48,310 bases of DNA from an uncultured Planctomycetota bacterium (lineage in GTDB: Bacteria > Planctomycetota > SKW154). A program made the translations under genes and the position numbers. Positions 1 to 48,310 of the stretch are shown here, in pieces. The stretch is taken from contig CAZPBO010000005.1 in assembly GCA_964584815.1 (NCBI GenBank), forward strand, positions 10,463-58,772, read 5' to 3'. Below the pieces are notes generated by a model that made no database searches, was not told the DNA's origin, and saw only the letters and a program-made list of their open reading frames with translations. Within the stretch, counting starts at the first letter, position 1, and every line of letters starts with the position of its first letter.

Positions 1-276
1 TGCAAGGCGTGCGGATTTGAGACGATGCTCCTACCAGAATTCAGGGGGCAGAAGGTGCGCTGCCCGAAATGCGGTGCGGTGGGAGAGGTGCCAGGCGATG
101 TGGTGGAGCGTGAGGGCAAACTGCGGAGCGTGGAAAGACGCCTCCAGAAACAGCGTCCTCAACGAACCGCCGACGCAAAAATGCAGCCTCAAGCAAGCAA
201 AAAGGGGCTTGTGATGGCGATTCTGATACTCTGTGCGGGTGCTGCGGTGGCATTGTTGCTTTGGTTGGCGTTATAA
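1..276 (+). CDS. Zinc-ribbon protein with C-terminal transmembrane helix, 5' end cut by window edge
   Basis: Frame 1 is open from nt 1 (CKACGFET then MLLPEF...). CKAC at nt 1-12 pairs with the CPKC downstream to form a 4-Cys ribbon, so the ATG at 25 is probably internal. The C-terminus is hydrophobic (LVMAILILCAGAAVALLLWLAL). Stop TAA at 274-276. Confidence 0.5.
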   Translation, partial: CKACGFETMLLPEFRGQKVRCPKCGAVGEVPGDVVEREGKLRSVERRLQKQRPQRTADAKMQPQASKKGLVMAILILCAGAAVALLLWLAL

Positions 277-288
277 TTGGTCTTCATC

Positions 289-316
289 TTGATGAATGCG
301 GCAGCGGGGGTATAAT
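289..316 (+). promoter_or_regulatory. Sigma70-type promoter candidate for the five-gene operon
   Basis: -35 TTGATG at 289-294, 16-nt spacer, perfect -10 TATAAT at 311-316. It lies 24 nt upstream of the ATG at 340. Confidence 0.45.
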
Positions 317-339
317 GTGTGCGCGATTGGGGGTAGGCG

Positions 340-1461
340 ATGGCATACGCGTTTACGCCGGGATTAAGGGTTTCTGCGGCGACGCTGATAGAAAGGGAAC
401 GGGTATTGCCCTTGGACGGGGAGGTTCTGGTTGAGACGGGGCAGAAGGTCGGTGCCGAAGATGTGGTCGCCCGCACAGAGTTGCCGGGCGATGTGGAGAC
501 CGTCAATGTGGTCGGGCGTCTTGCTATTGAGCCGTCAGACATCCGCCGATACATGCTCAAAAAGGAAGGAGACCCCGTCAAGGCGGGCGAACCCATCGCC
601 GAAACAAAACCTCTCATCAAATGGTTCAAGACAGTCATAAAATCGCCTGTTGACGGCACCATTGAATCTGTCTCCGAGGTGACAGGACAGGTCCTTATCC
701 GCCTTCCTTCAAAACCGGTTGAGGTTCACGCCTACATTGATGGTGTGGTAAGCAAAACAATCCCAAAACAGGGCTGTGTGATAAGAACATACGCCACCTT
801 CATTCAGGGAATATTCGGCATAGGAAAAGAGCGTTGGGGGACGCTGCGTCTTCGTGCCGATGGTGCCGACGACACGCTAACTCCCGAGAAGATAAAGGAG
901 GATGACCGAGGCGCTATTTTGATTGCCGGAGCCCTCACCACAAAAGAGGCGATTCTTAAGGCTTTTGAATGCGGCGTTGTGGGCATAATCACAGGCGGAC
1001 TGAACGCTGTGGACATAAAAGCGGTCCTCGGCTACGATATCGGTGTTGCCATAACAGGGCACGAAGAAACGCCCACCACAATTGTGGTCACAGAGGGATT
1101 CGGCAAATTGGCAATGGCGCAGCGAACATGGGAGTTGCTTGCTCGTTGCGATACAAAGAAAGCCAGTATATCAGGTGCCACCCAAATAAGGGCGGGTGTG
1201 ATAAGACCGGAAGTGATAGTGCCGCTGGGAAAGGATGTGCCAGAAGATGCGCCGCAAAAAGAACGCGACGCTCTTAAAGAAGGAGATACTGTGCGCATAA
1301 TCCGTGCACCATATTTCGGACTGATAGGCACTGTGACGAAACTGATACCCGAACTGCAGAAAGTGGAGTCCGAAAGCCGTTTGCGCGTGCTGCAGGTCAG
1401 ACTCAAAAACGGTGAGGTGCTGACGGTGCCGCGGGCGAATGTGGAACTGGTTGAGGAGTGA
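340..1461 (+). CDS. Uncharacterised soluble protein (operon gene A) with a lipoyl/barrel-sandwich-hybrid-like hairpin and a KOW-like C-terminal segment
   Basis: 373-aa ORF with no hydrophobic helices. KAGEPIAE...SPVDGTIESV resembles the lipoyl/HlyD/RnfC-N hairpin but has no biotin/lipoyl lysine motif. The C-terminus GDTVRIIRAPYFGLIGTV...VLTVPRANVELV is KOW/SH3-like. The function call is unknown. Confidence 0.75.
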   Translation: MAYAFTPGLRVSAATLIERERVLPLDGEVLVETGQKVGAEDVVARTELPGDVETVNVVGRLAIEPSDIRRYMLKKEGDPVKAGEPIAETKPLIKWFKTVIKSPVDGTIESVSEVTGQVLIRLPSKPVEVHAYIDGVVSKTIPKQGCVIRTYATFIQGIFGIGKERWGTLRLRADGADDTLTPEKIKEDDRGAILIAGALTTKEAILKAFECGVVGIITGGLNAVDIKAVLGYDIGVAITGHEETPTTIVVTEGFGKLAMAQRTWELLARCDTKKASISGATQIRAGVIRPEVIVPLGKDVPEDAPQKERDALKEGDTVRIIRAPYFGLIGTVTKLIPELQKVESESRLRVLQVRLKNGEVLTVPRANVELVEE

Positions 1462-1465
1462 GACA

Positions 1466-4165
1466 ATGAGGCGTTTTCTCACCATTTTGGGCGTTCTGGC
1501 TGCAGGAGCGCTGCTTCTGGGACAGGGCGCTCCGCCGCAGCCCAAATATTTCCGCGCCGAAGATTACCCAAACGACAGCGGCGGCAAAATCCTCCTCGTC
1601 TGGGGCTCCTCTAACGCCGACAACCTCTCAGACCTCAAAATTGACAAAGTGTTCAACGAAAAGTTTAAGCAAGTCCTGCCAAAACTGCGTGCGCAGGCAC
1701 AAGAAGCGCTCAAGAACGCCTCCGGACCCGCCGCTGACTACCTCTTCACCCGCCTCCTCACCATTGCACGAAAAAATTTCCGCAACTCCATCGCAAAGGA
1801 AATGCGCCAAAAAGAGAAAAAACCTCCCCTCACATACATCATCCAATATTCCAAAGGCAAATCCCAACAGCGTCTTAAACTCGCGGAAGTCGCCTCAAAC
1901 GCGAATCTTCAGGGCACAAACACCGTTCTTTTCGGCAACTATCCTTGCGACCCTTACGGACATTTTCTTGTGGTTGATGTAACCGAGCAGATATGCGAGA
2001 AGGAGAAAGAGGCTTACGAGAAAGGGGTGTTGGCGACAGCGACAAAAGAGCAGATGGCGCTTGAACGGTTTGAGCAGCGCGCAGACAGCCGCCAACAGGC
2101 TCTGCAAGACGCCACAGCCAAACTGGCGCTTCTTGCCTCTCTCCGATTCTTACACACACACCTTCAAAACAAATCTCCGACAGAGGAGCACGCAAAAGAC
2201 CTTCTGTGGCTGTGCGAAAAGGTTCTGAAGGCGCTTGGGGTGCCAGAGAAAGCAAAGATATTTGATATGAAGTTGGAAGGTGAAGGGGCAGGAATACGCC
2301 TTTTGCGTGCGGCTTGGAACAAGGCGTTGTCGGATGTTGTAGGCGGCGCCTATTTCCGCAGGAATTGGTATCCGCTGACGGAGCAGGTGACGGCTGCTGT
2401 GCTCCAAATCCGCCAGGATATAACCAAGCGGCGGGACCTCGCAACCAGCAACTATGATGCGCTTTCCGAACGCTTAAAAAACCTTATGGAACGCGAAAAA
2501 GCGCTTGCGGCTATCAATGCTGCCGCCCTTAAAGAGCCCGCCGCCTCCGACGCGCTCAAAACCCTCAAAGACGAAATAGAAAAAGAAAAGCAACAACTGG
2601 GTGATAAGAGCAGCGTTGAAAGGCGTCTTGCGGAATTTAAGCAACAGGAGAGGGAAGCCCAAGACGACCTCGCCCGCTTTGCGCGCGTTGTCTCATCTTT
2701 TATCAGCACATACAAAGCGTTCCTCCGCGACCTAGCGGAGAAGGCGCAGCAAATTTTCGGCAAAGTTCCGCCACCAAACGCCGACGCGCTCTATGCCGCC
2801 GCCAGCGACGACTGGGAACGCTTCGTTAGACGCCTGTCCACCTTCAGCGGCGTCTGCCACCTCCTTGATAACCAGATTATTGAGCGTCTTTCTCCGTGGT
2901 TTAAGGAAGCAAATCTGCCGCTTAAAGTGGAGTTTACCGTGCCGCAGGGCACAGAAACCGCATACACAACCACCTTAAAGAGCCTAACGGATGAGGTGAT
3001 AACGCTTGAGAGGTTGGGCAAACTCGGCGTTATGGAGAAGTTCAAGAAGACGCTTCTGGGTGAGGCGGCGTCCTGCGCTGGTCCTTTCGGACACTGGGGG
3101 AGCAAGGACGCAAAGGGAGTGGCTGGTTCGCTTCATTTTATGGCGCTTGCGCTTGAAGAGGCGGCAAAGGGCGAGCCCGATAAGGCAGCGGTTTTCCATC
3201 AGGCGTCCAACATTCTGCGAAAACTCTGGGACGACTACTGCGAAGCACTTCGGTTGGTCAAGTTGAAGCGCAAAAAAGCGCTTGAGGACGCAACCCGCCA
3301 GACAATAACATTTTATCTCTCAATGCGCCAAGGCGAAGGCGACGCCGCCAAAACCTATTTTGTGGCTGCAGCAAAAGCACAGGCGCTGCCCAATCTCTTC
3401 CACACAGGCAAAATAACCACGCTTGTTTTAGCGCTGCTTGCCTGCGGGTTGGTCTATCTGTTCATCCGCCTTGCCCGTGGTGGAAAGGAACTGTTTATCC
3501 GCAAAATACCGGGGCTTGACGCGGTGGACGAGGCGGTGGGACGCGCCACCGAGATGGGGCGTCCCGTCTACTTCATCACAGGCTTAGGCAGTATGGACGC
3601 CCTACCTGTTATAGCCGCAATAAACATTCTGGGGCGCATCGCAAGGAAAACCGCCGAACACGACACCCGCCTCCGTATGCCCTGCTACGACCCCATTGTG
3701 ATGAGCGTTGCGCAGGAGGTGGTGAAGGAGGCGGCGACAGCGGTCGGACGCCCCGACACCTTCCGCAAAGATGACATATTCTTCGTGGCGCAGGAGCAGT
3801 TCGCCTATGCCGCCGCCGTTGACGGAATGTTCGTCCGCGAAAAACCCGCCACCATCTTCTATATGGGTATGTTCTATGCCGAATCGCTGCTTCTGGCGGA
3901 AACCGGCGCTACCGTCGGCGCTATACAAATTGCCGGCACCGACTCCTACTCACAACTTCCCTTCTTTATCACCGCCTGCGACTACACCCTTATCGGTGAG
4001 GAACTATACGCCGCCAGCGCATACCTCTCCCGTGAGCCCGTCCTGCTGGGCTCCCTCCGTGGGCAGGACACTATGAAAGGTCTTATTATGCTGGCGATAC
4101 TTCTGGGATTTGTGCTGTCTTTGTTCGGAGTGGATATAATCAGGCTGCTGTTTGTGGAAGGATAA
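1466..4165 (+). CDS. Uncharacterised exported coiled-coil protein with a C-terminal two-TM-bracketed cytoplasmic domain (operon gene B)
   Basis: ATG at 1466 is preceded by GAGGAG at 1454-1459 and lies 4 nt after the gene A stop. Signal-peptide-like MRRFLTILGVLAAGALLLGQG. A long charged helical region follows. TM ITTLVLALLACGLVYLFI, then the conserved-looking DAVDEAVGRATEMGRPVYFITGLG... domain, then a terminal TM GLIMLAILLGFVLSLFGV. Confidence 0.8.
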   Translation: MRRFLTILGVLAAGALLLGQGAPPQPKYFRAEDYPNDSGGKILLVWGSSNADNLSDLKIDKVFNEKFKQVLPKLRAQAQEALKNASGPAADYLFTRLLTIARKNFRNSIAKEMRQKEKKPPLTYIIQYSKGKSQQRLKLAEVASNANLQGTNTVLFGNYPCDPYGHFLVVDVTEQICEKEKEAYEKGVLATATKEQMALERFEQRADSRQQALQDATAKLALLASLRFLHTHLQNKSPTEEHAKDLLWLCEKVLKALGVPEKAKIFDMKLEGEGAGIRLLRAAWNKALSDVVGGAYFRRNWYPLTEQVTAAVLQIRQDITKRRDLATSNYDALSERLKNLMEREKALAAINAAALKEPAASDALKTLKDEIEKEKQQLGDKSSVERRLAEFKQQEREAQDDLARFARVVSSFISTYKAFLRDLAEKAQQIFGKVPPPNADALYAAASDDWERFVRRLSTFSGVCHLLDNQIIERLSPWFKEANLPLKVEFTVPQGTETAYTTTLKSLTDEVITLERLGKLGVMEKFKKTLLGEAASCAGPFGHWGSKDAKGVAGSLHFMALALEEAAKGEPDKAAVFHQASNILRKLWDDYCEALRLVKLKRKKALEDATRQTITFYLSMRQGEGDAAKTYFVAAAKAQALPNLFHTGKITTLVLALLACGLVYLFIRLARGGKELFIRKIPGLDAVDEAVGRATEMGRPVYFITGLGSMDALPVIAAINILGRIARKTAEHDTRLRMPCYDPIVMSVAQEVVKEAATAVGRPDTFRKDDIFFVAQEQFAYAAAVDGMFVREKPATIFYMGMFYAESLLLAETGATVGAIQIAGTDSYSQLPFFITACDYTLIGEELYAASAYLSREPVLLGSLRGQDTMKGLIMLAILLGFVLSLFGVDIIRLLFVEG

Positions 4166-4176
4166 GGAGTTAAGCC

Positions 4177-4815
4177 ATGATATTCTGGAAGCGAACGCTT
4201 CCGCTTGCGATTGCGTTCTGCTTTGGTGTTCTGATGCTGGTGATTTATTTTGTGCCGCATCAGATATCGCGCACGATTGAGGACCAGATGTCACGCTGGG
4301 GGCAGATAATCAGCGCTTTCGCGCTGGTTGTGGGACTGGCGAGTCTGCTCAACATGCACATAACGCGCATAAGACGCCGCGTTGCCGGATGGGGCTACAG
4401 CGCCGTGACCATCACCGCCCTTGTCGTCTATACTGTGCTTGGCTTTATCTCGGCAGGGTCAGCAAAGAGCGACACGCTTTTCGGCTGGGGCTACAACTGG
4501 GTCTATGTGCCGCTTATGTCAACGATGTTTTCTGTTCTTGCGTTTTTCATAGCGTCGGCGGCATATAGGGCATTCCGCGCAAGAAGTGTTGAGGCATCTA
4601 TCCTGCTTGTTGTGGCGGTGGTGGTGATGCTGGAGCGTGTGCCGCTTGGCGCATACATAACCGACGCCATTCCACAAACAGCCCAGTTCATTATGCAGAT
4701 ACCGAATATGGCTGCACGACGCGCCATATTTATCGGCATCGCCTTGGGCGTTGTGGCAACATCACTGCGCATAATTTTGGGCATTGAACGCGCCTACCTT
4801 GGAGGAGGCGACTGA
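4177..4815 (+). CDS. Uncharacterised polytopic membrane protein, about 6 TM (operon gene C)
   Basis: 212-aa ORF with AAGGAG at 4164-4169 upstream. Hydrophobic helices run throughout. No recognisable transporter motif. Confidence 0.75.
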   Translation: MIFWKRTLPLAIAFCFGVLMLVIYFVPHQISRTIEDQMSRWGQIISAFALVVGLASLLNMHITRIRRRVAGWGYSAVTITALVVYTVLGFISAGSAKSDTLFGWGYNWVYVPLMSTMFSVLAFFIASAAYRAFRARSVEASILLVVAVVVMLERVPLGAYITDAIPQTAQFIMQIPNMAARRAIFIGIALGVVATSLRIILGIERAYLGGGD

Positions 4816-5654
4816 TGAGTGTGCTTGAGAAGATGATGAACATAGACAGGCGGATAATATTTGTCTTCGTCGCCGCCGCTATCGTCATACCCTCCATTGT
4901 GCGGCTCAACCTTCCGATAAAGCCGTCCCCGATGGTTGTCGCCTACTACAAGGCGATTGAGTCGCTGCCTGCAGGTTCGGTCGTTCTGGTTTCAAGCGAC
5001 TATGACCCCGGCTCAAAGGCGGAACTGTTGCCGATGACTTTGGCGACATTCCGTCACTGTTTCAGCCGCGACTTAAAAGTCATAGGAATGGGGTTGTGGC
5101 CGCAGGGCATTGACTTAACATATGAGGTATTGCGTCAGGCGGCAAAGGAGTATGGCAAAAAGGAGGGCGAGGACTTTGTGATGTGCGGCTACAAAGCGGG
5201 TGCGGCGTTCGTCATCGTCGGTCTGGGGCAGGACCTTCCGGGAACGCTGGAGAAGGATGTGCGCGGACGCGACCTGAAATCGCTGCCTCTGTTCAGAAAG
5301 CACAAAATTCGCAGTCTGCGCGACATACCGCTTGTGGTCTCTATGTCGGCAGGCAACCCAGGCATTGACACCTGGATAGTTTACGGGCGTGACCAGTTCG
5401 GTTTCCGTATGATAGGCGGCTGCACAGGCGTTATGGCACCCGACTTCTACCCCTATCTCAACACGGGACAGTTGGAGGGTCTGCTGGGGGCGGCAAAGGG
5501 TGCCGCCGATTATGAAACGCTCATCAAACGACCCGGGCTTGCCTGCAGAATGATGGACCCCCAAACCGTTGCGCACCTTGTCATAATAGTCTTTATCGTC
5601 ATCGGCAATATCGCCTTACTTTCTTCCATTATCCGTCGTAGGAGGAAAGCCTAA
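4815..5654 (+). CDS. Uncharacterised membrane protein: N-terminal TM, about 210-aa external domain, C-terminal TM (operon gene D)
   Basis: The ATG overlaps the gene C stop (TGATG at 4813-4817), with GGAGGAGG at 4801-4808. DRR precedes TM1. A second TM is followed by an RRRRKA tail, giving a consistent N-in/C-in topology. Confidence 0.75.
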   Translation: MSVLEKMMNIDRRIIFVFVAAAIVIPSIVRLNLPIKPSPMVVAYYKAIESLPAGSVVLVSSDYDPGSKAELLPMTLATFRHCFSRDLKVIGMGLWPQGIDLTYEVLRQAAKEYGKKEGEDFVMCGYKAGAAFVIVGLGQDLPGTLEKDVRGRDLKSLPLFRKHKIRSLRDIPLVVSMSAGNPGIDTWIVYGRDQFGFRMIGGCTGVMAPDFYPYLNTGQLEGLLGAAKGAADYETLIKRPGLACRMMDPQTVAHLVIIVFIVIGNIALLSSIIRRRRKA

Positions 5655-6397
5655 TGCGTGGCTCAACCATAGCAGCGCTCTGCATTGTGGCGCTTTTTGC
5701 AGTTGTGAACATATATCTTGTCGCCGCAGGCGTTCTGCCCGCCGACAGCCAGGGGCTCGGCATCATCATTGCAGCAGGTCTGACCCTTGCTATATACTCC
5801 TTCCTTTACAAGGACAACCCGTTCTATCGCTTCGCAGAGCATCTGTATGTCGGCATCGGTATGGGGTATATAATCATCCGCAGTTATTATGATGTGATAA
5901 AGCCGAAAGTCATTGACGCTCTTTTCTCACCACCTGTAGGCGAATCACCGTCATTGCTTGTCATACCACCGCTTTTCTTCGGCATTCTGCTGTTCTCACG
6001 CTTCTTCCCGCGTCAAGCGTGGATATCGCGCTGGTCGTTCGCCTTCTTTGTCGGGATGGGGTCAGGTCTTGCCATTCCGCGGACCGTCAAATCGCTGATT
6101 ATGCGTCAGGTTGAAGCCACAATCCGCCCTGTGCAGTTCTTCAGTCCCATTGGCGATTTCAACTGGATGGCGCTCGCAACTATTATCGCCATCATCGGCG
6201 TCTTCTGCGTTCTTGTCTACTTCTTCTTCTCCATAGAGCATCGTGGTCCGCTACGCAACATAAGCAAAGTCGGTGTCTGGTTTTTGATGATTGCATTTGG
6301 TGCCGCTTTCGGCTACACCGTTATGGGGCGTATCTCGCTCCTCATTGAGCGTGTTCAGTTCCTCCTGACAGACTGGCTACACATAACTATGAGGTAG
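5654..6397 (+). CDS. Uncharacterised polytopic membrane protein, about 7 TM (operon gene E)
   Basis: The ATG overlaps the gene D stop (TAATG at 5652-5656), with AGGAGGA upstream. 247 aa, almost entirely hydrophobic helices. Confidence 0.75.
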   Translation: MRGSTIAALCIVALFAVVNIYLVAAGVLPADSQGLGIIIAAGLTLAIYSFLYKDNPFYRFAEHLYVGIGMGYIIIRSYYDVIKPKVIDALFSPPVGESPSLLVIPPLFFGILLFSRFFPRQAWISRWSFAFFVGMGSGLAIPRTVKSLIMRQVEATIRPVQFFSPIGDFNWMALATIIAIIGVFCVLVYFFFSIEHRGPLRNISKVGVWFLMIAFGAAFGYTVMGRISLLIERVQFLLTDWLHITMR

Positions 6398-6401
6398 AGA
6401 C

Positions 6402-6653
6402 ATGGAAAAAGATGCCTCCCATCCACTTGAAGGGTTTGAGGAGCGTTACACTCGTCTTGAGCAGTTGGTCAACGAACTGGAGGCGGGCAATCTACCTCTT
6501 GGCGAGATGCTGAAACGGTTTGAGGAAGCGGTTCGTCTCCTTAAAGAATGCGACGAGATGCTTAAAACCGCAGAGGAGCGTGTGGAGTTGCTCACAAAGA
6601 ACCTGCAGGGCGAGATTACAGGCTCAACGCCCTATGAGGTTGAGGATGAATGA
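6402..6653 (+). CDS. xseB: Exodeoxyribonuclease VII small subunit
   Basis: 83 aa with LEQLVNELEAGNLPLGEMLKRFEEAVRLLKECDEML, typical of XseB. It sits in the classical position directly upstream of ispA. Confidence 0.85.
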   Translation: MEKDASHPLEGFEERYTRLEQLVNELEAGNLPLGEMLKRFEEAVRLLKECDEMLKTAEERVELLTKNLQGEITGSTPYEVEDE

Positions 6654-7531
6654 CCAAATTAAAAGAGTTTCTGCAAGAGCGCAGACAGGTCGTTGAAGGT
6701 GTTTTGCAGCGTTATGCTCCATCAGAGGACCGTTTTCCACCGCTGATACACAAAGCGATGCGTTACAGTCTGTTTTCGGGCGGCAAGCGTTTGCGTCCGA
6801 TACTGGTGCTGGAGTGCTGTCGTATCTGCGGTGGCAGCGAGGAGGAGGCGTTTCCCGCCGCCGCCGCTGTGGAGTTCATTCACACCTACTCCTTAATTCA
6901 CGATGACCTCCCGGCGATGGACGACGACGATTTCCGCCGCGGTAAACCAACCTGCCACAAAGTCTTCGGGGAAGCGGTGGCGATTCTGGCAGGTGATGGA
7001 CTGCTCACACTTGCTTTTGAGGCGTTGAGCCGTATTAGGGATGGGGTTGTCTGTAAGAAAGCGGTGGCGGAGTTGGCGCGTGCGGCTGGCTCCGCCGGTA
7101 TGGTCGGCGGACAGACCCTTGATATAACTCCGCCTGCTCCTGATGAGCCGCACACAGAACGCGTCTATCTGACCCATCTCCTAAAAACTGCGGCGATGAT
7201 TGAGGTCTCCTGCCGACTCGGCGCAATCTGCGCAAAAGCCCCTCAAAACGCCCTCAATGCCGTCTCCTCATACGGTCGCAACCTCGGTCTTGCCTTTCAG
7301 ATAACAGACGACATTCTTGATGTGGTCGGCGAGGAGGAGAAGGTGGGTAAGAGGCTGAAGAAGGACACCGAGAAAGGGCGTCTGACATATCCGTCGGTTT
7401 TCGGGCTTGAGGAATCGCTTTCGGAGGCGCGGCGTCTGGTGAGCGAGGCGAAAGCGGCGCTCAACATATTCGCAGAGAAAGCCGACAACCTATGTGCCCT
7501 CGCCGACTTTATCCTAACGCGAACACATTAG
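6650..7531 (+). CDS. ispA: Polyprenyl (farnesyl/geranylgeranyl) diphosphate synthase
   Basis: First Asp-rich motif LIHDDLPAMDDDDFRRGKPT and second motif FQITDDILD. ATGA overlap with xseB. Confidence 0.9.
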   Translation: MTKLKEFLQERRQVVEGVLQRYAPSEDRFPPLIHKAMRYSLFSGGKRLRPILVLECCRICGGSEEEAFPAAAAVEFIHTYSLIHDDLPAMDDDDFRRGKPTCHKVFGEAVAILAGDGLLTLAFEALSRIRDGVVCKKAVAELARAAGSAGMVGGQTLDITPPAPDEPHTERVYLTHLLKTAAMIEVSCRLGAICAKAPQNALNAVSSYGRNLGLAFQITDDILDVVGEEEKVGKRLKKDTEKGRLTYPSVFGLEESLSEARRLVSEAKAALNIFAEKADNLCALADFILTRTH

Positions 7532-7541
7532 GAGAAGCGCT

Positions 7542-8042
7542 TTGAGATTTGCCGACCTTGTTGAGGAGTTGGCTCTCATAAAGGATGCGGACATAAGGCA
7601 GAAGGTAGCGGCGGTCTGGGACAGAGCCCTTTCAGAGCACAACATAAGCGCGGAGGAGTTGAGGAAACTGCCGTTCTGCGGTGAGGTGCCTGTGGAGCGG
7701 GCGAGTTTGCTGACGCATCTGCGTGCGGTGGCACGCACAGCCGCACACCTCGCCGACCTCTACGAAGAGGCATACAGCGTGGCGGTGGACAAAGATGCGC
7801 TTGTGGCGGCGGCGCTACTGCACGATGTTGGCAAACTTGATGAACGAAAAGAAGCGCTGCTTGAGCATTCGCTATCATCGGTTTTGAGAGCGGCAAGGGA
7901 GGGGCTGCCCGATAAAGTCCTCCACGCCATAGCGTTCCACTCCGAAAGCGCTGCTTCAAAGCGACGCTGCCCCGAAGCGGAACTCCTTTACTTCGCGGAT
8001 TTTGCCCATTACAGACCTCTTCTGGAGAGCGGCAATGGATAA
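7542..8042 (+). CDS. HD-domain protein
   Basis: TTG start 7 nt after AGGAG at 7530-7534. AALLHDVGK motif (HD metal-dependent phosphohydrolase superfamily). Confidence 0.65.
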   Translation: MRFADLVEELALIKDADIRQKVAAVWDRALSEHNISAEELRKLPFCGEVPVERASLLTHLRAVARTAAHLADLYEEAYSVAVDKDALVAAALLHDVGKLDERKEALLEHSLSSVLRAAREGLPDKVLHAIAFHSESAASKRRCPEAELLYFADFAHYRPLLESGNG

Positions 8043-8577
8043 AAGAAAACGCCTTCTTGAGTTGCTGCGCGAAAAAGCGGTTCTCAAAGGGCGGTTTGTT
8101 CTGGCAAGCGGGAAGGTGAGCGACAGGTATGTGGACTGTCGGCGGGTGACACTGGACCCTGAAGGGGCGGAGTTGGTGGGGGAGTTGGTGTTCGCGGAGG
8201 TTTTGAGAAGGGGAGCGACGGCGGTGGCGGGTTTAACGATGGGAGCAGACCCGATAGTGGTGGCGACAGGTCTTGTAGCGCGCCGCAACAACTATCCCCT
8301 CAAAATGGCGATTGTGCGCAAAGAGCCGAAAAAATACGGCACCGCAGGGCAGGTTGAGGGACCACCACTGGACAGGAGCGACAGAGTAATGGTGGTGGAG
8401 GATGTGGCGACAACAGGGACATCGGCGCTGAAAGCAGCGCAGGTAATTCTGCAGCAGTTCAACTGCCAGATAGCGGCGGTGCTGGCAGTGGTTGACCGCA
8501 AAGAAGGCGCAAAAGAAAAAATCCACCGCCACGGCTTTGAGTTTATATCGCTCTTTGAGATGGAGGAGTTGCTGTGA
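8035..8577 (+). CDS. pyrE: Orotate phosphoribosyltransferase
   Basis: N-terminus MDKRKRLLELLREKAVLKGRFVLASGKVSDRYVDCR and PRPP-binding loop VMVVEDVATTGTS. The ATG at 8035 overlaps the end of the upstream gene. Confidence 0.9.
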   Translation: MDKRKRLLELLREKAVLKGRFVLASGKVSDRYVDCRRVTLDPEGAELVGELVFAEVLRRGATAVAGLTMGADPIVVATGLVARRNNYPLKMAIVRKEPKKYGTAGQVEGPPLDRSDRVMVVEDVATTGTSALKAAQVILQQFNCQIAAVLAVVDRKEGAKEKIHRHGFEFISLFEMEELL

Positions 8578-9800
8578 TGAGGACGGCGGCGATTCTTGCA
8601 AGCGGTGATGAGTTGGTTTACGGTTTCGTTGAGGAGCGCAACTCATCGTGGCTTGCGGGTAGGTTGCTTGATGTGGGGATAGAGCCTGTATTCTGCGGGG
8701 TTGTGGCGGACAATGCGGCGCTTTACGGCGAGACGCTGCACTGGGCGCTGGCGGCGACGGATGTGGTCATAACCACCGGTGGACTGGGTCCAACCGTTGA
8801 CGACTTGACGCGTCAGGTCGTCGCAAGAGTCACAGGAAAACGCCTCATAAGCGTCAGCGAAGCAGAACAGCACATAAGAGATGTCCTTCAGAAGTTGGGT
8901 GTTCCCGTAAGAGAAAGCGAGTTGAGGCAGGCGCTGATACCAGAAGGCGCCACACCCATCCACAACCGCTACGGCACCGCCTGCGGTTTCGCGTTGCAGG
9001 TTGGCAAAACCCATCTTTTCTGCTTATCGGGTGTGCCGCAGGAGATGGAGCAGATGTTTGAGGATGGGGTGCTGCCGCTGCTTAAGGGAACAGGACGCCC
9101 GCTTTTCTGGCGGCGCTTCAACACTATGGGTCTGTCCGAATCGGAGTTGCAGGCGATAGTGCGTGGAGTTGCGCTGCCCAAAGGCGTGCGCGTCGCCTAC
9201 ACCGCAAGCGATTACCTTATTTCGCTTACGGTTTACGCCCACAACGAGAAGTTGCTTGATGAGTCGGCGGAAAAAGTGAAAAACGCAATACCGCCGAAAC
9301 GCCTGATATCAGAAGGCAAGAAAGCGCTGAACGAGGCGCTGTTTGAAGCGCTGCAGGCAAAGGGGGCTACATTTGCGGTTGCTGAATCGTTCACAGGCGG
9401 ACTTCTGCTTGACAGAATAACCGATGTAGCAGGCATTTCGGCATATCTGCGTGGAGGGGTCGTAGCCTACTCCGCCGAGGCAAAGAGCGGCGTTCTGGGC
9501 GTGGCGAAGGAGACGATAGAGAAGTTCGGCGTTTACTCGTTGGAGGTGGCGGAGGAGATGGCGCGCTGTGCGGCGAAGCGATTCGGCGCCGATTTCGCCA
9601 TCTCAACAACAGGTGTTGCAGGACCCCAACCCGCAGGACCAGGTCTGCCAGCAGGACTTGCTTTTGTTGGTGTATACGGAAACGGCACGGCAAAAGCACG
9701 GCGGTTCACGATAAGTGGACCAAGGAGGAGCGTAAAAAGCCGCGCCGCTAACATCGCACTCAACATCCTGCGCCTTGCGCTGCTTGAACCCCCAAAATGA
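8577..9800 (+). CDS. cinA: CinA-family protein (MoCF-type domain plus nicotinamide-nucleotide amidase domain)
   Basis: VVITTGGLGPTVDDLT N-domain. The C-terminal ESFTGGLL...ISTTGVAGP matches the PncC/CinA-C domain. The ATG at 8577 overlaps the pyrE stop. Confidence 0.85.
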   Translation: MRTAAILASGDELVYGFVEERNSSWLAGRLLDVGIEPVFCGVVADNAALYGETLHWALAATDVVITTGGLGPTVDDLTRQVVARVTGKRLISVSEAEQHIRDVLQKLGVPVRESELRQALIPEGATPIHNRYGTACGFALQVGKTHLFCLSGVPQEMEQMFEDGVLPLLKGTGRPLFWRRFNTMGLSESELQAIVRGVALPKGVRVAYTASDYLISLTVYAHNEKLLDESAEKVKNAIPPKRLISEGKKALNEALFEALQAKGATFAVAESFTGGLLLDRITDVAGISAYLRGGVVAYSAEAKSGVLGVAKETIEKFGVYSLEVAEEMARCAAKRFGADFAISTTGVAGPQPAGPGLPAGLAFVGVYGNGTAKARRFTISGPRRSVKSRAANIALNILRLALLEPPK

Positions 9801-9811
9801 GCCTTACCGTT

Positions 9812-9840
9812 TGACCACACACTACTTCGCTGCTATCATT
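9812..9840 (+). promoter_or_regulatory. Sigma70-type promoter candidate (extended -10) for htpX
   Basis: TTGACC at 9812-9817, 17-nt spacer ending in TGc, TATCAT at 9835-9840. AGGAGG at 9855-9860 precedes the GTG start at 9867. Confidence 0.45.
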
Positions 9841-9866
9841 CCTGATGTAAAGGCAGGAGGTATGTC

Positions 9867-10808
9867 GTGGCGCAACAAGGCGAGCGGGTTCCTTTCCATG
9901 TGCAGATAGCACGCAACAAACGCGCAACAGCCGTGCTTGTGATTTTGTTCAGCATATTGCTCGCGTTTGTGGCTTTTTGGGTGGGACTAATATTTCCGGG
10001 AGGATGGGAGGGGGGCGTTGCGGTGGCGGCGGGTGTGGGTGTCATAACATTTGCGTGGTTTTTGGCGTCCTACTACAGCGGTGGATACCTCCTGATGACG
10101 ATGCACCACGCATACCCGGCGGCGCCAACAAAGGGAGGCAGAGTCCTTTACAATGTGGTGGACGAGATGGCGATAGCGGCGGGGGTGCCGCGTCCACTTA
10201 TCTTTGTCGTTCCCACATCAGCGATGAACGCATTTGCCACAGGACGCGACCCCGAAAACTCCATTATTGCCGTCACAAAAGGTCTGCTTGACAAGTTGGA
10301 CAGGGACGAGTTGCAGGGCGTTGTGGCACACGAAATAAGCCATATCCGCAACTACGACATAAGGTTGATGATGATGGTTGCGACATTTGCGGGGATGGTG
10401 GTGATATTGAGCGAGATACTGTGGTATATGTCGCGAGTTCTGCTTCGCGCGGGGCTTTCAGGCGGCGGTAACAGGCGAGGTGGAGGGGCACCGCTGCTTC
10501 TGCTTGCGGCGGTGGCGGCTATCATATCCCTTGTCGCACCGATAATTGCGGTGCTGATTCAGTTCGCGATAAGCCGACGAAGGGAATACTTGGCGGACGC
10601 TTCAGCGGTGGAGTTGACGCGTTATCCTGAAGGTCTGGCGCGTGCTCTTGAAAAGATTGCCTTCGGCTGCCGCGGAATGAAATACGCCTCCAAAGCGGCG
10701 GCACATCTCTACATCCAGAACCCATTTATGCGTGCCTCCGCATCAAGCCTCTTCGCCACACACCCTCCTATCAGTGAACGCATCAGGAGAATAAGAGCGA
10801 TGATGTAA
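9867..10808 (+). CDS. htpX: M48-family zinc metalloprotease HtpX
   Basis: HEISHIRNYD (HExxH) motif, four hydrophobic helices, and a C-terminal THPPISERI motif. Confidence 0.9.
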   Translation: MAQQGERVPFHVQIARNKRATAVLVILFSILLAFVAFWVGLIFPGGWEGGVAVAAGVGVITFAWFLASYYSGGYLLMTMHHAYPAAPTKGGRVLYNVVDEMAIAAGVPRPLIFVVPTSAMNAFATGRDPENSIIAVTKGLLDKLDRDELQGVVAHEISHIRNYDIRLMMMVATFAGMVVILSEILWYMSRVLLRAGLSGGGNRRGGGAPLLLLAAVAAIISLVAPIIAVLIQFAISRRREYLADASAVELTRYPEGLARALEKIAFGCRGMKYASKAAAHLYIQNPFMRASASSLFATHPPISERIRRIRAMM

Positions 10809-10865
10809 AAATTTTGCACCATAAAGCGTCAACACCCGTCTAATAATGTGAGAAATCCTGTTAGG

Positions 10866-13800
10866 ATGGTCTTTATGCTTGATGAAACAGAAAAGGAGTT
10901 GTTGAAGACGGTGCTGCGTAAGGGGTTGATAGACGCCGAGACAGCGCAGTATCTGCTGGAAGAGAAAGAAAGAGACCCCAGCAAGCCGATAAGCCAGATA
11001 CTGGTTGAGCAGAACATCATAGACGAGGAGCAGTTACAAACGCTTATGGATGGTGGAACGCACAGTGAAGGAGTAACGATAGAGGAAAAAGGAACGGATA
11101 GAAACGGGGCTGTTGGGGCTGTGGCTCCTGCGACCGCACCACACGCCGCCCCATTCATCGGCAAATATAAAATAATCGGATTGCTCGGCAAGGGTGGTAT
11201 GGGCAAAGTTTATAAAGGCTTTGATGGGGAACTCCAGCGTTACGCCGCCATAAAGGTGCTGCCTGAAGAGATGGCAACTGACAAAGAGAGCCTGCAACGC
11301 TTTCTGCTGGAAGCGGAAGCCGCGGCAAAACTGTCCCATCCCAACATCGTGGCGGTCTATGAGATAGGTCGCTACAACAAAACCTACTACTTCGCGATGG
11401 AGTATGTGGACGGCACAAGTCTGACGGGATGGTTGAAGAAAAAACGCCCCAACCGCAGAAAAGTGCTGGATGTCTTCCGCAGGGTTTGCCTGGCGGTGCA
11501 TCACGCTCATTTAAGCGGGATAATCCATCGCGATATAAAACCCGCCAACATACTGATAACCAAGACAGGCGTGCCGAAAGTGGCGGACTTCGGGCTGGCG
11601 AAGCAGATAAAGGGGCAGCGCGACTCATCCCTCAAAACCCAGGACGGAACTGTGATGGGCACACCAGAATATATGGCGCCAGAGCAGGCGGCGGGAAAAA
11701 TCCACGAAATAGACATAAGAAGCGATGTATATTCTCTGGGCGTTGTTCTGTATGAGTTGATGACGGGTAGACGCCCGTTCAAAGGCTCAAACTTCTATGC
11801 GGTGATAAAACAGGTGCTGTTTGAGGAGCCGCCGCGTCCGTCCCAAATCAACCCAAAGATAGACTGGGAACTGGAAGCAATAATCTTAAAGGCGATGGCA
11901 AAGAAGAAGGAGGAGCGTTACCAAAGTGCACGGGATTTGGCAGAAGACATAGGACGATATTTGAGGGGTGAGCCGATAAGGGCGGCGCGGGCTGGCTGGT
12001 TCTACACATTCAAGAAGAAGGTGGCGCGTAACAAGCCGTTTTACGGGACGCTTTTTGGGGCGGTGGCTTTGTTTGTGGTTCTTCTTGTGTGGTTTGTGAG
12101 CGCACAAATTGAGGCGCGCAAGAAAGCCGAAGCGGCATACAGGCTGGCGGAGAAGCGGCGGAAAGAGGCGGAGAAACAGCGGCAGATAGCAGAAACCGCA
12201 AAAAGAAAGGCGGAGGCGGCATACAAGGTAGCGGAGAAGGCGCGCAAGAAAGCCGAACAGGCAAAAGATGAGTTGGAAAAGGCGCTTGTGGATATGGCTC
12301 TTGAGCGGGCGCTTTCTCTGGCGCAACAGACCCGTTGGCAGGAAGCCATAGATGCCCTAACCCGCTTGCCGAAAGCACAACAGCACCGATGGGGCGGATG
12401 GCTTATCAACTTTGCGCGCCAGAGGATGTGGCGCACCACCCAATTCCCGATGAAGGAGAACCTCTTCTGCGTTGTCAAAACCACAAACGGTTATATAGCA
12501 AGACTTGCGTGGGATAAAAGGGCGCAAGAGTTGCTGACGGTTGACCCAACAAACGGAACGATAAGAACCTTCCACACATTCAGCGCAAGACTGTATAACA
12601 AATTCGCCGCATCACCTGACGGCACCCAACTGGCTGTCGTGCTTCAGAGCGGGGAGGTGATGGCGCTTGACGCAAACGGCACACTGCTTTGGCGAACCAA
12701 AATGAAGCACCTACCGTTTACGGTATTCCACCTGGGAGACTTGATATTTACGGAGGCGCTCAGCCGCGTCTACGCCTTGGACAGCAGCAACGGGAAGATA
12801 GTGGCGACAGTAAACCTGCCGCGAGGAATGCAGGGAGTAACAAATGTGCTTTCGGTAGGACCGTATTATGTAGTTTTCTGTCAGGACAGACACGCAAGAG
12901 GGCACCTGGTGCTTGTGAACGCCGCCGATATGCATGTTGTCTGGAAACTGCCGTTAACTGGGGTGGCGTTCAATGTGGTGGCGCGCGGCAGGCGCCTCTA
13001 CTTCGCCACCTGCTCCTGCACCGTGGAAGAAATTGATATTGAAGAAAGACAGCGGATAAAATCCCTCACCTACGAAGGGGAAGCGCCATGCGGCATTGCC
13101 TTGATTGATAACTACTTAGTCGTTGTGGGATATGACGGCAGAGTCCACATCTGGGATATATCCAACTGGCAGAAAGAGACGGTGCAGCGTCTGCCGCTTC
13201 GCTTCTGCTGGGGTGCTTTCAAAGAAGGAAAAAGCGTATACGCCTACGGGGACGGCGGTCTTGCCCGCATAGAACCGCCTCTTACTCTCTGGGCGAAGAA
13301 GTTACACATAACATCCACAAAACGGTCCGCTTTTGGGCGTGTTCATAGTGTTGCCATGACTGCGACCACCATAATTATGGGGGTATCGGACGCCACACTG
13401 CGCGGGATAACTTACGACGGCAGAGAGTTGTGGAGCGTTCCACGGGTTGCCGACCCTTCAACTATGGATGTGGCTATGGCGCTTGCTGTGGCGCCGAACG
13501 GCGACATATTTACCGTCAGTGGCTTGGGGAAGGTGAGCCGCTGGAGTCCCACGACCAGAAAGCATATATGGCTCAATGAGCAGCCTGCCGGCAGGCTAGG
13601 ACCTGGTAAACTGTGGTTGAGTGGCAACACACTAATCGTCGCAAAAGGCGACACAGTTGCGTTTCTCAATGCTCAAACGGGGCGGGTTCTGGCGAGGCAA
13701 CCGCTTGGCGCCTTTATCTTTGGAGGCGGTCCCCTTCCCAACGGCTCTGTTGTCGCCATCACTTACCAAAAGGGAGCCTTCATAGTGACCCAAAACGGCG

Positions 13801-14177
13801 CCACCCCCCTGCCACAGGTGCCCGGGGCAAATCGTGCCGAACTCAACGCCGACGGAACACTGTTGGCTGTCGCCCAGCGCGGCGGAAAACTGCTGCTCTT
13901 TGAGACCAAAAATTGGAAGAAACTGTGGGAACATCAGTTCATAGAACCCCCCTATGGAATCGCATTTCTCCCTTCAAACGACATCGTCGTCACGACAAGG
14001 TCTGGAAAGGTGGTGCTTTTGAGCAGGGAAAAAGGCGATAAAAGTTTCTACCTGCAGCGACTGCCGGGTGGCGCTTATTACAAGGTCAGCACAAGTCCCA
14101 ACGGAAAGGTTGTCGTCCTTTACTCCACTTTTATGGGTGAGATTTGGATTTTGCACATTCCGCCGCTACCACGCTGA
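10866..14177 (+). CDS. Membrane-spanning Ser/Thr protein kinase with T2SS-E-N-like N-terminal module and C-terminal beta-propeller region
   Basis: Kinase motifs GKGGMGKVYK, AIK, HRDIKPANIL, DFG and APE. TM FGAVALFVVLLVWFVSAQ. A charged KKAEAAY repeat region is followed by about 600 aa of beta-rich repeats (PQQ/WD40-like). The start is uncertain (GTG 10848, ATG 10866 or ATG 10875). Confidence 0.9.
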   Translation: MVFMLDETEKELLKTVLRKGLIDAETAQYLLEEKERDPSKPISQILVEQNIIDEEQLQTLMDGGTHSEGVTIEEKGTDRNGAVGAVAPATAPHAAPFIGKYKIIGLLGKGGMGKVYKGFDGELQRYAAIKVLPEEMATDKESLQRFLLEAEAAAKLSHPNIVAVYEIGRYNKTYYFAMEYVDGTSLTGWLKKKRPNRRKVLDVFRRVCLAVHHAHLSGIIHRDIKPANILITKTGVPKVADFGLAKQIKGQRDSSLKTQDGTVMGTPEYMAPEQAAGKIHEIDIRSDVYSLGVVLYELMTGRRPFKGSNFYAVIKQVLFEEPPRPSQINPKIDWELEAIILKAMAKKKEERYQSARDLAEDIGRYLRGEPIRAARAGWFYTFKKKVARNKPFYGTLFGAVALFVVLLVWFVSAQIEARKKAEAAYRLAEKRRKEAEKQRQIAETAKRKAEAAYKVAEKARKKAEQAKDELEKALVDMALERALSLAQQTRWQEAIDALTRLPKAQQHRWGGWLINFARQRMWRTTQFPMKENLFCVVKTTNGYIARLAWDKRAQELLTVDPTNGTIRTFHTFSARLYNKFAASPDGTQLAVVLQSGEVMALDANGTLLWRTKMKHLPFTVFHLGDLIFTEALSRVYALDSSNGKIVATVNLPRGMQGVTNVLSVGPYYVVFCQDRHARGHLVLVNAADMHVVWKLPLTGVAFNVVARGRRLYFATCSCTVEEIDIEERQRIKSLTYEGEAPCGIALIDNYLVVVGYDGRVHIWDISNWQKETVQRLPLRFCWGAFKEGKSVYAYGDGGLARIEPPLTLWAKKLHITSTKRSAFGRVHSVAMTATTIIMGVSDATLRGITYDGRELWSVPRVADPSTMDVAMALAVAPNGDIFTVSGLGKVSRWSPTTRKHIWLNEQPAGRLGPGKLWLSGNTLIVAKGDTVAFLNAQTGRVLARQPLGAFIFGGGPLPNGSVVAITYQKGAFIVTQNGATPLPQVPGANRAELNADGTLLAVAQRGGKLLLFETKNWKKLWEHQFIEPPYGIAFLPSNDIVVTTRSGKVVLLSREKGDKSFYLQRLPGGAYYKVSTSPNGKVVVLYSTFMGEIWILHIPPLPR

Positions 14178-15327
14178 CAACACCGTCCTCATCATTCACA
14201 CCAACTACACAAACCCGCTCAAACCCTACCGCCTTCGTTCCCAGAAACCTTGCCCGCACATATCGCTCAAGCATCCCAAGCCCGTTCCTTTCTGGAATGA
14301 AACTCTCATAAAGACCGACAAGGCAACGCCTGTAGGCAGCCGCTGCGGCGTCTGAAACCTTCTTAAGGACAGCAAAACGCTCTTTCACCAGATTTGGGGG
14401 AAGCGGTGGCAACTGGGCTGCAGGTGTTCTGGGACGCGCACTATAAGGAAATATGTGAACGCGGCTGAATCCTGCGTTCTCAACCAGAGAAAGCGTTTTT
14501 TCAAAGTCGGCGTCCGTTTCTGTGGGGTATCCCACGATAATGTCGGTGGTTATTGCAGGTTTTGTGCGGGTTTTGCGCAGGCGCTCAACAAGGCGCATAA
14601 AGTCAGCTGCGCTGTATGGACGGCGCATATGCGAAAGCACAGCGTCAGAGCCCGACTGCAACGGAAGATGGAAATGGGCGCAGACAGAGTCGCATTCATC
14701 TATCGCCTCAAGCAATGCGTCATCCACAAAGTGGGGCTCAAGGCTTGAGAGGCGGATGCGGGGAAATAGCCGCTCTTTATCAAGGCGGCGCAGCAAATCC
14801 GCAAGACTTGAGTCTATGTCGCGACCGTATGCGGCGAGGTTGACCCCCACAAGCACAACCTCCTTAAAACCCGCCGCAGCAATGGACTCCGCCTCCGTCA
14901 AAACATCATCAATCCTGCGACTCCGCAACCGACCCCGAACACGGCAGACGACACAATAAGAGCAGGCAGAAGGGCAACCATCGCAGACTTTCAGAAGAGC
15001 GCGACTGCGGCTCTCAAAGTTTGGGACAACCCTGATACGGGAAAGCAACTCCATTTTGGCTGCGTTGTCAACTGCCACAATCCGCTCATGCCTGAACATA
15101 TCCGGACGAAGTGTGACAAGGCAGCCTGCGACGACGACGGTGGCGCTGGGGTGGTGGCGCAGGAGGCGTCGCAGCGCCTTGCGGCTCTTCCGCTCCGCCT
15201 CCCCAGTCACGCAGCAGGTCAGAAGCAACGCCCACTCCCCGCGTATCTTCTCATAATGCTTCTTGAGAGCCTGCAACTCATATTGGTTCACTTTGCAGCC
15301 TATGCTGACAGCCGCCACAACTCCCAT
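14131..15327 (-). CDS. mtaB: Radical-SAM methylthiotransferase, MtaB-like
   Basis: N-terminal MTTase motif GCKVNQYE. Radical-SAM cluster CPSACSYC (CxxxCxxC). Confidence 0.75.
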   Translation of the reverse strand: MGVVAAVSIGCKVNQYELQALKKHYEKIRGEWALLLTCCVTGEAERKSRKALRRLLRHHPSATVVVAGCLVTLRPDMFRHERIVAVDNAAKMELLSRIRVVPNFESRSRALLKVCDGCPSACSYCVVCRVRGRLRSRRIDDVLTEAESIAAAGFKEVVLVGVNLAAYGRDIDSSLADLLRRLDKERLFPRIRLSSLEPHFVDDALLEAIDECDSVCAHFHLPLQSGSDAVLSHMRRPYSAADFMRLVERLRKTRTKPAITTDIIVGYPTETDADFEKTLSLVENAGFSRVHIFPYSARPRTPAAQLPPLPPNLVKERFAVLKKVSDAAAAAYRRCLVGLYESFIPERNGLGMLERYVRARFLGTKAVGFERVCVVGVNDEDGVVSVVAAECAKSKSHP

Positions 15328-15337
15328 ATCCCGCGCC

Positions 15338-16576
15338 TCAATGCTTCTTTAAAACCTGCACAAGGCGGAATATCGGCAGGAAAAACGAAAGCGCAAGCAG
15401 GAACACAAGCCCAGCCACAAAAACCAGAAGAATTGGCTCAATTATGCGGGGAAGGTTTTGCACCATACGCGACATCTGGTTCTCATAGTCGCTTGCAAGA
15501 AGGTCAAGCAGTTCATCAACGGTTCCCGTCTCCTCGCCGACGCGCAGCATCTGCACAAGAAGCGGCTCAAAGATGGCGGCGTCCTCCACCGCTTCCGAAA
15601 TCTTTGCACCATCGCGAACCGCAAACGACGCCTTCTTAACACCCTCCTCCAGAACGGAATTGCCGATGGTGCCGGCGGCGATGTTAAGCGCCTGAACCAC
15701 ATCAACTCCTGTGCGCACCATCAACTCCATAGAACGCGTGAACCGCAGCACCGCCGCCAGATAGACGAACTTGCCGATTATGGGGATGCGCAGAAAGAGG
15801 CGGTCAAAGAAACGGCTCCCGCTCTTGGTGCGCTTGAAAACCGCAATCGCTATCACAACTCCCACAGCCGCCACAACAAGAAGCGGCCACCATTCCTTAA
15901 CGAAGTCGGCGACAAAGAGAACGACCCGTGTAGGCAGAGGCAGCGGGATATGTGCCTCATCGTATATCTTTTTGATTTTTGGTATGACGACTGTGACGAT
16001 GAAGGATGCAACACCAATAGCGACAAGGACGATGACGGCAGGATATGCAAGCGCGCCGCGAACAGACGCCTTGAGGTTGCTCTCAAGTTCCTTATACGCG
16101 GCAAGGCGCATCAGAACGGCGTCCAACTGCCCCGTCTCTTCCCCCACCTTTACCGACCAGCGGACAAGGGGTGGAAAGACATCAGGATTTTTCTCAATGG
16201 CGGCGGAAAGAGGTTCTCCTGACGCAAGGGTGTCGCGGATTGACTCAATGAGGCGCCGCATAGGCTGGGACGGCGCCCTCTGCAGAACCATATCAAGCGC
16301 CGTCATTATCGGAATACCTGCACGCACCATCGTAGCCAACTGCCGCATAAACGCCACAATATGTGATGAGGAAGGCTTGGCAAAAAGCCCTGTCACCTTC
16401 TTGGGTTTTGCTTCCTCAACCGATATGACAAAAAGCCCCTGTTCAGCAAGGCGGGTTGCCACCTCGCTCCTGTCTGCAGCCTCCATCTCACCCTGCAACT
16501 CCTTGCCGACGGCGTCCCTTGCACGATACGCAAAAAGTGGCACCCCTACCCCCCTAATATGCGAGGCTTTCCTCAC
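15338..16576 (-). CDS. GspF/PilC-family inner-membrane platform protein
   Basis: Duplicated T2SS-F architecture with an N-terminal PLFAYRARDAVGKELQGEMEA-type motif. An alternative GTG start at 16543 would remove the 23-nt overlap with the ATPase gene. Confidence 0.9.
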   Translation of the reverse strand: MRKASHIRGVGVPLFAYRARDAVGKELQGEMEAADRSEVATRLAEQGLFVISVEEAKPKKVTGLFAKPSSSHIVAFMRQLATMVRAGIPIMTALDMVLQRAPSQPMRRLIESIRDTLASGEPLSAAIEKNPDVFPPLVRWSVKVGEETGQLDAVLMRLAAYKELESNLKASVRGALAYPAVIVLVAIGVASFIVTVVIPKIKKIYDEAHIPLPLPTRVVLFVADFVKEWWPLLVVAAVGVVIAIAVFKRTKSGSRFFDRLFLRIPIIGKFVYLAAVLRFTRSMELMVRTGVDVVQALNIAAGTIGNSVLEEGVKKASFAVRDGAKISEAVEDAAIFEPLLVQMLRVGEETGTVDELLDLLASDYENQMSRMVQNLPRIIEPILLVFVAGLVFLLALSFFLPIFRLVQVLKKH

Positions 16577-18248
16577 CTATGACCCGCAGAACTTCCGAAA
16601 CGGTGGTTATGCCTGCCGCCACTTTCCTTGCACCTGCTTCTTTTAAGGTTATCATCCCTGCTTCCTTTGCGGCTTCCCTTATCGCGCTTGTGGGTGCTTT
16701 TGCCACTATCAGGCGGCGCACCTCCTCGTTCGGCACCATCATCTCAAATATCCCCGTTCTGCCTTTGTATCCTGTGTGACCACAGATTTTGCAGCCTTTA
16801 GCACGGTAAAAGAGCAGACCCTCCTTTGGCTCTGTGTTGAGCGCCTTCAACTCCCATTCGGGTGGCTCGTAGGCTTCCTTGCACCTGTCACATAGCACAC
16901 GCACAAGTCTCTGGCTCACCGCACACAAAAGAGTTGACGCCACAAGGTATGGTTCAACCCCCATATCCACAAGGCGGGTAGCGGTGGAGGGGGCATCGTT
17001 TGTGTGGAGGGATGAAAAAACGAGGTGTCCTGTAAGTGCAGCCTGAATCGCGATACGGGCGGACTCAAGGTCGCGAATCTCCCCCACCATTATGACATCA
17101 GGGTCAAGACGGAACATAGCCCTCAAACCTTTGGCGAATGTGAAACCCGCCTTTGCCGCCACCTGTGTCTGATTCACCCCCTCAAGTTCGTATTCAACAG
17201 GGTCCTCAATAGTGAGAATCTTCTTGTCGGGAGTGTTTATGGTGTCAAGAGCGGCGTATAGGGTTGTGGTTTTGCCGCAGCCTGTGGGACCGGTGGTGAG
17301 GACGAGTCCGTAGGGCTGGGTGACGGCGCGTTCAAACTGCTCCAGCATCTCGGGCTCAAAGCCGAGTTCAGCGAGACCATAACGGATACCGCCGCGGTAG
17401 AGGAGGCGCATAACCACCATCTCGCCTCGGGTGGTCGGAAAAGTCGCCACACGAAGGTCAATGTCGGCTCCCTCACGGCGCACCTCTATATGCCCGTCCT
17501 GAGGCAGGCGGTGTTCGGCTATGTCCATACCCGCCAGAATCTTGACCCGCGTTATCACCGCAGGTTCTAGACGCTTTGGTATCTTAAGCGTCTGATGAAG
17601 TATGCCGTCAATGCGGAAACGCACAACAAGCCCTTCCCGATGGGGCTCAAGATGGATATCGCTTGCTCTGTCGCGTATGGCTTGGGTGAAGATAAGGTTG
17701 ACAAGGCGCACAACAGGCGCTTCCTGGGCGAGTCTTTCCTCCTCTGTAGGTTCCACTTCCGTCACAGGCGCCCCTTCTCGCGACGCCGACAGAGTTTTTA
17801 TCACCTCACGCACACTATCGGTCACACGGTAGTAGTGGTTTATCGCACGCTCTATCGCCGACTCCGTCGCCACAACGACCAAAACATCCTTACCGCTGCG
17901 GGTTTGAACATCGTCCACAGCGTATATGTTGAAAGGATTCGCCACTGCAATCGCCAGAGTATCACCCAGAACATAAAGAGGCATGATTTTGTATTCACGC
18001 GCCATCCTCTCTGTGACCATCTCAAGACTTTTGCGCTCAATTATGTAGTGGTCAATGTCAATATATGGCAGGCGCAGATGGCGCGCCATGGCTTCTGCTA
18101 TCTGTTCCTCCGTCAGAAAACCGAGTTCAAAGAGGATGTTTCGGGCGTCTTTACCGGTGCGGCGCTGCTCAAGCCGCACCTTCTCCGCCTCCTGCTCGCT
18201 CAAAAGCCCCTCCTTGCGCAGTATCTCCAGCAACTCCTCCGCCATCAC
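16554..18248 (-). CDS. GspE/PilB-family secretion/pilus assembly ATPase
   Basis: Walker A GPTGCGKTTT and Walker B-type ILTIEDP. Tetracysteine CDRC...CKICGHTGYKGR. N-terminal T2SS-E-N domain. Confidence 0.92.
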   Translation of the reverse strand: MMAEELLEILRKEGLLSEQEAEKVRLEQRRTGKDARNILFELGFLTEEQIAEAMARHLRLPYIDIDHYIIERKSLEMVTERMAREYKIMPLYVLGDTLAIAVANPFNIYAVDDVQTRSGKDVLVVVATESAIERAINHYYRVTDSVREVIKTLSASREGAPVTEVEPTEEERLAQEAPVVRLVNLIFTQAIRDRASDIHLEPHREGLVVRFRIDGILHQTLKIPKRLEPAVITRVKILAGMDIAEHRLPQDGHIEVRREGADIDLRVATFPTTRGEMVVMRLLYRGGIRYGLAELGFEPEMLEQFERAVTQPYGLVLTTGPTGCGKTTTLYAALDTINTPDKKILTIEDPVEYELEGVNQTQVAAKAGFTFAKGLRAMFRLDPDVIMVGEIRDLESARIAIQAALTGHLVFSSLHTNDAPSTATRLVDMGVEPYLVASTLLCAVSQRLVRVLCDRCKEAYEPPEWELKALNTEPKEGLLFYRAKGCKICGHTGYKGRTGIFEMMVPNEEVRRLIVAKAPTSAIREAAKEAGMITLKEAGARKVAAGITTVSEVLRVIGEESLAY

Positions 18249-18613
18249 TCACTCCCCACAAACCGCCTTATCAGCCCCACCAACTCGTCCATGGAGAAGG
18301 GCTTTGCGAGGAAAGCGTTGGCGCCTGCCTTCTCGGCAAGCGCGTTGTAGTCGGTCTCGGTGCGACCCGTCACAACCACTATTGGCAATTGCTGGAAACG
18401 CTCATCGTACTTGAGGAGCCTGCAAAGATGGTGTCCTGGAAGCCCCGGCACCATCACATCAAGAACAAGAACATCAGGCTTGCGGCGTCTTACTATCTCA
18501 AGCGCTCGTAACCCATCGTAGCAGACCAGAACATCAAACCCCTCTTTTGCCAGGCGCGCTTTTATGTTGTCGCTTGTCTCCACATCGTCCTCAACTACCA
18601 GCACAACGGGCAT
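18245..18613 (-). CDS. Single-domain response regulator (CheY-like receiver)
   Basis: VLVVEDD, phospho-acceptor context DVLVLDVMVPG, and conserved KPF near the C-terminus. 122 aa with no output domain. Confidence 0.88.
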   Translation of the reverse strand: MPVVLVVEDDVETSDNIKARLAKEGFDVLVCYDGLRALEIVRRRKPDVLVLDVMVPGLPGHHLCRLLKYDERFQQLPIVVVTGRTETDYNALAEKAGANAFLAKPFSMDELVGLIRRFVGSE

Positions 18614-18617
18614 CGCT

Positions 18618-19811
18618 TCACCTCACAGGTATCCTGATATGGAAAACGCTGCCACCATCAGGGGGAGACTCCGCCCAAATCCTGCCTCCGTGCGCTTCTA
18701 TCGTCTTTTTCGCTATCGCCAGACCCAGACCGCTTCCTGGTATATCGGAGTGCTCATCAAGGCGGTAGAACTCCTCAAAGACTTTTTCCAGTTTGTCTTG
18801 CGGGATTCCAGGTCCTGTATCGGAGACGACTATCTCAATGAAGTCTTGTTCCTTTCTGGCGTCTATTGTGACGGTTGCGCCGCCGCCGCTGTACTTTGCG
18901 GCGTTGCTTAAGACATTGACCAGCACCTGCTCCATCTTCCCCACATCCATATACGCCTCAAGACCTTCGGGAACCCTGTTCTCCACGGCGATGTTGTTTT
19001 CATCAAAGAGGTATTCTGTGGCTTCCATCGCGCGCTGCACAACACGCTTTACGCTTGTCAGTTCCCTGCGCAACTCCCGCCTGCCGCTTGTGCGCACCTC
19101 ATCAAGCAGACCCGCCAACCGCTCTATCTGCTCCCGCATCTTCTCTATCTTCTCTTTCTGCTGCGGTGTCAAATCGCCAAAGACACCCGCAATAAAATTG
19201 TCCACATAGGAGCGAATAGCCCCCAAAGCCCCACGCATATCGTGAACAAGTCCGGAGACAACATCTGCCCTTGCGGCGTCCACCTCCTTGAGCATCCTGT
19301 TTTGCTTGAGGAGGGTATCGGCAAGCCAGGCGTTTTTTAAGGCAAGTGTTGCGTGTGCTGCAAAAAGTGCCGCCGCGTGCAGGTCCTCCTCCGTATAGTT
19401 CATACGCGGACTGTTGTTATGACGGTTCAGGTTCAGAACGCCCAGAACTGTCGCGTCCGACACAAGCGGCACACATATTGAAGAGCGAATCTTGCTGCGC
19501 CCCTCAACCCCCTCAAACTCAGGGTAGCGTTCCACACTGCCCACAAGGAGACGGGGAGAGCGAAACGCCGCCACCCTGCCCGCCACGCGCTCCCCCAACC
19601 TCGCCGTCGCCTTCTTCACCACATCCTTGGGAAGGTTTAACGCCGCCGCAACATACAGACACCGCTTCTTCCTGTCATACAGCATCACCGAGCCGCTGTC
19701 AGGAGAGAGCAGGTCTTTTGCCGACTCCATTATGTTCTCACTGGCTAACCTCACCTGCAGCGACGAATGAACCCTAAGCAACGCATCTATCCAAAGCCTT
19801 GCATCAAGCAT
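18618..19811 (-). CDS. GAF-domain sensor histidine kinase
   Basis: N-terminal GAF-like region, H-box LVHDMRGAL, N-box NVLSNAAKY, and G-boxes DTGPGI / GSGLGLAI. Confidence 0.88.
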   Translation of the reverse strand: MLDARLWIDALLRVHSSLQVRLASENIMESAKDLLSPDSGSVMLYDRKKRCLYVAAALNLPKDVVKKATARLGERVAGRVAAFRSPRLLVGSVERYPEFEGVEGRSKIRSSICVPLVSDATVLGVLNLNRHNNSPRMNYTEEDLHAAALFAAHATLALKNAWLADTLLKQNRMLKEVDAARADVVSGLVHDMRGALGAIRSYVDNFIAGVFGDLTPQQKEKIEKMREQIERLAGLLDEVRTSGRRELRRELTSVKRVVQRAMEATEYLFDENNIAVENRVPEGLEAYMDVGKMEQVLVNVLSNAAKYSGGGATVTIDARKEQDFIEIVVSDTGPGIPQDKLEKVFEEFYRLDEHSDIPGSGLGLAIAKKTIEAHGGRIWAESPPDGGSVFHIRIPVR

Positions 19812-19823
19812 CCCACACCCCCA

Positions 19824-20048
19824 TCATCTGCGACTCTGCGTTTTTACAAAGCGCTCAAAACTGCGGTCGTATGTGCGCTCCACATCCGGTGGAAAAGCGC
19901 ACGCCGGCAACTCCCCCCTACTTAAATGATAACGGAGACACTCACAACATATGCCCTTCTTGTCGCAGTTGGGCCAGGTGCAGGGACATTTTTTAAGGTT
20001 CCTCTCCCTGTTGGGGCAATCCACGCCCAAAACGCTCCTCCGACTCAT
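19824..20048 (-). CDS. Small Cys-rich protein (conserved CPC...CCEC...LPAC pattern; resembles the DUF6485-type family from memory)
   Basis: 74 aa: [49 protein letters not shown]. Alternative TTG (20030) and GTG (20024) starts would shorten the overlap with the upstream gene. Confidence 0.55.
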   Translation of the reverse strand: MSRRSVLGVDCPNRERNLKKCPCTWPNCDKKGICCECLRYHLSRGELPACAFPPDVERTYDRSFERFVKTQSRR

Positions 20049-20412
20049 TCATGAATATATCGCCCAGCGGTTCCTCCATCAGGAGCCGCTTAACGGTCTC
20101 AAAAAGTGGATAGCCAACAAAATCCTGCCTGCTGTCTTGGGGGCGTTTCGCCATAATCCCCGCCTCAACAAGGTCAAAGACGATCTCACCGACATCCTCG
20201 CTGCGGTATATGCCCCACTCATTGAGGACGGCGCGGGCAAGAAGACCGAACCGGCGCGCCACAAGGATTGCCAGCGCCTCAAGCAACTCCACCCCGCTCA
20301 CATGCCCGCGTTTACCCGACACCGCCAACTCCAGCGCCGCCATCACCAGACCATACGCCTGCGGCGAAAAACGACTCTTCTTCACAAGCCTCAACAACTT
20401 ATCCTCACTCAT
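19993..20412 (-). CDS. Conserved hypothetical protein (resembles the Verrucomicrobia/Planctomycetes-restricted Minf_1886/TIGR04138 type, from memory)
   Basis: 139-aa ORF with [19 protein letters not shown]...[15 protein letters not shown]-type overlap with the transaldolase gene. Confidence 0.55.
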
Positions 20413-21056
20413 GACCCTATTGCCAAAACCTTCTTCCAGTCCTCATCAAACCTCTTTATACCCGCGTCGGTCAGCGGATGCTTGAACATCTTCTCAAGGA
20501 CAGCGGGAGGAATGGTAACGACAGGCGCTCCCAGACGCGCCGCCTCTATCACATGAACAGGATGCCGAACGCTTGCCACCAAAACCTCCGTCTCAAAATC
20601 GTAATTCTCAAATACCTCCAGTATCTCCTGCACCAATATCATACCGGTCTGTCCTGCATCATCCAGTCGCCCGATGAAGGGTGAGACATAGCGGGCGCCG
20701 GCTTTGGCGGCAAGCAATGCCTGGTTTGCCGAAAACACAAGCGTGACATTAGTTTTAACGCCCTTCTCCGCCAACTCCGAAACCGCCTTCAAACCCTCCT
20801 CTGTCATCGCTATCTTGACGACAATGTTTTTGTGAACAGCGGCGAGTCTCGTCGCTTCCTCCACTATCGCCGGCGCCTCCTTGGAAACCGCCTCCACACT
20901 TATCGGTCCATCTATTACAGAGCATATCTCCTGCACCACCTCATTGAAAGGACGCTTCTCCCGTGCGATTATGGTGGGGTTTGTCGTCACCCCGTCAATT
21001 ATAAAGGCAAAACGCCGCAGAAAATTCACATCGGCTGTGTCCGCAAAAATCTTCAT
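20409..21056 (-). CDS. tal: Transaldolase / fructose-6-phosphate aldolase (short type 3B)
   Basis: [16 protein letters not shown]...[11 protein letters not shown]-terminus and Schiff-base lysine context NIVVKIAMT. 215 aa. Confidence 0.9.
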
Positions 21057-21311
21057 CTCATAAGCCTCCTATTCTATTTCCCGCAATATTGTCGCACAAA
21101 ATGAGCGTTCTGTCAAGCAACGCGGGCTTGTATAGCAAACTCCGCCGCCACAATTTTCCCCGTAGAGTCAGTCACCCCAATCAACGCGGCGAACCAGCAG
21201 CAGAGAACACACCTTACACAGTCGCAGAAATCGCTGATGTTTGCTGTCGTGGTGCCCGCTTCCCCGTAAAATTTAAGACAGAAAGGTTGTGCTGACACAT
21301 AAGGGGAGAGG

Positions 21312-22046
21312 ATGATAATAGAGGTGGCGCTGCTTGCCGCAAAACATTCCTCAAGTATGGGACTTGCCAAGGCAGCGGTTGGAATTGCGGCACTGATATT
21401 CAGTATAGTGACCCACATCCGTGCCGCAAAAGCGCGGAAGCAAATCCGCAAATGGGCGCTGCAGAAAGGCTTTCGCTACGCTCGCAAGGACACAGGCAAA
21501 ACCCTCTATGGAAGGCTTGTCCACTTTGTGGGTGTTTTAAGAAGAGGAACCTCACGCGCCATTTACGACATAATTGAAATCCCGACTCCAGTTGGCACCA
21601 CACAGACGCTGCTTTTCAACTTCCTCTACTACACCCAAAGCGGACGGCAGCGAGTTCCAAATTGGCTTGCCTGCGGACTGATAACCCTCAACGCTCACTT
21701 TCCAGAAACAGTAATCCGCCGTGAATTCGGCATTGAGCGCATCCTTGACCTTATAGGCTTCCCCGACATAAACTTTGAGTGGGCTGAATTCTCGCGCGCT
21801 TTCCGCGTAAAATCCGCAAAAAGAAAGTTCGCCTTCCTGCTCATCAATCATAAAATGATGGAGTTCCTGATGGAAAAAAAGGACTTACGGATAGGTGTGT
21901 ATCTGTCTGGTCCTTACATATTTTTCTGGTCGGATGGCTTCCATAAGGTAGAAAAATTGCAAACTTACATAGAATTTATGCGCGATTTCTGGGACAGGGT
22001 TCCGGAATTAGCCCGTCAGGAAGCGATGGGGAGGAAGAGAAGATGA
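21312..22046 (+). CDS. Hypothetical membrane-anchored protein
   Basis: 244-aa ORF with GGGGAGAGG upstream. N-terminal TM AAVGIAALIFSIV. The motif DINFEWAEFSRAFRVKSAKRKFAFLLINHKMMEFL recalls widespread uncharacterised families. Confidence 0.6.
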   Translation: MIIEVALLAAKHSSSMGLAKAAVGIAALIFSIVTHIRAAKARKQIRKWALQKGFRYARKDTGKTLYGRLVHFVGVLRRGTSRAIYDIIEIPTPVGTTQTLLFNFLYYTQSGRQRVPNWLACGLITLNAHFPETVIRREFGIERILDLIGFPDINFEWAEFSRAFRVKSAKRKFAFLLINHKMMEFLMEKKDLRIGVYLSGPYIFFWSDGFHKVEKLQTYIEFMRDFWDRVPELARQEAMGRKRR

Positions 22047-22834
22047 AGGGGGTTGGTGGCGTTGCGGTAGTGGTCTCGGTGGTGGCGTTGTGCATCGCAC
22101 TCCTTGCACTTATCAGACCCATTCCAATACAACTGTCTCCCACCGCGCCGTCAAACCCAAAACTGACCGCTATTGAGAAGCGATTATCCCTTCTTGAGAA
22201 CAGGGTCAAGGAGTTAGAAAAGCGTTCTGCTAACAAAGCGTCTTCTTCTGTCCCCCAAAAGGGTGTTCCGCAGCACAAAAGCGGACGACCCCAAAAATCC
22301 GAAGAAAAGCCGTCATATGTGACAAGGCAGGAGTTTGAACATTTCCTTAAGGAGCGGTTTGAGCCACTGGCAAAACGCATAAAACCGATTGAGGAGAAGG
22401 TCAGGTTCTTTCCCAAGATAAGGCAGCGCAAGAGGGTGAGTTGGGATGAGTGGGTTCGCAAACTCTCCCTCACACCCCAACAAGAAGCCAAACTCCGCGT
22501 GGAACTTGAACAACTGGAGAAGAAAATCACAAAACTGATGCTCGGCACAGACGACTTGGAAGAAGCCAGAAGAATCCTTGAGGAAGCGAAGCAATCAGAA
22601 GAGAAACGGAACGAACTGATGCTCAAGATTGGAACAAGGATAGCAAAGAGCATACCTCAACTTATGGAAGTGAAGATGAGAGAGCAGAAACTGCTGAGTG
22701 AGGTGCTGGATGAGGAGCAACGGGCAAAAGCGCGCCAATATATGACGCCTTCGCCCAGCGGTCTGGACTGGCAAGCGATTATGGGCGGGATGCGGATGGA
22801 GGTCGTAACCCCTCAGAAGGAGAAGGAAAAATGA
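22043..22834 (+). CDS. Hypothetical N-terminally anchored charged helical protein
   Basis: ATGA overlap with the previous ORF. TM VAVVVSVVALCIALLALI. K/E-rich helices; LSLTPQQEAKLRVELEQLEKKI weakly recalls Spy/CpxP-type LTxEQ repeats. Confidence 0.6.
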   Translation: MKGVGGVAVVVSVVALCIALLALIRPIPIQLSPTAPSNPKLTAIEKRLSLLENRVKELEKRSANKASSSVPQKGVPQHKSGRPQKSEEKPSYVTRQEFEHFLKERFEPLAKRIKPIEEKVRFFPKIRQRKRVSWDEWVRKLSLTPQQEAKLRVELEQLEKKITKLMLGTDDLEEARRILEEAKQSEEKRNELMLKIGTRIAKSIPQLMEVKMREQKLLSEVLDEEQRAKARQYMTPSPSGLDWQAIMGGMRMEVVTPQKEKEK

Positions 22835-23463
22835 GACGAGTCAGTCTGGCGGTTCTCGTATCAGGTGGCGGAACAACACTGCAGAACTTTATTGACAAGA
22901 TAAGGGAAGGAACACTGGATGCCGAGATAGCCTGCGTTGTCTCTTCAAGTGCCAAGGCGTATGCGCTTGAGCGTGCAAGGCGCAACAACATACCCCACAC
23001 CACAGTGCGCAGAAACGATTTTCCAGATGAGGTGGCTTTCTCAAAGGCGATATACAAATGGATAGAGCAGTTCAAGCCTGGTTTAATAACGCTGGCGGGA
23101 TTTCTGAAGAGAATCTGGGTAGCACCGCGCTGGCAAAACCGCATTATGAACATACATCCTGCTCTCATTCCCGCCTTCTGCGGCGAGGGGTTTTACGGTA
23201 TGCGGGTGCATAAGGCGGTCATTGATTACGGTGTTAAGGTGTCAGGTTGCACCGTTCACTTTGTTGACAACGAATACGACCACGGTCCGATAATAATCCA
23301 GAAAACGGTGCCTGTTTATCCTGACGACACACCAGAAGCGTTGCAGAAACGGGTCTTTGAGAAGGAGTGCGAGGCATATCCTGAGGCGATAAACCTTTAC
23401 GGTTCGGGGCGGCTGAAGGTTGTGGGGCGGAAGGTCTTTGTGCTGCCTGAGGGGTGCGCATGA
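22831..23463 (+). CDS. purN: Phosphoribosylglycinamide formyltransferase
   Basis: VLVSGGGTTLQNFI, NIHPALIPAF, and GCTVHFVDNEYDHGPII. Confidence 0.9.
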   Translation: MRRVSLAVLVSGGGTTLQNFIDKIREGTLDAEIACVVSSSAKAYALERARRNNIPHTTVRRNDFPDEVAFSKAIYKWIEQFKPGLITLAGFLKRIWVAPRWQNRIMNIHPALIPAFCGEGFYGMRVHKAVIDYGVKVSGCTVHFVDNEYDHGPIIIQKTVPVYPDDTPEALQKRVFEKECEAYPEAINLYGSGRLKVVGRKVFVLPEGCA

Positions 23464-24563
23464 GGGTAGTGCTGTGCGATATGATGTGTTTGTGGCGGGG
23501 TGGGCAGAGGCAGTTTGTGCTGCTGGCGGAGGGGCTTGCGCGACGGGGAGAGGATGTGTTCTGCATCGTCAGACGCGGCTCCCCGCTGCAGAAGCGTCTG
23601 CAAGAGAAGCAACTGCCTTATACGGCAATATCTGTGGCGTTTGAGGCGGACATAACTGCGGCGTGGCGGATAGGCAACCTTTGCCGTAGGTTCGGCGCCC
23701 ACTTAATCCACAGCCACGACTCCCACTCGCACTGGCTGGCGGGTCTGGCAGCATTATGGCTGCGCATTCCCCATATCGTTTCCCGCCGTGTTGACTTCCA
23801 CATCTTCCGTCACGGATGGGGCTTTTCGTGGTTCAAATACCGCTATTTCGCCGACGGCTATATAGCAGTAAGCCACGCCGCAGCGGATGTCCTCAAAAAC
23901 TGCGGTGTCCCCGAAAGCAGAATTTTTGTCGTCCAAAGCGGTCTCCCACCCCATCCCCCGACAAAAAGGGACATTCGCACCGTCCTCAAACTACCACCCA
24001 ACGCAAGGGTTGTGGGCACGGTTGGCGATATGGTGCCGCACAAAGGGCATTGGGTTCTCGTTGAAGCGGCTGCAAACATAAAATTACCGGATGTGCATTT
24101 CGTCATAATCGGCGGTGGTCCGCTACATCCCAGACTGAAAGCCCTTATCAGCAAAAGGAATTTGCAGAGCCGTTTCCACCTCGCAGGCAGACTTTCCGCA
24201 GCGGAGGAGTTTGTCGGCTCATTTGACATATTTGTTATGAGCAGTGTTCAGGAGGGTTTGGGGACAAGCGTTCTGGATGCTTACAGGTATGGAGTAGCGG
24301 TGGTGGCGACAAAGGCAGGAGGTTTGGCGGAGGTTGTAGAGGATGGGGTAAGCGGTCTGCTGGTGGAAGTTGGTGATGCAAGGGCACTGGCGCGTGCTAT
24401 AATGAAGGTGCTTGAAGATGAGAGTCTGCGAAGGCGGCTTATCAGGGGCGGCAAGGAATTGCTGAAAAATCGGTTCAGCGCCGATATAATGGTTGAGAGG
24501 ACATTGTCTGTCTACAGGCGCTATGTTGAGGTGGCGCGACGATGCTACCGAGGAAGGACTTGA
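23460..24563 (+). CDS. Glycosyltransferase family 4 (GT-B)
   Basis: C-terminal EX7E-type motif SSVQEGLGTSVLDAYRYGVAVVATKAGGLAEVVEDGVSGLLV. The ATG at 23460 overlaps the purN stop. Confidence 0.85.
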   Translation: MRVVLCDMMCLWRGGQRQFVLLAEGLARRGEDVFCIVRRGSPLQKRLQEKQLPYTAISVAFEADITAAWRIGNLCRRFGAHLIHSHDSHSHWLAGLAALWLRIPHIVSRRVDFHIFRHGWGFSWFKYRYFADGYIAVSHAAADVLKNCGVPESRIFVVQSGLPPHPPTKRDIRTVLKLPPNARVVGTVGDMVPHKGHWVLVEAAANIKLPDVHFVIIGGGPLHPRLKALISKRNLQSRFHLAGRLSAAEEFVGSFDIFVMSSVQEGLGTSVLDAYRYGVAVVATKAGGLAEVVEDGVSGLLVEVGDARALARAIMKVLEDESLRRRLIRGGKELLKNRFSADIMVERTLSVYRRYVEVARRCYRGRT

Positions 24564-26308
24564 AGACTCTGCGGCGACTGGCAAAGTATGCGCTGCGCTA
24601 CTGGCTGCACATACTGGTCGGGCTTTTTGCGATGCTTGTGTATGCAGCGGCGTATTCAGCGCCGGCGTATCTGACAAAGATATTGATGGACGGGGCGCTG
24701 ATAAAGGGGAGTATGGACGACCTTGTTCTGGTGGCGGTGCTGACGGCGGGCGCAGGGGTGGTGATAGGTGTCGCCGCATTCGTTAAAGAGTATTTCAGGC
24801 AACGGGTGGTGCAAAAAGCAGTGGTGGACTTACGCCAAGAAGCAGGGGACTATCTGCTGCGTCTTTCAATGGGCTATTTTGACCAGAAGAAGGTAGGGGA
24901 TTTGATAAGCCGTCTGACGAACGATATAAAGTCAGCCTCACTTGCGCTCAACTTTTTCACCGCCGATATCGTGGAGTGTCCGTTAGTGATGGTTTTCGCG
25001 CTGGTGGCGGCGCTTTACCACTGCTGGCAGTTAACACTTATCTGCCTTCTCGGACTGCCGCTTATCTGGCTTGTGCTTGTGCGCTTCGGCAAAAGGATAA
25101 GGAAACACTCCTCAAAAAGCCTTGCGCAGTTGGCACAGGTAACAGAGTCTATGCAGCAGATGATATCTGGAATGCGGGTGGTGAAGGCGTTTGGTCTGGA
25201 GAAGCAGAAAGCGGAGGAGTTCAGGCGTGAGAACGAGTTGTTTTTGAAGCGCGTTTTGCGGATGATAAGGAACAAGGCGGCGGGTCGTGCACTGGTTGAG
25301 GCATCATATGTTCTGTCGTTGGCGGGGCTTGTCTTCTTGGGCGGCTGGATGGTGATGCACCACTATTGGGGACTGACAGTTGGTGGACTGGCGGCGTTCG
25401 CAACCGCGCTGGCGACGATGTATCGCCCAGGTAAGCGGCTTGCGCGTGCCTACACCGTCGTTCAGGAATCCCTCGCCGGCTGCAACCGCATATTCACCCT
25501 CCTTGATGAGCGACCCGAAATCAAGGATGCACCTGACGCCATTGAACTTAAGGATGTCCGCGGCGAGATTGTCTTTGAGAATGTCTGGTTCGCCTACAAC
25601 GGCGGAGAGCCAGCACTGCGCGGTCTCTCATTCCATCTGCAGCCGGGTAAAGTGCTGGCGATAGTAGGACCAAGCGGCGCAGGTAAATCCACAATCGTTA
25701 ACCTGATTCTGCGTTTCTACGACCCCACCCGCGGACGCATTCTCATTGACGGCATTGACATCCGCAAGATAAAGCGCAAGAGTCTACTTAAACATGTGGC
25801 GGTGGTGACGCAGGAACCGTTTCTTTTCAACACAACCATAGCAGAAAATATAGGCTATGGTCGTATTGGTGCAACATTTGAGGAGATAGTGGAGGCGGCA
25901 AAAGCGGCAAACATCCATCAAACCATAGAATCGCTTGAGGATGGATACGAAACAGTGGTTGGAGAGCGTGGCGGAAGGTTGTCAGGCGGTGAGAGGCAGC
26001 GAATAACAATAGCACGGGCATTGTTGCGCAATCCCACCATACTTCTTCTGGATGAGGCAACATCCAATCTGGATTCGGAGTCGGAAAAGGCGGTTCAGGA
26101 AGCGCTCTCCCGCCTCATCCGCGGGCGCACATGCATCGTTGTCGCACACCGCTTATCCACTGTCAGAGACGCCGACCGCATTATAGTCATAGATGAAGGA
26201 ATGGTCGTTGAGCAAGGAACGCACGAGGAATTGATGGCTCGTAACGGACTCTACCGCAGGCTTTATGACTTTCAGCATCAGAGCCAACCAGTGGAGACGC
26301 CAGAATGA
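24542..26308 (+). CDS. msbA: ABC exporter, fused permease-ATPase, MsbA-like
   Basis: Six-helix N-terminal domain. Walker A GPSGAGKST, signature LSGGERQR, Walker B LLLDEATS. It lies among LPS genes. Confidence 0.8.
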   Translation: MLPRKDLKTLRRLAKYALRYWLHILVGLFAMLVYAAAYSAPAYLTKILMDGALIKGSMDDLVLVAVLTAGAGVVIGVAAFVKEYFRQRVVQKAVVDLRQEAGDYLLRLSMGYFDQKKVGDLISRLTNDIKSASLALNFFTADIVECPLVMVFALVAALYHCWQLTLICLLGLPLIWLVLVRFGKRIRKHSSKSLAQLAQVTESMQQMISGMRVVKAFGLEKQKAEEFRRENELFLKRVLRMIRNKAAGRALVEASYVLSLAGLVFLGGWMVMHHYWGLTVGGLAAFATALATMYRPGKRLARAYTVVQESLAGCNRIFTLLDERPEIKDAPDAIELKDVRGEIVFENVWFAYNGGEPALRGLSFHLQPGKVLAIVGPSGAGKSTIVNLILRFYDPTRGRILIDGIDIRKIKRKSLLKHVAVVTQEPFLFNTTIAENIGYGRIGATFEEIVEAAKAANIHQTIESLEDGYETVVGERGGRLSGGERQRITIARALLRNPTILLLDEATSNLDSESEKAVQEALSRLIRGRTCIVVAHRLSTVRDADRIIVIDEGMVVEQGTHEELMARNGLYRRLYDFQHQSQPVETPE

Positions 26309-27339
26309 ATGTTCTCTCTTTTACGCTTGAAGAATACAACGCGCTGCTTGAGCGCATAAAGGGAGTGCGTCTCGGCATTGTGGGTGACCTGATACTGGAT
26401 GAGTATATATACGGCATTCCGCGCCGTCTGAGCCGTGAGGCACCCGTGCCGATAATTGAGTATGAAAGCAGCCGCTATGTGCCGGGAGGGGCGTGCAATT
26501 CAGCCAGCGCAGCAGCCGCTGTCGCCGAAGCCGTCTACCTCTTCGGCTTCGTCGGAAACGACCAAAACGCAAAACGCCTCCTCCCCATACTGCAGGAGCG
26601 CAAAATCAATACATCAGGTGTCATCGTCGTGCCCGACTGGCACACCGTAACGAAGACACGCATTATGGCAGGCTCCATTCACACCGCAAAACACCAAGTC
26701 GTTCGCATAGACAAAGGCACCCCACTTGTGGGGCAGAAAACCTTGCACGAACGCCTTGCTGCGGCTATCCATCACGCAGCCCCGCATATTGACGCCTGGC
26801 TCATATCGGACTACGGCTATATGTGCGTGGGGAAATCGGTGGAGGAAGCGTTGAAAGATATAGCCGCAGAAGGTGCTGTGGTCGTTGCCGACTCGCGATG
26901 GCGTATCCACGACTTCTCCCGCATCACCGCCGTCACCCCCAACGAAGAGGAAGCGCTTGAATTCGGGCGCTATATGCTCAACTTTGAAAAAGATGTAAAA
27001 AGAGTCGGAACATCCATGCTTGAGATACTCCACTTAAAGTATGTGCTTCTGACCCGCGGAAATAGAGGGATGATGCTCTTCAGCGCAAATGAGAAGACAC
27101 AGGAGATATCCGTTGCGGGAACAACGGAAATAGTGGATGTGAGCGGTGCGGGTGATGAGGTGGCAGCGCTGTTTACAGCGGGGCTCGGTGCGGGTGCAGA
27201 CCCCCTGATGGCGGCGGAACTCGCTAACGCCGCCGCAGGTGTCGTCGTTATGAAACGCGGAACCGCTGTCGCATCACCCGATGAAATCCGCGCAAAACTT
27301 GAGGAGGTCTCGCACGGTGGCTCACCTCCTAACCCTTGA
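26305..27339 (+). CDS. hldA: PfkB-family sugar kinase, D-glycero-beta-D-manno-heptose-7-phosphate kinase-like (HldE domain I)
   Basis: Ribokinase-like GAGDE motif (DVSGAGDEVAA). It sits directly upstream of the adenylyltransferase half. Confidence 0.75.
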   Translation: MNVLSFTLEEYNALLERIKGVRLGIVGDLILDEYIYGIPRRLSREAPVPIIEYESSRYVPGGACNSASAAAAVAEAVYLFGFVGNDQNAKRLLPILQERKINTSGVIVVPDWHTVTKTRIMAGSIHTAKHQVVRIDKGTPLVGQKTLHERLAAAIHHAAPHIDAWLISDYGYMCVGKSVEEALKDIAAEGAVVVADSRWRIHDFSRITAVTPNEEEALEFGRYMLNFEKDVKRVGTSMLEILHLKYVLLTRGNRGMMLFSANEKTQEISVAGTTEIVDVSGAGDEVAALFTAGLGAGADPLMAAELANAAAGVVVMKRGTAVASPDEIRAKLEEVSHGGSPPNP

Positions 27340-27784
27340 AACACTCCAAAAGGTCGTTGAGGAACTGAAAAGTCAGGGCAAGACGATTGTCTTCGCAAAC
27401 GGCTGTTTTGATATTCTTCATGTGGGGCATATAAGGTATCTGAAATCGGCGCGCGATTTGGGCGATGTCCTCATAGTCGGACTCAACTCCGACATCTCTG
27501 TCAAACGCATAAAGGGAAAGCAACGCCCCGTAACGCCGCTTAAGGAACGCGCTGAAATTCTCTCCCAACTCCCCTTCGTTGACTTCATAGTGGTCTTTGA
27601 CGAACCGACCGCCGACAATGTGCTGGCAACCCTTAAGCCCCACATCCACGCCAAAGGAACCGACTACACCGAGGAAAGCGTTCCCGAACGGCAGACAGTT
27701 CTGTCCTATGGCGGCAAAATCGCCATAGTGGGTGACCCCAAAGACCATAGCGTGCGGGAAATTTTGAGGCGCATAAGGAGATGA
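27317..27784 (+). CDS. hldC: D-glycero-beta-D-manno-heptose-1-phosphate adenylyltransferase (HldE domain II)
   Basis: Cytidylyltransferase motif ANGCFDILHVGHIRYL. GTG at 27317 is preceded by GAGGAGG at 27301-27307. The listed ATG at 27281 is probably too far upstream. Confidence 0.8.
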   Translation: MAHLLTLETLQKVVEELKSQGKTIVFANGCFDILHVGHIRYLKSARDLGDVLIVGLNSDISVKRIKGKQRPVTPLKERAEILSQLPFVDFIVVFDEPTADNVLATLKPHIHAKGTDYTEESVPERQTVLSYGGKIAIVGDPKDHSVREILRRIRR

Positions 27785-28728
27785 AGCGAAGGCTACGCCG
27801 CACCTTCAAATCCCTTTACCGCTATGCTTTATGGGCGCTGGGAAAACTTGCCGTTCTGCCGTTCTGCGATATGCCCCAACCCCTCCTGCGATTTCTGCTC
27901 TTCAACCTTCATCCGCTGTGGATGGTATTTGAGTCGCGCCACCGCAAAGTGGCGCTTCTGCAGGTCAAGGAAGCGCTGGGCGTGGACGATGCGGAAGCCA
28001 AAAAGATTGTGCGGGAGATGTTTCGCAATATTCGCTACAACATAGCAGAGTTTGTATCGCTGCCACGGGCGCGACCAAAACGCATCTTACAGGCTGTGGA
28101 TGGCGAGGAGTATGTGAGGGAGGTGACGCGGCTACGGCGTCCTGACTGTGGCGTGATTGTGGCGACAGGACATATAGGGTTTTGGGAACTGTTCGGTGCC
28201 TACTCTTCGCTGCGTGTTCCCACAACGGTCATAGCAAAGAGAATCTATTTTCCGCGTTATGAGAGGGAGGTGGCGTATCTACGACGGCGATTTGGTATGA
28301 GGGTTGTCTATCAGGATGAAGGGATAAAGCCTGTGTTGGTAGCGCTGCGGCGGGGCGACGCCATCGGCATACTCGTGGACCAGGACATAAAGTCGGTGGC
28401 GGGGGTGTATGTGCGTTTTTTTGGGAAAGAGGCTTACACGCCCAGTGCGCCAAGCGCCTTATCCGTCGCCACAGGCGCACCCATCCTGCCCGCCGCCATC
28501 ATCCGACTTGCCCCCAACAGACACCGCATCATCTTTGAGGAACCCATATTCCCGCCTGCAAAGGTGAGCGATAAAGTTGCCGCGCGCCTTCAGTTAACCC
28601 AGAAATGGACAAGCGCGCTTGAACGCATCATCCGCCGATACCCCCAACAGTGGGTCTGGTTCCATAAGCGATGGAAAACGCGTCCTGAAAATCTGCCGGC
28701 ACCCCGCATCAGTGCGGTAGACCAATAA
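27781..28728 (+). CDS. Lipid A late acyltransferase family (LpxL/HtrB-like)
   Basis: ATGHIGFWE (HxxxxE/D acyltransferase motif). ATGA overlap with hldC. Confidence 0.75.
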   Translation: MKRRLRRTFKSLYRYALWALGKLAVLPFCDMPQPLLRFLLFNLHPLWMVFESRHRKVALLQVKEALGVDDAEAKKIVREMFRNIRYNIAEFVSLPRARPKRILQAVDGEEYVREVTRLRRPDCGVIVATGHIGFWELFGAYSSLRVPTTVIAKRIYFPRYEREVAYLRRRFGMRVVYQDEGIKPVLVALRRGDAIGILVDQDIKSVAGVYVRFFGKEAYTPSAPSALSVATGAPILPAAIIRLAPNRHRIIFEEPIFPPAKVSDKVAARLQLTQKWTSALERIIRRYPQQWVWFHKRWKTRPENLPAPRISAVDQ

Positions 28729-29215
28729 CCACCCGCACCCCCTTCACATACCCCTGCCCCGCCTCATCGTAGAAGAAATCAGTCCTGTCTATCTGCTTGA
28801 TGTAAAGACCGTAACGGCTCTGCTCCACCGCCCGCATAAAGTCCACCATCTTGCCCCACTCAAGGGTCTGAGGTGAGCGGAAAATTATAACACCGCGCTT
28901 TCGGTCAGGGGTTATGGTGAATGGCGCTTCCTCCCCCACATAGCGGCGCCACACACGCCTCACAAAACTGGAGAGCATCCGCTCCTCCTGTTGGTCGGTT
29001 TTGCGCAAGGAGCCGAGATACGGCTTGTTTGCGGGGTCCTTAAGCATGGCGCGCAGACGCTCAAATGCGCGCATCTCCCTCCGCAACGCGCTCTGAGCAT
29101 GAGCGTCTCGGGTGTAGAAAACGACTACGAGCACCCCCATCACACCTGTTGCAATAGCCATCAACAGAACGAACAAAGCGCCCGCACTTATGCCACCTTC
29201 CTCATTTTCTGCCAC
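28709..29215 (-). CDS. Bitopic membrane protein, GspM/PilO-like by position and topology
   Basis: 168 aa with TM ALFVLLMAIATGVMGVLVVVF, then a helix and an alpha/beta domain. It is the last gene of the GspK-L cluster. The family call is tentative. Confidence 0.5.
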   Translation of the reverse strand: MAENEEGGISAGALFVLLMAIATGVMGVLVVVFYTRDAHAQSALRREMRAFERLRAMLKDPANKPYLGSLRKTDQQEERMLSSFVRRVWRRYVGEEAPFTITPDRKRGVIIFRSPQTLEWGKMVDFMRAVEQSRYGLYIKQIDRTDFFYDEAGQGYVKGVRVVIGLPH

Positions 29216-30752
29216 GCTTACGCTCCTTCTTCGGCTTCAGTGTATATTCATACCAGTAGCGCATCTCCTCCACAACCTGCCCTCCTTCCACCTTCTTCTT
29301 CACCTTTTCACTGCCACTTTTGGGTTCCCCATCAAGCACAAAGCCTGTTCTGCCGCCACTCAGCAGGTATTCGGCTATCTGTGGACCGATATCCACCTTG
29401 TCGCAGGTTACCTTAATGCGCGCTTGGCGAGGGGAGATTGAGATGGAGTCAAGAAGGAGAATTGCCTTAACCTTGCTGGCGGCTCTTCCACGAGCGGCGG
29501 CAAAATCAACAAGCACATCAAGTGCGCTCACCCTGCCCTCCTCCGCGCGCATTCCTTTCTTGCGCCTCTTTATCACATACGCAAACGCCCTCGCATACTC
29601 CTCCACGGTTGTCGCGTGCCGTCTTATGCCCGGAACCAAAGGCTTTTCCTCCGCCCCAAAAGCGGCGTAGAAATACTCCCGTGCCAACTCCTTCAGTTTC
29701 GCCAAAGCGGCACTGTCGCGGGAGTAGCGGAACTGAAACGCATACGCCAGTATAAGACAGATGAAGAACAGCAGAGTCACCATACAGGCAAGACCGCTTT
29801 TTAAGCGCTCAAAGGGGCGCATATAAGCCAACTCGCCGCGGCGCAGGTCAAGCCCCAGTGCATCGTAGCCGAGCATCTTTATCGCCCCACCCGCTGCCAC
29901 ATATCCCCCCTTCATAAACAGACGCCTCCCCTCATCGTCCAAACCTTCCGCCATCGGCGTAAGGTCAACCCGCCCAATCTCAGCATTAAACCTCGCCGCT
30001 AGAGCATCCTCAATACCACCTGTATCTCCACAAACCACCACCCTTTCAAGACCAATTTCAAGCCCCGCCGCAACCACCGTCCGCTTCACCTCCCTCACCA
30101 GACGCTCCACACGCCTTTCTCCCTCCCCCGCAAACAGCGCACGAACCTTCTGTAGTGTCCCTTCGTTATGAAGGAAAAGATAGACCATACCGCCGGCGAA
30201 GCAGAAAAGCGCTTCTCTTTTTGGGGAAGGGGTGTAACCGCACGCCAAGGCTGTGTTATAGGCACAGGCAACATCCACATCAACCTTGCGGGGATTTGCA
30301 CCGCCTGTCTGCATCGCCTCTATCCATTGCCGAACCCGCTCCTTCTCCATCGCAACAATCAGAACGCGGCTTTTGCCATCCGCCTCGCCCATCTTGTGGA
30401 AATCAACGACGAAGTCTTCGGGTTTGCCTTCAGCCATAAGACGGGCGGCTTCAAACGGCACCGTCGCACGAATGTGGTCGTCCCTTACAAGCCCCAGCAC
30501 CACCTCACGAACAAGACCTATTTTGGCAGGCATTACAGAGACGGCGTAAGAAGCCCGCCGCCGTCCCAGCAAACGCTTCACCCCCTCCGCAAACGGTGAA
30601 CCCTGCTTTTCCTTATCCTCTTCCCCCTCTTCAGAAACCGCTTTCAGCGTCTCCGACCCAACCCAAACGGCTTTCAAACCACCTCGCCGCCGCTCCATCA
30701 CTACAGATATCAACTCATCACCGCGCTGATATAAGCCTAACGCCTCCATCAC
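29202..30752 (-). CDS. GspL/PilM-like assembly protein (actin-like cytoplasmic domain, TM, periplasmic domain)
   Basis: 516 aa with an N-terminal PilM-like region (VSVMPAKIGLVREV...VDVDVACAYNTAL), a TM LACMVTLLFFICLILAYAF, and a C-terminal extracytoplasmic domain. Confidence 0.65.
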   Translation of the reverse strand: MMEALGLYQRGDELISVVMERRRGGLKAVWVGSETLKAVSEEGEEDKEKQGSPFAEGVKRLLGRRRASYAVSVMPAKIGLVREVVLGLVRDDHIRATVPFEAARLMAEGKPEDFVVDFHKMGEADGKSRVLIVAMEKERVRQWIEAMQTGGANPRKVDVDVACAYNTALACGYTPSPKREALFCFAGGMVYLFLHNEGTLQKVRALFAGEGERRVERLVREVKRTVVAAGLEIGLERVVVCGDTGGIEDALAARFNAEIGRVDLTPMAEGLDDEGRRLFMKGGYVAAGGAIKMLGYDALGLDLRRGELAYMRPFERLKSGLACMVTLLFFICLILAYAFQFRYSRDSAALAKLKELAREYFYAAFGAEEKPLVPGIRRHATTVEEYARAFAYVIKRRKKGMRAEEGRVSALDVLVDFAAARGRAASKVKAILLLDSISISPRQARIKVTCDKVDIGPQIAEYLLSGGRTGFVLDGEPKSGSEKVKKKVEGGQVVEEMRYWYEYTLKPKKERKRGRK

Positions 30753-31280
30753 TCACTCCAGACTCAAAGGTATCACCGCAGTCTTGCCCTTCTCATCACG
30801 AAAGACAAAATCGTATCTCAGATTGGGAACCTTCTCTTCCACGGCTGCCAGCCATATCTTGGGGTTCTCCACCACAAGGTCGCCTACTTTCAGGAATACT
30901 CCCACAAGTTTTGTGTAGCGTCCCTCCTGACGGCGAGCCACAACAAAAACGCCGCATTTATCCTTGTCGTTCTTGTCGTAAAGAACGCCGAGGAACTGAT
31001 AAATGACGCCAAGAACCGCGGTTCTAATTGGAGTAGGCGCTGTCTCCTCGGTGGTGGTCGGAGCAGCAGTTGTGGGAACACGCGCAAGCATTTTCACCGC
31101 CTGATAAAACGATGCGGGAAGCGTCGGCAAACGCTGATTCTTCGGAACATATTCGCTTGGGTCCTCACGCGATATGTTCACCACCTCCTTAAAAAACGAC
31201 TTCCCGAACCACAACCACCAACTGAGATAGGCAAGCAGGAAAACCAACGCCAGATTGACAAAAACAAGCAGAAGACGCAC
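30753..31280 (-). CDS. Bitopic protein with GspC-HR/PilP-like beta domain
   Basis: TM LLLVFVNLALVFLLAYL, a T/P-rich linker, and a beta-rich C-terminus (LGVIYQF...GVFVVARRQEGRYTKLVGVFLKVGDLVVENPKIWLAAVEE). The family call is tentative. Confidence 0.45.
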   Translation of the reverse strand: MRLLLVFVNLALVFLLAYLSWWLWFGKSFFKEVVNISREDPSEYVPKNQRLPTLPASFYQAVKMLARVPTTAAPTTTEETAPTPIRTAVLGVIYQFLGVLYDKNDKDKCGVFVVARRQEGRYTKLVGVFLKVGDLVVENPKIWLAAVEEKVPNLRYDFVFRDEKGKTAVIPLSLE

Positions 31281-32306
31281 CTATTCCTCCTTCCAGTAGA
31301 CAAGCGTTGTCTTGCCTGCCACACGCTTTATGACGGCGTATCCCTTCACCTTTCCTACGGTGTCCTCTGTCTCAAAACGCACAATAAAATATGTGGAAAC
31401 AGTTGTCAAATAGTTCTTCAGGGATGGGTCACGCGCAAATATTGTCTCAAGCCCTGGCACTTTGGCAAGATCAGTCACCTTTGAGAAGTGGTTCTCCCGG
31501 CGGTAATCAACAACAGCGTCGGCTTTTTCTTCGTCTATATAGGCGGATATAGCCATAAGAACCTCTTTTGGCGCAGTGTTGATGTTGACTCTGCCCAGAC
31601 CATAGAGGGTGACAAACTCCCGAAAACCACGAACTGTCTCCTCGGTGTCGGGATTTGTATAGCCGTAAAAGATGCGCTCGTTCATCTCTGGAACGCGGAG
31701 CAAGTCCTCCAGAACGGATGGGACTTTGTTGGGGGCACCTGCTTCATAATCTCCTTTTTTGTCGGAGTCAATCCAGTCGGCAAGGGAGTTGGCGAGCGTG
31801 GTTGCTTCCTCTTCCCAACCGAGGTTACGGAGGAGGCGTTTGACGGCGGTGCGTGTGCGGATGTAGGAAGAGGTGCCGCTTTTCTTCAAGTCCTGAAGCG
31901 GGATAAAACGCTCAGCATCCTTAATCACCGCCGTCACCTTGACATCACCGAACTGCCGCTCTTTTATCACATTACCCGCCCAGCAATCCGACAGAGAATC
32001 AACAACATTGCTCTTGGCGTCCTTCTCAAGATACGCCCTTGCCAGACTTACCGCTGCACGCACCCCATACAACCCGCACACACGCCCCTTCTCCATCTCC
32101 ACCCGACGACGCTCAACCCCCACACTCAACGACAACTGATACACCACAACCACCAGAACCGACACCAATATCATAACGAGAATCAACGCGACGCCTTTGC
32201 GACCCCCCTCGCAAACGCAAAACAGTAGTTTTGAAGTGGTGCATCTTCCTGTGCCGCGTATGCCCTCCTCACCTTCATTAGGGGAAAGCATTTCACGCCT
32301 CCACAT
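31281..32306 (-). CDS. gspK: GspK-like minor pseudopilin
   Basis: Hydrophobic N-terminus RKGVALILVMILVSVLVVVV and the hallmark VNINTAPKEVLMAI motif. The true start is probably downstream of 32306, because the first ~35 codons overlap the upstream ORF. Confidence 0.7.
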   Translation of the reverse strand: MWRREMLSPNEGEEGIRGTGRCTTSKLLFCVCEGGRKGVALILVMILVSVLVVVVYQLSLSVGVERRRVEMEKGRVCGLYGVRAAVSLARAYLEKDAKSNVVDSLSDCWAGNVIKERQFGDVKVTAVIKDAERFIPLQDLKKSGTSSYIRTRTAVKRLLRNLGWEEEATTLANSLADWIDSDKKGDYEAGAPNKVPSVLEDLLRVPEMNERIFYGYTNPDTEETVRGFREFVTLYGLGRVNINTAPKEVLMAISAYIDEEKADAVVDYRRENHFSKVTDLAKVPGLETIFARDPSLKNYLTTVSTYFIVRFETEDTVGKVKGYAVIKRVAGKTTLVYWKEE

Positions 32307-32578
32307 CTAAGCGCCAACTCTTGCCTCACCTTATCAAACTCATAAACCCCACCAATGTTGCGCCTCAACACCTCCGCAAAATAAGCACCCATCATCGTCA
32401 AAACCTGCTTGTTCGCCCCCTTCTGACGCAACTCCTCAAGATACTCGTCCAGAAACTCTATATCATCAAAACAGTAACGCAGAACCACGCCCTTCAACAC
32501 CTTCATCCTCTTGCGAAACAACTCCGCGGTTTTGACCACACCTCTTAAACGCTCATCCCCTGCTTCGGGCAACCTCAC
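32183..32578 (-). CDS. Hypothetical soluble protein
   Basis: 131-aa ORF with protein-like composition (DIEFLDEYLEELRQ...GAYFAEVLRRNIGGVYEF). No prepilin leader. Confidence 0.5.
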   Translation of the reverse strand: MRLPEAGDERLRGVVKTAELFRKRMKVLKGVVLRYCFDDIEFLDEYLEELRQKGANKQVLTMMGAYFAEVLRRNIGGVYEFDKVRQELALRCGGVKCFPLMKVRRAYAAQEDAPLQNYCFAFARGVAKASR

Positions 32579-32657
32579 TTCCTCGCCCCATTAACACTAC
32601 CTTTACACCAATTATACAAAACAACAAGCCGCAGAAAAGCGATTAGACAGAAACTAA

Positions 32658-32840
32658 CTAACTGCTGCTGGGGCACTCCGCCTTCTTGCCTTTCTCACAC
32701 AACGCCCACACAAGACACGCTTTGCGGAATTTGCAGAACCTTTTGGGGTCCGGGCATTTGCAACATTCCTCACAGTAAGCGCGGGAATACTTCTGGCAGA
32801 AGGCGCAAGCCTCGCGGTCGGGGTGGTTGACACACTTCAC
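32658..32840 (-). CDS. Cys-rich microprotein (11 Cys in 60 aa, B-box/zinc-finger-like)
   Basis: The GTG start overlaps the Fur-family stop (GTGA), with AGGA about 9 nt upstream. Sequence: KCVNHPDREACAFCQKYSRAYCEECCKCPDPKRFCKFRKAC. Confidence 0.5.
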   Translation of the reverse strand: MKCVNHPDREACAFCQKYSRAYCEECCKCPDPKRFCKFRKACLVWALCEKGKKAECPSSS

Positions 32841-33268
32841 TTCTGTTTTCCTGCACAGAGCCTACAAACCCCCCGAAGCACCACCTCCATATCCTCTGTT
32901 GAGGCAAAATCTTCCAGCGCTTTACCCGCGTGACAGGTGATGACATCCGCTGGAATGTCAACGATGCGTCCACAGACACGGCAGACGGCGTGATGATGGG
33001 GGGTTGTGTCGGCATCAAACCGCATACGGTCGGGGTCAACACAAAGCGCCCGCACCATCCCACTCCTTATCAACTCGCGCAGAAAACGATAAACTGTCAC
33101 CCGTGCCGTCTGACCAAGCCTCGCCTTAACAAACGCAAATATCTCCTGAACCGTAGGATGGTTAGGATTGCCGTCCAAAAACTCCAGTATCGCCAGTTTC
33201 TGCGGAGTCATCCGCTCTCCGCTCCTTGCCGCGTGCTCCCTGTAACGCTCAACCAAGCCCTTTGCCAT
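32837..33268 (-). CDS. Fur-family metalloregulator (PerR/Fur/Zur type unresolved)
   Basis: MAKGLVERY... start is preceded by GGAGG. Winged-helix segment TVYRFLRELIRSGMV, HHHAVCRVCG and a second CRLC pair (structural Zn site). Confidence 0.85.
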   Translation of the reverse strand: MAKGLVERYREHAARSGERMTPQKLAILEFLDGNPNHPTVQEIFAFVKARLGQTARVTVYRFLRELIRSGMVRALCVDPDRMRFDADTTPHHHAVCRVCGRIVDIPADVITCHAGKALEDFASTEDMEVVLRGVCRLCAGKQK

Positions 33269-33372
33269 AAATCCGCCTCCAACACCGTAACAAAAGATAC
33301 ACATCAGAACTGGCGAGGCAACAAAACTTTCTGTTTTACAAGCCACAATTTTTAACTGACACTATGGCTCTT

Positions 33373-33402
33373 TTGCATTGATTTCGCAACAACAACGATA
33401 AT
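33373..33402 (+). promoter_or_regulatory. Sigma70-type promoter candidate for the oxidoreductase gene; the -10 overlaps a GATAAT Fur-box-like half-site
   Basis: TTGCAT at 33373-33378, 18-nt spacer, GATAAT at 33397-33402. It sits in the most AT-rich intergenic region of the window. Confidence 0.35.
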
Positions 33403-33500
33403 TTTACTTTTTTCGCGTTACATTGCTTTTTGGCTTCCCCGTTTTCAAGTAGTAGGATACACTTCTTTCAGATTCACCAACCCGTTTGGGAGGATGTGTT

Positions 33501-34838
33501 ATGAGAACAGATGTTTTGATTATTGGCGGAGGCGCTGCAGGTGTGATGGCAGCGGTTACGGCAAAGCGTCTTTACGGAGACAAATCGGTAACGCTTGTTC
33601 GCACCGACCCCGAAGCGGTGGTGCCCTGTGGTATTCCTTACATTTTTGGAACGCTTGACTCCGCCCGCAAGAACATTATGCCTGACAAGCCGATGGAGAA
33701 CTTAGGGGTAGCGCGAGTGATTGATGAGGCGGTGGAGTTGGATGTGGAAAAGAAAGTCGTGCATCTTAAAGGTAGTGAGGCAATTGAGTATGACAAATTG
33801 ATGATAGCGACAGGTTCGAGTCCTGCGCGGCTGCCGATTGAAGGCTTTGACCTTGAGGGTGTATGGGTTGTGCGCAAGTCGTTAGCGTATCTTGAGAAGA
33901 TGCGCGAGGCGGTTATGGCTGCCAAAAAGATTGTGATAATCGGCGGCGGCTTCATAGGCGTTGAATTCGCCGACGACATAAGTCTCATTGAGGGCAAGGA
34001 AGTTCATGTGGTGGAGATGCTGCCGCACTGTCTGGCTTTGGCGTTTGACGATGAGTTCTGCGAGGCAGGTGAGGCGAAGATGAAAGAGGCAGGCATTCAC
34101 ATCCACACAAACGCAAGGGTGAAGCGGATTGTTGGTGAGAACCGTGTGAGTGGTGTTGAGGTTGAGGGAGTTGGGACAATAGATGCCGATATGGTGATAG
34201 TGTCTGTAGGCGCGCGTTCAAACAACGAGTTGGCGAAGAATGCGGGGATTGAGGTGAACCGTTGGGGTGGCATTGTGGTTGACCGTTATATGCGCACAAG
34301 TGCTGCTGATGTGTTTGCGGCAGGAGACTGTGCGGAGAAGCGTTGTTTCTTCAGCGGCAAGGTGATACCTGCGCTTCTGGCGTCTGTGGCGTGTGCGGAG
34401 GCACGGATTGGCGCCGGGGCATTTTACAGTCTCTGCACGGTTAATGAGAATCGCGGCTCGCTTACAACCTTCACGACCAAGGTGCGCAATTTGGCGCTTG
34501 GTGGTTCGGGGTTGACCGAGCGGCGGGCGAAGCAGGAAGGATTCCGCACGGTCGTAGGAGTTGCACAGAATGTGGACAAGCATCCCGGCACACTGCCCGG
34601 CACTTCCCCGCTTAAGGTGAAACTCATCTTCTCAGAGAAGGGCGTTTTGCTGGGTGGACAGGTGTTTGGCGGTGGCAGTGTTGGAGAACTCTGCAACGCT
34701 ATTTCGGTTGCTATCCAGAACGGGATGACACTTGACAGACTCTTCTCAATGCAGATAGGAACGCATCCGTTCTTTACGGCATCGCCGATAGCGTATCCGT
34801 TTGTCTCTGCGGCGATTGATGCGGCAAAGAAACTGTAG
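33501..34838 (+). CDS. FAD-dependent pyridine nucleotide-disulfide oxidoreductase (NADH oxidase / CoA-disulfide reductase family)
   Basis: ATG at 33501 follows GGGAGG. DVLIIGGGAAGV FAD fold, single redox Cys in VVPCGIPY, and a second Rossmann motif IVIIGGGFIGVE. Confidence 0.85.
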   Translation: MRTDVLIIGGGAAGVMAAVTAKRLYGDKSVTLVRTDPEAVVPCGIPYIFGTLDSARKNIMPDKPMENLGVARVIDEAVELDVEKKVVHLKGSEAIEYDKLMIATGSSPARLPIEGFDLEGVWVVRKSLAYLEKMREAVMAAKKIVIIGGGFIGVEFADDISLIEGKEVHVVEMLPHCLALAFDDEFCEAGEAKMKEAGIHIHTNARVKRIVGENRVSGVEVEGVGTIDADMVIVSVGARSNNELAKNAGIEVNRWGGIVVDRYMRTSAADVFAAGDCAEKRCFFSGKVIPALLASVACAEARIGAGAFYSLCTVNENRGSLTTFTTKVRNLALGGSGLTERRAKQEGFRTVVGVAQNVDKHPGTLPGTSPLKVKLIFSEKGVLLGGQVFGGGSVGELCNAISVAIQNGMTLDRLFSMQIGTHPFFTASPIAYPFVSAAIDAAKKL

Positions 34839-34848
34839 CATAGAAGCA

Positions 34849-34890
34849 AAGGACACGGCGGCAAGATTTTCCATCAACCGCCGTGTCCTT
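34849..34890. terminator. Bidirectional intrinsic terminator-like hairpin between convergent genes
   Basis: Perfect 13-bp inverted repeat: AAGGACACGGCGG (34849-34861) and CCGCCGTGTCCTT (34878-34890), with a 16-nt loop. It is followed by ATTTT on the plus strand and preceded by an A-rich run (CAAA) that gives a short U-tract on the minus strand. Confidence 0.7.
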
Positions 34891-34893
34891 ATT

Positions 34894-35601
34894 TTAGAAA
34901 AGGGTTCGTCCTTGTCTTGGGCGTTCTGGCGGTTTGCGTCCTTTGGAGACTGCGTCCGCAAACCGTATCGGTTCGGGAATTTTGTAGCCTCTGCAGCAGG
35001 AGAGAACGAACTTCACCGCCCAGTCAAGGTTGACTTTGTTTCCAACAGAGACGACGACTGGAGAGACGCCGTCTCTTGTGCGTAGCAGTGCGCCGATAGT
35101 TGAGCCGTCGGTGTCAACAAGAGCAACCGTGCTGCCGGCTGATGGGGGTAGTTCTCCTGTTGGTTTGCCGCAAAGGATAGATTTTGCACATCCTACAGAG
35201 GGAATATCTAACAGGACACCGAGATGTGAGGCGATACCGAAACGGCGTGGATGTGCTATTCCCTGCCCGTCAACGAGGAGCACATCAGGGGTGTTTTTGA
35301 GTTTTTCAAAAGCGGAGAGCAGTGGCGGCGCTTCCCTGAATGAAAGCAGTCCTGGAATGTAGGGAAAACGCACCTCCTCCTCATGCACCACTGTTTCAAG
35401 GGGTTGAAGTTCTGGGTATGAGAAGAGTGCGACAACAGCGCGTGCTCTGTTGTGGGGGAAGGCGACATCAACGGCGGCGAGGGAACGCACCTCCAACTGT
35501 TGGGGTGATGTCACAACGGAGGCGGCAAGTTTACGCTGCAACGCCATCGCTTTGCGCGGCTGAAGGTTCCACTCGTGGCGCACAACAGGCTTCAACGGCA
35601 T
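34894..35601 (-). CDS. nfi: Endonuclease V
   Basis: VAAVDVAF, PYIPGLLSFREAP, and LVDGQGIAHPRRFGIASHLGV. Confidence 0.9.
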   Translation of the reverse strand: MPLKPVVRHEWNLQPRKAMALQRKLAASVVTSPQQLEVRSLAAVDVAFPHNRARAVVALFSYPELQPLETVVHEEEVRFPYIPGLLSFREAPPLLSAFEKLKNTPDVLLVDGQGIAHPRRFGIASHLGVLLDIPSVGCAKSILCGKPTGELPPSAGSTVALVDTDGSTIGALLRTRDGVSPVVVSVGNKVNLDWAVKFVLSCCRGYKIPEPIRFADAVSKGRKPPERPRQGRTLF

Positions 35602-35963
35602 TCTTCCATCTCTACCCTGACGACCGCGTTCTTACCATCCAGATAGACAAAACGGGTCTTGAAGGAGGGGAGTTCTTTTGGTTCAAGGAGGACATAAGCG
35701 AGGATGTGTATGGAGTCGCCGACTTCGCCGAGCCGCGCGGCAGGACCATTCAACTCAATCACACCCGACCCTTCCTCTCCCCTTATGACGAAGGTATCAA
35801 AGCGTGCGCCGTTGTTCAGGTTCACCACAACGACACGCTGATTGGGCAGCAATCCTGCTTCTTCCATAATTTTTGCGTCAATGGTTATGGAACCGCCATA
35901 GTAGAGACGGCGCCCCGTGATTTTTGCGTTGTGAATCTTGGCGGCGAGCATCTCATACATCAT
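35592..35963 (-). CDS. panD: Aspartate 1-decarboxylase
   Basis: MYEMLAAKIHNAKITGRRLYYGGSITID, with the self-processing G-S site. The internal ATG at 35963/35960 is preferred over 36008. Confidence 0.88.
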   Translation of the reverse strand: MMYEMLAAKIHNAKITGRRLYYGGSITIDAKIMEEAGLLPNQRVVVVNLNNGARFDTFVIRGEEGSGVIELNGPAARLGEVGDSIHILAYVLLEPKELPSFKTRFVYLDGKNAVVRVEMEECR

Positions 35964-36831
35964 CGGCACTGACCTCACCACGCCCTGGGGCAAGCAGCAC
36001 ATTATCAATAAGCCGCGTGCGCCCTACATATACAGCAATCCCCAAAACTGCCGTCTTGTCAAGCAAAACGACGGGTTTAAGTGTGGATGCGTCACGCAAC
36101 TCAAGATACTGCACCTTCACGGAGGGGTATTTTTTAAGGATGTTGCGGGCAGCAGCCAGTATCTTTTCGGCATCACGCTCACCTGCCGCCACCGCATCCG
36201 CCGCCGCACATAATGCCTTCCTCAAACAGAGCGCTTCCTTACGCTCCTCCTCACTTAAATACGCGTTGCGGCTTGAAAGCGCAAGTCCTTGCGGCTCCCG
36301 AACTATCCCGCACAGAACCATCTCAACCCCAAAGTCAAGGTCGTCAACCATCCGTTTCAGTATCAGGAACTGTTGAAAGTCTTTCTGCCCGAAGTAGGCA
36401 CGATGCGGACGGATGATGTTGAAGAGTTTTGCCACCACAGTGCAGACACCGCGAAAATGCCCTGGACGGTGCGCACCGCACATACAATCCGACAACTCCT
36501 TATGCGGCTCAACATATGTGCCAAAGCCGTTAGGATACATCTGCTTATCCGTTGGCGCAAAAACGCAGTGCACTCCCGCATCTGCGCATTTGTCCACATC
36601 TTCCTCAAATGGACGCGGATACTGTTTGAAATCCTCTCTGGGACCAAACTGTGTCGGATTGACATATATGGAGACAACACAGCGGTCGCATTCCGCAACG
36701 CAACGGTTGATCAAGGAGAGATGCCCTTTATGCAAGGCGCCCATCGTGGGGACAAATCCCACAACAAGCCCTTTGCGGCGCCAGTCATCAGCGACCCCGC
36801 GCATCTTATCTTTTTCCCGTATCACCTCCAT
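35953..36831 (-). CDS. panC: Pantoate--beta-alanine ligase
   Basis: GFVPTMGALHKGHLSLI (HxGH-type motif). The start is at 36831 or 36846. Confidence 0.9.
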   Translation of the reverse strand: MEVIREKDKMRGVADDWRRKGLVVGFVPTMGALHKGHLSLINRCVAECDRCVVSIYVNPTQFGPREDFKQYPRPFEEDVDKCADAGVHCVFAPTDKQMYPNGFGTYVEPHKELSDCMCGAHRPGHFRGVCTVVAKLFNIIRPHRAYFGQKDFQQFLILKRMVDDLDFGVEMVLCGIVREPQGLALSSRNAYLSEEERKEALCLRKALCAAADAVAAGERDAEKILAAARNILKKYPSVKVQYLELRDASTLKPVVLLDKTAVLGIAVYVGRTRLIDNVLLAPGRGEVSADDV

Positions 36832-37294
36832 CCCGCTCCCCCTCAAGACGCTCCTTCAACTGACGCACCGTCAAACCAAAGACGGGGTGCACCACATCAG
36901 GCGCTATCTCGCACAGCGGCTCAAGCACAAAGCGCCGTTTATGCATATGCGGATGCGGCACAACAAGGTCGCGCTCGTTTATCACAGCATCCCCATAAAG
37001 CAGAAGGTCAAGGTCAAGTGTTCTGGGACCCCAGCGGATTGAGCGCTTTCTGCCGTGTCGGGCTTCAATGGTGAGGAGCGCGTTAAGGAGTTGACGCGCC
37101 GAAAGCGCAGTCCTCACAGCGCAGACGGCGTTAATGTAGTCGGGCTGCACAGGACCTACAGGCTCTGTCTCATAAAGCGACGAAAGCGCCACAACCCTAA
37201 CACCATCCCAGGAGTCAAGATGGGCAACGGCGGAACGAACATTTGCTTCTCTATCGCCAAGATTTGAGCCAAGCCCGATGTATGCGTCTATCAA
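36806..37294 (-). CDS. folK: 2-amino-4-hydroxy-6-hydroxymethyldihydropteridine diphosphokinase
   Basis: AYIGLGSNLGDR, LYETEPVG, RWGPRTLDLDLLLYG, and LVVPHPHMHKRRFVLEPL. Confidence 0.9.
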   Translation of the reverse strand: MIDAYIGLGSNLGDREANVRSAVAHLDSWDGVRVVALSSLYETEPVGPVQPDYINAVCAVRTALSARQLLNALLTIEARHGRKRSIRWGPRTLDLDLLLYGDAVINERDLVVPHPHMHKRRFVLEPLCEIAPDVVHPVFGLTVRQLKERLEGERDGGDTGKR

Positions 37295-38169
37295 GGCTCA
37301 CCTCCTTCTGTCTCGTTGCCGCTTATGCGGCGTTTTCTCCTCTTCTGACGCACAAAACCGACAAGATAAGCCACAGGACCATAAAGGGTATATCCGCAGA
37401 AGATGAGAGCAAGCGCCAACTCGCGCAGAAGCGCCGCCAGAAGCACGAAAAACACGATATATGTGAAGTAGTCAAAGGTGCGTTTGCCACGCATAAGGCG
37501 GTTTATGGCGTGGAAGTAGCGGATGCGGCTTGAGACCATCAGGAATGCCAGAACCACCATCAAAGGTGGCAGGGCGTTGCGGATAAGAGAACAAAGTGTC
37601 TCCACGCCGTTCCTGCCGAGGAAGGAGCCAATGTAGGCGCCCAGACTTCCCGGGGCGGCGTTCTTAAGCATATAGTGGAAAAGGACAAGTCCCGCGACAA
37701 CGCCCGCCGCACCTGGTGTGGGCAATCCTTTGAAAGTCTGGTGGTGTGACTCATCAGGGGCGTTTTCAACATTGAACCGCGCAAGACGCAGTATAGCCGC
37801 CATCGCATACAGTAGGCAGAAAAACCATGTCACCTGCGCCCAGAAGGTCGCCAACCCCGGCTGTGCAAGATGCTTTGAGTTCCACATAACGACGAGCAAA
37901 GCAGGCGCGATGCCGAAAGAGACCGCGTCACAGAGGCTGTCCAACTCGCCGCCGAGGTCGGTGGCGCTCTTCGTTAAGCGGGCTATCGTCCCGTCAAACG
38001 CGTCAAACAGCATCGCCGCGAATATCAGCCACGCCGCCTCCACAAGCCACACCCCTTCCTGCCCCTTCTCAAGCAGAAATGTGGCGACCTTAACACACGC
38101 CGCAAAACCGCACGCTCCATTAGCCAGCGTGAAAAGCGCAGGCAACACCGACAGCCCGCTACGCTTCAT
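37291..38169 (-). CDS. pssA: CDP-diacylglycerol--serine O-phosphatidyltransferase
   Basis: CDP-alcohol phosphatidyltransferase motif DAFDGTIARLTKSATDLGGELDSLCD. Multi-TM protein. Confidence 0.88.
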   Translation of the reverse strand: MKRSGLSVLPALFTLANGACGFAACVKVATFLLEKGQEGVWLVEAAWLIFAAMLFDAFDGTIARLTKSATDLGGELDSLCDAVSFGIAPALLVVMWNSKHLAQPGLATFWAQVTWFFCLLYAMAAILRLARFNVENAPDESHHQTFKGLPTPGAAGVVAGLVLFHYMLKNAAPGSLGAYIGSFLGRNGVETLCSLIRNALPPLMVVLAFLMVSSRIRYFHAINRLMRGKRTFDYFTYIVFFVLLAALLRELALALIFCGYTLYGPVAYLVGFVRQKRRKRRISGNETEGGEP

Positions 38170-38827
38170 CCAAAAACTCCCCTATCACCGTCTCTCCCGC
38201 CCTTGTCCTGTCCCCGACCTTAACGCACCACCGAAATCGCGCACCCTCCTCCACCCATACCTCAAGCCGCGAACCGTATTTTACCATCCCGTAACGCTTC
38301 CCGCGCTCCAACTTTTGCCCCTCTTTTGCCTCGCACACTATCCGACGCGCCACTATCCCTGCCACCTGCCTCACCAACACCCTACCCCACCTCGTCTTAA
38401 GCCCAACCTCATACGATTCGTTCCGCTCTGATGCCTCCTCCAAATCCGCCCTCAAAAATTCGCCAGGTCTATATAAGGTATGCACTACCTCCCCCGCCAC
38501 TGGCACTCGGTTCACATGCACATTGAACAGCGACATAAAGATACCCAATCGCTTGGCACGACCTACAAAGGGATGCTCAAGCCCTTCCTTTATATCCTTT
38601 ACGACACCATCTGCAGGCGATACAACGCGGTTCTCGCCATCTGGCACCCGTCTGTGTGGGTCGCGGAAAAACTGTAACCCCAAAATCCCCAATCCCGCAG
38701 GACCAATCAGCAGCATAAGTCCCCACAGCCAGCCCTGCCATAGACACGCGAAAAGAATCGCCGCGACTGACAGAACCGTCACGCCAAGGACTATCCTCAC
38801 CTCCGCTTTCGCATAGCGTGTGAACAC
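38159..38827 (-). CDS. psd: Phosphatidylserine decarboxylase proenzyme (short form)
   Basis: FMSLFNVHVNRVPVAG and the G-S processing context MVKYGSRLEVW. It lies adjacent to pssA. Confidence 0.85.
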   Translation of the reverse strand: MFTRYAKAEVRIVLGVTVLSVAAILFACLWQGWLWGLMLLIGPAGLGILGLQFFRDPHRRVPDGENRVVSPADGVVKDIKEGLEHPFVGRAKRLGIFMSLFNVHVNRVPVAGEVVHTLYRPGEFLRADLEEASERNESYEVGLKTRWGRVLVRQVAGIVARRIVCEAKEGQKLERGKRYGMVKYGSRLEVWVEEGARFRWCVKVGDRTRAGETVIGEFLDEA

Positions 38828-38831
38828 AGCC

Positions 38832-39761
38832 TTATCCTTGCCAACGCCGCAGTCCCCGCTCCATCATCATCTTCAAACGCCGCTCCACTATCATATCCCC
38901 TCTGAAATTGCGCATCTTCACCCGTTCCTCAAGCCCCTCCGTATACGCCGCCTCAGGCATCAGACCTATCAACTCGCTTTCTGCCACCTCAACACCCGCC
39001 TCACGCGCCAAACGCTCTATCTCCCTATACACCCGCTCCACTCCTGTTTTTGTGAAGTCAACAAGGTTCATTGAGACCTGCACACAGCCTTTCTCTTCCA
39101 ACCAGAGCCCGAGCGCTTTGACAGCGGGAAGTCCGCCGTCCTTTTCGCGGATGGTCTTCGCTATGCGGCGTGCAAGGTCCAAATCTTTTGAGCGCAGGTT
39201 CACATTATAGGCGATGAGGAACTGCCGCGCCCCGACCGCCGAACACCCCGCCGTCGGATGAATGCGGTTCGGTCCAAAATCGGGCACACGCTCCGGGTCC
39301 TTGCCTATCAACTCGCGCAGTTTCTCAAACTGACCACGACGAATATTGGCAAGGTTGCGACGCTCCTGTCGCGTCGCCGCCCTCTCATACAGATACACAG
39401 GTATCCCCAACTCCTCGCCTATCCTCCGCCCCACACGCCTCGCCAACTCCACACATTCATCCATCTGGGTTCCACCGAGCGGCACAAACGGCAAAACATC
39501 GGTCGCCCCCATCCGCGGATGACTCCCCTGATGACGGGTTAAATCTATCAACTCCGCCGCCTTCGCCACCAACTTAAACGCACCCTCACCCACCACTTCC
39601 GACTCACCCGCAAATGTTATCACACTCCTGTTGTGGTCCGCATCACTTGACACATCCAAAAGATATATCCCATCAACACTCATCAACGCGTCCACAACAG
39701 CCTCCACCACCTCCTTCCGTCTGCCTTCTGATATGTTGGGAACCGACTCAACCAACCCCAT
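38832..39761 (-). CDS. Glutamate formimidoyltransferase (FtcD N-terminal-type)
   Basis: MGLVESVPNISEGRR N-terminus, preceded by AGGAG. The 38-codon upstream extension to 39875 lacks family-like sequence. Confidence 0.8.
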   Translation of the reverse strand: MGLVESVPNISEGRRKEVVEAVVDALMSVDGIYLLDVSSDADHNRSVITFAGESEVVGEGAFKLVAKAAELIDLTRHQGSHPRMGATDVLPFVPLGGTQMDECVELARRVGRRIGEELGIPVYLYERAATRQERRNLANIRRGQFEKLRELIGKDPERVPDFGPNRIHPTAGCSAVGARQFLIAYNVNLRSKDLDLARRIAKTIREKDGGLPAVKALGLWLEEKGCVQVSMNLVDFTKTGVERVYREIERLAREAGVEVAESELIGLMPEAAYTEGLEERVKMRNFRGDMIVERRLKMMMERGLRRWQG

Positions 39762-40037
39762 AGCACATCTCCTAACACAACAGACTATTTTATCCGCAAA
39801 ACGCGCCTGTTCAAACCCTGCAAGCATCTGCTCGCTGTTAACACAGTTTTTACGCCGCGTTTGTGGTCTCCGCACTCAAATGCGGGTCCTCCGCGATGGA
39901 TGTTGATGCTTGGTGTGCGCTTAAGTCCGCAGTCATATCTGACGATTCGGACTAATTTGACCTGAAAACCGAAGCCCTGCGTCCATGAAAGGGGCGGTGT
40001 TAAGGCGTAAAGTATGCTTTTGTTCGTAAACCCGCTG

Positions 40038-40046
40038 TGATATAAT
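40038..40046 (+). promoter_or_regulatory. Extended -10 promoter element upstream of the AAA+ regulator gene
   Basis: TGaTATAAT at 40038-40046, 24 nt upstream of the GTG start at 40070. No good -35 element. Confidence 0.35.
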
Positions 40047-40069
40047 GGTGTGTAACGAGGGGATATGGT

Positions 40070-41611
40070 GTGGGTGAGGTAGAGCGGTATAGAAGGCTTC
40101 TGCGTTTCTTTTCCACTTATGAACCTGAGGAAGAGAACACATTTTTGCAGGAACTAGCCGATTTTTTAAGCGACCTTCTGAAGGCGGAAAGAGCGTCGGT
40201 TTTCCTTCTATCCGCGGATATGGACACATTGACGGCGGAGGCGGCGTTGGGAGTGGACTCCCGCGGCATACGGATTGACAAGATGGCAGGACTTGCAGGA
40301 TATGTCTTTCGCACGGGTGAGTCGCTGCTTGTAGACGATGCCTACTCTGATGAGCGTTTCCTTCCTGATGTGGACAAAGAGACAGGGTTTCGGACAAGGA
40401 GCGTGGTCTGTGTGGCGATAAAGCGTCGTGACGGCACACCAATAGGCGTGATAGAGGTGTTGAATCGTCGTGATGGGGTGTTTGGGAAGGGTGATGTGGA
40501 GTTGCTTGAGAGCGCGGCGGCGCAGACCGCCCGTGTCGTCCTCTCTATGCGCCGATACCGTTACCTGAAGGAGGCGACCCGCAGTCTGCGCGAGGAGAAG
40601 ACAAGGCTTCTGCGCCGTCTTAAACGCGGTCGCGGCGTAGACGCCATTGTTGGCGTCTCCCCGCATATCCAGAACATCCGCCGCCTCATTTTGCAAGTTG
40701 CCCCCACAGACAGCACGGTGTTGGTGACAGGAGAAAGCGGAACGGGTAAGGAGTTGGTGGCGAAGGCGTTGCATTATGAGAGTCCACGCGCGGGAAGCGG
40801 AGAGTTCGTTGCGGTCAACTGTGCCGCAATTCCAGAAACCCTTCTTGAGGCGGAGTTGTTCGGTGTGGAGCGCGGTGCGGCGACAGGGGTGGAGGAACGG
40901 GCGGGGAAGTTTGAGCGGGCGCATCGCGGCACTCTGTTTCTTGATGAAATCGGTGATATGGCGCCGCCGATGCAGGCGAAACTGCTCCGCGTGCTGCAAG
41001 ACAAGCGCATAGTGCGACTGGGAGCAACCGCGGAACGGAGCGTTGATGTGCGTGTTGTGGCTGCCACCAACCGCAACCTGCAGCAACTCGTTCGCGATGG
41101 GCATTTTCGCGAAGACCTTTTCTGGCGCTTAAGCGTCATTGAGATACATATTGAACCGCTGCGTAGTCACAGGGAAGACATCCCACCGCTTGCGGAGGCG
41201 TTTCTGAAGGAGGCGTGTGAGCGGTTCGGCAAGCGCATCAGAGGTTTTGCCGAAGGGGTGATGGATGCGTTGTGTGGGTATCACTGGCCGGGGAATGTGC
41301 GGCAATTGCGCAACGAGGTGGAGCGTGCGGTGCTTCTGTGTTCGGCGCCTGTGCTGCGGCTTGATAATTTCTCTGCCGCGCTGCGAGGAGAGGCACAGGA
41401 AGATGTGGGTCTGGATTTGAGAGCGGCGAAGGAACGCCTTGAGCGCCGTCTGATAACCGAAGCGCTGCGCAGAACGGGCGGCAACCGCACCGCCGCCGCA
41501 AAACTCCTCGGCATCACCCGCGAAGCACTACGCAAAAAACTCCTTAAATTCAACCTCACAAGGAGCAACAACGATGTTGAAGGTCTTCCTGATACGGCAC
41601 GGACAGACTGA
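40070..41611 (+). CDS. GAF-domain NtrC-family AAA+ transcriptional regulator with degenerate GAFTGA loop
   Basis: GTG start. N-terminal GAF-like domain, Walker A GESGTGKE, Walker B LFLDEIGD, and a C-terminal Fis-type HTH AAKLLGITREALRKKL. The sigma54-contact loop reads GAATGV. Confidence 0.88.
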   Translation: MGEVERYRRLLRFFSTYEPEEENTFLQELADFLSDLLKAERASVFLLSADMDTLTAEAALGVDSRGIRIDKMAGLAGYVFRTGESLLVDDAYSDERFLPDVDKETGFRTRSVVCVAIKRRDGTPIGVIEVLNRRDGVFGKGDVELLESAAAQTARVVLSMRRYRYLKEATRSLREEKTRLLRRLKRGRGVDAIVGVSPHIQNIRRLILQVAPTDSTVLVTGESGTGKELVAKALHYESPRAGSGEFVAVNCAAIPETLLEAELFGVERGAATGVEERAGKFERAHRGTLFLDEIGDMAPPMQAKLLRVLQDKRIVRLGATAERSVDVRVVAATNRNLQQLVRDGHFREDLFWRLSVIEIHIEPLRSHREDIPPLAEAFLKEACERFGKRIRGFAEGVMDALCGYHWPGNVRQLRNEVERAVLLCSAPVLRLDNFSAALRGEAQEDVGLDLRAAKERLERRLITEALRRTGGNRTAAAKLLGITREALRKKLLKFNLTRSNNDVEGLPDTARTD

Positions 41612-42185
41612 ATGGAATGTTGAGAGGCGCTTTCGGGGTCGGTGCAACATATCGCTGTCCAAGCAAGGTGTTGAGCAAGCACACCGCACCGCAGAAGCGC
41701 TATCAAACCTGCGCCCCGCTGCACTACTGTCAAGTCCCCTTAAACGCTGTCTTCAGACCGCAGAACCTCTCGCCGACCGTTTTGGTCTCACAATAGAACC
41801 CACAGAAGGACTAAACGACGCCGATTTTGGCGACTGGAGTGGTCTTTCCCGCGACGAGGTCAAAAGACGCTGGAGTAGCGAGTTCGCGAGGTGGCGCAGC
41901 GGTGATTTGTCACTTCGCTTCCCAGGCGGAGAGTCGCTTCACGACGCAAAAGAGCGCATCGCCTCGTTCATCTGCGGTCTTGAGGAAAAGTTCGGTAAGG
42001 ACGATACGGTTGTCTGCGTCACCCATCAGGTGCCGCTGAAGTTGATGGCGTGCTGGCTGCTGGGGGAAGCGGCGTTCTGGCGCGTCCATTTTGAACCAGC
42101 CAGCATAACTGTTCTGCGAAAAACCCCCCGTTTCTGGCAGGCAACCACGCTTGGTTCTGCATTCCACCTTAAGGGACTGCTGTAG
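41574..42185 (+). CDS. Histidine phosphatase superfamily (phosphoglycerate-mutase-like) protein
   Basis: VFLIRHGQTEWN catalytic RHG motif. AGGAG upstream. Confidence 0.85.
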   Translation: MLKVFLIRHGQTEWNVERRFRGRCNISLSKQGVEQAHRTAEALSNLRPAALLSSPLKRCLQTAEPLADRFGLTIEPTEGLNDADFGDWSGLSRDEVKRRWSSEFARWRSGDLSLRFPGGESLHDAKERIASFICGLEEKFGKDDTVVCVTHQVPLKLMACWLLGEAAFWRVHFEPASITVLRKTPRFWQATTLGSAFHLKGLL

Positions 42186-42212
42186 GAAGCAAGGATTTTT
42201 CGGCAGGAAGAG

Positions 42213-43103
42213 ATGAGCCGCGAGATGCTTTTCGGCGCCGACATAGGTGCAAGCCACATCAGAGTCGGGCGGGTTGTGGCAGAACGCGTTGTTCAGAAAA
42301 TAGAGGAAACGACTGGGAGAAGTCCCCAAGCGGCGGCACGACAGATAGCGGATGCGCTCCTTGAACTGGGAGCATCGGGGATGGTGCGCCTCGGCATAGG
42401 ATGCGCAGGACGGGTCTGCCCACAGACAGGAAGGGTAATTCTCTCACCGAATCTCGGCTGGCGGGATGTGGATTTGGCGTTTGAGGTAGTGCGCGCGGCA
42501 GCAGAAGCAGGGCTTGAACTGTTGGTGACCGTGGAAAACGATGTGAATGCGGGTGTGTGGGGAGAGTTCAGGTGCGGTGCGGGAAGAGGGACGCGGAACA
42601 TTGCCGGGGTGTTCGTGGGGACGGGAATCGGAGGCGGACTCGTAATCGGTGGAAAATTGTTGCGCGGGGCAAGTGGCGGAGGCGGGGAAGTAGGGCACGC
42701 ACCGTTTGAGGCGGGGGGTGCAAGATGTGCTTGCGGCAGGCGTGGATGTTTTGAGGCATATGCGGGAGGATGGGCGGTAGAAGCACGGTATGAGAGGATG
42801 ACAGGGCGGCGCTTGAAAGCGTCGGAAATCTGGGCAAGGCGAGGAAGAGACCCATCAGCGGCGGAGGTATGGAGTAAAGCGATTGAGGTGCTGGCACATC
42901 TTCTGCTGATGCTGTCTGCGGTTGTGGATGTGGAACGGGTGGTGCTGGGTGGCGGGGTGGTGGAGCGCTGCAATGGGTTGGCGGACGAGGTGGCGGCTGC
43001 ATACAAGGGTTTGGTAGGAGACGACTGGGACGCTGCGGATGTGGTGGCTGCGCAACTGAAAGGAGATGCAACGCTTGTAGGCGCAGCACTTCTTGCGCTA
43101 TAA
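42213..43103 (+). CDS. ROK-family sugar kinase (glucokinase-like)
   Basis: GADIGASHIRVG, ENDVNAGVWGE, and the zinc motif CACGRRGCFEAYAGG. Confidence 0.88.
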   Translation: MSREMLFGADIGASHIRVGRVVAERVVQKIEETTGRSPQAAARQIADALLELGASGMVRLGIGCAGRVCPQTGRVILSPNLGWRDVDLAFEVVRAAAEAGLELLVTVENDVNAGVWGEFRCGAGRGTRNIAGVFVGTGIGGGLVIGGKLLRGASGGGGEVGHAPFEAGGARCACGRRGCFEAYAGGWAVEARYERMTGRRLKASEIWARRGRDPSAAEVWSKAIEVLAHLLLMLSAVVDVERVVLGGGVVERCNGLADEVAAAYKGLVGDDWDAADVVAAQLKGDATLVGAALLAL

Positions 43104-43129
43104 TAGGCGTTGTTGCTGGAGGATAAGCA

Positions 43130-44143
43130 ATGCGGCGTGCCAAAAGATGGTTCGGCGACTTCTTGAAACCTGAAAAACCAGAAGAACCGGCAGGTGGGAT
43201 AGAAAAGGAGACAAAAGAAACGCCATCTGTGAAGTTGTCGGGAGCGTTTTGGGTGTGGCTTCTTTTCGGAGCGGTCTGTGTGTTGTGCGTTGTGTTTGCG
43301 TTTTTGTGGGTGATGGGGCGGCGTGATGTGGTTAAGGCGGAGGGTCAGGTAAATGCGCTGGCGGATGTGGCGGGCGCGCTGCTTGAAGGCGATTACGCAG
43401 GACTTCGGGAGTCGTTAGGACGCGCACGAGGACTCGGCGTCCCAACTAATGTGGAAAAACTCCTGAACCGCATAGACGCCACCAGCACAACCCAAACATC
43501 GCTTGCACGCCGCTTCCTTGCTCTGGCAAAACAACATCTGTCAAAAGCCGAACTTAAAAAAGCATTCTACGCCGACCTTGAGGATATGGTGCGCAACCGC
43601 CTGCGAAACGCCGACCCCACAACACTCAAACGCCTCATCGGGCAAGAGCATATAAAATCGCTGCTTAAGGAACTGTTGCGCTCATCCGACACCGCCGACA
43701 TAGAAAAAGCGCTCGGCGAAAGGCTGAACGACCTCATACGCGCACGCCTTGAAAAGTTGTCCGATGAGCGTGCGGTGGCAACCATAGGTCCCAAGTTCAT
43801 AAACCTTGTCAACTTCCTGTTCAAACAAGCAGCAGGCAACTACGCTGTCCTCTCCCAAATCCTGCCCCCAAAGACCCGCCAAACGCTTGCCGAAACACTG
43901 CTTGCCAACAAAAGCGTGGAAGAATTGGCGCCGCTGCTTGAGGAACGCCTTGAGAAACTGACAGACGCCGTAAAAGAATGGCGCCGCAAAAACCGCATCC
44001 TCGTCATCCTCAAAGACGGCAAAACAATAGAAGGTGTGCTGCTCAAGAAAACAAAAACCGAACTGACCATCCGCAAAGATGACGGCAAAAAACAAACAAT
44101 CCCGCTTGATAGAGTGAAAGAGATGAAAAAGACGGCTAAATAA
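43130..44143 (+). CDS. Hypothetical membrane-anchored helical protein with C-terminal small beta-domain
   Basis: GGAGGA upstream. TM FWVWLLFGAVCVLCVVFAFLWV, then a long helical region. The C-terminus is ILVILKDGKTIEGVLLKKTKTELTIRKDDGKKQTIPLDRV. Confidence 0.65.
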   Translation: MRRAKRWFGDFLKPEKPEEPAGGIEKETKETPSVKLSGAFWVWLLFGAVCVLCVVFAFLWVMGRRDVVKAEGQVNALADVAGALLEGDYAGLRESLGRARGLGVPTNVEKLLNRIDATSTTQTSLARRFLALAKQHLSKAELKKAFYADLEDMVRNRLRNADPTTLKRLIGQEHIKSLLKELLRSSDTADIEKALGERLNDLIRARLEKLSDERAVATIGPKFINLVNFLFKQAAGNYAVLSQILPPKTRQTLAETLLANKSVEELAPLLEERLEKLTDAVKEWRRKNRILVILKDGKTIEGVLLKKTKTELTIRKDDGKKQTIPLDRVKEMKKTAK

Positions 44144-44301
44144 CCGTTGCGACGAGACAGTCCAACCCGCAAGAATAACCGTTCCACGCACCTATTATTA
44201 TGCCGCGGTCAACGATAGCCGGCAGAAAGTGTCACAGCAAACAACATTGAAGACACCTAACCCAAGATGTAAGTGAAGTGCGACGGAGGCTAAATAGATG
44301 G

Positions 44302-44330
44302 TTGAAAAGATGGTGAAACGGGGTTAGGAT
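44302..44330 (+). promoter_or_regulatory. Weak sigma70-type promoter candidate for kinase 2
   Basis: TTGAAA at 44302-44307, 17-nt spacer, TAGGAT at 44325-44330. GGAGAGAGG precedes the ATG at 44352. Confidence 0.3.
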
Positions 44331-44351
44331 AAATGTGGATGGAGAGAGGCG

Positions 44352-47300
44352 ATGCGTGAAGACGAGATAGTGGCGGAGTTGCTGCGCAGGCGAGTGGTGA
44401 AACAGGCGCAATACGCACAGTGCGCTAAGGAAGCGCTGGCGGCGGGCAAGTCTGTCATAGACCTGCTCTATGAGAAGGGAATAGTGGACGCCAAGACGCT
44501 GGAAAGTCTTGGCTGGAAGGTGCGACGCACAAAGACCGTCATTTCGGGCTTTGAAATAGTGGGTGAGATAAAACAGGGGGCGATGGGTAATGTCTATAAG
44601 GCGATACAGACATCACTGGGTCGTCTTGTGGCGCTGAAGGTTCTGCCCGCGTGGCTTGCGCGGGATGCGACATATGTGGAGAGGTTTTTGAGGGAGGCAA
44701 GGGCGGCAGCGGCACTCAACCACCCTAATATAGTCTCGGTCATAGATGTCGGGGTGGATGGCGGGGTCTACTATATGGTTATGGAGTATGTGGAAGGGGA
44801 GAACCTAAAGGATGTGATAGCGCGTAAGGGGCGGTTGGGGGAGAAGGAAGCGCTGAAATACACGCTGGATATAGCGCAGGCGCTGGAGGCGGCACACAGA
44901 GCGGGCATCGTCCACCGCGACATAAAGCCCGCCAACATCCTCATCGCTGAAGACGGAACGGCGAAACTGTGCGATTTGGGTCTGGCGAAAAAACGAGAGG
45001 GTGATGTGCAGTTGACAGGTGTGGGACAGATTCTGGGCTCCCCCCAATATATGGCGCCCGAGCAGGTGGAGGACTCCGCGTCGGTTGATATCCGCTCTGA
45101 TATATATTCTCTGGGTGTGACGCTGTTTCAAATGCTGACGGGGCGTCTACCGTATGAGGGACGCAACATATACGAGATAATGGAGAAGCAACTGCGCGAG
45201 CCGCTGCCTGATGTGAGGCGGATAGTGCCCGGCGTCTCCGAAAATGTCGCCCGGCTTGTCAGGCGCATGACCGACAAGCGCCCCGAACGCCGTTACCAGA
45301 CACCAACAGAGTTGATAAAGGACATAAAGCGGGTGATGAGTGGGAGGGCACCACGGGCTGCGTCGGCAGTGGCACGGCAGCGCCCCGCAACACCCCGAGC
45401 AGAGGCACGCCCTTCCAATGCAGCACGGGTGGCAGAACGCCGCACCGTCGTTCCCCCCACCACATCCTCGTCTGCCGCAGGCAAAATCGTCGCTGCTGCC
45501 GTCGTCGTCGTTGCCGTCCTCATACTCATCTCTGTCGTTCCCCGCCTCATCTCATCAACTTCCCCTCCATCACCTTCCTCAACAGGGCAGCAACCCTCGG
45601 TGCACCATCCACACACACCCCCCATTCCTACACCACCAAAACCACCTGTTCCACCCAGACCGCCAAAACCATCCACCCCCTCAGACTCGGAGGTTACAAG
45701 CAAGCGTCAGGACCTGCTACCTGTGATAAGGCAGTTGCTCAAACGATACAGGCTGAACCGGAAGAACGCGATACTGGCGTTGCGGGCTCTCGCCTCACGC
45801 ACGCGCCACGACGATGTGCGGAAGCAGGCGTTGGAGGTGGCGGAAGAGTTATGCGGTCCTCTCGTGCTGGATTTGAAGCAGGGTCTTGAGGCGGCACAGA
45901 CACCTTCCGACTTGGAGCGTCTTGCTGGGGAGATAAAGGAGACGGCGGAGTTTGTGAGGGGGACAAAGTATGAGGCGGAAGTGGCGCGGGTCAAGGCGGC
46001 GGTGCTTGATAGGTTGAACACATCAATAGGTGAGGTGGAAACGCGGGTGCGGCAGTTGGTGAGGGAAGGGAAGTTTGAGGCGGCGCGGAAGGCTCTGAGC
46101 GGGCTTTATGGGGTTGCGCAGGCGCGTAAGACACTGAATGAACTTGATGCTCTGATAAGAAAGAAGAAGGCAGAGGCGGAAGCGGCACGGGCAGAGCAAG
46201 AGCGGAAAAGACAAGAAAAATTGCGCGAGGAGATAAAAGCGGCTCTGGCAGCATTAGACGCTCAACGCGTCTACTCCCTTCTCTCAAAATCTAACGCTCT
46301 GCCACAGGAGCAGTCCGATTTCTACCTGGGCATGGCGCGGGCAGCACAGGTCATTCGCCCCGCCGTAAAGAGTGCGCTTGCAAGATTGGTGGGCAAACAG
46401 GTTCGTTTGCAGACAAGAAAAGGCGAGTCCTTAACGGGACTGCTGAACCGTGTGGATGATGAGGGTATCGTTGTTGAGGGCAGAAAATACAGGTGGGGTG
46501 ATATACCGATATGGCAGATGGCAAAACTGACACTGGGGGGGAAACCTTCCGGAAGACTGGTAGCGGCTTGTCTGTCAATGATGTGCTTCTTTAAGGAGCC
46601 GGCGGACAAGGTGGCGGCGTTATGGCCGCAGGCAGAAGGCTTGGGACTGGACCTGCCCGATGCGCTGAAAGAGTATCTGGCGTCAGCAGTGCTAACCGCC
46701 GGACTGAAACCGGTGGAAACACTGATGCGGCGTGGTAGATATATCAACGCGGGCGAACAACTCTCTCTTCTGGCGGAGCGTTTCAAAACAACACGCGCTT
46801 TCGCGAACCGCAAAGAAAAGATAACCGCTTTGATGGAACAATGCCTTAAGAAGAGTGGTTTGAGAGCAGCCTTTGCGGGCGAAGTCTCCTTCACCGCCGG
46901 GATGGTGCGGGTTCGCTACGACTTCTCCGACCCAGGACAGTTTCGGGATTTTGCCTTCTATCCCCAGAACAAGAAGGAGAAGAAGAAGCCGCAGTGCGAG
47001 TGGCGCGTGGAGAGCGGAGCACTCTATGGCAGCGGCAACGGTTGTTTGCGCTGGCTCTGCCCAACACTCGGTGATGCCAAGGTGCGCCTCATCGCCGTCC
47101 CGCTGACCAAAACAAAAACCTTCGCCCTCCGTCTCTGCGATTCAGGTCGCGGCGAGCGTGGACAGTTTATCACAGCCGTCGTCTCCCTCCCCATTTACAA
47201 AAAACAGACAGTGGGCGTCCGCAACGGTAAACCGATTATACAGTGGAAATATCTCCACGATGAGCATCGCCTCGCGTACAAGAAAATCTCCCGCGCCAAA

Positions 47301-47534
47301 AAGTGGATAACTACAAACCCCGTCCTGAAGGAAGGTGAACCCGTCATAATTGAAGTCCTTAAAAAAGGAAATGAGGTGACAATGAAAATAGAAAACACAA
47401 CGATAAGAGCAGAAATGACTGGTTTCAAGAAAGGATTTGTGGTTCTGCGCGTTCGCAACTCCACCGTAAAGTTCAAAATGTTAACGATTTACTGCCACCC
47501 GGACGCGTCGTGGGTTCGCTCCCGCTCCCGTTGA
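44352..47534 (+). CDS. Membrane-spanning Ser/Thr protein kinase with T2SS-E-N-like N-terminal module, Pro-rich linker and large extracytoplasmic region
   Basis: Kinase motifs GAMGNVYK, ALK, HRDIKPANIL, DLG (in place of DFG) and APE. TM IVAAAVVVVAVLILISVV, then a P/S/T-rich stretch. A helical region is followed by a beta-rich C-terminal ~200 aa (jelly-roll/lectin-like by eye). Confidence 0.9.
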   Translation: MREDEIVAELLRRRVVKQAQYAQCAKEALAAGKSVIDLLYEKGIVDAKTLESLGWKVRRTKTVISGFEIVGEIKQGAMGNVYKAIQTSLGRLVALKVLPAWLARDATYVERFLREARAAAALNHPNIVSVIDVGVDGGVYYMVMEYVEGENLKDVIARKGRLGEKEALKYTLDIAQALEAAHRAGIVHRDIKPANILIAEDGTAKLCDLGLAKKREGDVQLTGVGQILGSPQYMAPEQVEDSASVDIRSDIYSLGVTLFQMLTGRLPYEGRNIYEIMEKQLREPLPDVRRIVPGVSENVARLVRRMTDKRPERRYQTPTELIKDIKRVMSGRAPRAASAVARQRPATPRAEARPSNAARVAERRTVVPPTTSSSAAGKIVAAAVVVVAVLILISVVPRLISSTSPPSPSSTGQQPSVHHPHTPPIPTPPKPPVPPRPPKPSTPSDSEVTSKRQDLLPVIRQLLKRYRLNRKNAILALRALASRTRHDDVRKQALEVAEELCGPLVLDLKQGLEAAQTPSDLERLAGEIKETAEFVRGTKYEAEVARVKAAVLDRLNTSIGEVETRVRQLVREGKFEAARKALSGLYGVAQARKTLNELDALIRKKKAEAEAARAEQERKRQEKLREEIKAALAALDAQRVYSLLSKSNALPQEQSDFYLGMARAAQVIRPAVKSALARLVGKQVRLQTRKGESLTGLLNRVDDEGIVVEGRKYRWGDIPIWQMAKLTLGGKPSGRLVAACLSMMCFFKEPADKVAALWPQAEGLGLDLPDALKEYLASAVLTAGLKPVETLMRRGRYINAGEQLSLLAERFKTTRAFANRKEKITALMEQCLKKSGLRAAFAGEVSFTAGMVRVRYDFSDPGQFRDFAFYPQNKKEKKKPQCEWRVESGALYGSGNGCLRWLCPTLGDAKVRLIAVPLTKTKTFALRLCDSGRGERGQFITAVVSLPIYKKQTVGVRNGKPIIQWKYLHDEHRLAYKKISRAKKWITTNPVLKEGEPVIIEVLKKGNEVTMKIENTTIRAEMTGFKKGFVVLRVRNSTVKFKMLTIYCHPDASWVRSRSR

Positions 47535-47578
47535 ATTGCCAGTTACACAATTTTTACACAAATCCCCCAGAAAAACTC

Positions 47579-47606
47579 TTGACATTTTGGCAATCGGTGC
47601 TATGCT
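47579..47606 (+). promoter_or_regulatory. Sigma70-type promoter candidate (consensus -35, extended -10)
   Basis: TTGACA at 47579-47584, 16-nt spacer ending in TGc, TATGCT at 47601-47606. AGGAGG lies 7 nt before the ATG at 47650. Confidence 0.5.
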
Positions 47607-47649
47607 ATTTACGAGTGGTTACTACAAAAGTCTTTTAGGAGGAGTCGTC

Positions 47650-48310
47650 ATGGCAGAGTATGAAGACTACGAGGAGTACGATGAGTATGGTGAGGGGTTG
47701 GAAGAAGAGGAGATGCTGGAGGAGTATATCCCTCCAGAGGAGAAGCCGTGGTGGATGCACTGGGCATTACCTTTTCTTGCCAGTGTCGTCGTTCACATCT
47801 TCTTCCTAATTGCGGCGCTACTTATTGTCTTTGAGGTCTGGGGTGGGGAGAAAACAAAGATTATTGAAGTGACAAAGCCCAATGAGATAACACCGCAGGA
47901 GTACGACGAGAACCGTCCGCGTGATGTTATGAAGACGCCGCTTGTGGATGCTGAAAAAGAGGTGGAGCGCCCCATCATTGAACTGGACCAGGAGAAACCC
48001 GAAACCAAGGACATTCCTAAAGGAACCAGTTTTGACAACTTAAGTAACAAGAACTTGGATTCAACGGGCTACATAGACGCTTACGGTATAGGCGGTGGTC
48101 GTGCAGGCGCTTATGGCGCCAGATGGGGACACGGGTCACTGGTTCGTGAAGGAGGCTCACCAGGCACGGAGAGTGCGGTGATAGCGGCATTGAGATGGCT
48201 GTGGCGTCACCAGAACCGTCCCGACCCCGATAAAGGCATGAGCAAAGGTGACCCGGAATGCGGCGGTTGGGATGTCGTCAGGTTTGAACGCTGGTGCAAA
48301 AAACCTGGCG
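47650..48310 (+). CDS. Membrane-anchored protein with hyper-acidic N-terminus, 3' end cut by window edge
   Basis: This ORF is not in the supplied track because it runs off the window. Sequence: MAEYEDYEEYDEYGEGLEEEEMLEEY..., TM LPFLASVVVHIFFLIAALLIVF, then AVIAALRWLWRHQN. The last motif recalls prenyltransferase/terpene-cyclase-like alpha-alpha repeats common in PVC-group secreted proteins. Confidence 0.7.
   Translation, partial: MAEYEDYEEYDEYGEGLEEEEMLEEYIPPEEKPWWMHWALPFLASVVVHIFFLIAALLIVFEVWGGEKTKIIEVTKPNEITPQEYDENRPRDVMKTPLVDAEKEVERPIIELDQEKPETKDIPKGTSFDNLSNKNLDSTGYIDAYGIGGGRAGAYGARWGHGSLVREGGSPGTESAVIAALRWLWRHQNRPDPDKGMSKGDPECGGWDVVRFERWCKKPG

Follow-up and report, generated by a model that had tools for sequence, protein, structure and literature searches.

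A conserved four-gene cassette carrying DUF6754 that probably encodes an inner-membrane complex outside any known family

The genes referred to here as B, C, D, and E form a conserved, self-contained cassette, the members of which stay together in hundreds of bacterial species from at least a dozen phyla, and they probably encode a single inner-membrane complex that lies outside any known family. The cassette is described from the window, that is, the whole 48,310-nucleotide stretch of Planctomycetota DNA analyzed here, in which a fifth gene, A, precedes B. The initial annotation had proposed a five-gene inner-membrane assembly with no recognizable function, and the central idea of this proposal holds, although the unit is B-C-D-E, with A being facultative. 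We infer, in addition, that the cassette can be described as an envelope system. The five open reading frames were confirmed on the + strand, and are listed here with their principal features and the gene that follows them:

289..316, + strand: candidate promoter, sigma-70-like (TTGATG-16-TATAAT), 24 nt 5' of the A start codon
340..1461, + strand: A, a soluble protein of 373 aa, in which a barrel-sandwich-hybrid domain (aa 56-118) is followed by an alpha/beta region in the center and, at the C-terminus, by a KOW/SH3-like segment (aa 314-343)
1466..4165, + strand: B, a bitopic protein of 899 aa, in which a signal/anchor and the periplasmic ectodomain precede a transmembrane (TM) segment, the cytoplasmic DUF6754, and a final TM segment
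1526..3385, + strand: ectodomain of B, an FN3-like module retained at aa 21-60 (start) and ~aa 589-640 (end) and interrupted by a helical insertion
3392..4141, + strand: DUF6754 (PF20539) region of B (aa 643-892), with a TM segment (aa ~647-672), a Rossmann/USP-like domain, and a C-terminal TM segment (aa ~864-886)
4177..4815, + strand: C, a protein of 212 aa with six TM segments, N-in/C-in, with a positive-inside pattern
4815..5654, + strand: D, a protein of 279 aa, with TM1 (aa 12-29), a periplasmic Rossmann-like domain (aa 39-245), TM2 (aa 247-278), and a basic cytoplasmic tail
5654..6397, + strand: E, a polytopic membrane protein of 247 aa with five to seven TM helices, in which the loop KDNPFYxFAEH is conserved
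6402..6653, + strand: xseB (exonuclease VII small subunit), outside the system, recognized as Exonuc_VII_S in the syntenic locus L001

The reading frames, with their 4-11-nt gaps, one-nucleotide overlaps, and GGAG sites, were all found as they had originally been described, as was the promoter-like site. The A and B genes are separated by 4 nt, with GAGGAG upstream, and B and C by 11 nt, with GGAG, while C and D overlap in TGATG at 4813 and D and E in TAATG at 5652, with GGAGGA before each overlap. The candidate promoter matches 10 of the 12 positions and is the top site within positions 1-7000, but the six promoter-like sites in this region do not exceed the number found in shuffled sequence (3.5 +/- 2.0), so the promoter is plausible, without statistical support. 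The xseB gene begins 4 nt past the stop of E and is followed, in tight packing, by ispA, an HD protein, a phosphoribosyltransferase, and cinA. As the packing and the presumed transcription run past E into these genes, with no terminator found after E or through the genes downstream, position 6397 does not represent the 3' end of the operon. The packing had been considered to be typical of the subunits of one complex, an argument that carries little weight, since the packing extends to unrelated housekeeping genes, and coupling alone is thus uninformative.

It is the order of the genes across phyla that identifies the cassette. Of the 86 copies of the DUF6754 gene with sufficient DNA on either side, 81 are followed by C, D, and E, in this order and on the same strand, so that the gene-neighborhood search suggested in the initial annotation recovered conserved synteny, rather than its absence. 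The order is kept in the Planctomycetota, Poribacteria, Nitrospirota, Methylomirabilis, Elusimicrobia, Zixibacteria, WOR-3, and Ignavibacteria, among others, and the genes that flank the cassette are entirely different between phyla. The fifth gene fares differently, given that only 19 of 87 copies of B (~22%) have A immediately 5' of them, which leaves the proposed five-gene unit conserved in its B-C-D-E portion only. The BCDE cassette, as defined in this analysis (a DUF6754 gene followed by C-, D-, and E-family genes on the same strand), is present in the window and in at least 596 species representatives, and its carriers include the PVC and FCB groups, Nitrospirota, Methylomirabilota, and Elusimicrobiota. 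Each of the proteins A to E has homologues in other phyla, with 40-65% identity, which marks all five genes as genuine. Tandem arrays of two or three cassettes are common, and natural fusions join C to D (P0125) and D to E (P0350, P0356, and P0366). No conserved outer-membrane or biosynthetic neighbor that might hint at an envelope substrate was found in the neighborhoods of the cassette.

Protein B is the only member of the cassette with a catalogued domain, and DUF6754 is its sole match across Pfam, NCBIfam, PADLOC, and the PDB. The match scores 390.2 bits (E 4.4e-117), where the gathering cut-off is 27, and covers positions 4-253 of the 257 in the profile, which bears out the earlier guess that the cytoplasmic domain of B belongs to a DUF-only Pfam family. 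This family exists only as a sequence entry in the catalogue, to which no function, structure, or literature is attached, and it was not mentioned in the literature searched; its partners C, D, and E have no Pfam or NCBIfam family at all. The succession of a signal sequence, an FN3 module, and a TM segment followed by a basic stretch places the DUF6754 domain in the cytoplasm. Identity across phyla is 57-68% for this domain, which contains an invariant CDYTLIGEELY stretch. Cys199 and Asp200 (fragment numbering) are invariant in 90 sequences, and the conserved residues cluster at the ends of the strands. The AF2 model has a confident alpha/beta core, while residues 165-228 of the fragment, which are the most conserved part of B, were modeled at pLDDT <50. 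No specific fold match was found for this model, which weakly resembles the universal-stress-protein (USP) folds 2z09 and 5ahw (probability 0.93-0.99, E >= 0.017). The ectodomain, which had been described as an exported helical extension of ~600 aa, is indeed helical over much of its length, but this region is a lineage-specific insertion of ~450-530 aa within an FN3-like module and is not a feature of the family. Typical homologues of B have ~380-420 aa and a single FN3 domain, and in the protein from the window, for which there is also an alternative in-frame ATG at 1439, the profile of these ordinary 380-420-aa proteins covers aa 21-135 and 589-895.

The hydropathy of C gives a clean six TM segments, in agreement with the initial count, whereas that of E is compatible with five to seven helices, a range that includes the seven counted previously. 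In C, TM4 is followed by a conserved cytoplasmic motif, AAYRAFRAR, and the loop at aa 92-108, which the positive-inside pattern places outside the membrane, carries inserts of 300-400 aa in other lineages, including FG-GAP/VCBS. The layout described earlier for D, with a TM segment, an external domain of ~210 aa, a second TM segment, and a basic tail, agrees with that found here, and in the AF2 model the domain is six-stranded and Rossmann-like (pLDDT 96.6, pTM 0.91). The C-D fusion, together with the DRR and RRRRK motifs at the two ends of D, indicates that this domain is periplasmic. The D family comprises 3167 representative clusters. The only conserved polar residues inside the TM2 helix are His254 and Asn265, while the conserved Asp11 sits in the cytoplasmic DRR motif.

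Searches of known families and systems recovered little beyond DUF6754. No match was found for C, D, or E in Pfam, NCBIfam, PADLOC, or the PDB, which was searched for C and E with sequence profiles, and no Walker A, HExxH, or CxxC motif is present in any of the five proteins. The ABC, MFS, RND, Sec, Tat, and other curated transporter families returned only scattered, sub-threshold noise from TM bundles, and the PADLOC models of anti-phage defense matched none of A to E, nor the two proteins associated with A described below. The expectation that C, D, and E would not fall into a characterized family has thus been sustained, by profile and fold for D, and by profiles only for C and E. The D model has only generic Rossmann and GT-B half-domain matches (TM <=0.36), and the best Foldseek matches of the B and D domains are single Rossmann halves from OtsA/TreT-type enzymes, USPs, and LOG-like proteins, with TM-scores of 0.2-0.36 by query length (<=0.52 by the short USP targets), 8-18% sequence identity, one match below E 1e-3, and nothing shared past the generic fold. 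A GT-B glycosyltransferase formed by the two domains was considered and rejected, given both these TM-scores (<=0.36) and the location of the domains on opposite sides of the membrane, which makes a GT-B cleft impossible. A conceptual analogy can be drawn with MotAB, ExbBD-TonB, TolQR-A, and GldLM, which are similarly multi-subunit systems of the inner membrane, with a subunit that reaches into the periplasm and no ATPase of their own. In contrast with the stators MotAB, ExbBD, and TolQR, however, none of the TM helices of D contains a conserved acidic residue, the ExbD/TolR profiles were unmatched, and MotA_ExbB was matched only at 15 bits, in the soluble protein A.

Protein A is soluble, as originally annotated, with no TM segment, and its identity across phyla is 46-52%. 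It had also been described as having no known signature, which is true of Walker A and HExxH, but not of its barrel-sandwich-hybrid domain and KOW motif. The Biotin_lipoyl (22.3 against a cut-off of 22.1) and HlyD_3 matches are just over their Pfam cut-offs. A role as a biotinyl or lipoyl carrier was nevertheless rejected, given this marginal score and the fact that the candidate modifiable residue, Lys90, is a lysine in only 10 of the 18 family members. Seen from the side of A (80 loci), ~31 loci include BCDE and 51 have a GlmL-like ATPase upstream, counts that, together with the 19 of 87 copies of B noted above, identify A as a facultative partner that comes from a separate cytoplasmic module. 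In ~18 of the 20 genome loci that bear A, and in many metagenome loci, the arrangement is s121-M605-A-B-C-D-E, where s121 is a small protein of ~120 aa and M605, directly upstream of A, is a GlmL-like actin-fold ATPase of ~600 aa. The GlmL/MutL accessory proteins of the coenzyme-B12 mutases are members of the actin/ASKHA superfamily (PMC5597319). Like these proteins, M605 matches Pfam PF13941 (MutL/GlmL) over its full length (E 1e-129), but it falls below the cut-offs of all three NCBIfam models (NF040745, NF040744, and TIGR01319; 230 vs 475, 216 vs 600, and 169 vs 204), bears an extra C-terminal domain of ~120 aa, and has no B12 mutase genes adjacent to it. M605 has no solved relative. As both A and the ATPase also occur without BCDE, what ties them to the complex may be regulation, or no more than frequent adjacency. 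Homologues of M605 and s121 are absent throughout the 48-kb window and are also missing within 10 kb upstream in the locus L001; the lineage of the window retains A even though both of its usual partners are missing within 48 kb.

The predicted topologies suggest that B, C, D, and E would assemble as one complex with ~15-17 TM helices (two from B, six from C, two from D, and five to seven from E), which would bear a Rossmann-like domain of the ligand-pocket type on each face of the membrane, that is, DUF6754 on the cytoplasmic side and the D domain on the periplasmic side. The periplasmic modules on B, C, and D vary among lineages (FN3, FG-GAP, CARDB, HEAT, and coiled coil, with the long helical insert in the window). 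The best guess at a mechanism is the trans-membrane translocation or coupling of something bound for the envelope, and the reading of the four proteins as a device of this type, with A as a facultative adaptor, has, in our estimation, slightly less than an even chance of being correct. A ligand may be bound or processed at the highly conserved cytoplasmic pocket of B, in which the Cys-Asp pair is invariant and the beta-strands have acidic residues at their C-terminal edges, and may then cross the helical core formed by C and E, to be received by the periplasmic pocket of D, while the variable modules would set the machine in place with respect to its partners in the envelope. Protein A could dock on the complex as a cytoplasmic adaptor, with the GlmL-like ATPase and the ~120-aa protein possibly energizing or regulating it in most of the lineages that bear A. 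It counts against this proposal that the cassette itself has no canonical energy-coupling module; no conserved mid-membrane Asp or Glu was found in its proteins, and C and E may be remotely related to a known transporter superfamily.

Two alternative roles, each of which we consider to be unlikely, would make different use of the same architecture. The complex may be a trans-membrane sensor, in which the periplasmic modules and the D pocket detect a cue, from the envelope or from outside, that the TM core transmits to the Rossmann/USP-like domain of B, which would hand the signal to A or to the GlmL-like ATPase. Hypervariable periplasmic decorations upon an invariant core, the weak likeness of the B domain to the nucleotide-binding USP folds, and the tandem paralogous cassettes, which are reminiscent of receptor families, are all consistent with this role. 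However, kinase, cyclase, HAMP, PAS, and DNA-binding output domains are neither in the cassette nor consistently beside it, and four dedicated membrane subunits at a 1:1:1:1 gene dosage, with a highly conserved cytoplasmic domain, would be unusual for a sensor. An equally improbable option is that the complex transports nothing, and is a structural tether or scaffold, the variable modules of which anchor peptidoglycan, the outer membrane, an S-layer, or protein partners, with the long helical insert of B in the window serving as a strut that spans the periplasm. The variable modules identified are all binding or scaffold folds, none being enzymes, the carriers belong mainly to diderm phyla that have been little studied for envelope tethering, and the length of the insert would suit such a strut. 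A passive role, however, would not call for a pocket-type Rossmann domain, rich in near-invariant polar positions, on each of the two faces, nor for the invariant cytoplasmic Cys-Asp, and no peptidoglycan-binding domain (OmpA, LysM, or SPOR) was detected by the profile search.

The remaining alternatives are far less probable. A remote relationship with Rnf/Nqr, in which A would be the peripheral NqrA/RnfC-like subunit, and C and E the RnfA/E-like subunits with six TM segments, is largely refuted and appears very improbable. Like NqrA and RnfC, A has a barrel-sandwich-hybrid domain and, as a soluble protein, partners a membrane complex, its N-terminal domain weakly matches RnfC_N in 14 of the 18 family members and NQRA_N in six of the 18 (E <= 0.1), and C and E, polytopic proteins of ~200-250 aa, are similar in size to RnfA/E. 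In the window, however, A scores below the Pfam cut-offs for both RnfC_N (19.0 vs 25.6 bits) and NQRA_N (17.8 vs 25), in a fold that is common to many unrelated proteins, and has no Fe-S or flavin motifs. None of the 31 and 33 members of the C and E families matches the Rnf-Nqr membrane-subunit families, even at E 0.5, and the membrane subunits are unrelated to those of Rnf/Nqr; no alignment column of A, C, D, or E has a cysteine in >=50% of the sequences, which leaves no Fe-S sites, and A is missing from ~78% of the cassettes. The least probable explanation of all, which we regard as almost excluded, is that there is no single system, but five unrelated genes that are tightly packed and co-transcribed in a compact genome, as the continuation of the packing into the clearly unrelated xseB, ispA, cinA, and other genes might suggest. 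For B to E this is refuted by the persistence of their order in phyla with wholly different flanking genes and by the C-D and D-E fusions, while for A it may hold in part.

The preferred reading, that of a translocation or coupling device, can be extended, more doubtfully, to an ancient and previously undescribed inner-membrane machine of four subunits that couples a Rossmann domain with a ligand-binding or catalytic role in the cytoplasm to its periplasmic counterpart through a novel TM core, and is driven or regulated in many lineages by the GlmL-like ATPase, dedicated to this task, through A. If this were true, the cassette would represent a new trans-envelope transducer or translocase, comparable in scope to Tol-Pal, TonB, or Lpt, and the enigmatic GlmL family would have a second, B12-independent role. 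The BCDE cassette is real and widespread, and probably represents an unexplored piece of the biology of the bacterial cell envelope.

The core intuition of the initial annotation, that an undescribed membrane system is encoded here, has been upheld, and is narrowed from the five genes A-E to the four genes B-C-D-E (BCDE, or the cassette). Calling of the ORFs in the window returned all five at the positions first assigned to them:

340-1461, plus strand, gene A, which lies immediately upstream of the cassette
1466-4165, plus strand, gene B, which carries the DUF6754 (PF20539) domain
4177-4815, plus strand, gene C, a membrane protein
4815-5654, plus strand, gene D, a membrane protein
5654-6397, plus strand, gene E, a membrane protein

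The junctions are also as annotated, with GAGGAG and a 4-nt gap between A and B, GGAG and an 11-nt gap between B and C, and overlaps at C-D (TGATG at 4813) and D-E (TAATG at 5652). The promoter-like sequence TTGATG-16-TATAAT is present at 289-316, where it matches 10 of 12 positions and is the top-scoring site in 1-7000; the number of promoter-like sites in the region is not above that of shuffled sequence. A motif scan of A-E bore out the reported absence of Walker A and HExxH, and recovered no CxxC motif in any of the five. The 3' end of the operon does not lie at E, where it had been placed, given that the tight packing runs on into xseB, which starts 4 nt past the stop of E, with ispA, an HD protein, a phosphoribosyltransferase, and cinA close behind, and no terminator-like site was found after E.

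The genes at 6402-10808 (plus strand), from xseB through the ORF at 9867-10808, are joined by 4-nt gaps or overlaps, with no terminator. Their names (xseB, ispA, HD-domain protein, phosphoribosyltransferase, cinA, and M48 peptidase) are taken from the syntenic locus of a close relative, L001, and a single long transcript may cover the region from 340 to approximately 10.8 kb in this compact genome. Just before the promoter-like site, at 25-276 (plus strand), there is an 83-aa ORF with a zinc-ribbon-like CPKCG motif and a C-terminal hydrophobic helix, and a similar 94-aa zinc-ribbon ORF occupies the equivalent place in L001 (8527-8811). Further along the window, two Ser/Thr protein kinases of approximately 1100 aa each are encoded at 10848-14177 and 44352-47534 (both plus strand), the former with C-terminal PQQ/beta-propeller repeats and the latter with a C-terminal portion of approximately 740 aa for which Pfam gives no match at E <= 1e-5. 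On the minus strand, 14131-18248 holds a radical-SAM/UPF0004 (MiaB-like) gene followed by T2SSF-like and T2SSE/MshEN-like genes, that is, the platform and ATPase of a type IV pilus or type II secretion system, an ordinary neighborhood syntenic with L001, and 29202-30752 is an unannotated 516-aa ORF with no Pfam match at E <= 1e-5.

The homology search for B was run with the DUF6754 domain alone, rather than with the whole protein and its coiled coil, and returned more than 8000 strong matches, with the domain found in at least 596 species-representative genomes. The carriers include the Planctomycetota (Phycisphaerae and the anammox Scalindua/Brocadiaceae), Poribacteria, Eisenbacteria, WOR-3, Zixibacteria, Nitrospirota, Methylomirabilis, Ignavibacteria, Elusimicrobia, Latescibacteria, and some Desulfuromonadaceae and Myxococcales. 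In the gene tables of four distant carriers, the DUF6754 gene is followed by unannotated genes of approximately 210, 275, and 220 aa. ORFs were then called on 85 loci and the HMMs iterated. Of the 86 B copies with at least 2.3 kb of downstream sequence, 81 are followed by C, D, and E, in order and in the orientation of B, so that the four homologues keep company, and the synteny on which the initial proposal depended is present. With C+D+E concatenated as the query, the only matches were one C-D fusion and C homologues that bear inserts, and the ordinary homologues of the three proteins were collected from the B loci. The D family comprises 3167 representative clusters (50% identity, E <= 1e-3). 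Between phyla, the DUF6754 domain is approximately 57-68% identical, and C, D, and E are approximately 42-54%, 35-47%, and 38-50% identical, respectively.

The genes flanking the cassette are wholly different from one phylum to the next, which marks it as a self-contained module and xseB-ispA as its lineage-specific neighbor in the window. Natural fusions link C to D (P0125) and D to E (P0350, P0356, and P0366), and B-C-D-E is one conserved module, these fusions included. Many genomes carry two or three whole cassettes in tandem, which suggests one machine diversified for different partners or substrates. Arrays of three were recorded at L056, L062, L071, L081, and L082, and arrays of two at L003, L007, L017, L039, and L045; where A is present in such arrays, it immediately precedes one of the cassettes, in most cases the first (L003, L007, L017, and L062).

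The claim of a five-gene system thus stands for the membrane module, and falls for A as a core member. This protein, in which no known signature had been seen, matches the profiles of a barrel-sandwich-hybrid domain and a KOW motif. Its homologues are 46-52% identical, and in 19 of 87 cases their gene immediately precedes B. In approximately 18 of the 20 genome loci that have A, the order is s121-M605-A-B-C-D-E, in which s121 is an unannotated protein of approximately 110-140 aa and M605 is a GlmL/MutL-like protein of approximately 600 aa. M605 matches Pfam MutL/GlmL (PF13941) over its full length (E 1e-129) and is 62-68% identical across phyla, falls short of the curated cut-off in each of the three GlmL models of NCBIfam, has an additional C-terminal domain of approximately 120 aa, and has no solved relative in a PDB sequence-profile search. 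The GlmL ("glutamate mutase") family lies within the actin/ASKHA superfamily (PMC5597319).

A metagenome search from the side of A returned at least 590 loci, and among the best 80, which were analyzed, M605 lies upstream in 51 and BCDE downstream in only about 31, which makes the GlmL-like ATPase the tightest partner of A. Several long contigs carry s121-M605-A, or A by itself, without the cassette, and the neighbors of cassette-free A are housekeeping genes, such as OMP, accA, era, and prfA. Both M605 and s121 are absent from the window and from L001, which have A-BCDE. The link between A and BCDE is frequent, not obligatory, and on this gene-order evidence A appears to belong to a separate GlmL-ATPase module, one that would often dock onto the cassette. 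Cassettes adjacent to A are enriched in some DUF6754 clades, and their status as a distinct subtype was rejected, as no clean split is seen. A role for A as a lipoyl or biotinyl carrier was also rejected, because only 10 of 18 members retain the candidate lysine, Lys90. The trio of s121, the actin-fold protein, and A is a conserved cytoplasmic set (L025:4149-7493, L073:3998-7383, and L070:3918-7402), found also in about 50 metagenome loci (e.g., L089, L102, L130, and L164). As it also occurs where both the cassette and B12-mutase genes are missing, the set appears to be an uncharacterized module of its own.

A typical B protein has 380-420 aa, with a signal sequence, an FN3 domain, a TM helix, DUF6754, and a final TM helix. 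The B of the window keeps the start (aa 21-60) and the end (about aa 589-640) of the FN3, with a helical insertion of approximately 450-530 aa between them, and the long periplasmic helix first described is therefore present as a local elaboration, and not as a general feature of the system. The basic stretch after the TM helix of B places DUF6754 in the cytoplasm. Protein C has six TM segments in a clear positive-inside pattern, N-in/C-in, which makes its loop at aa 92-108 periplasmic. This loop is the site of inserts of 300-400 aa in other lineages, some with FG-GAP/VCBS repeats. In the C family, the site of large inserts is the TM3-TM4 loop, with FG-GAP/VCBS or coiled coil (P0132-P0134, P0145, and others). 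The C-D fusion and the DRR...RRRRK ends of D indicate that the termini of D are cytoplasmic and its 200-aa domain periplasmic. Inserts of 50-550 aa, including CARDB and HEAT repeats, are frequent in D at a single site, at approximately profile position 110-115 (large periplasmic examples are P0254, P0276, P0268, and P0307). The inserts in C and D are lineage-specific, and many have no Pfam match.

In the AlphaFold2 model of D alone (pLDDT 96.6, pTM 0.91), a Rossmann-like alpha/beta domain of six strands lies between TM1 (aa 12-29) and a long TM2 (aa 247-278). Foldseek matched D to generic Rossmann and GT-B half-domains, SDRs, and USP/LOG-like folds only, with query-normalized TM-scores of no more than 0.36. 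The AlphaFold2 model of the B domain has a mean pLDDT of 65, with a confident, Rossmann/USP-like core, and no fold match at E 1e-3. Its most conserved stretch, FYAES...GAIQIAGTDS...CDYTLIGEELY (residues 165-228 of the modeled fragment), has a pLDDT below 50, as would be expected of a segment that packs against partner subunits or a ligand. Cys199-Asp200, in the same numbering, is invariant, and no conserved cysteines are seen in the alignments of A, C, D, and E. In both Rossmann domains, alignments set against the modeled secondary structure place the near-invariant residues at the C-terminal ends of the beta-strands or beyond them, the customary place of the ligand pocket in such domains.

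The only formal family membership is that of B, in which aa 643-892 are a full-length match to DUF6754 (E 4e-117), the DUF-only Pfam family that the initial annotation had guessed at. No match was found for C, D, or E in Pfam or NCBIfam, and the individual scanning of 31-34 members per family gave only scattered sub-threshold noise. The PDB sequence-profile searches with A, the B domain, C, D, E, and M605 returned nothing significant, the FN3 in the N-termini of other B proteins being the only significant match. Comparison by hhalign revealed no paralogy between the B domain and D, or between C and E, and Rfam detected neither a riboswitch nor a leader RNA ahead of the cassettes. The exact window proteins are labeled "hypothetical protein" in public sources, and no mention of DUF6754, PF20539, PF13941, TIGR01319, or "GlmL family" was found in the literature searched. 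In profile, motif, and fold comparisons, A-E do not match the ABC, MFS, or RND transporters, the MotAB/ExbBD-type stators, or the GT-B glycosyltransferases, and an anti-phage defense system was ruled out, as no PADLOC model matched. The BCDE module is real, widespread, and strongly conserved, with no described function or relatives found, C and E having been compared by sequence profile alone. The chief remaining risk to novelty is a remote tie of these two proteins to a known superfamily of membrane proteins, which has a probability a little short of even.

Taken together, B-C-D-E would form a single inner-membrane complex of approximately 15-17 TM helices, with a pocket-bearing Rossmann domain on each face and periplasmic binding modules that probably differ by lineage. 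Our preferred reading, which is a guess, is that the complex acts as a device for the translocation or coupling of a ligand directed to the envelope. No conserved mid-membrane acidic residue is seen in the alignments. The ligand would be loaded or processed in the cytoplasmic pocket of B and travel by way of C and E to the periplasmic pocket of D, which would receive it, while A would act as a facultative adaptor that recruits the GlmL-like ATPase in most lineages.

The rivals to translocation or coupling are a trans-membrane sensor and a passive envelope tether. A pump remotely akin to Rnf/Nqr is largely excluded, given that the C and E families do not match the Rnf-Nqr membrane families, the cofactor cysteines are absent, the RnfC_N and NQRA_N scores are sub-threshold, and A is facultative. 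A chance operon is excluded for B-E.

The recurrent neighbors of the cassettes and of A provide no substrate clue. The OMP-accA-era genes after A, together with prfA, the PPDK after the Ignavibacteria and Zixibacteria arrays, and the aroK/aroB and sulfatase genes around the Poribacteria cassettes were all rejected as functional hints, as they represent lineage-specific housekeeping synteny. In the Eisenbacteria-type loci, s121-M605-A(-BCDE) is flanked on one side by the glycine-cleavage genes gcvT, gcvH, gcvPA, and gcvPB and on the other by the lipoate-protein ligase gene lplA (L003:1-4130 and 15105-15911; L007, L017, L135, L136, L160, and L164), and gcvPB also immediately precedes s121 in loci without BCDE. 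These flanks may reflect either a functional link or the synteny of the lineage.

A cassette that is 40-65% identical across at least a dozen phyla must have an important function, and its carriers include environmentally key organisms, such as Nitrospira, the anammox Scalindua/Brocadiaceae, Methylomirabilis, and the sponge-associated Poribacteria. Three of its four proteins lie outside any described family, and the cassette is not mentioned in the literature searched. The definition of the BCDE unit, its topology, two pocket-bearing Rossmann domains, fusions, and recurrent link to a GlmL-like ATPase turns a cluster of "hypothetical proteins" into a concrete, experimentally testable target. 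Should BCDE indeed prove to be a new machine for translocation or coupling, this would close a gap in the envelope biology of many non-Proteobacteria diderm phyla, and would suggest a role for the GlmL-type actin-fold proteins beyond the reactivation of B12 mutases.
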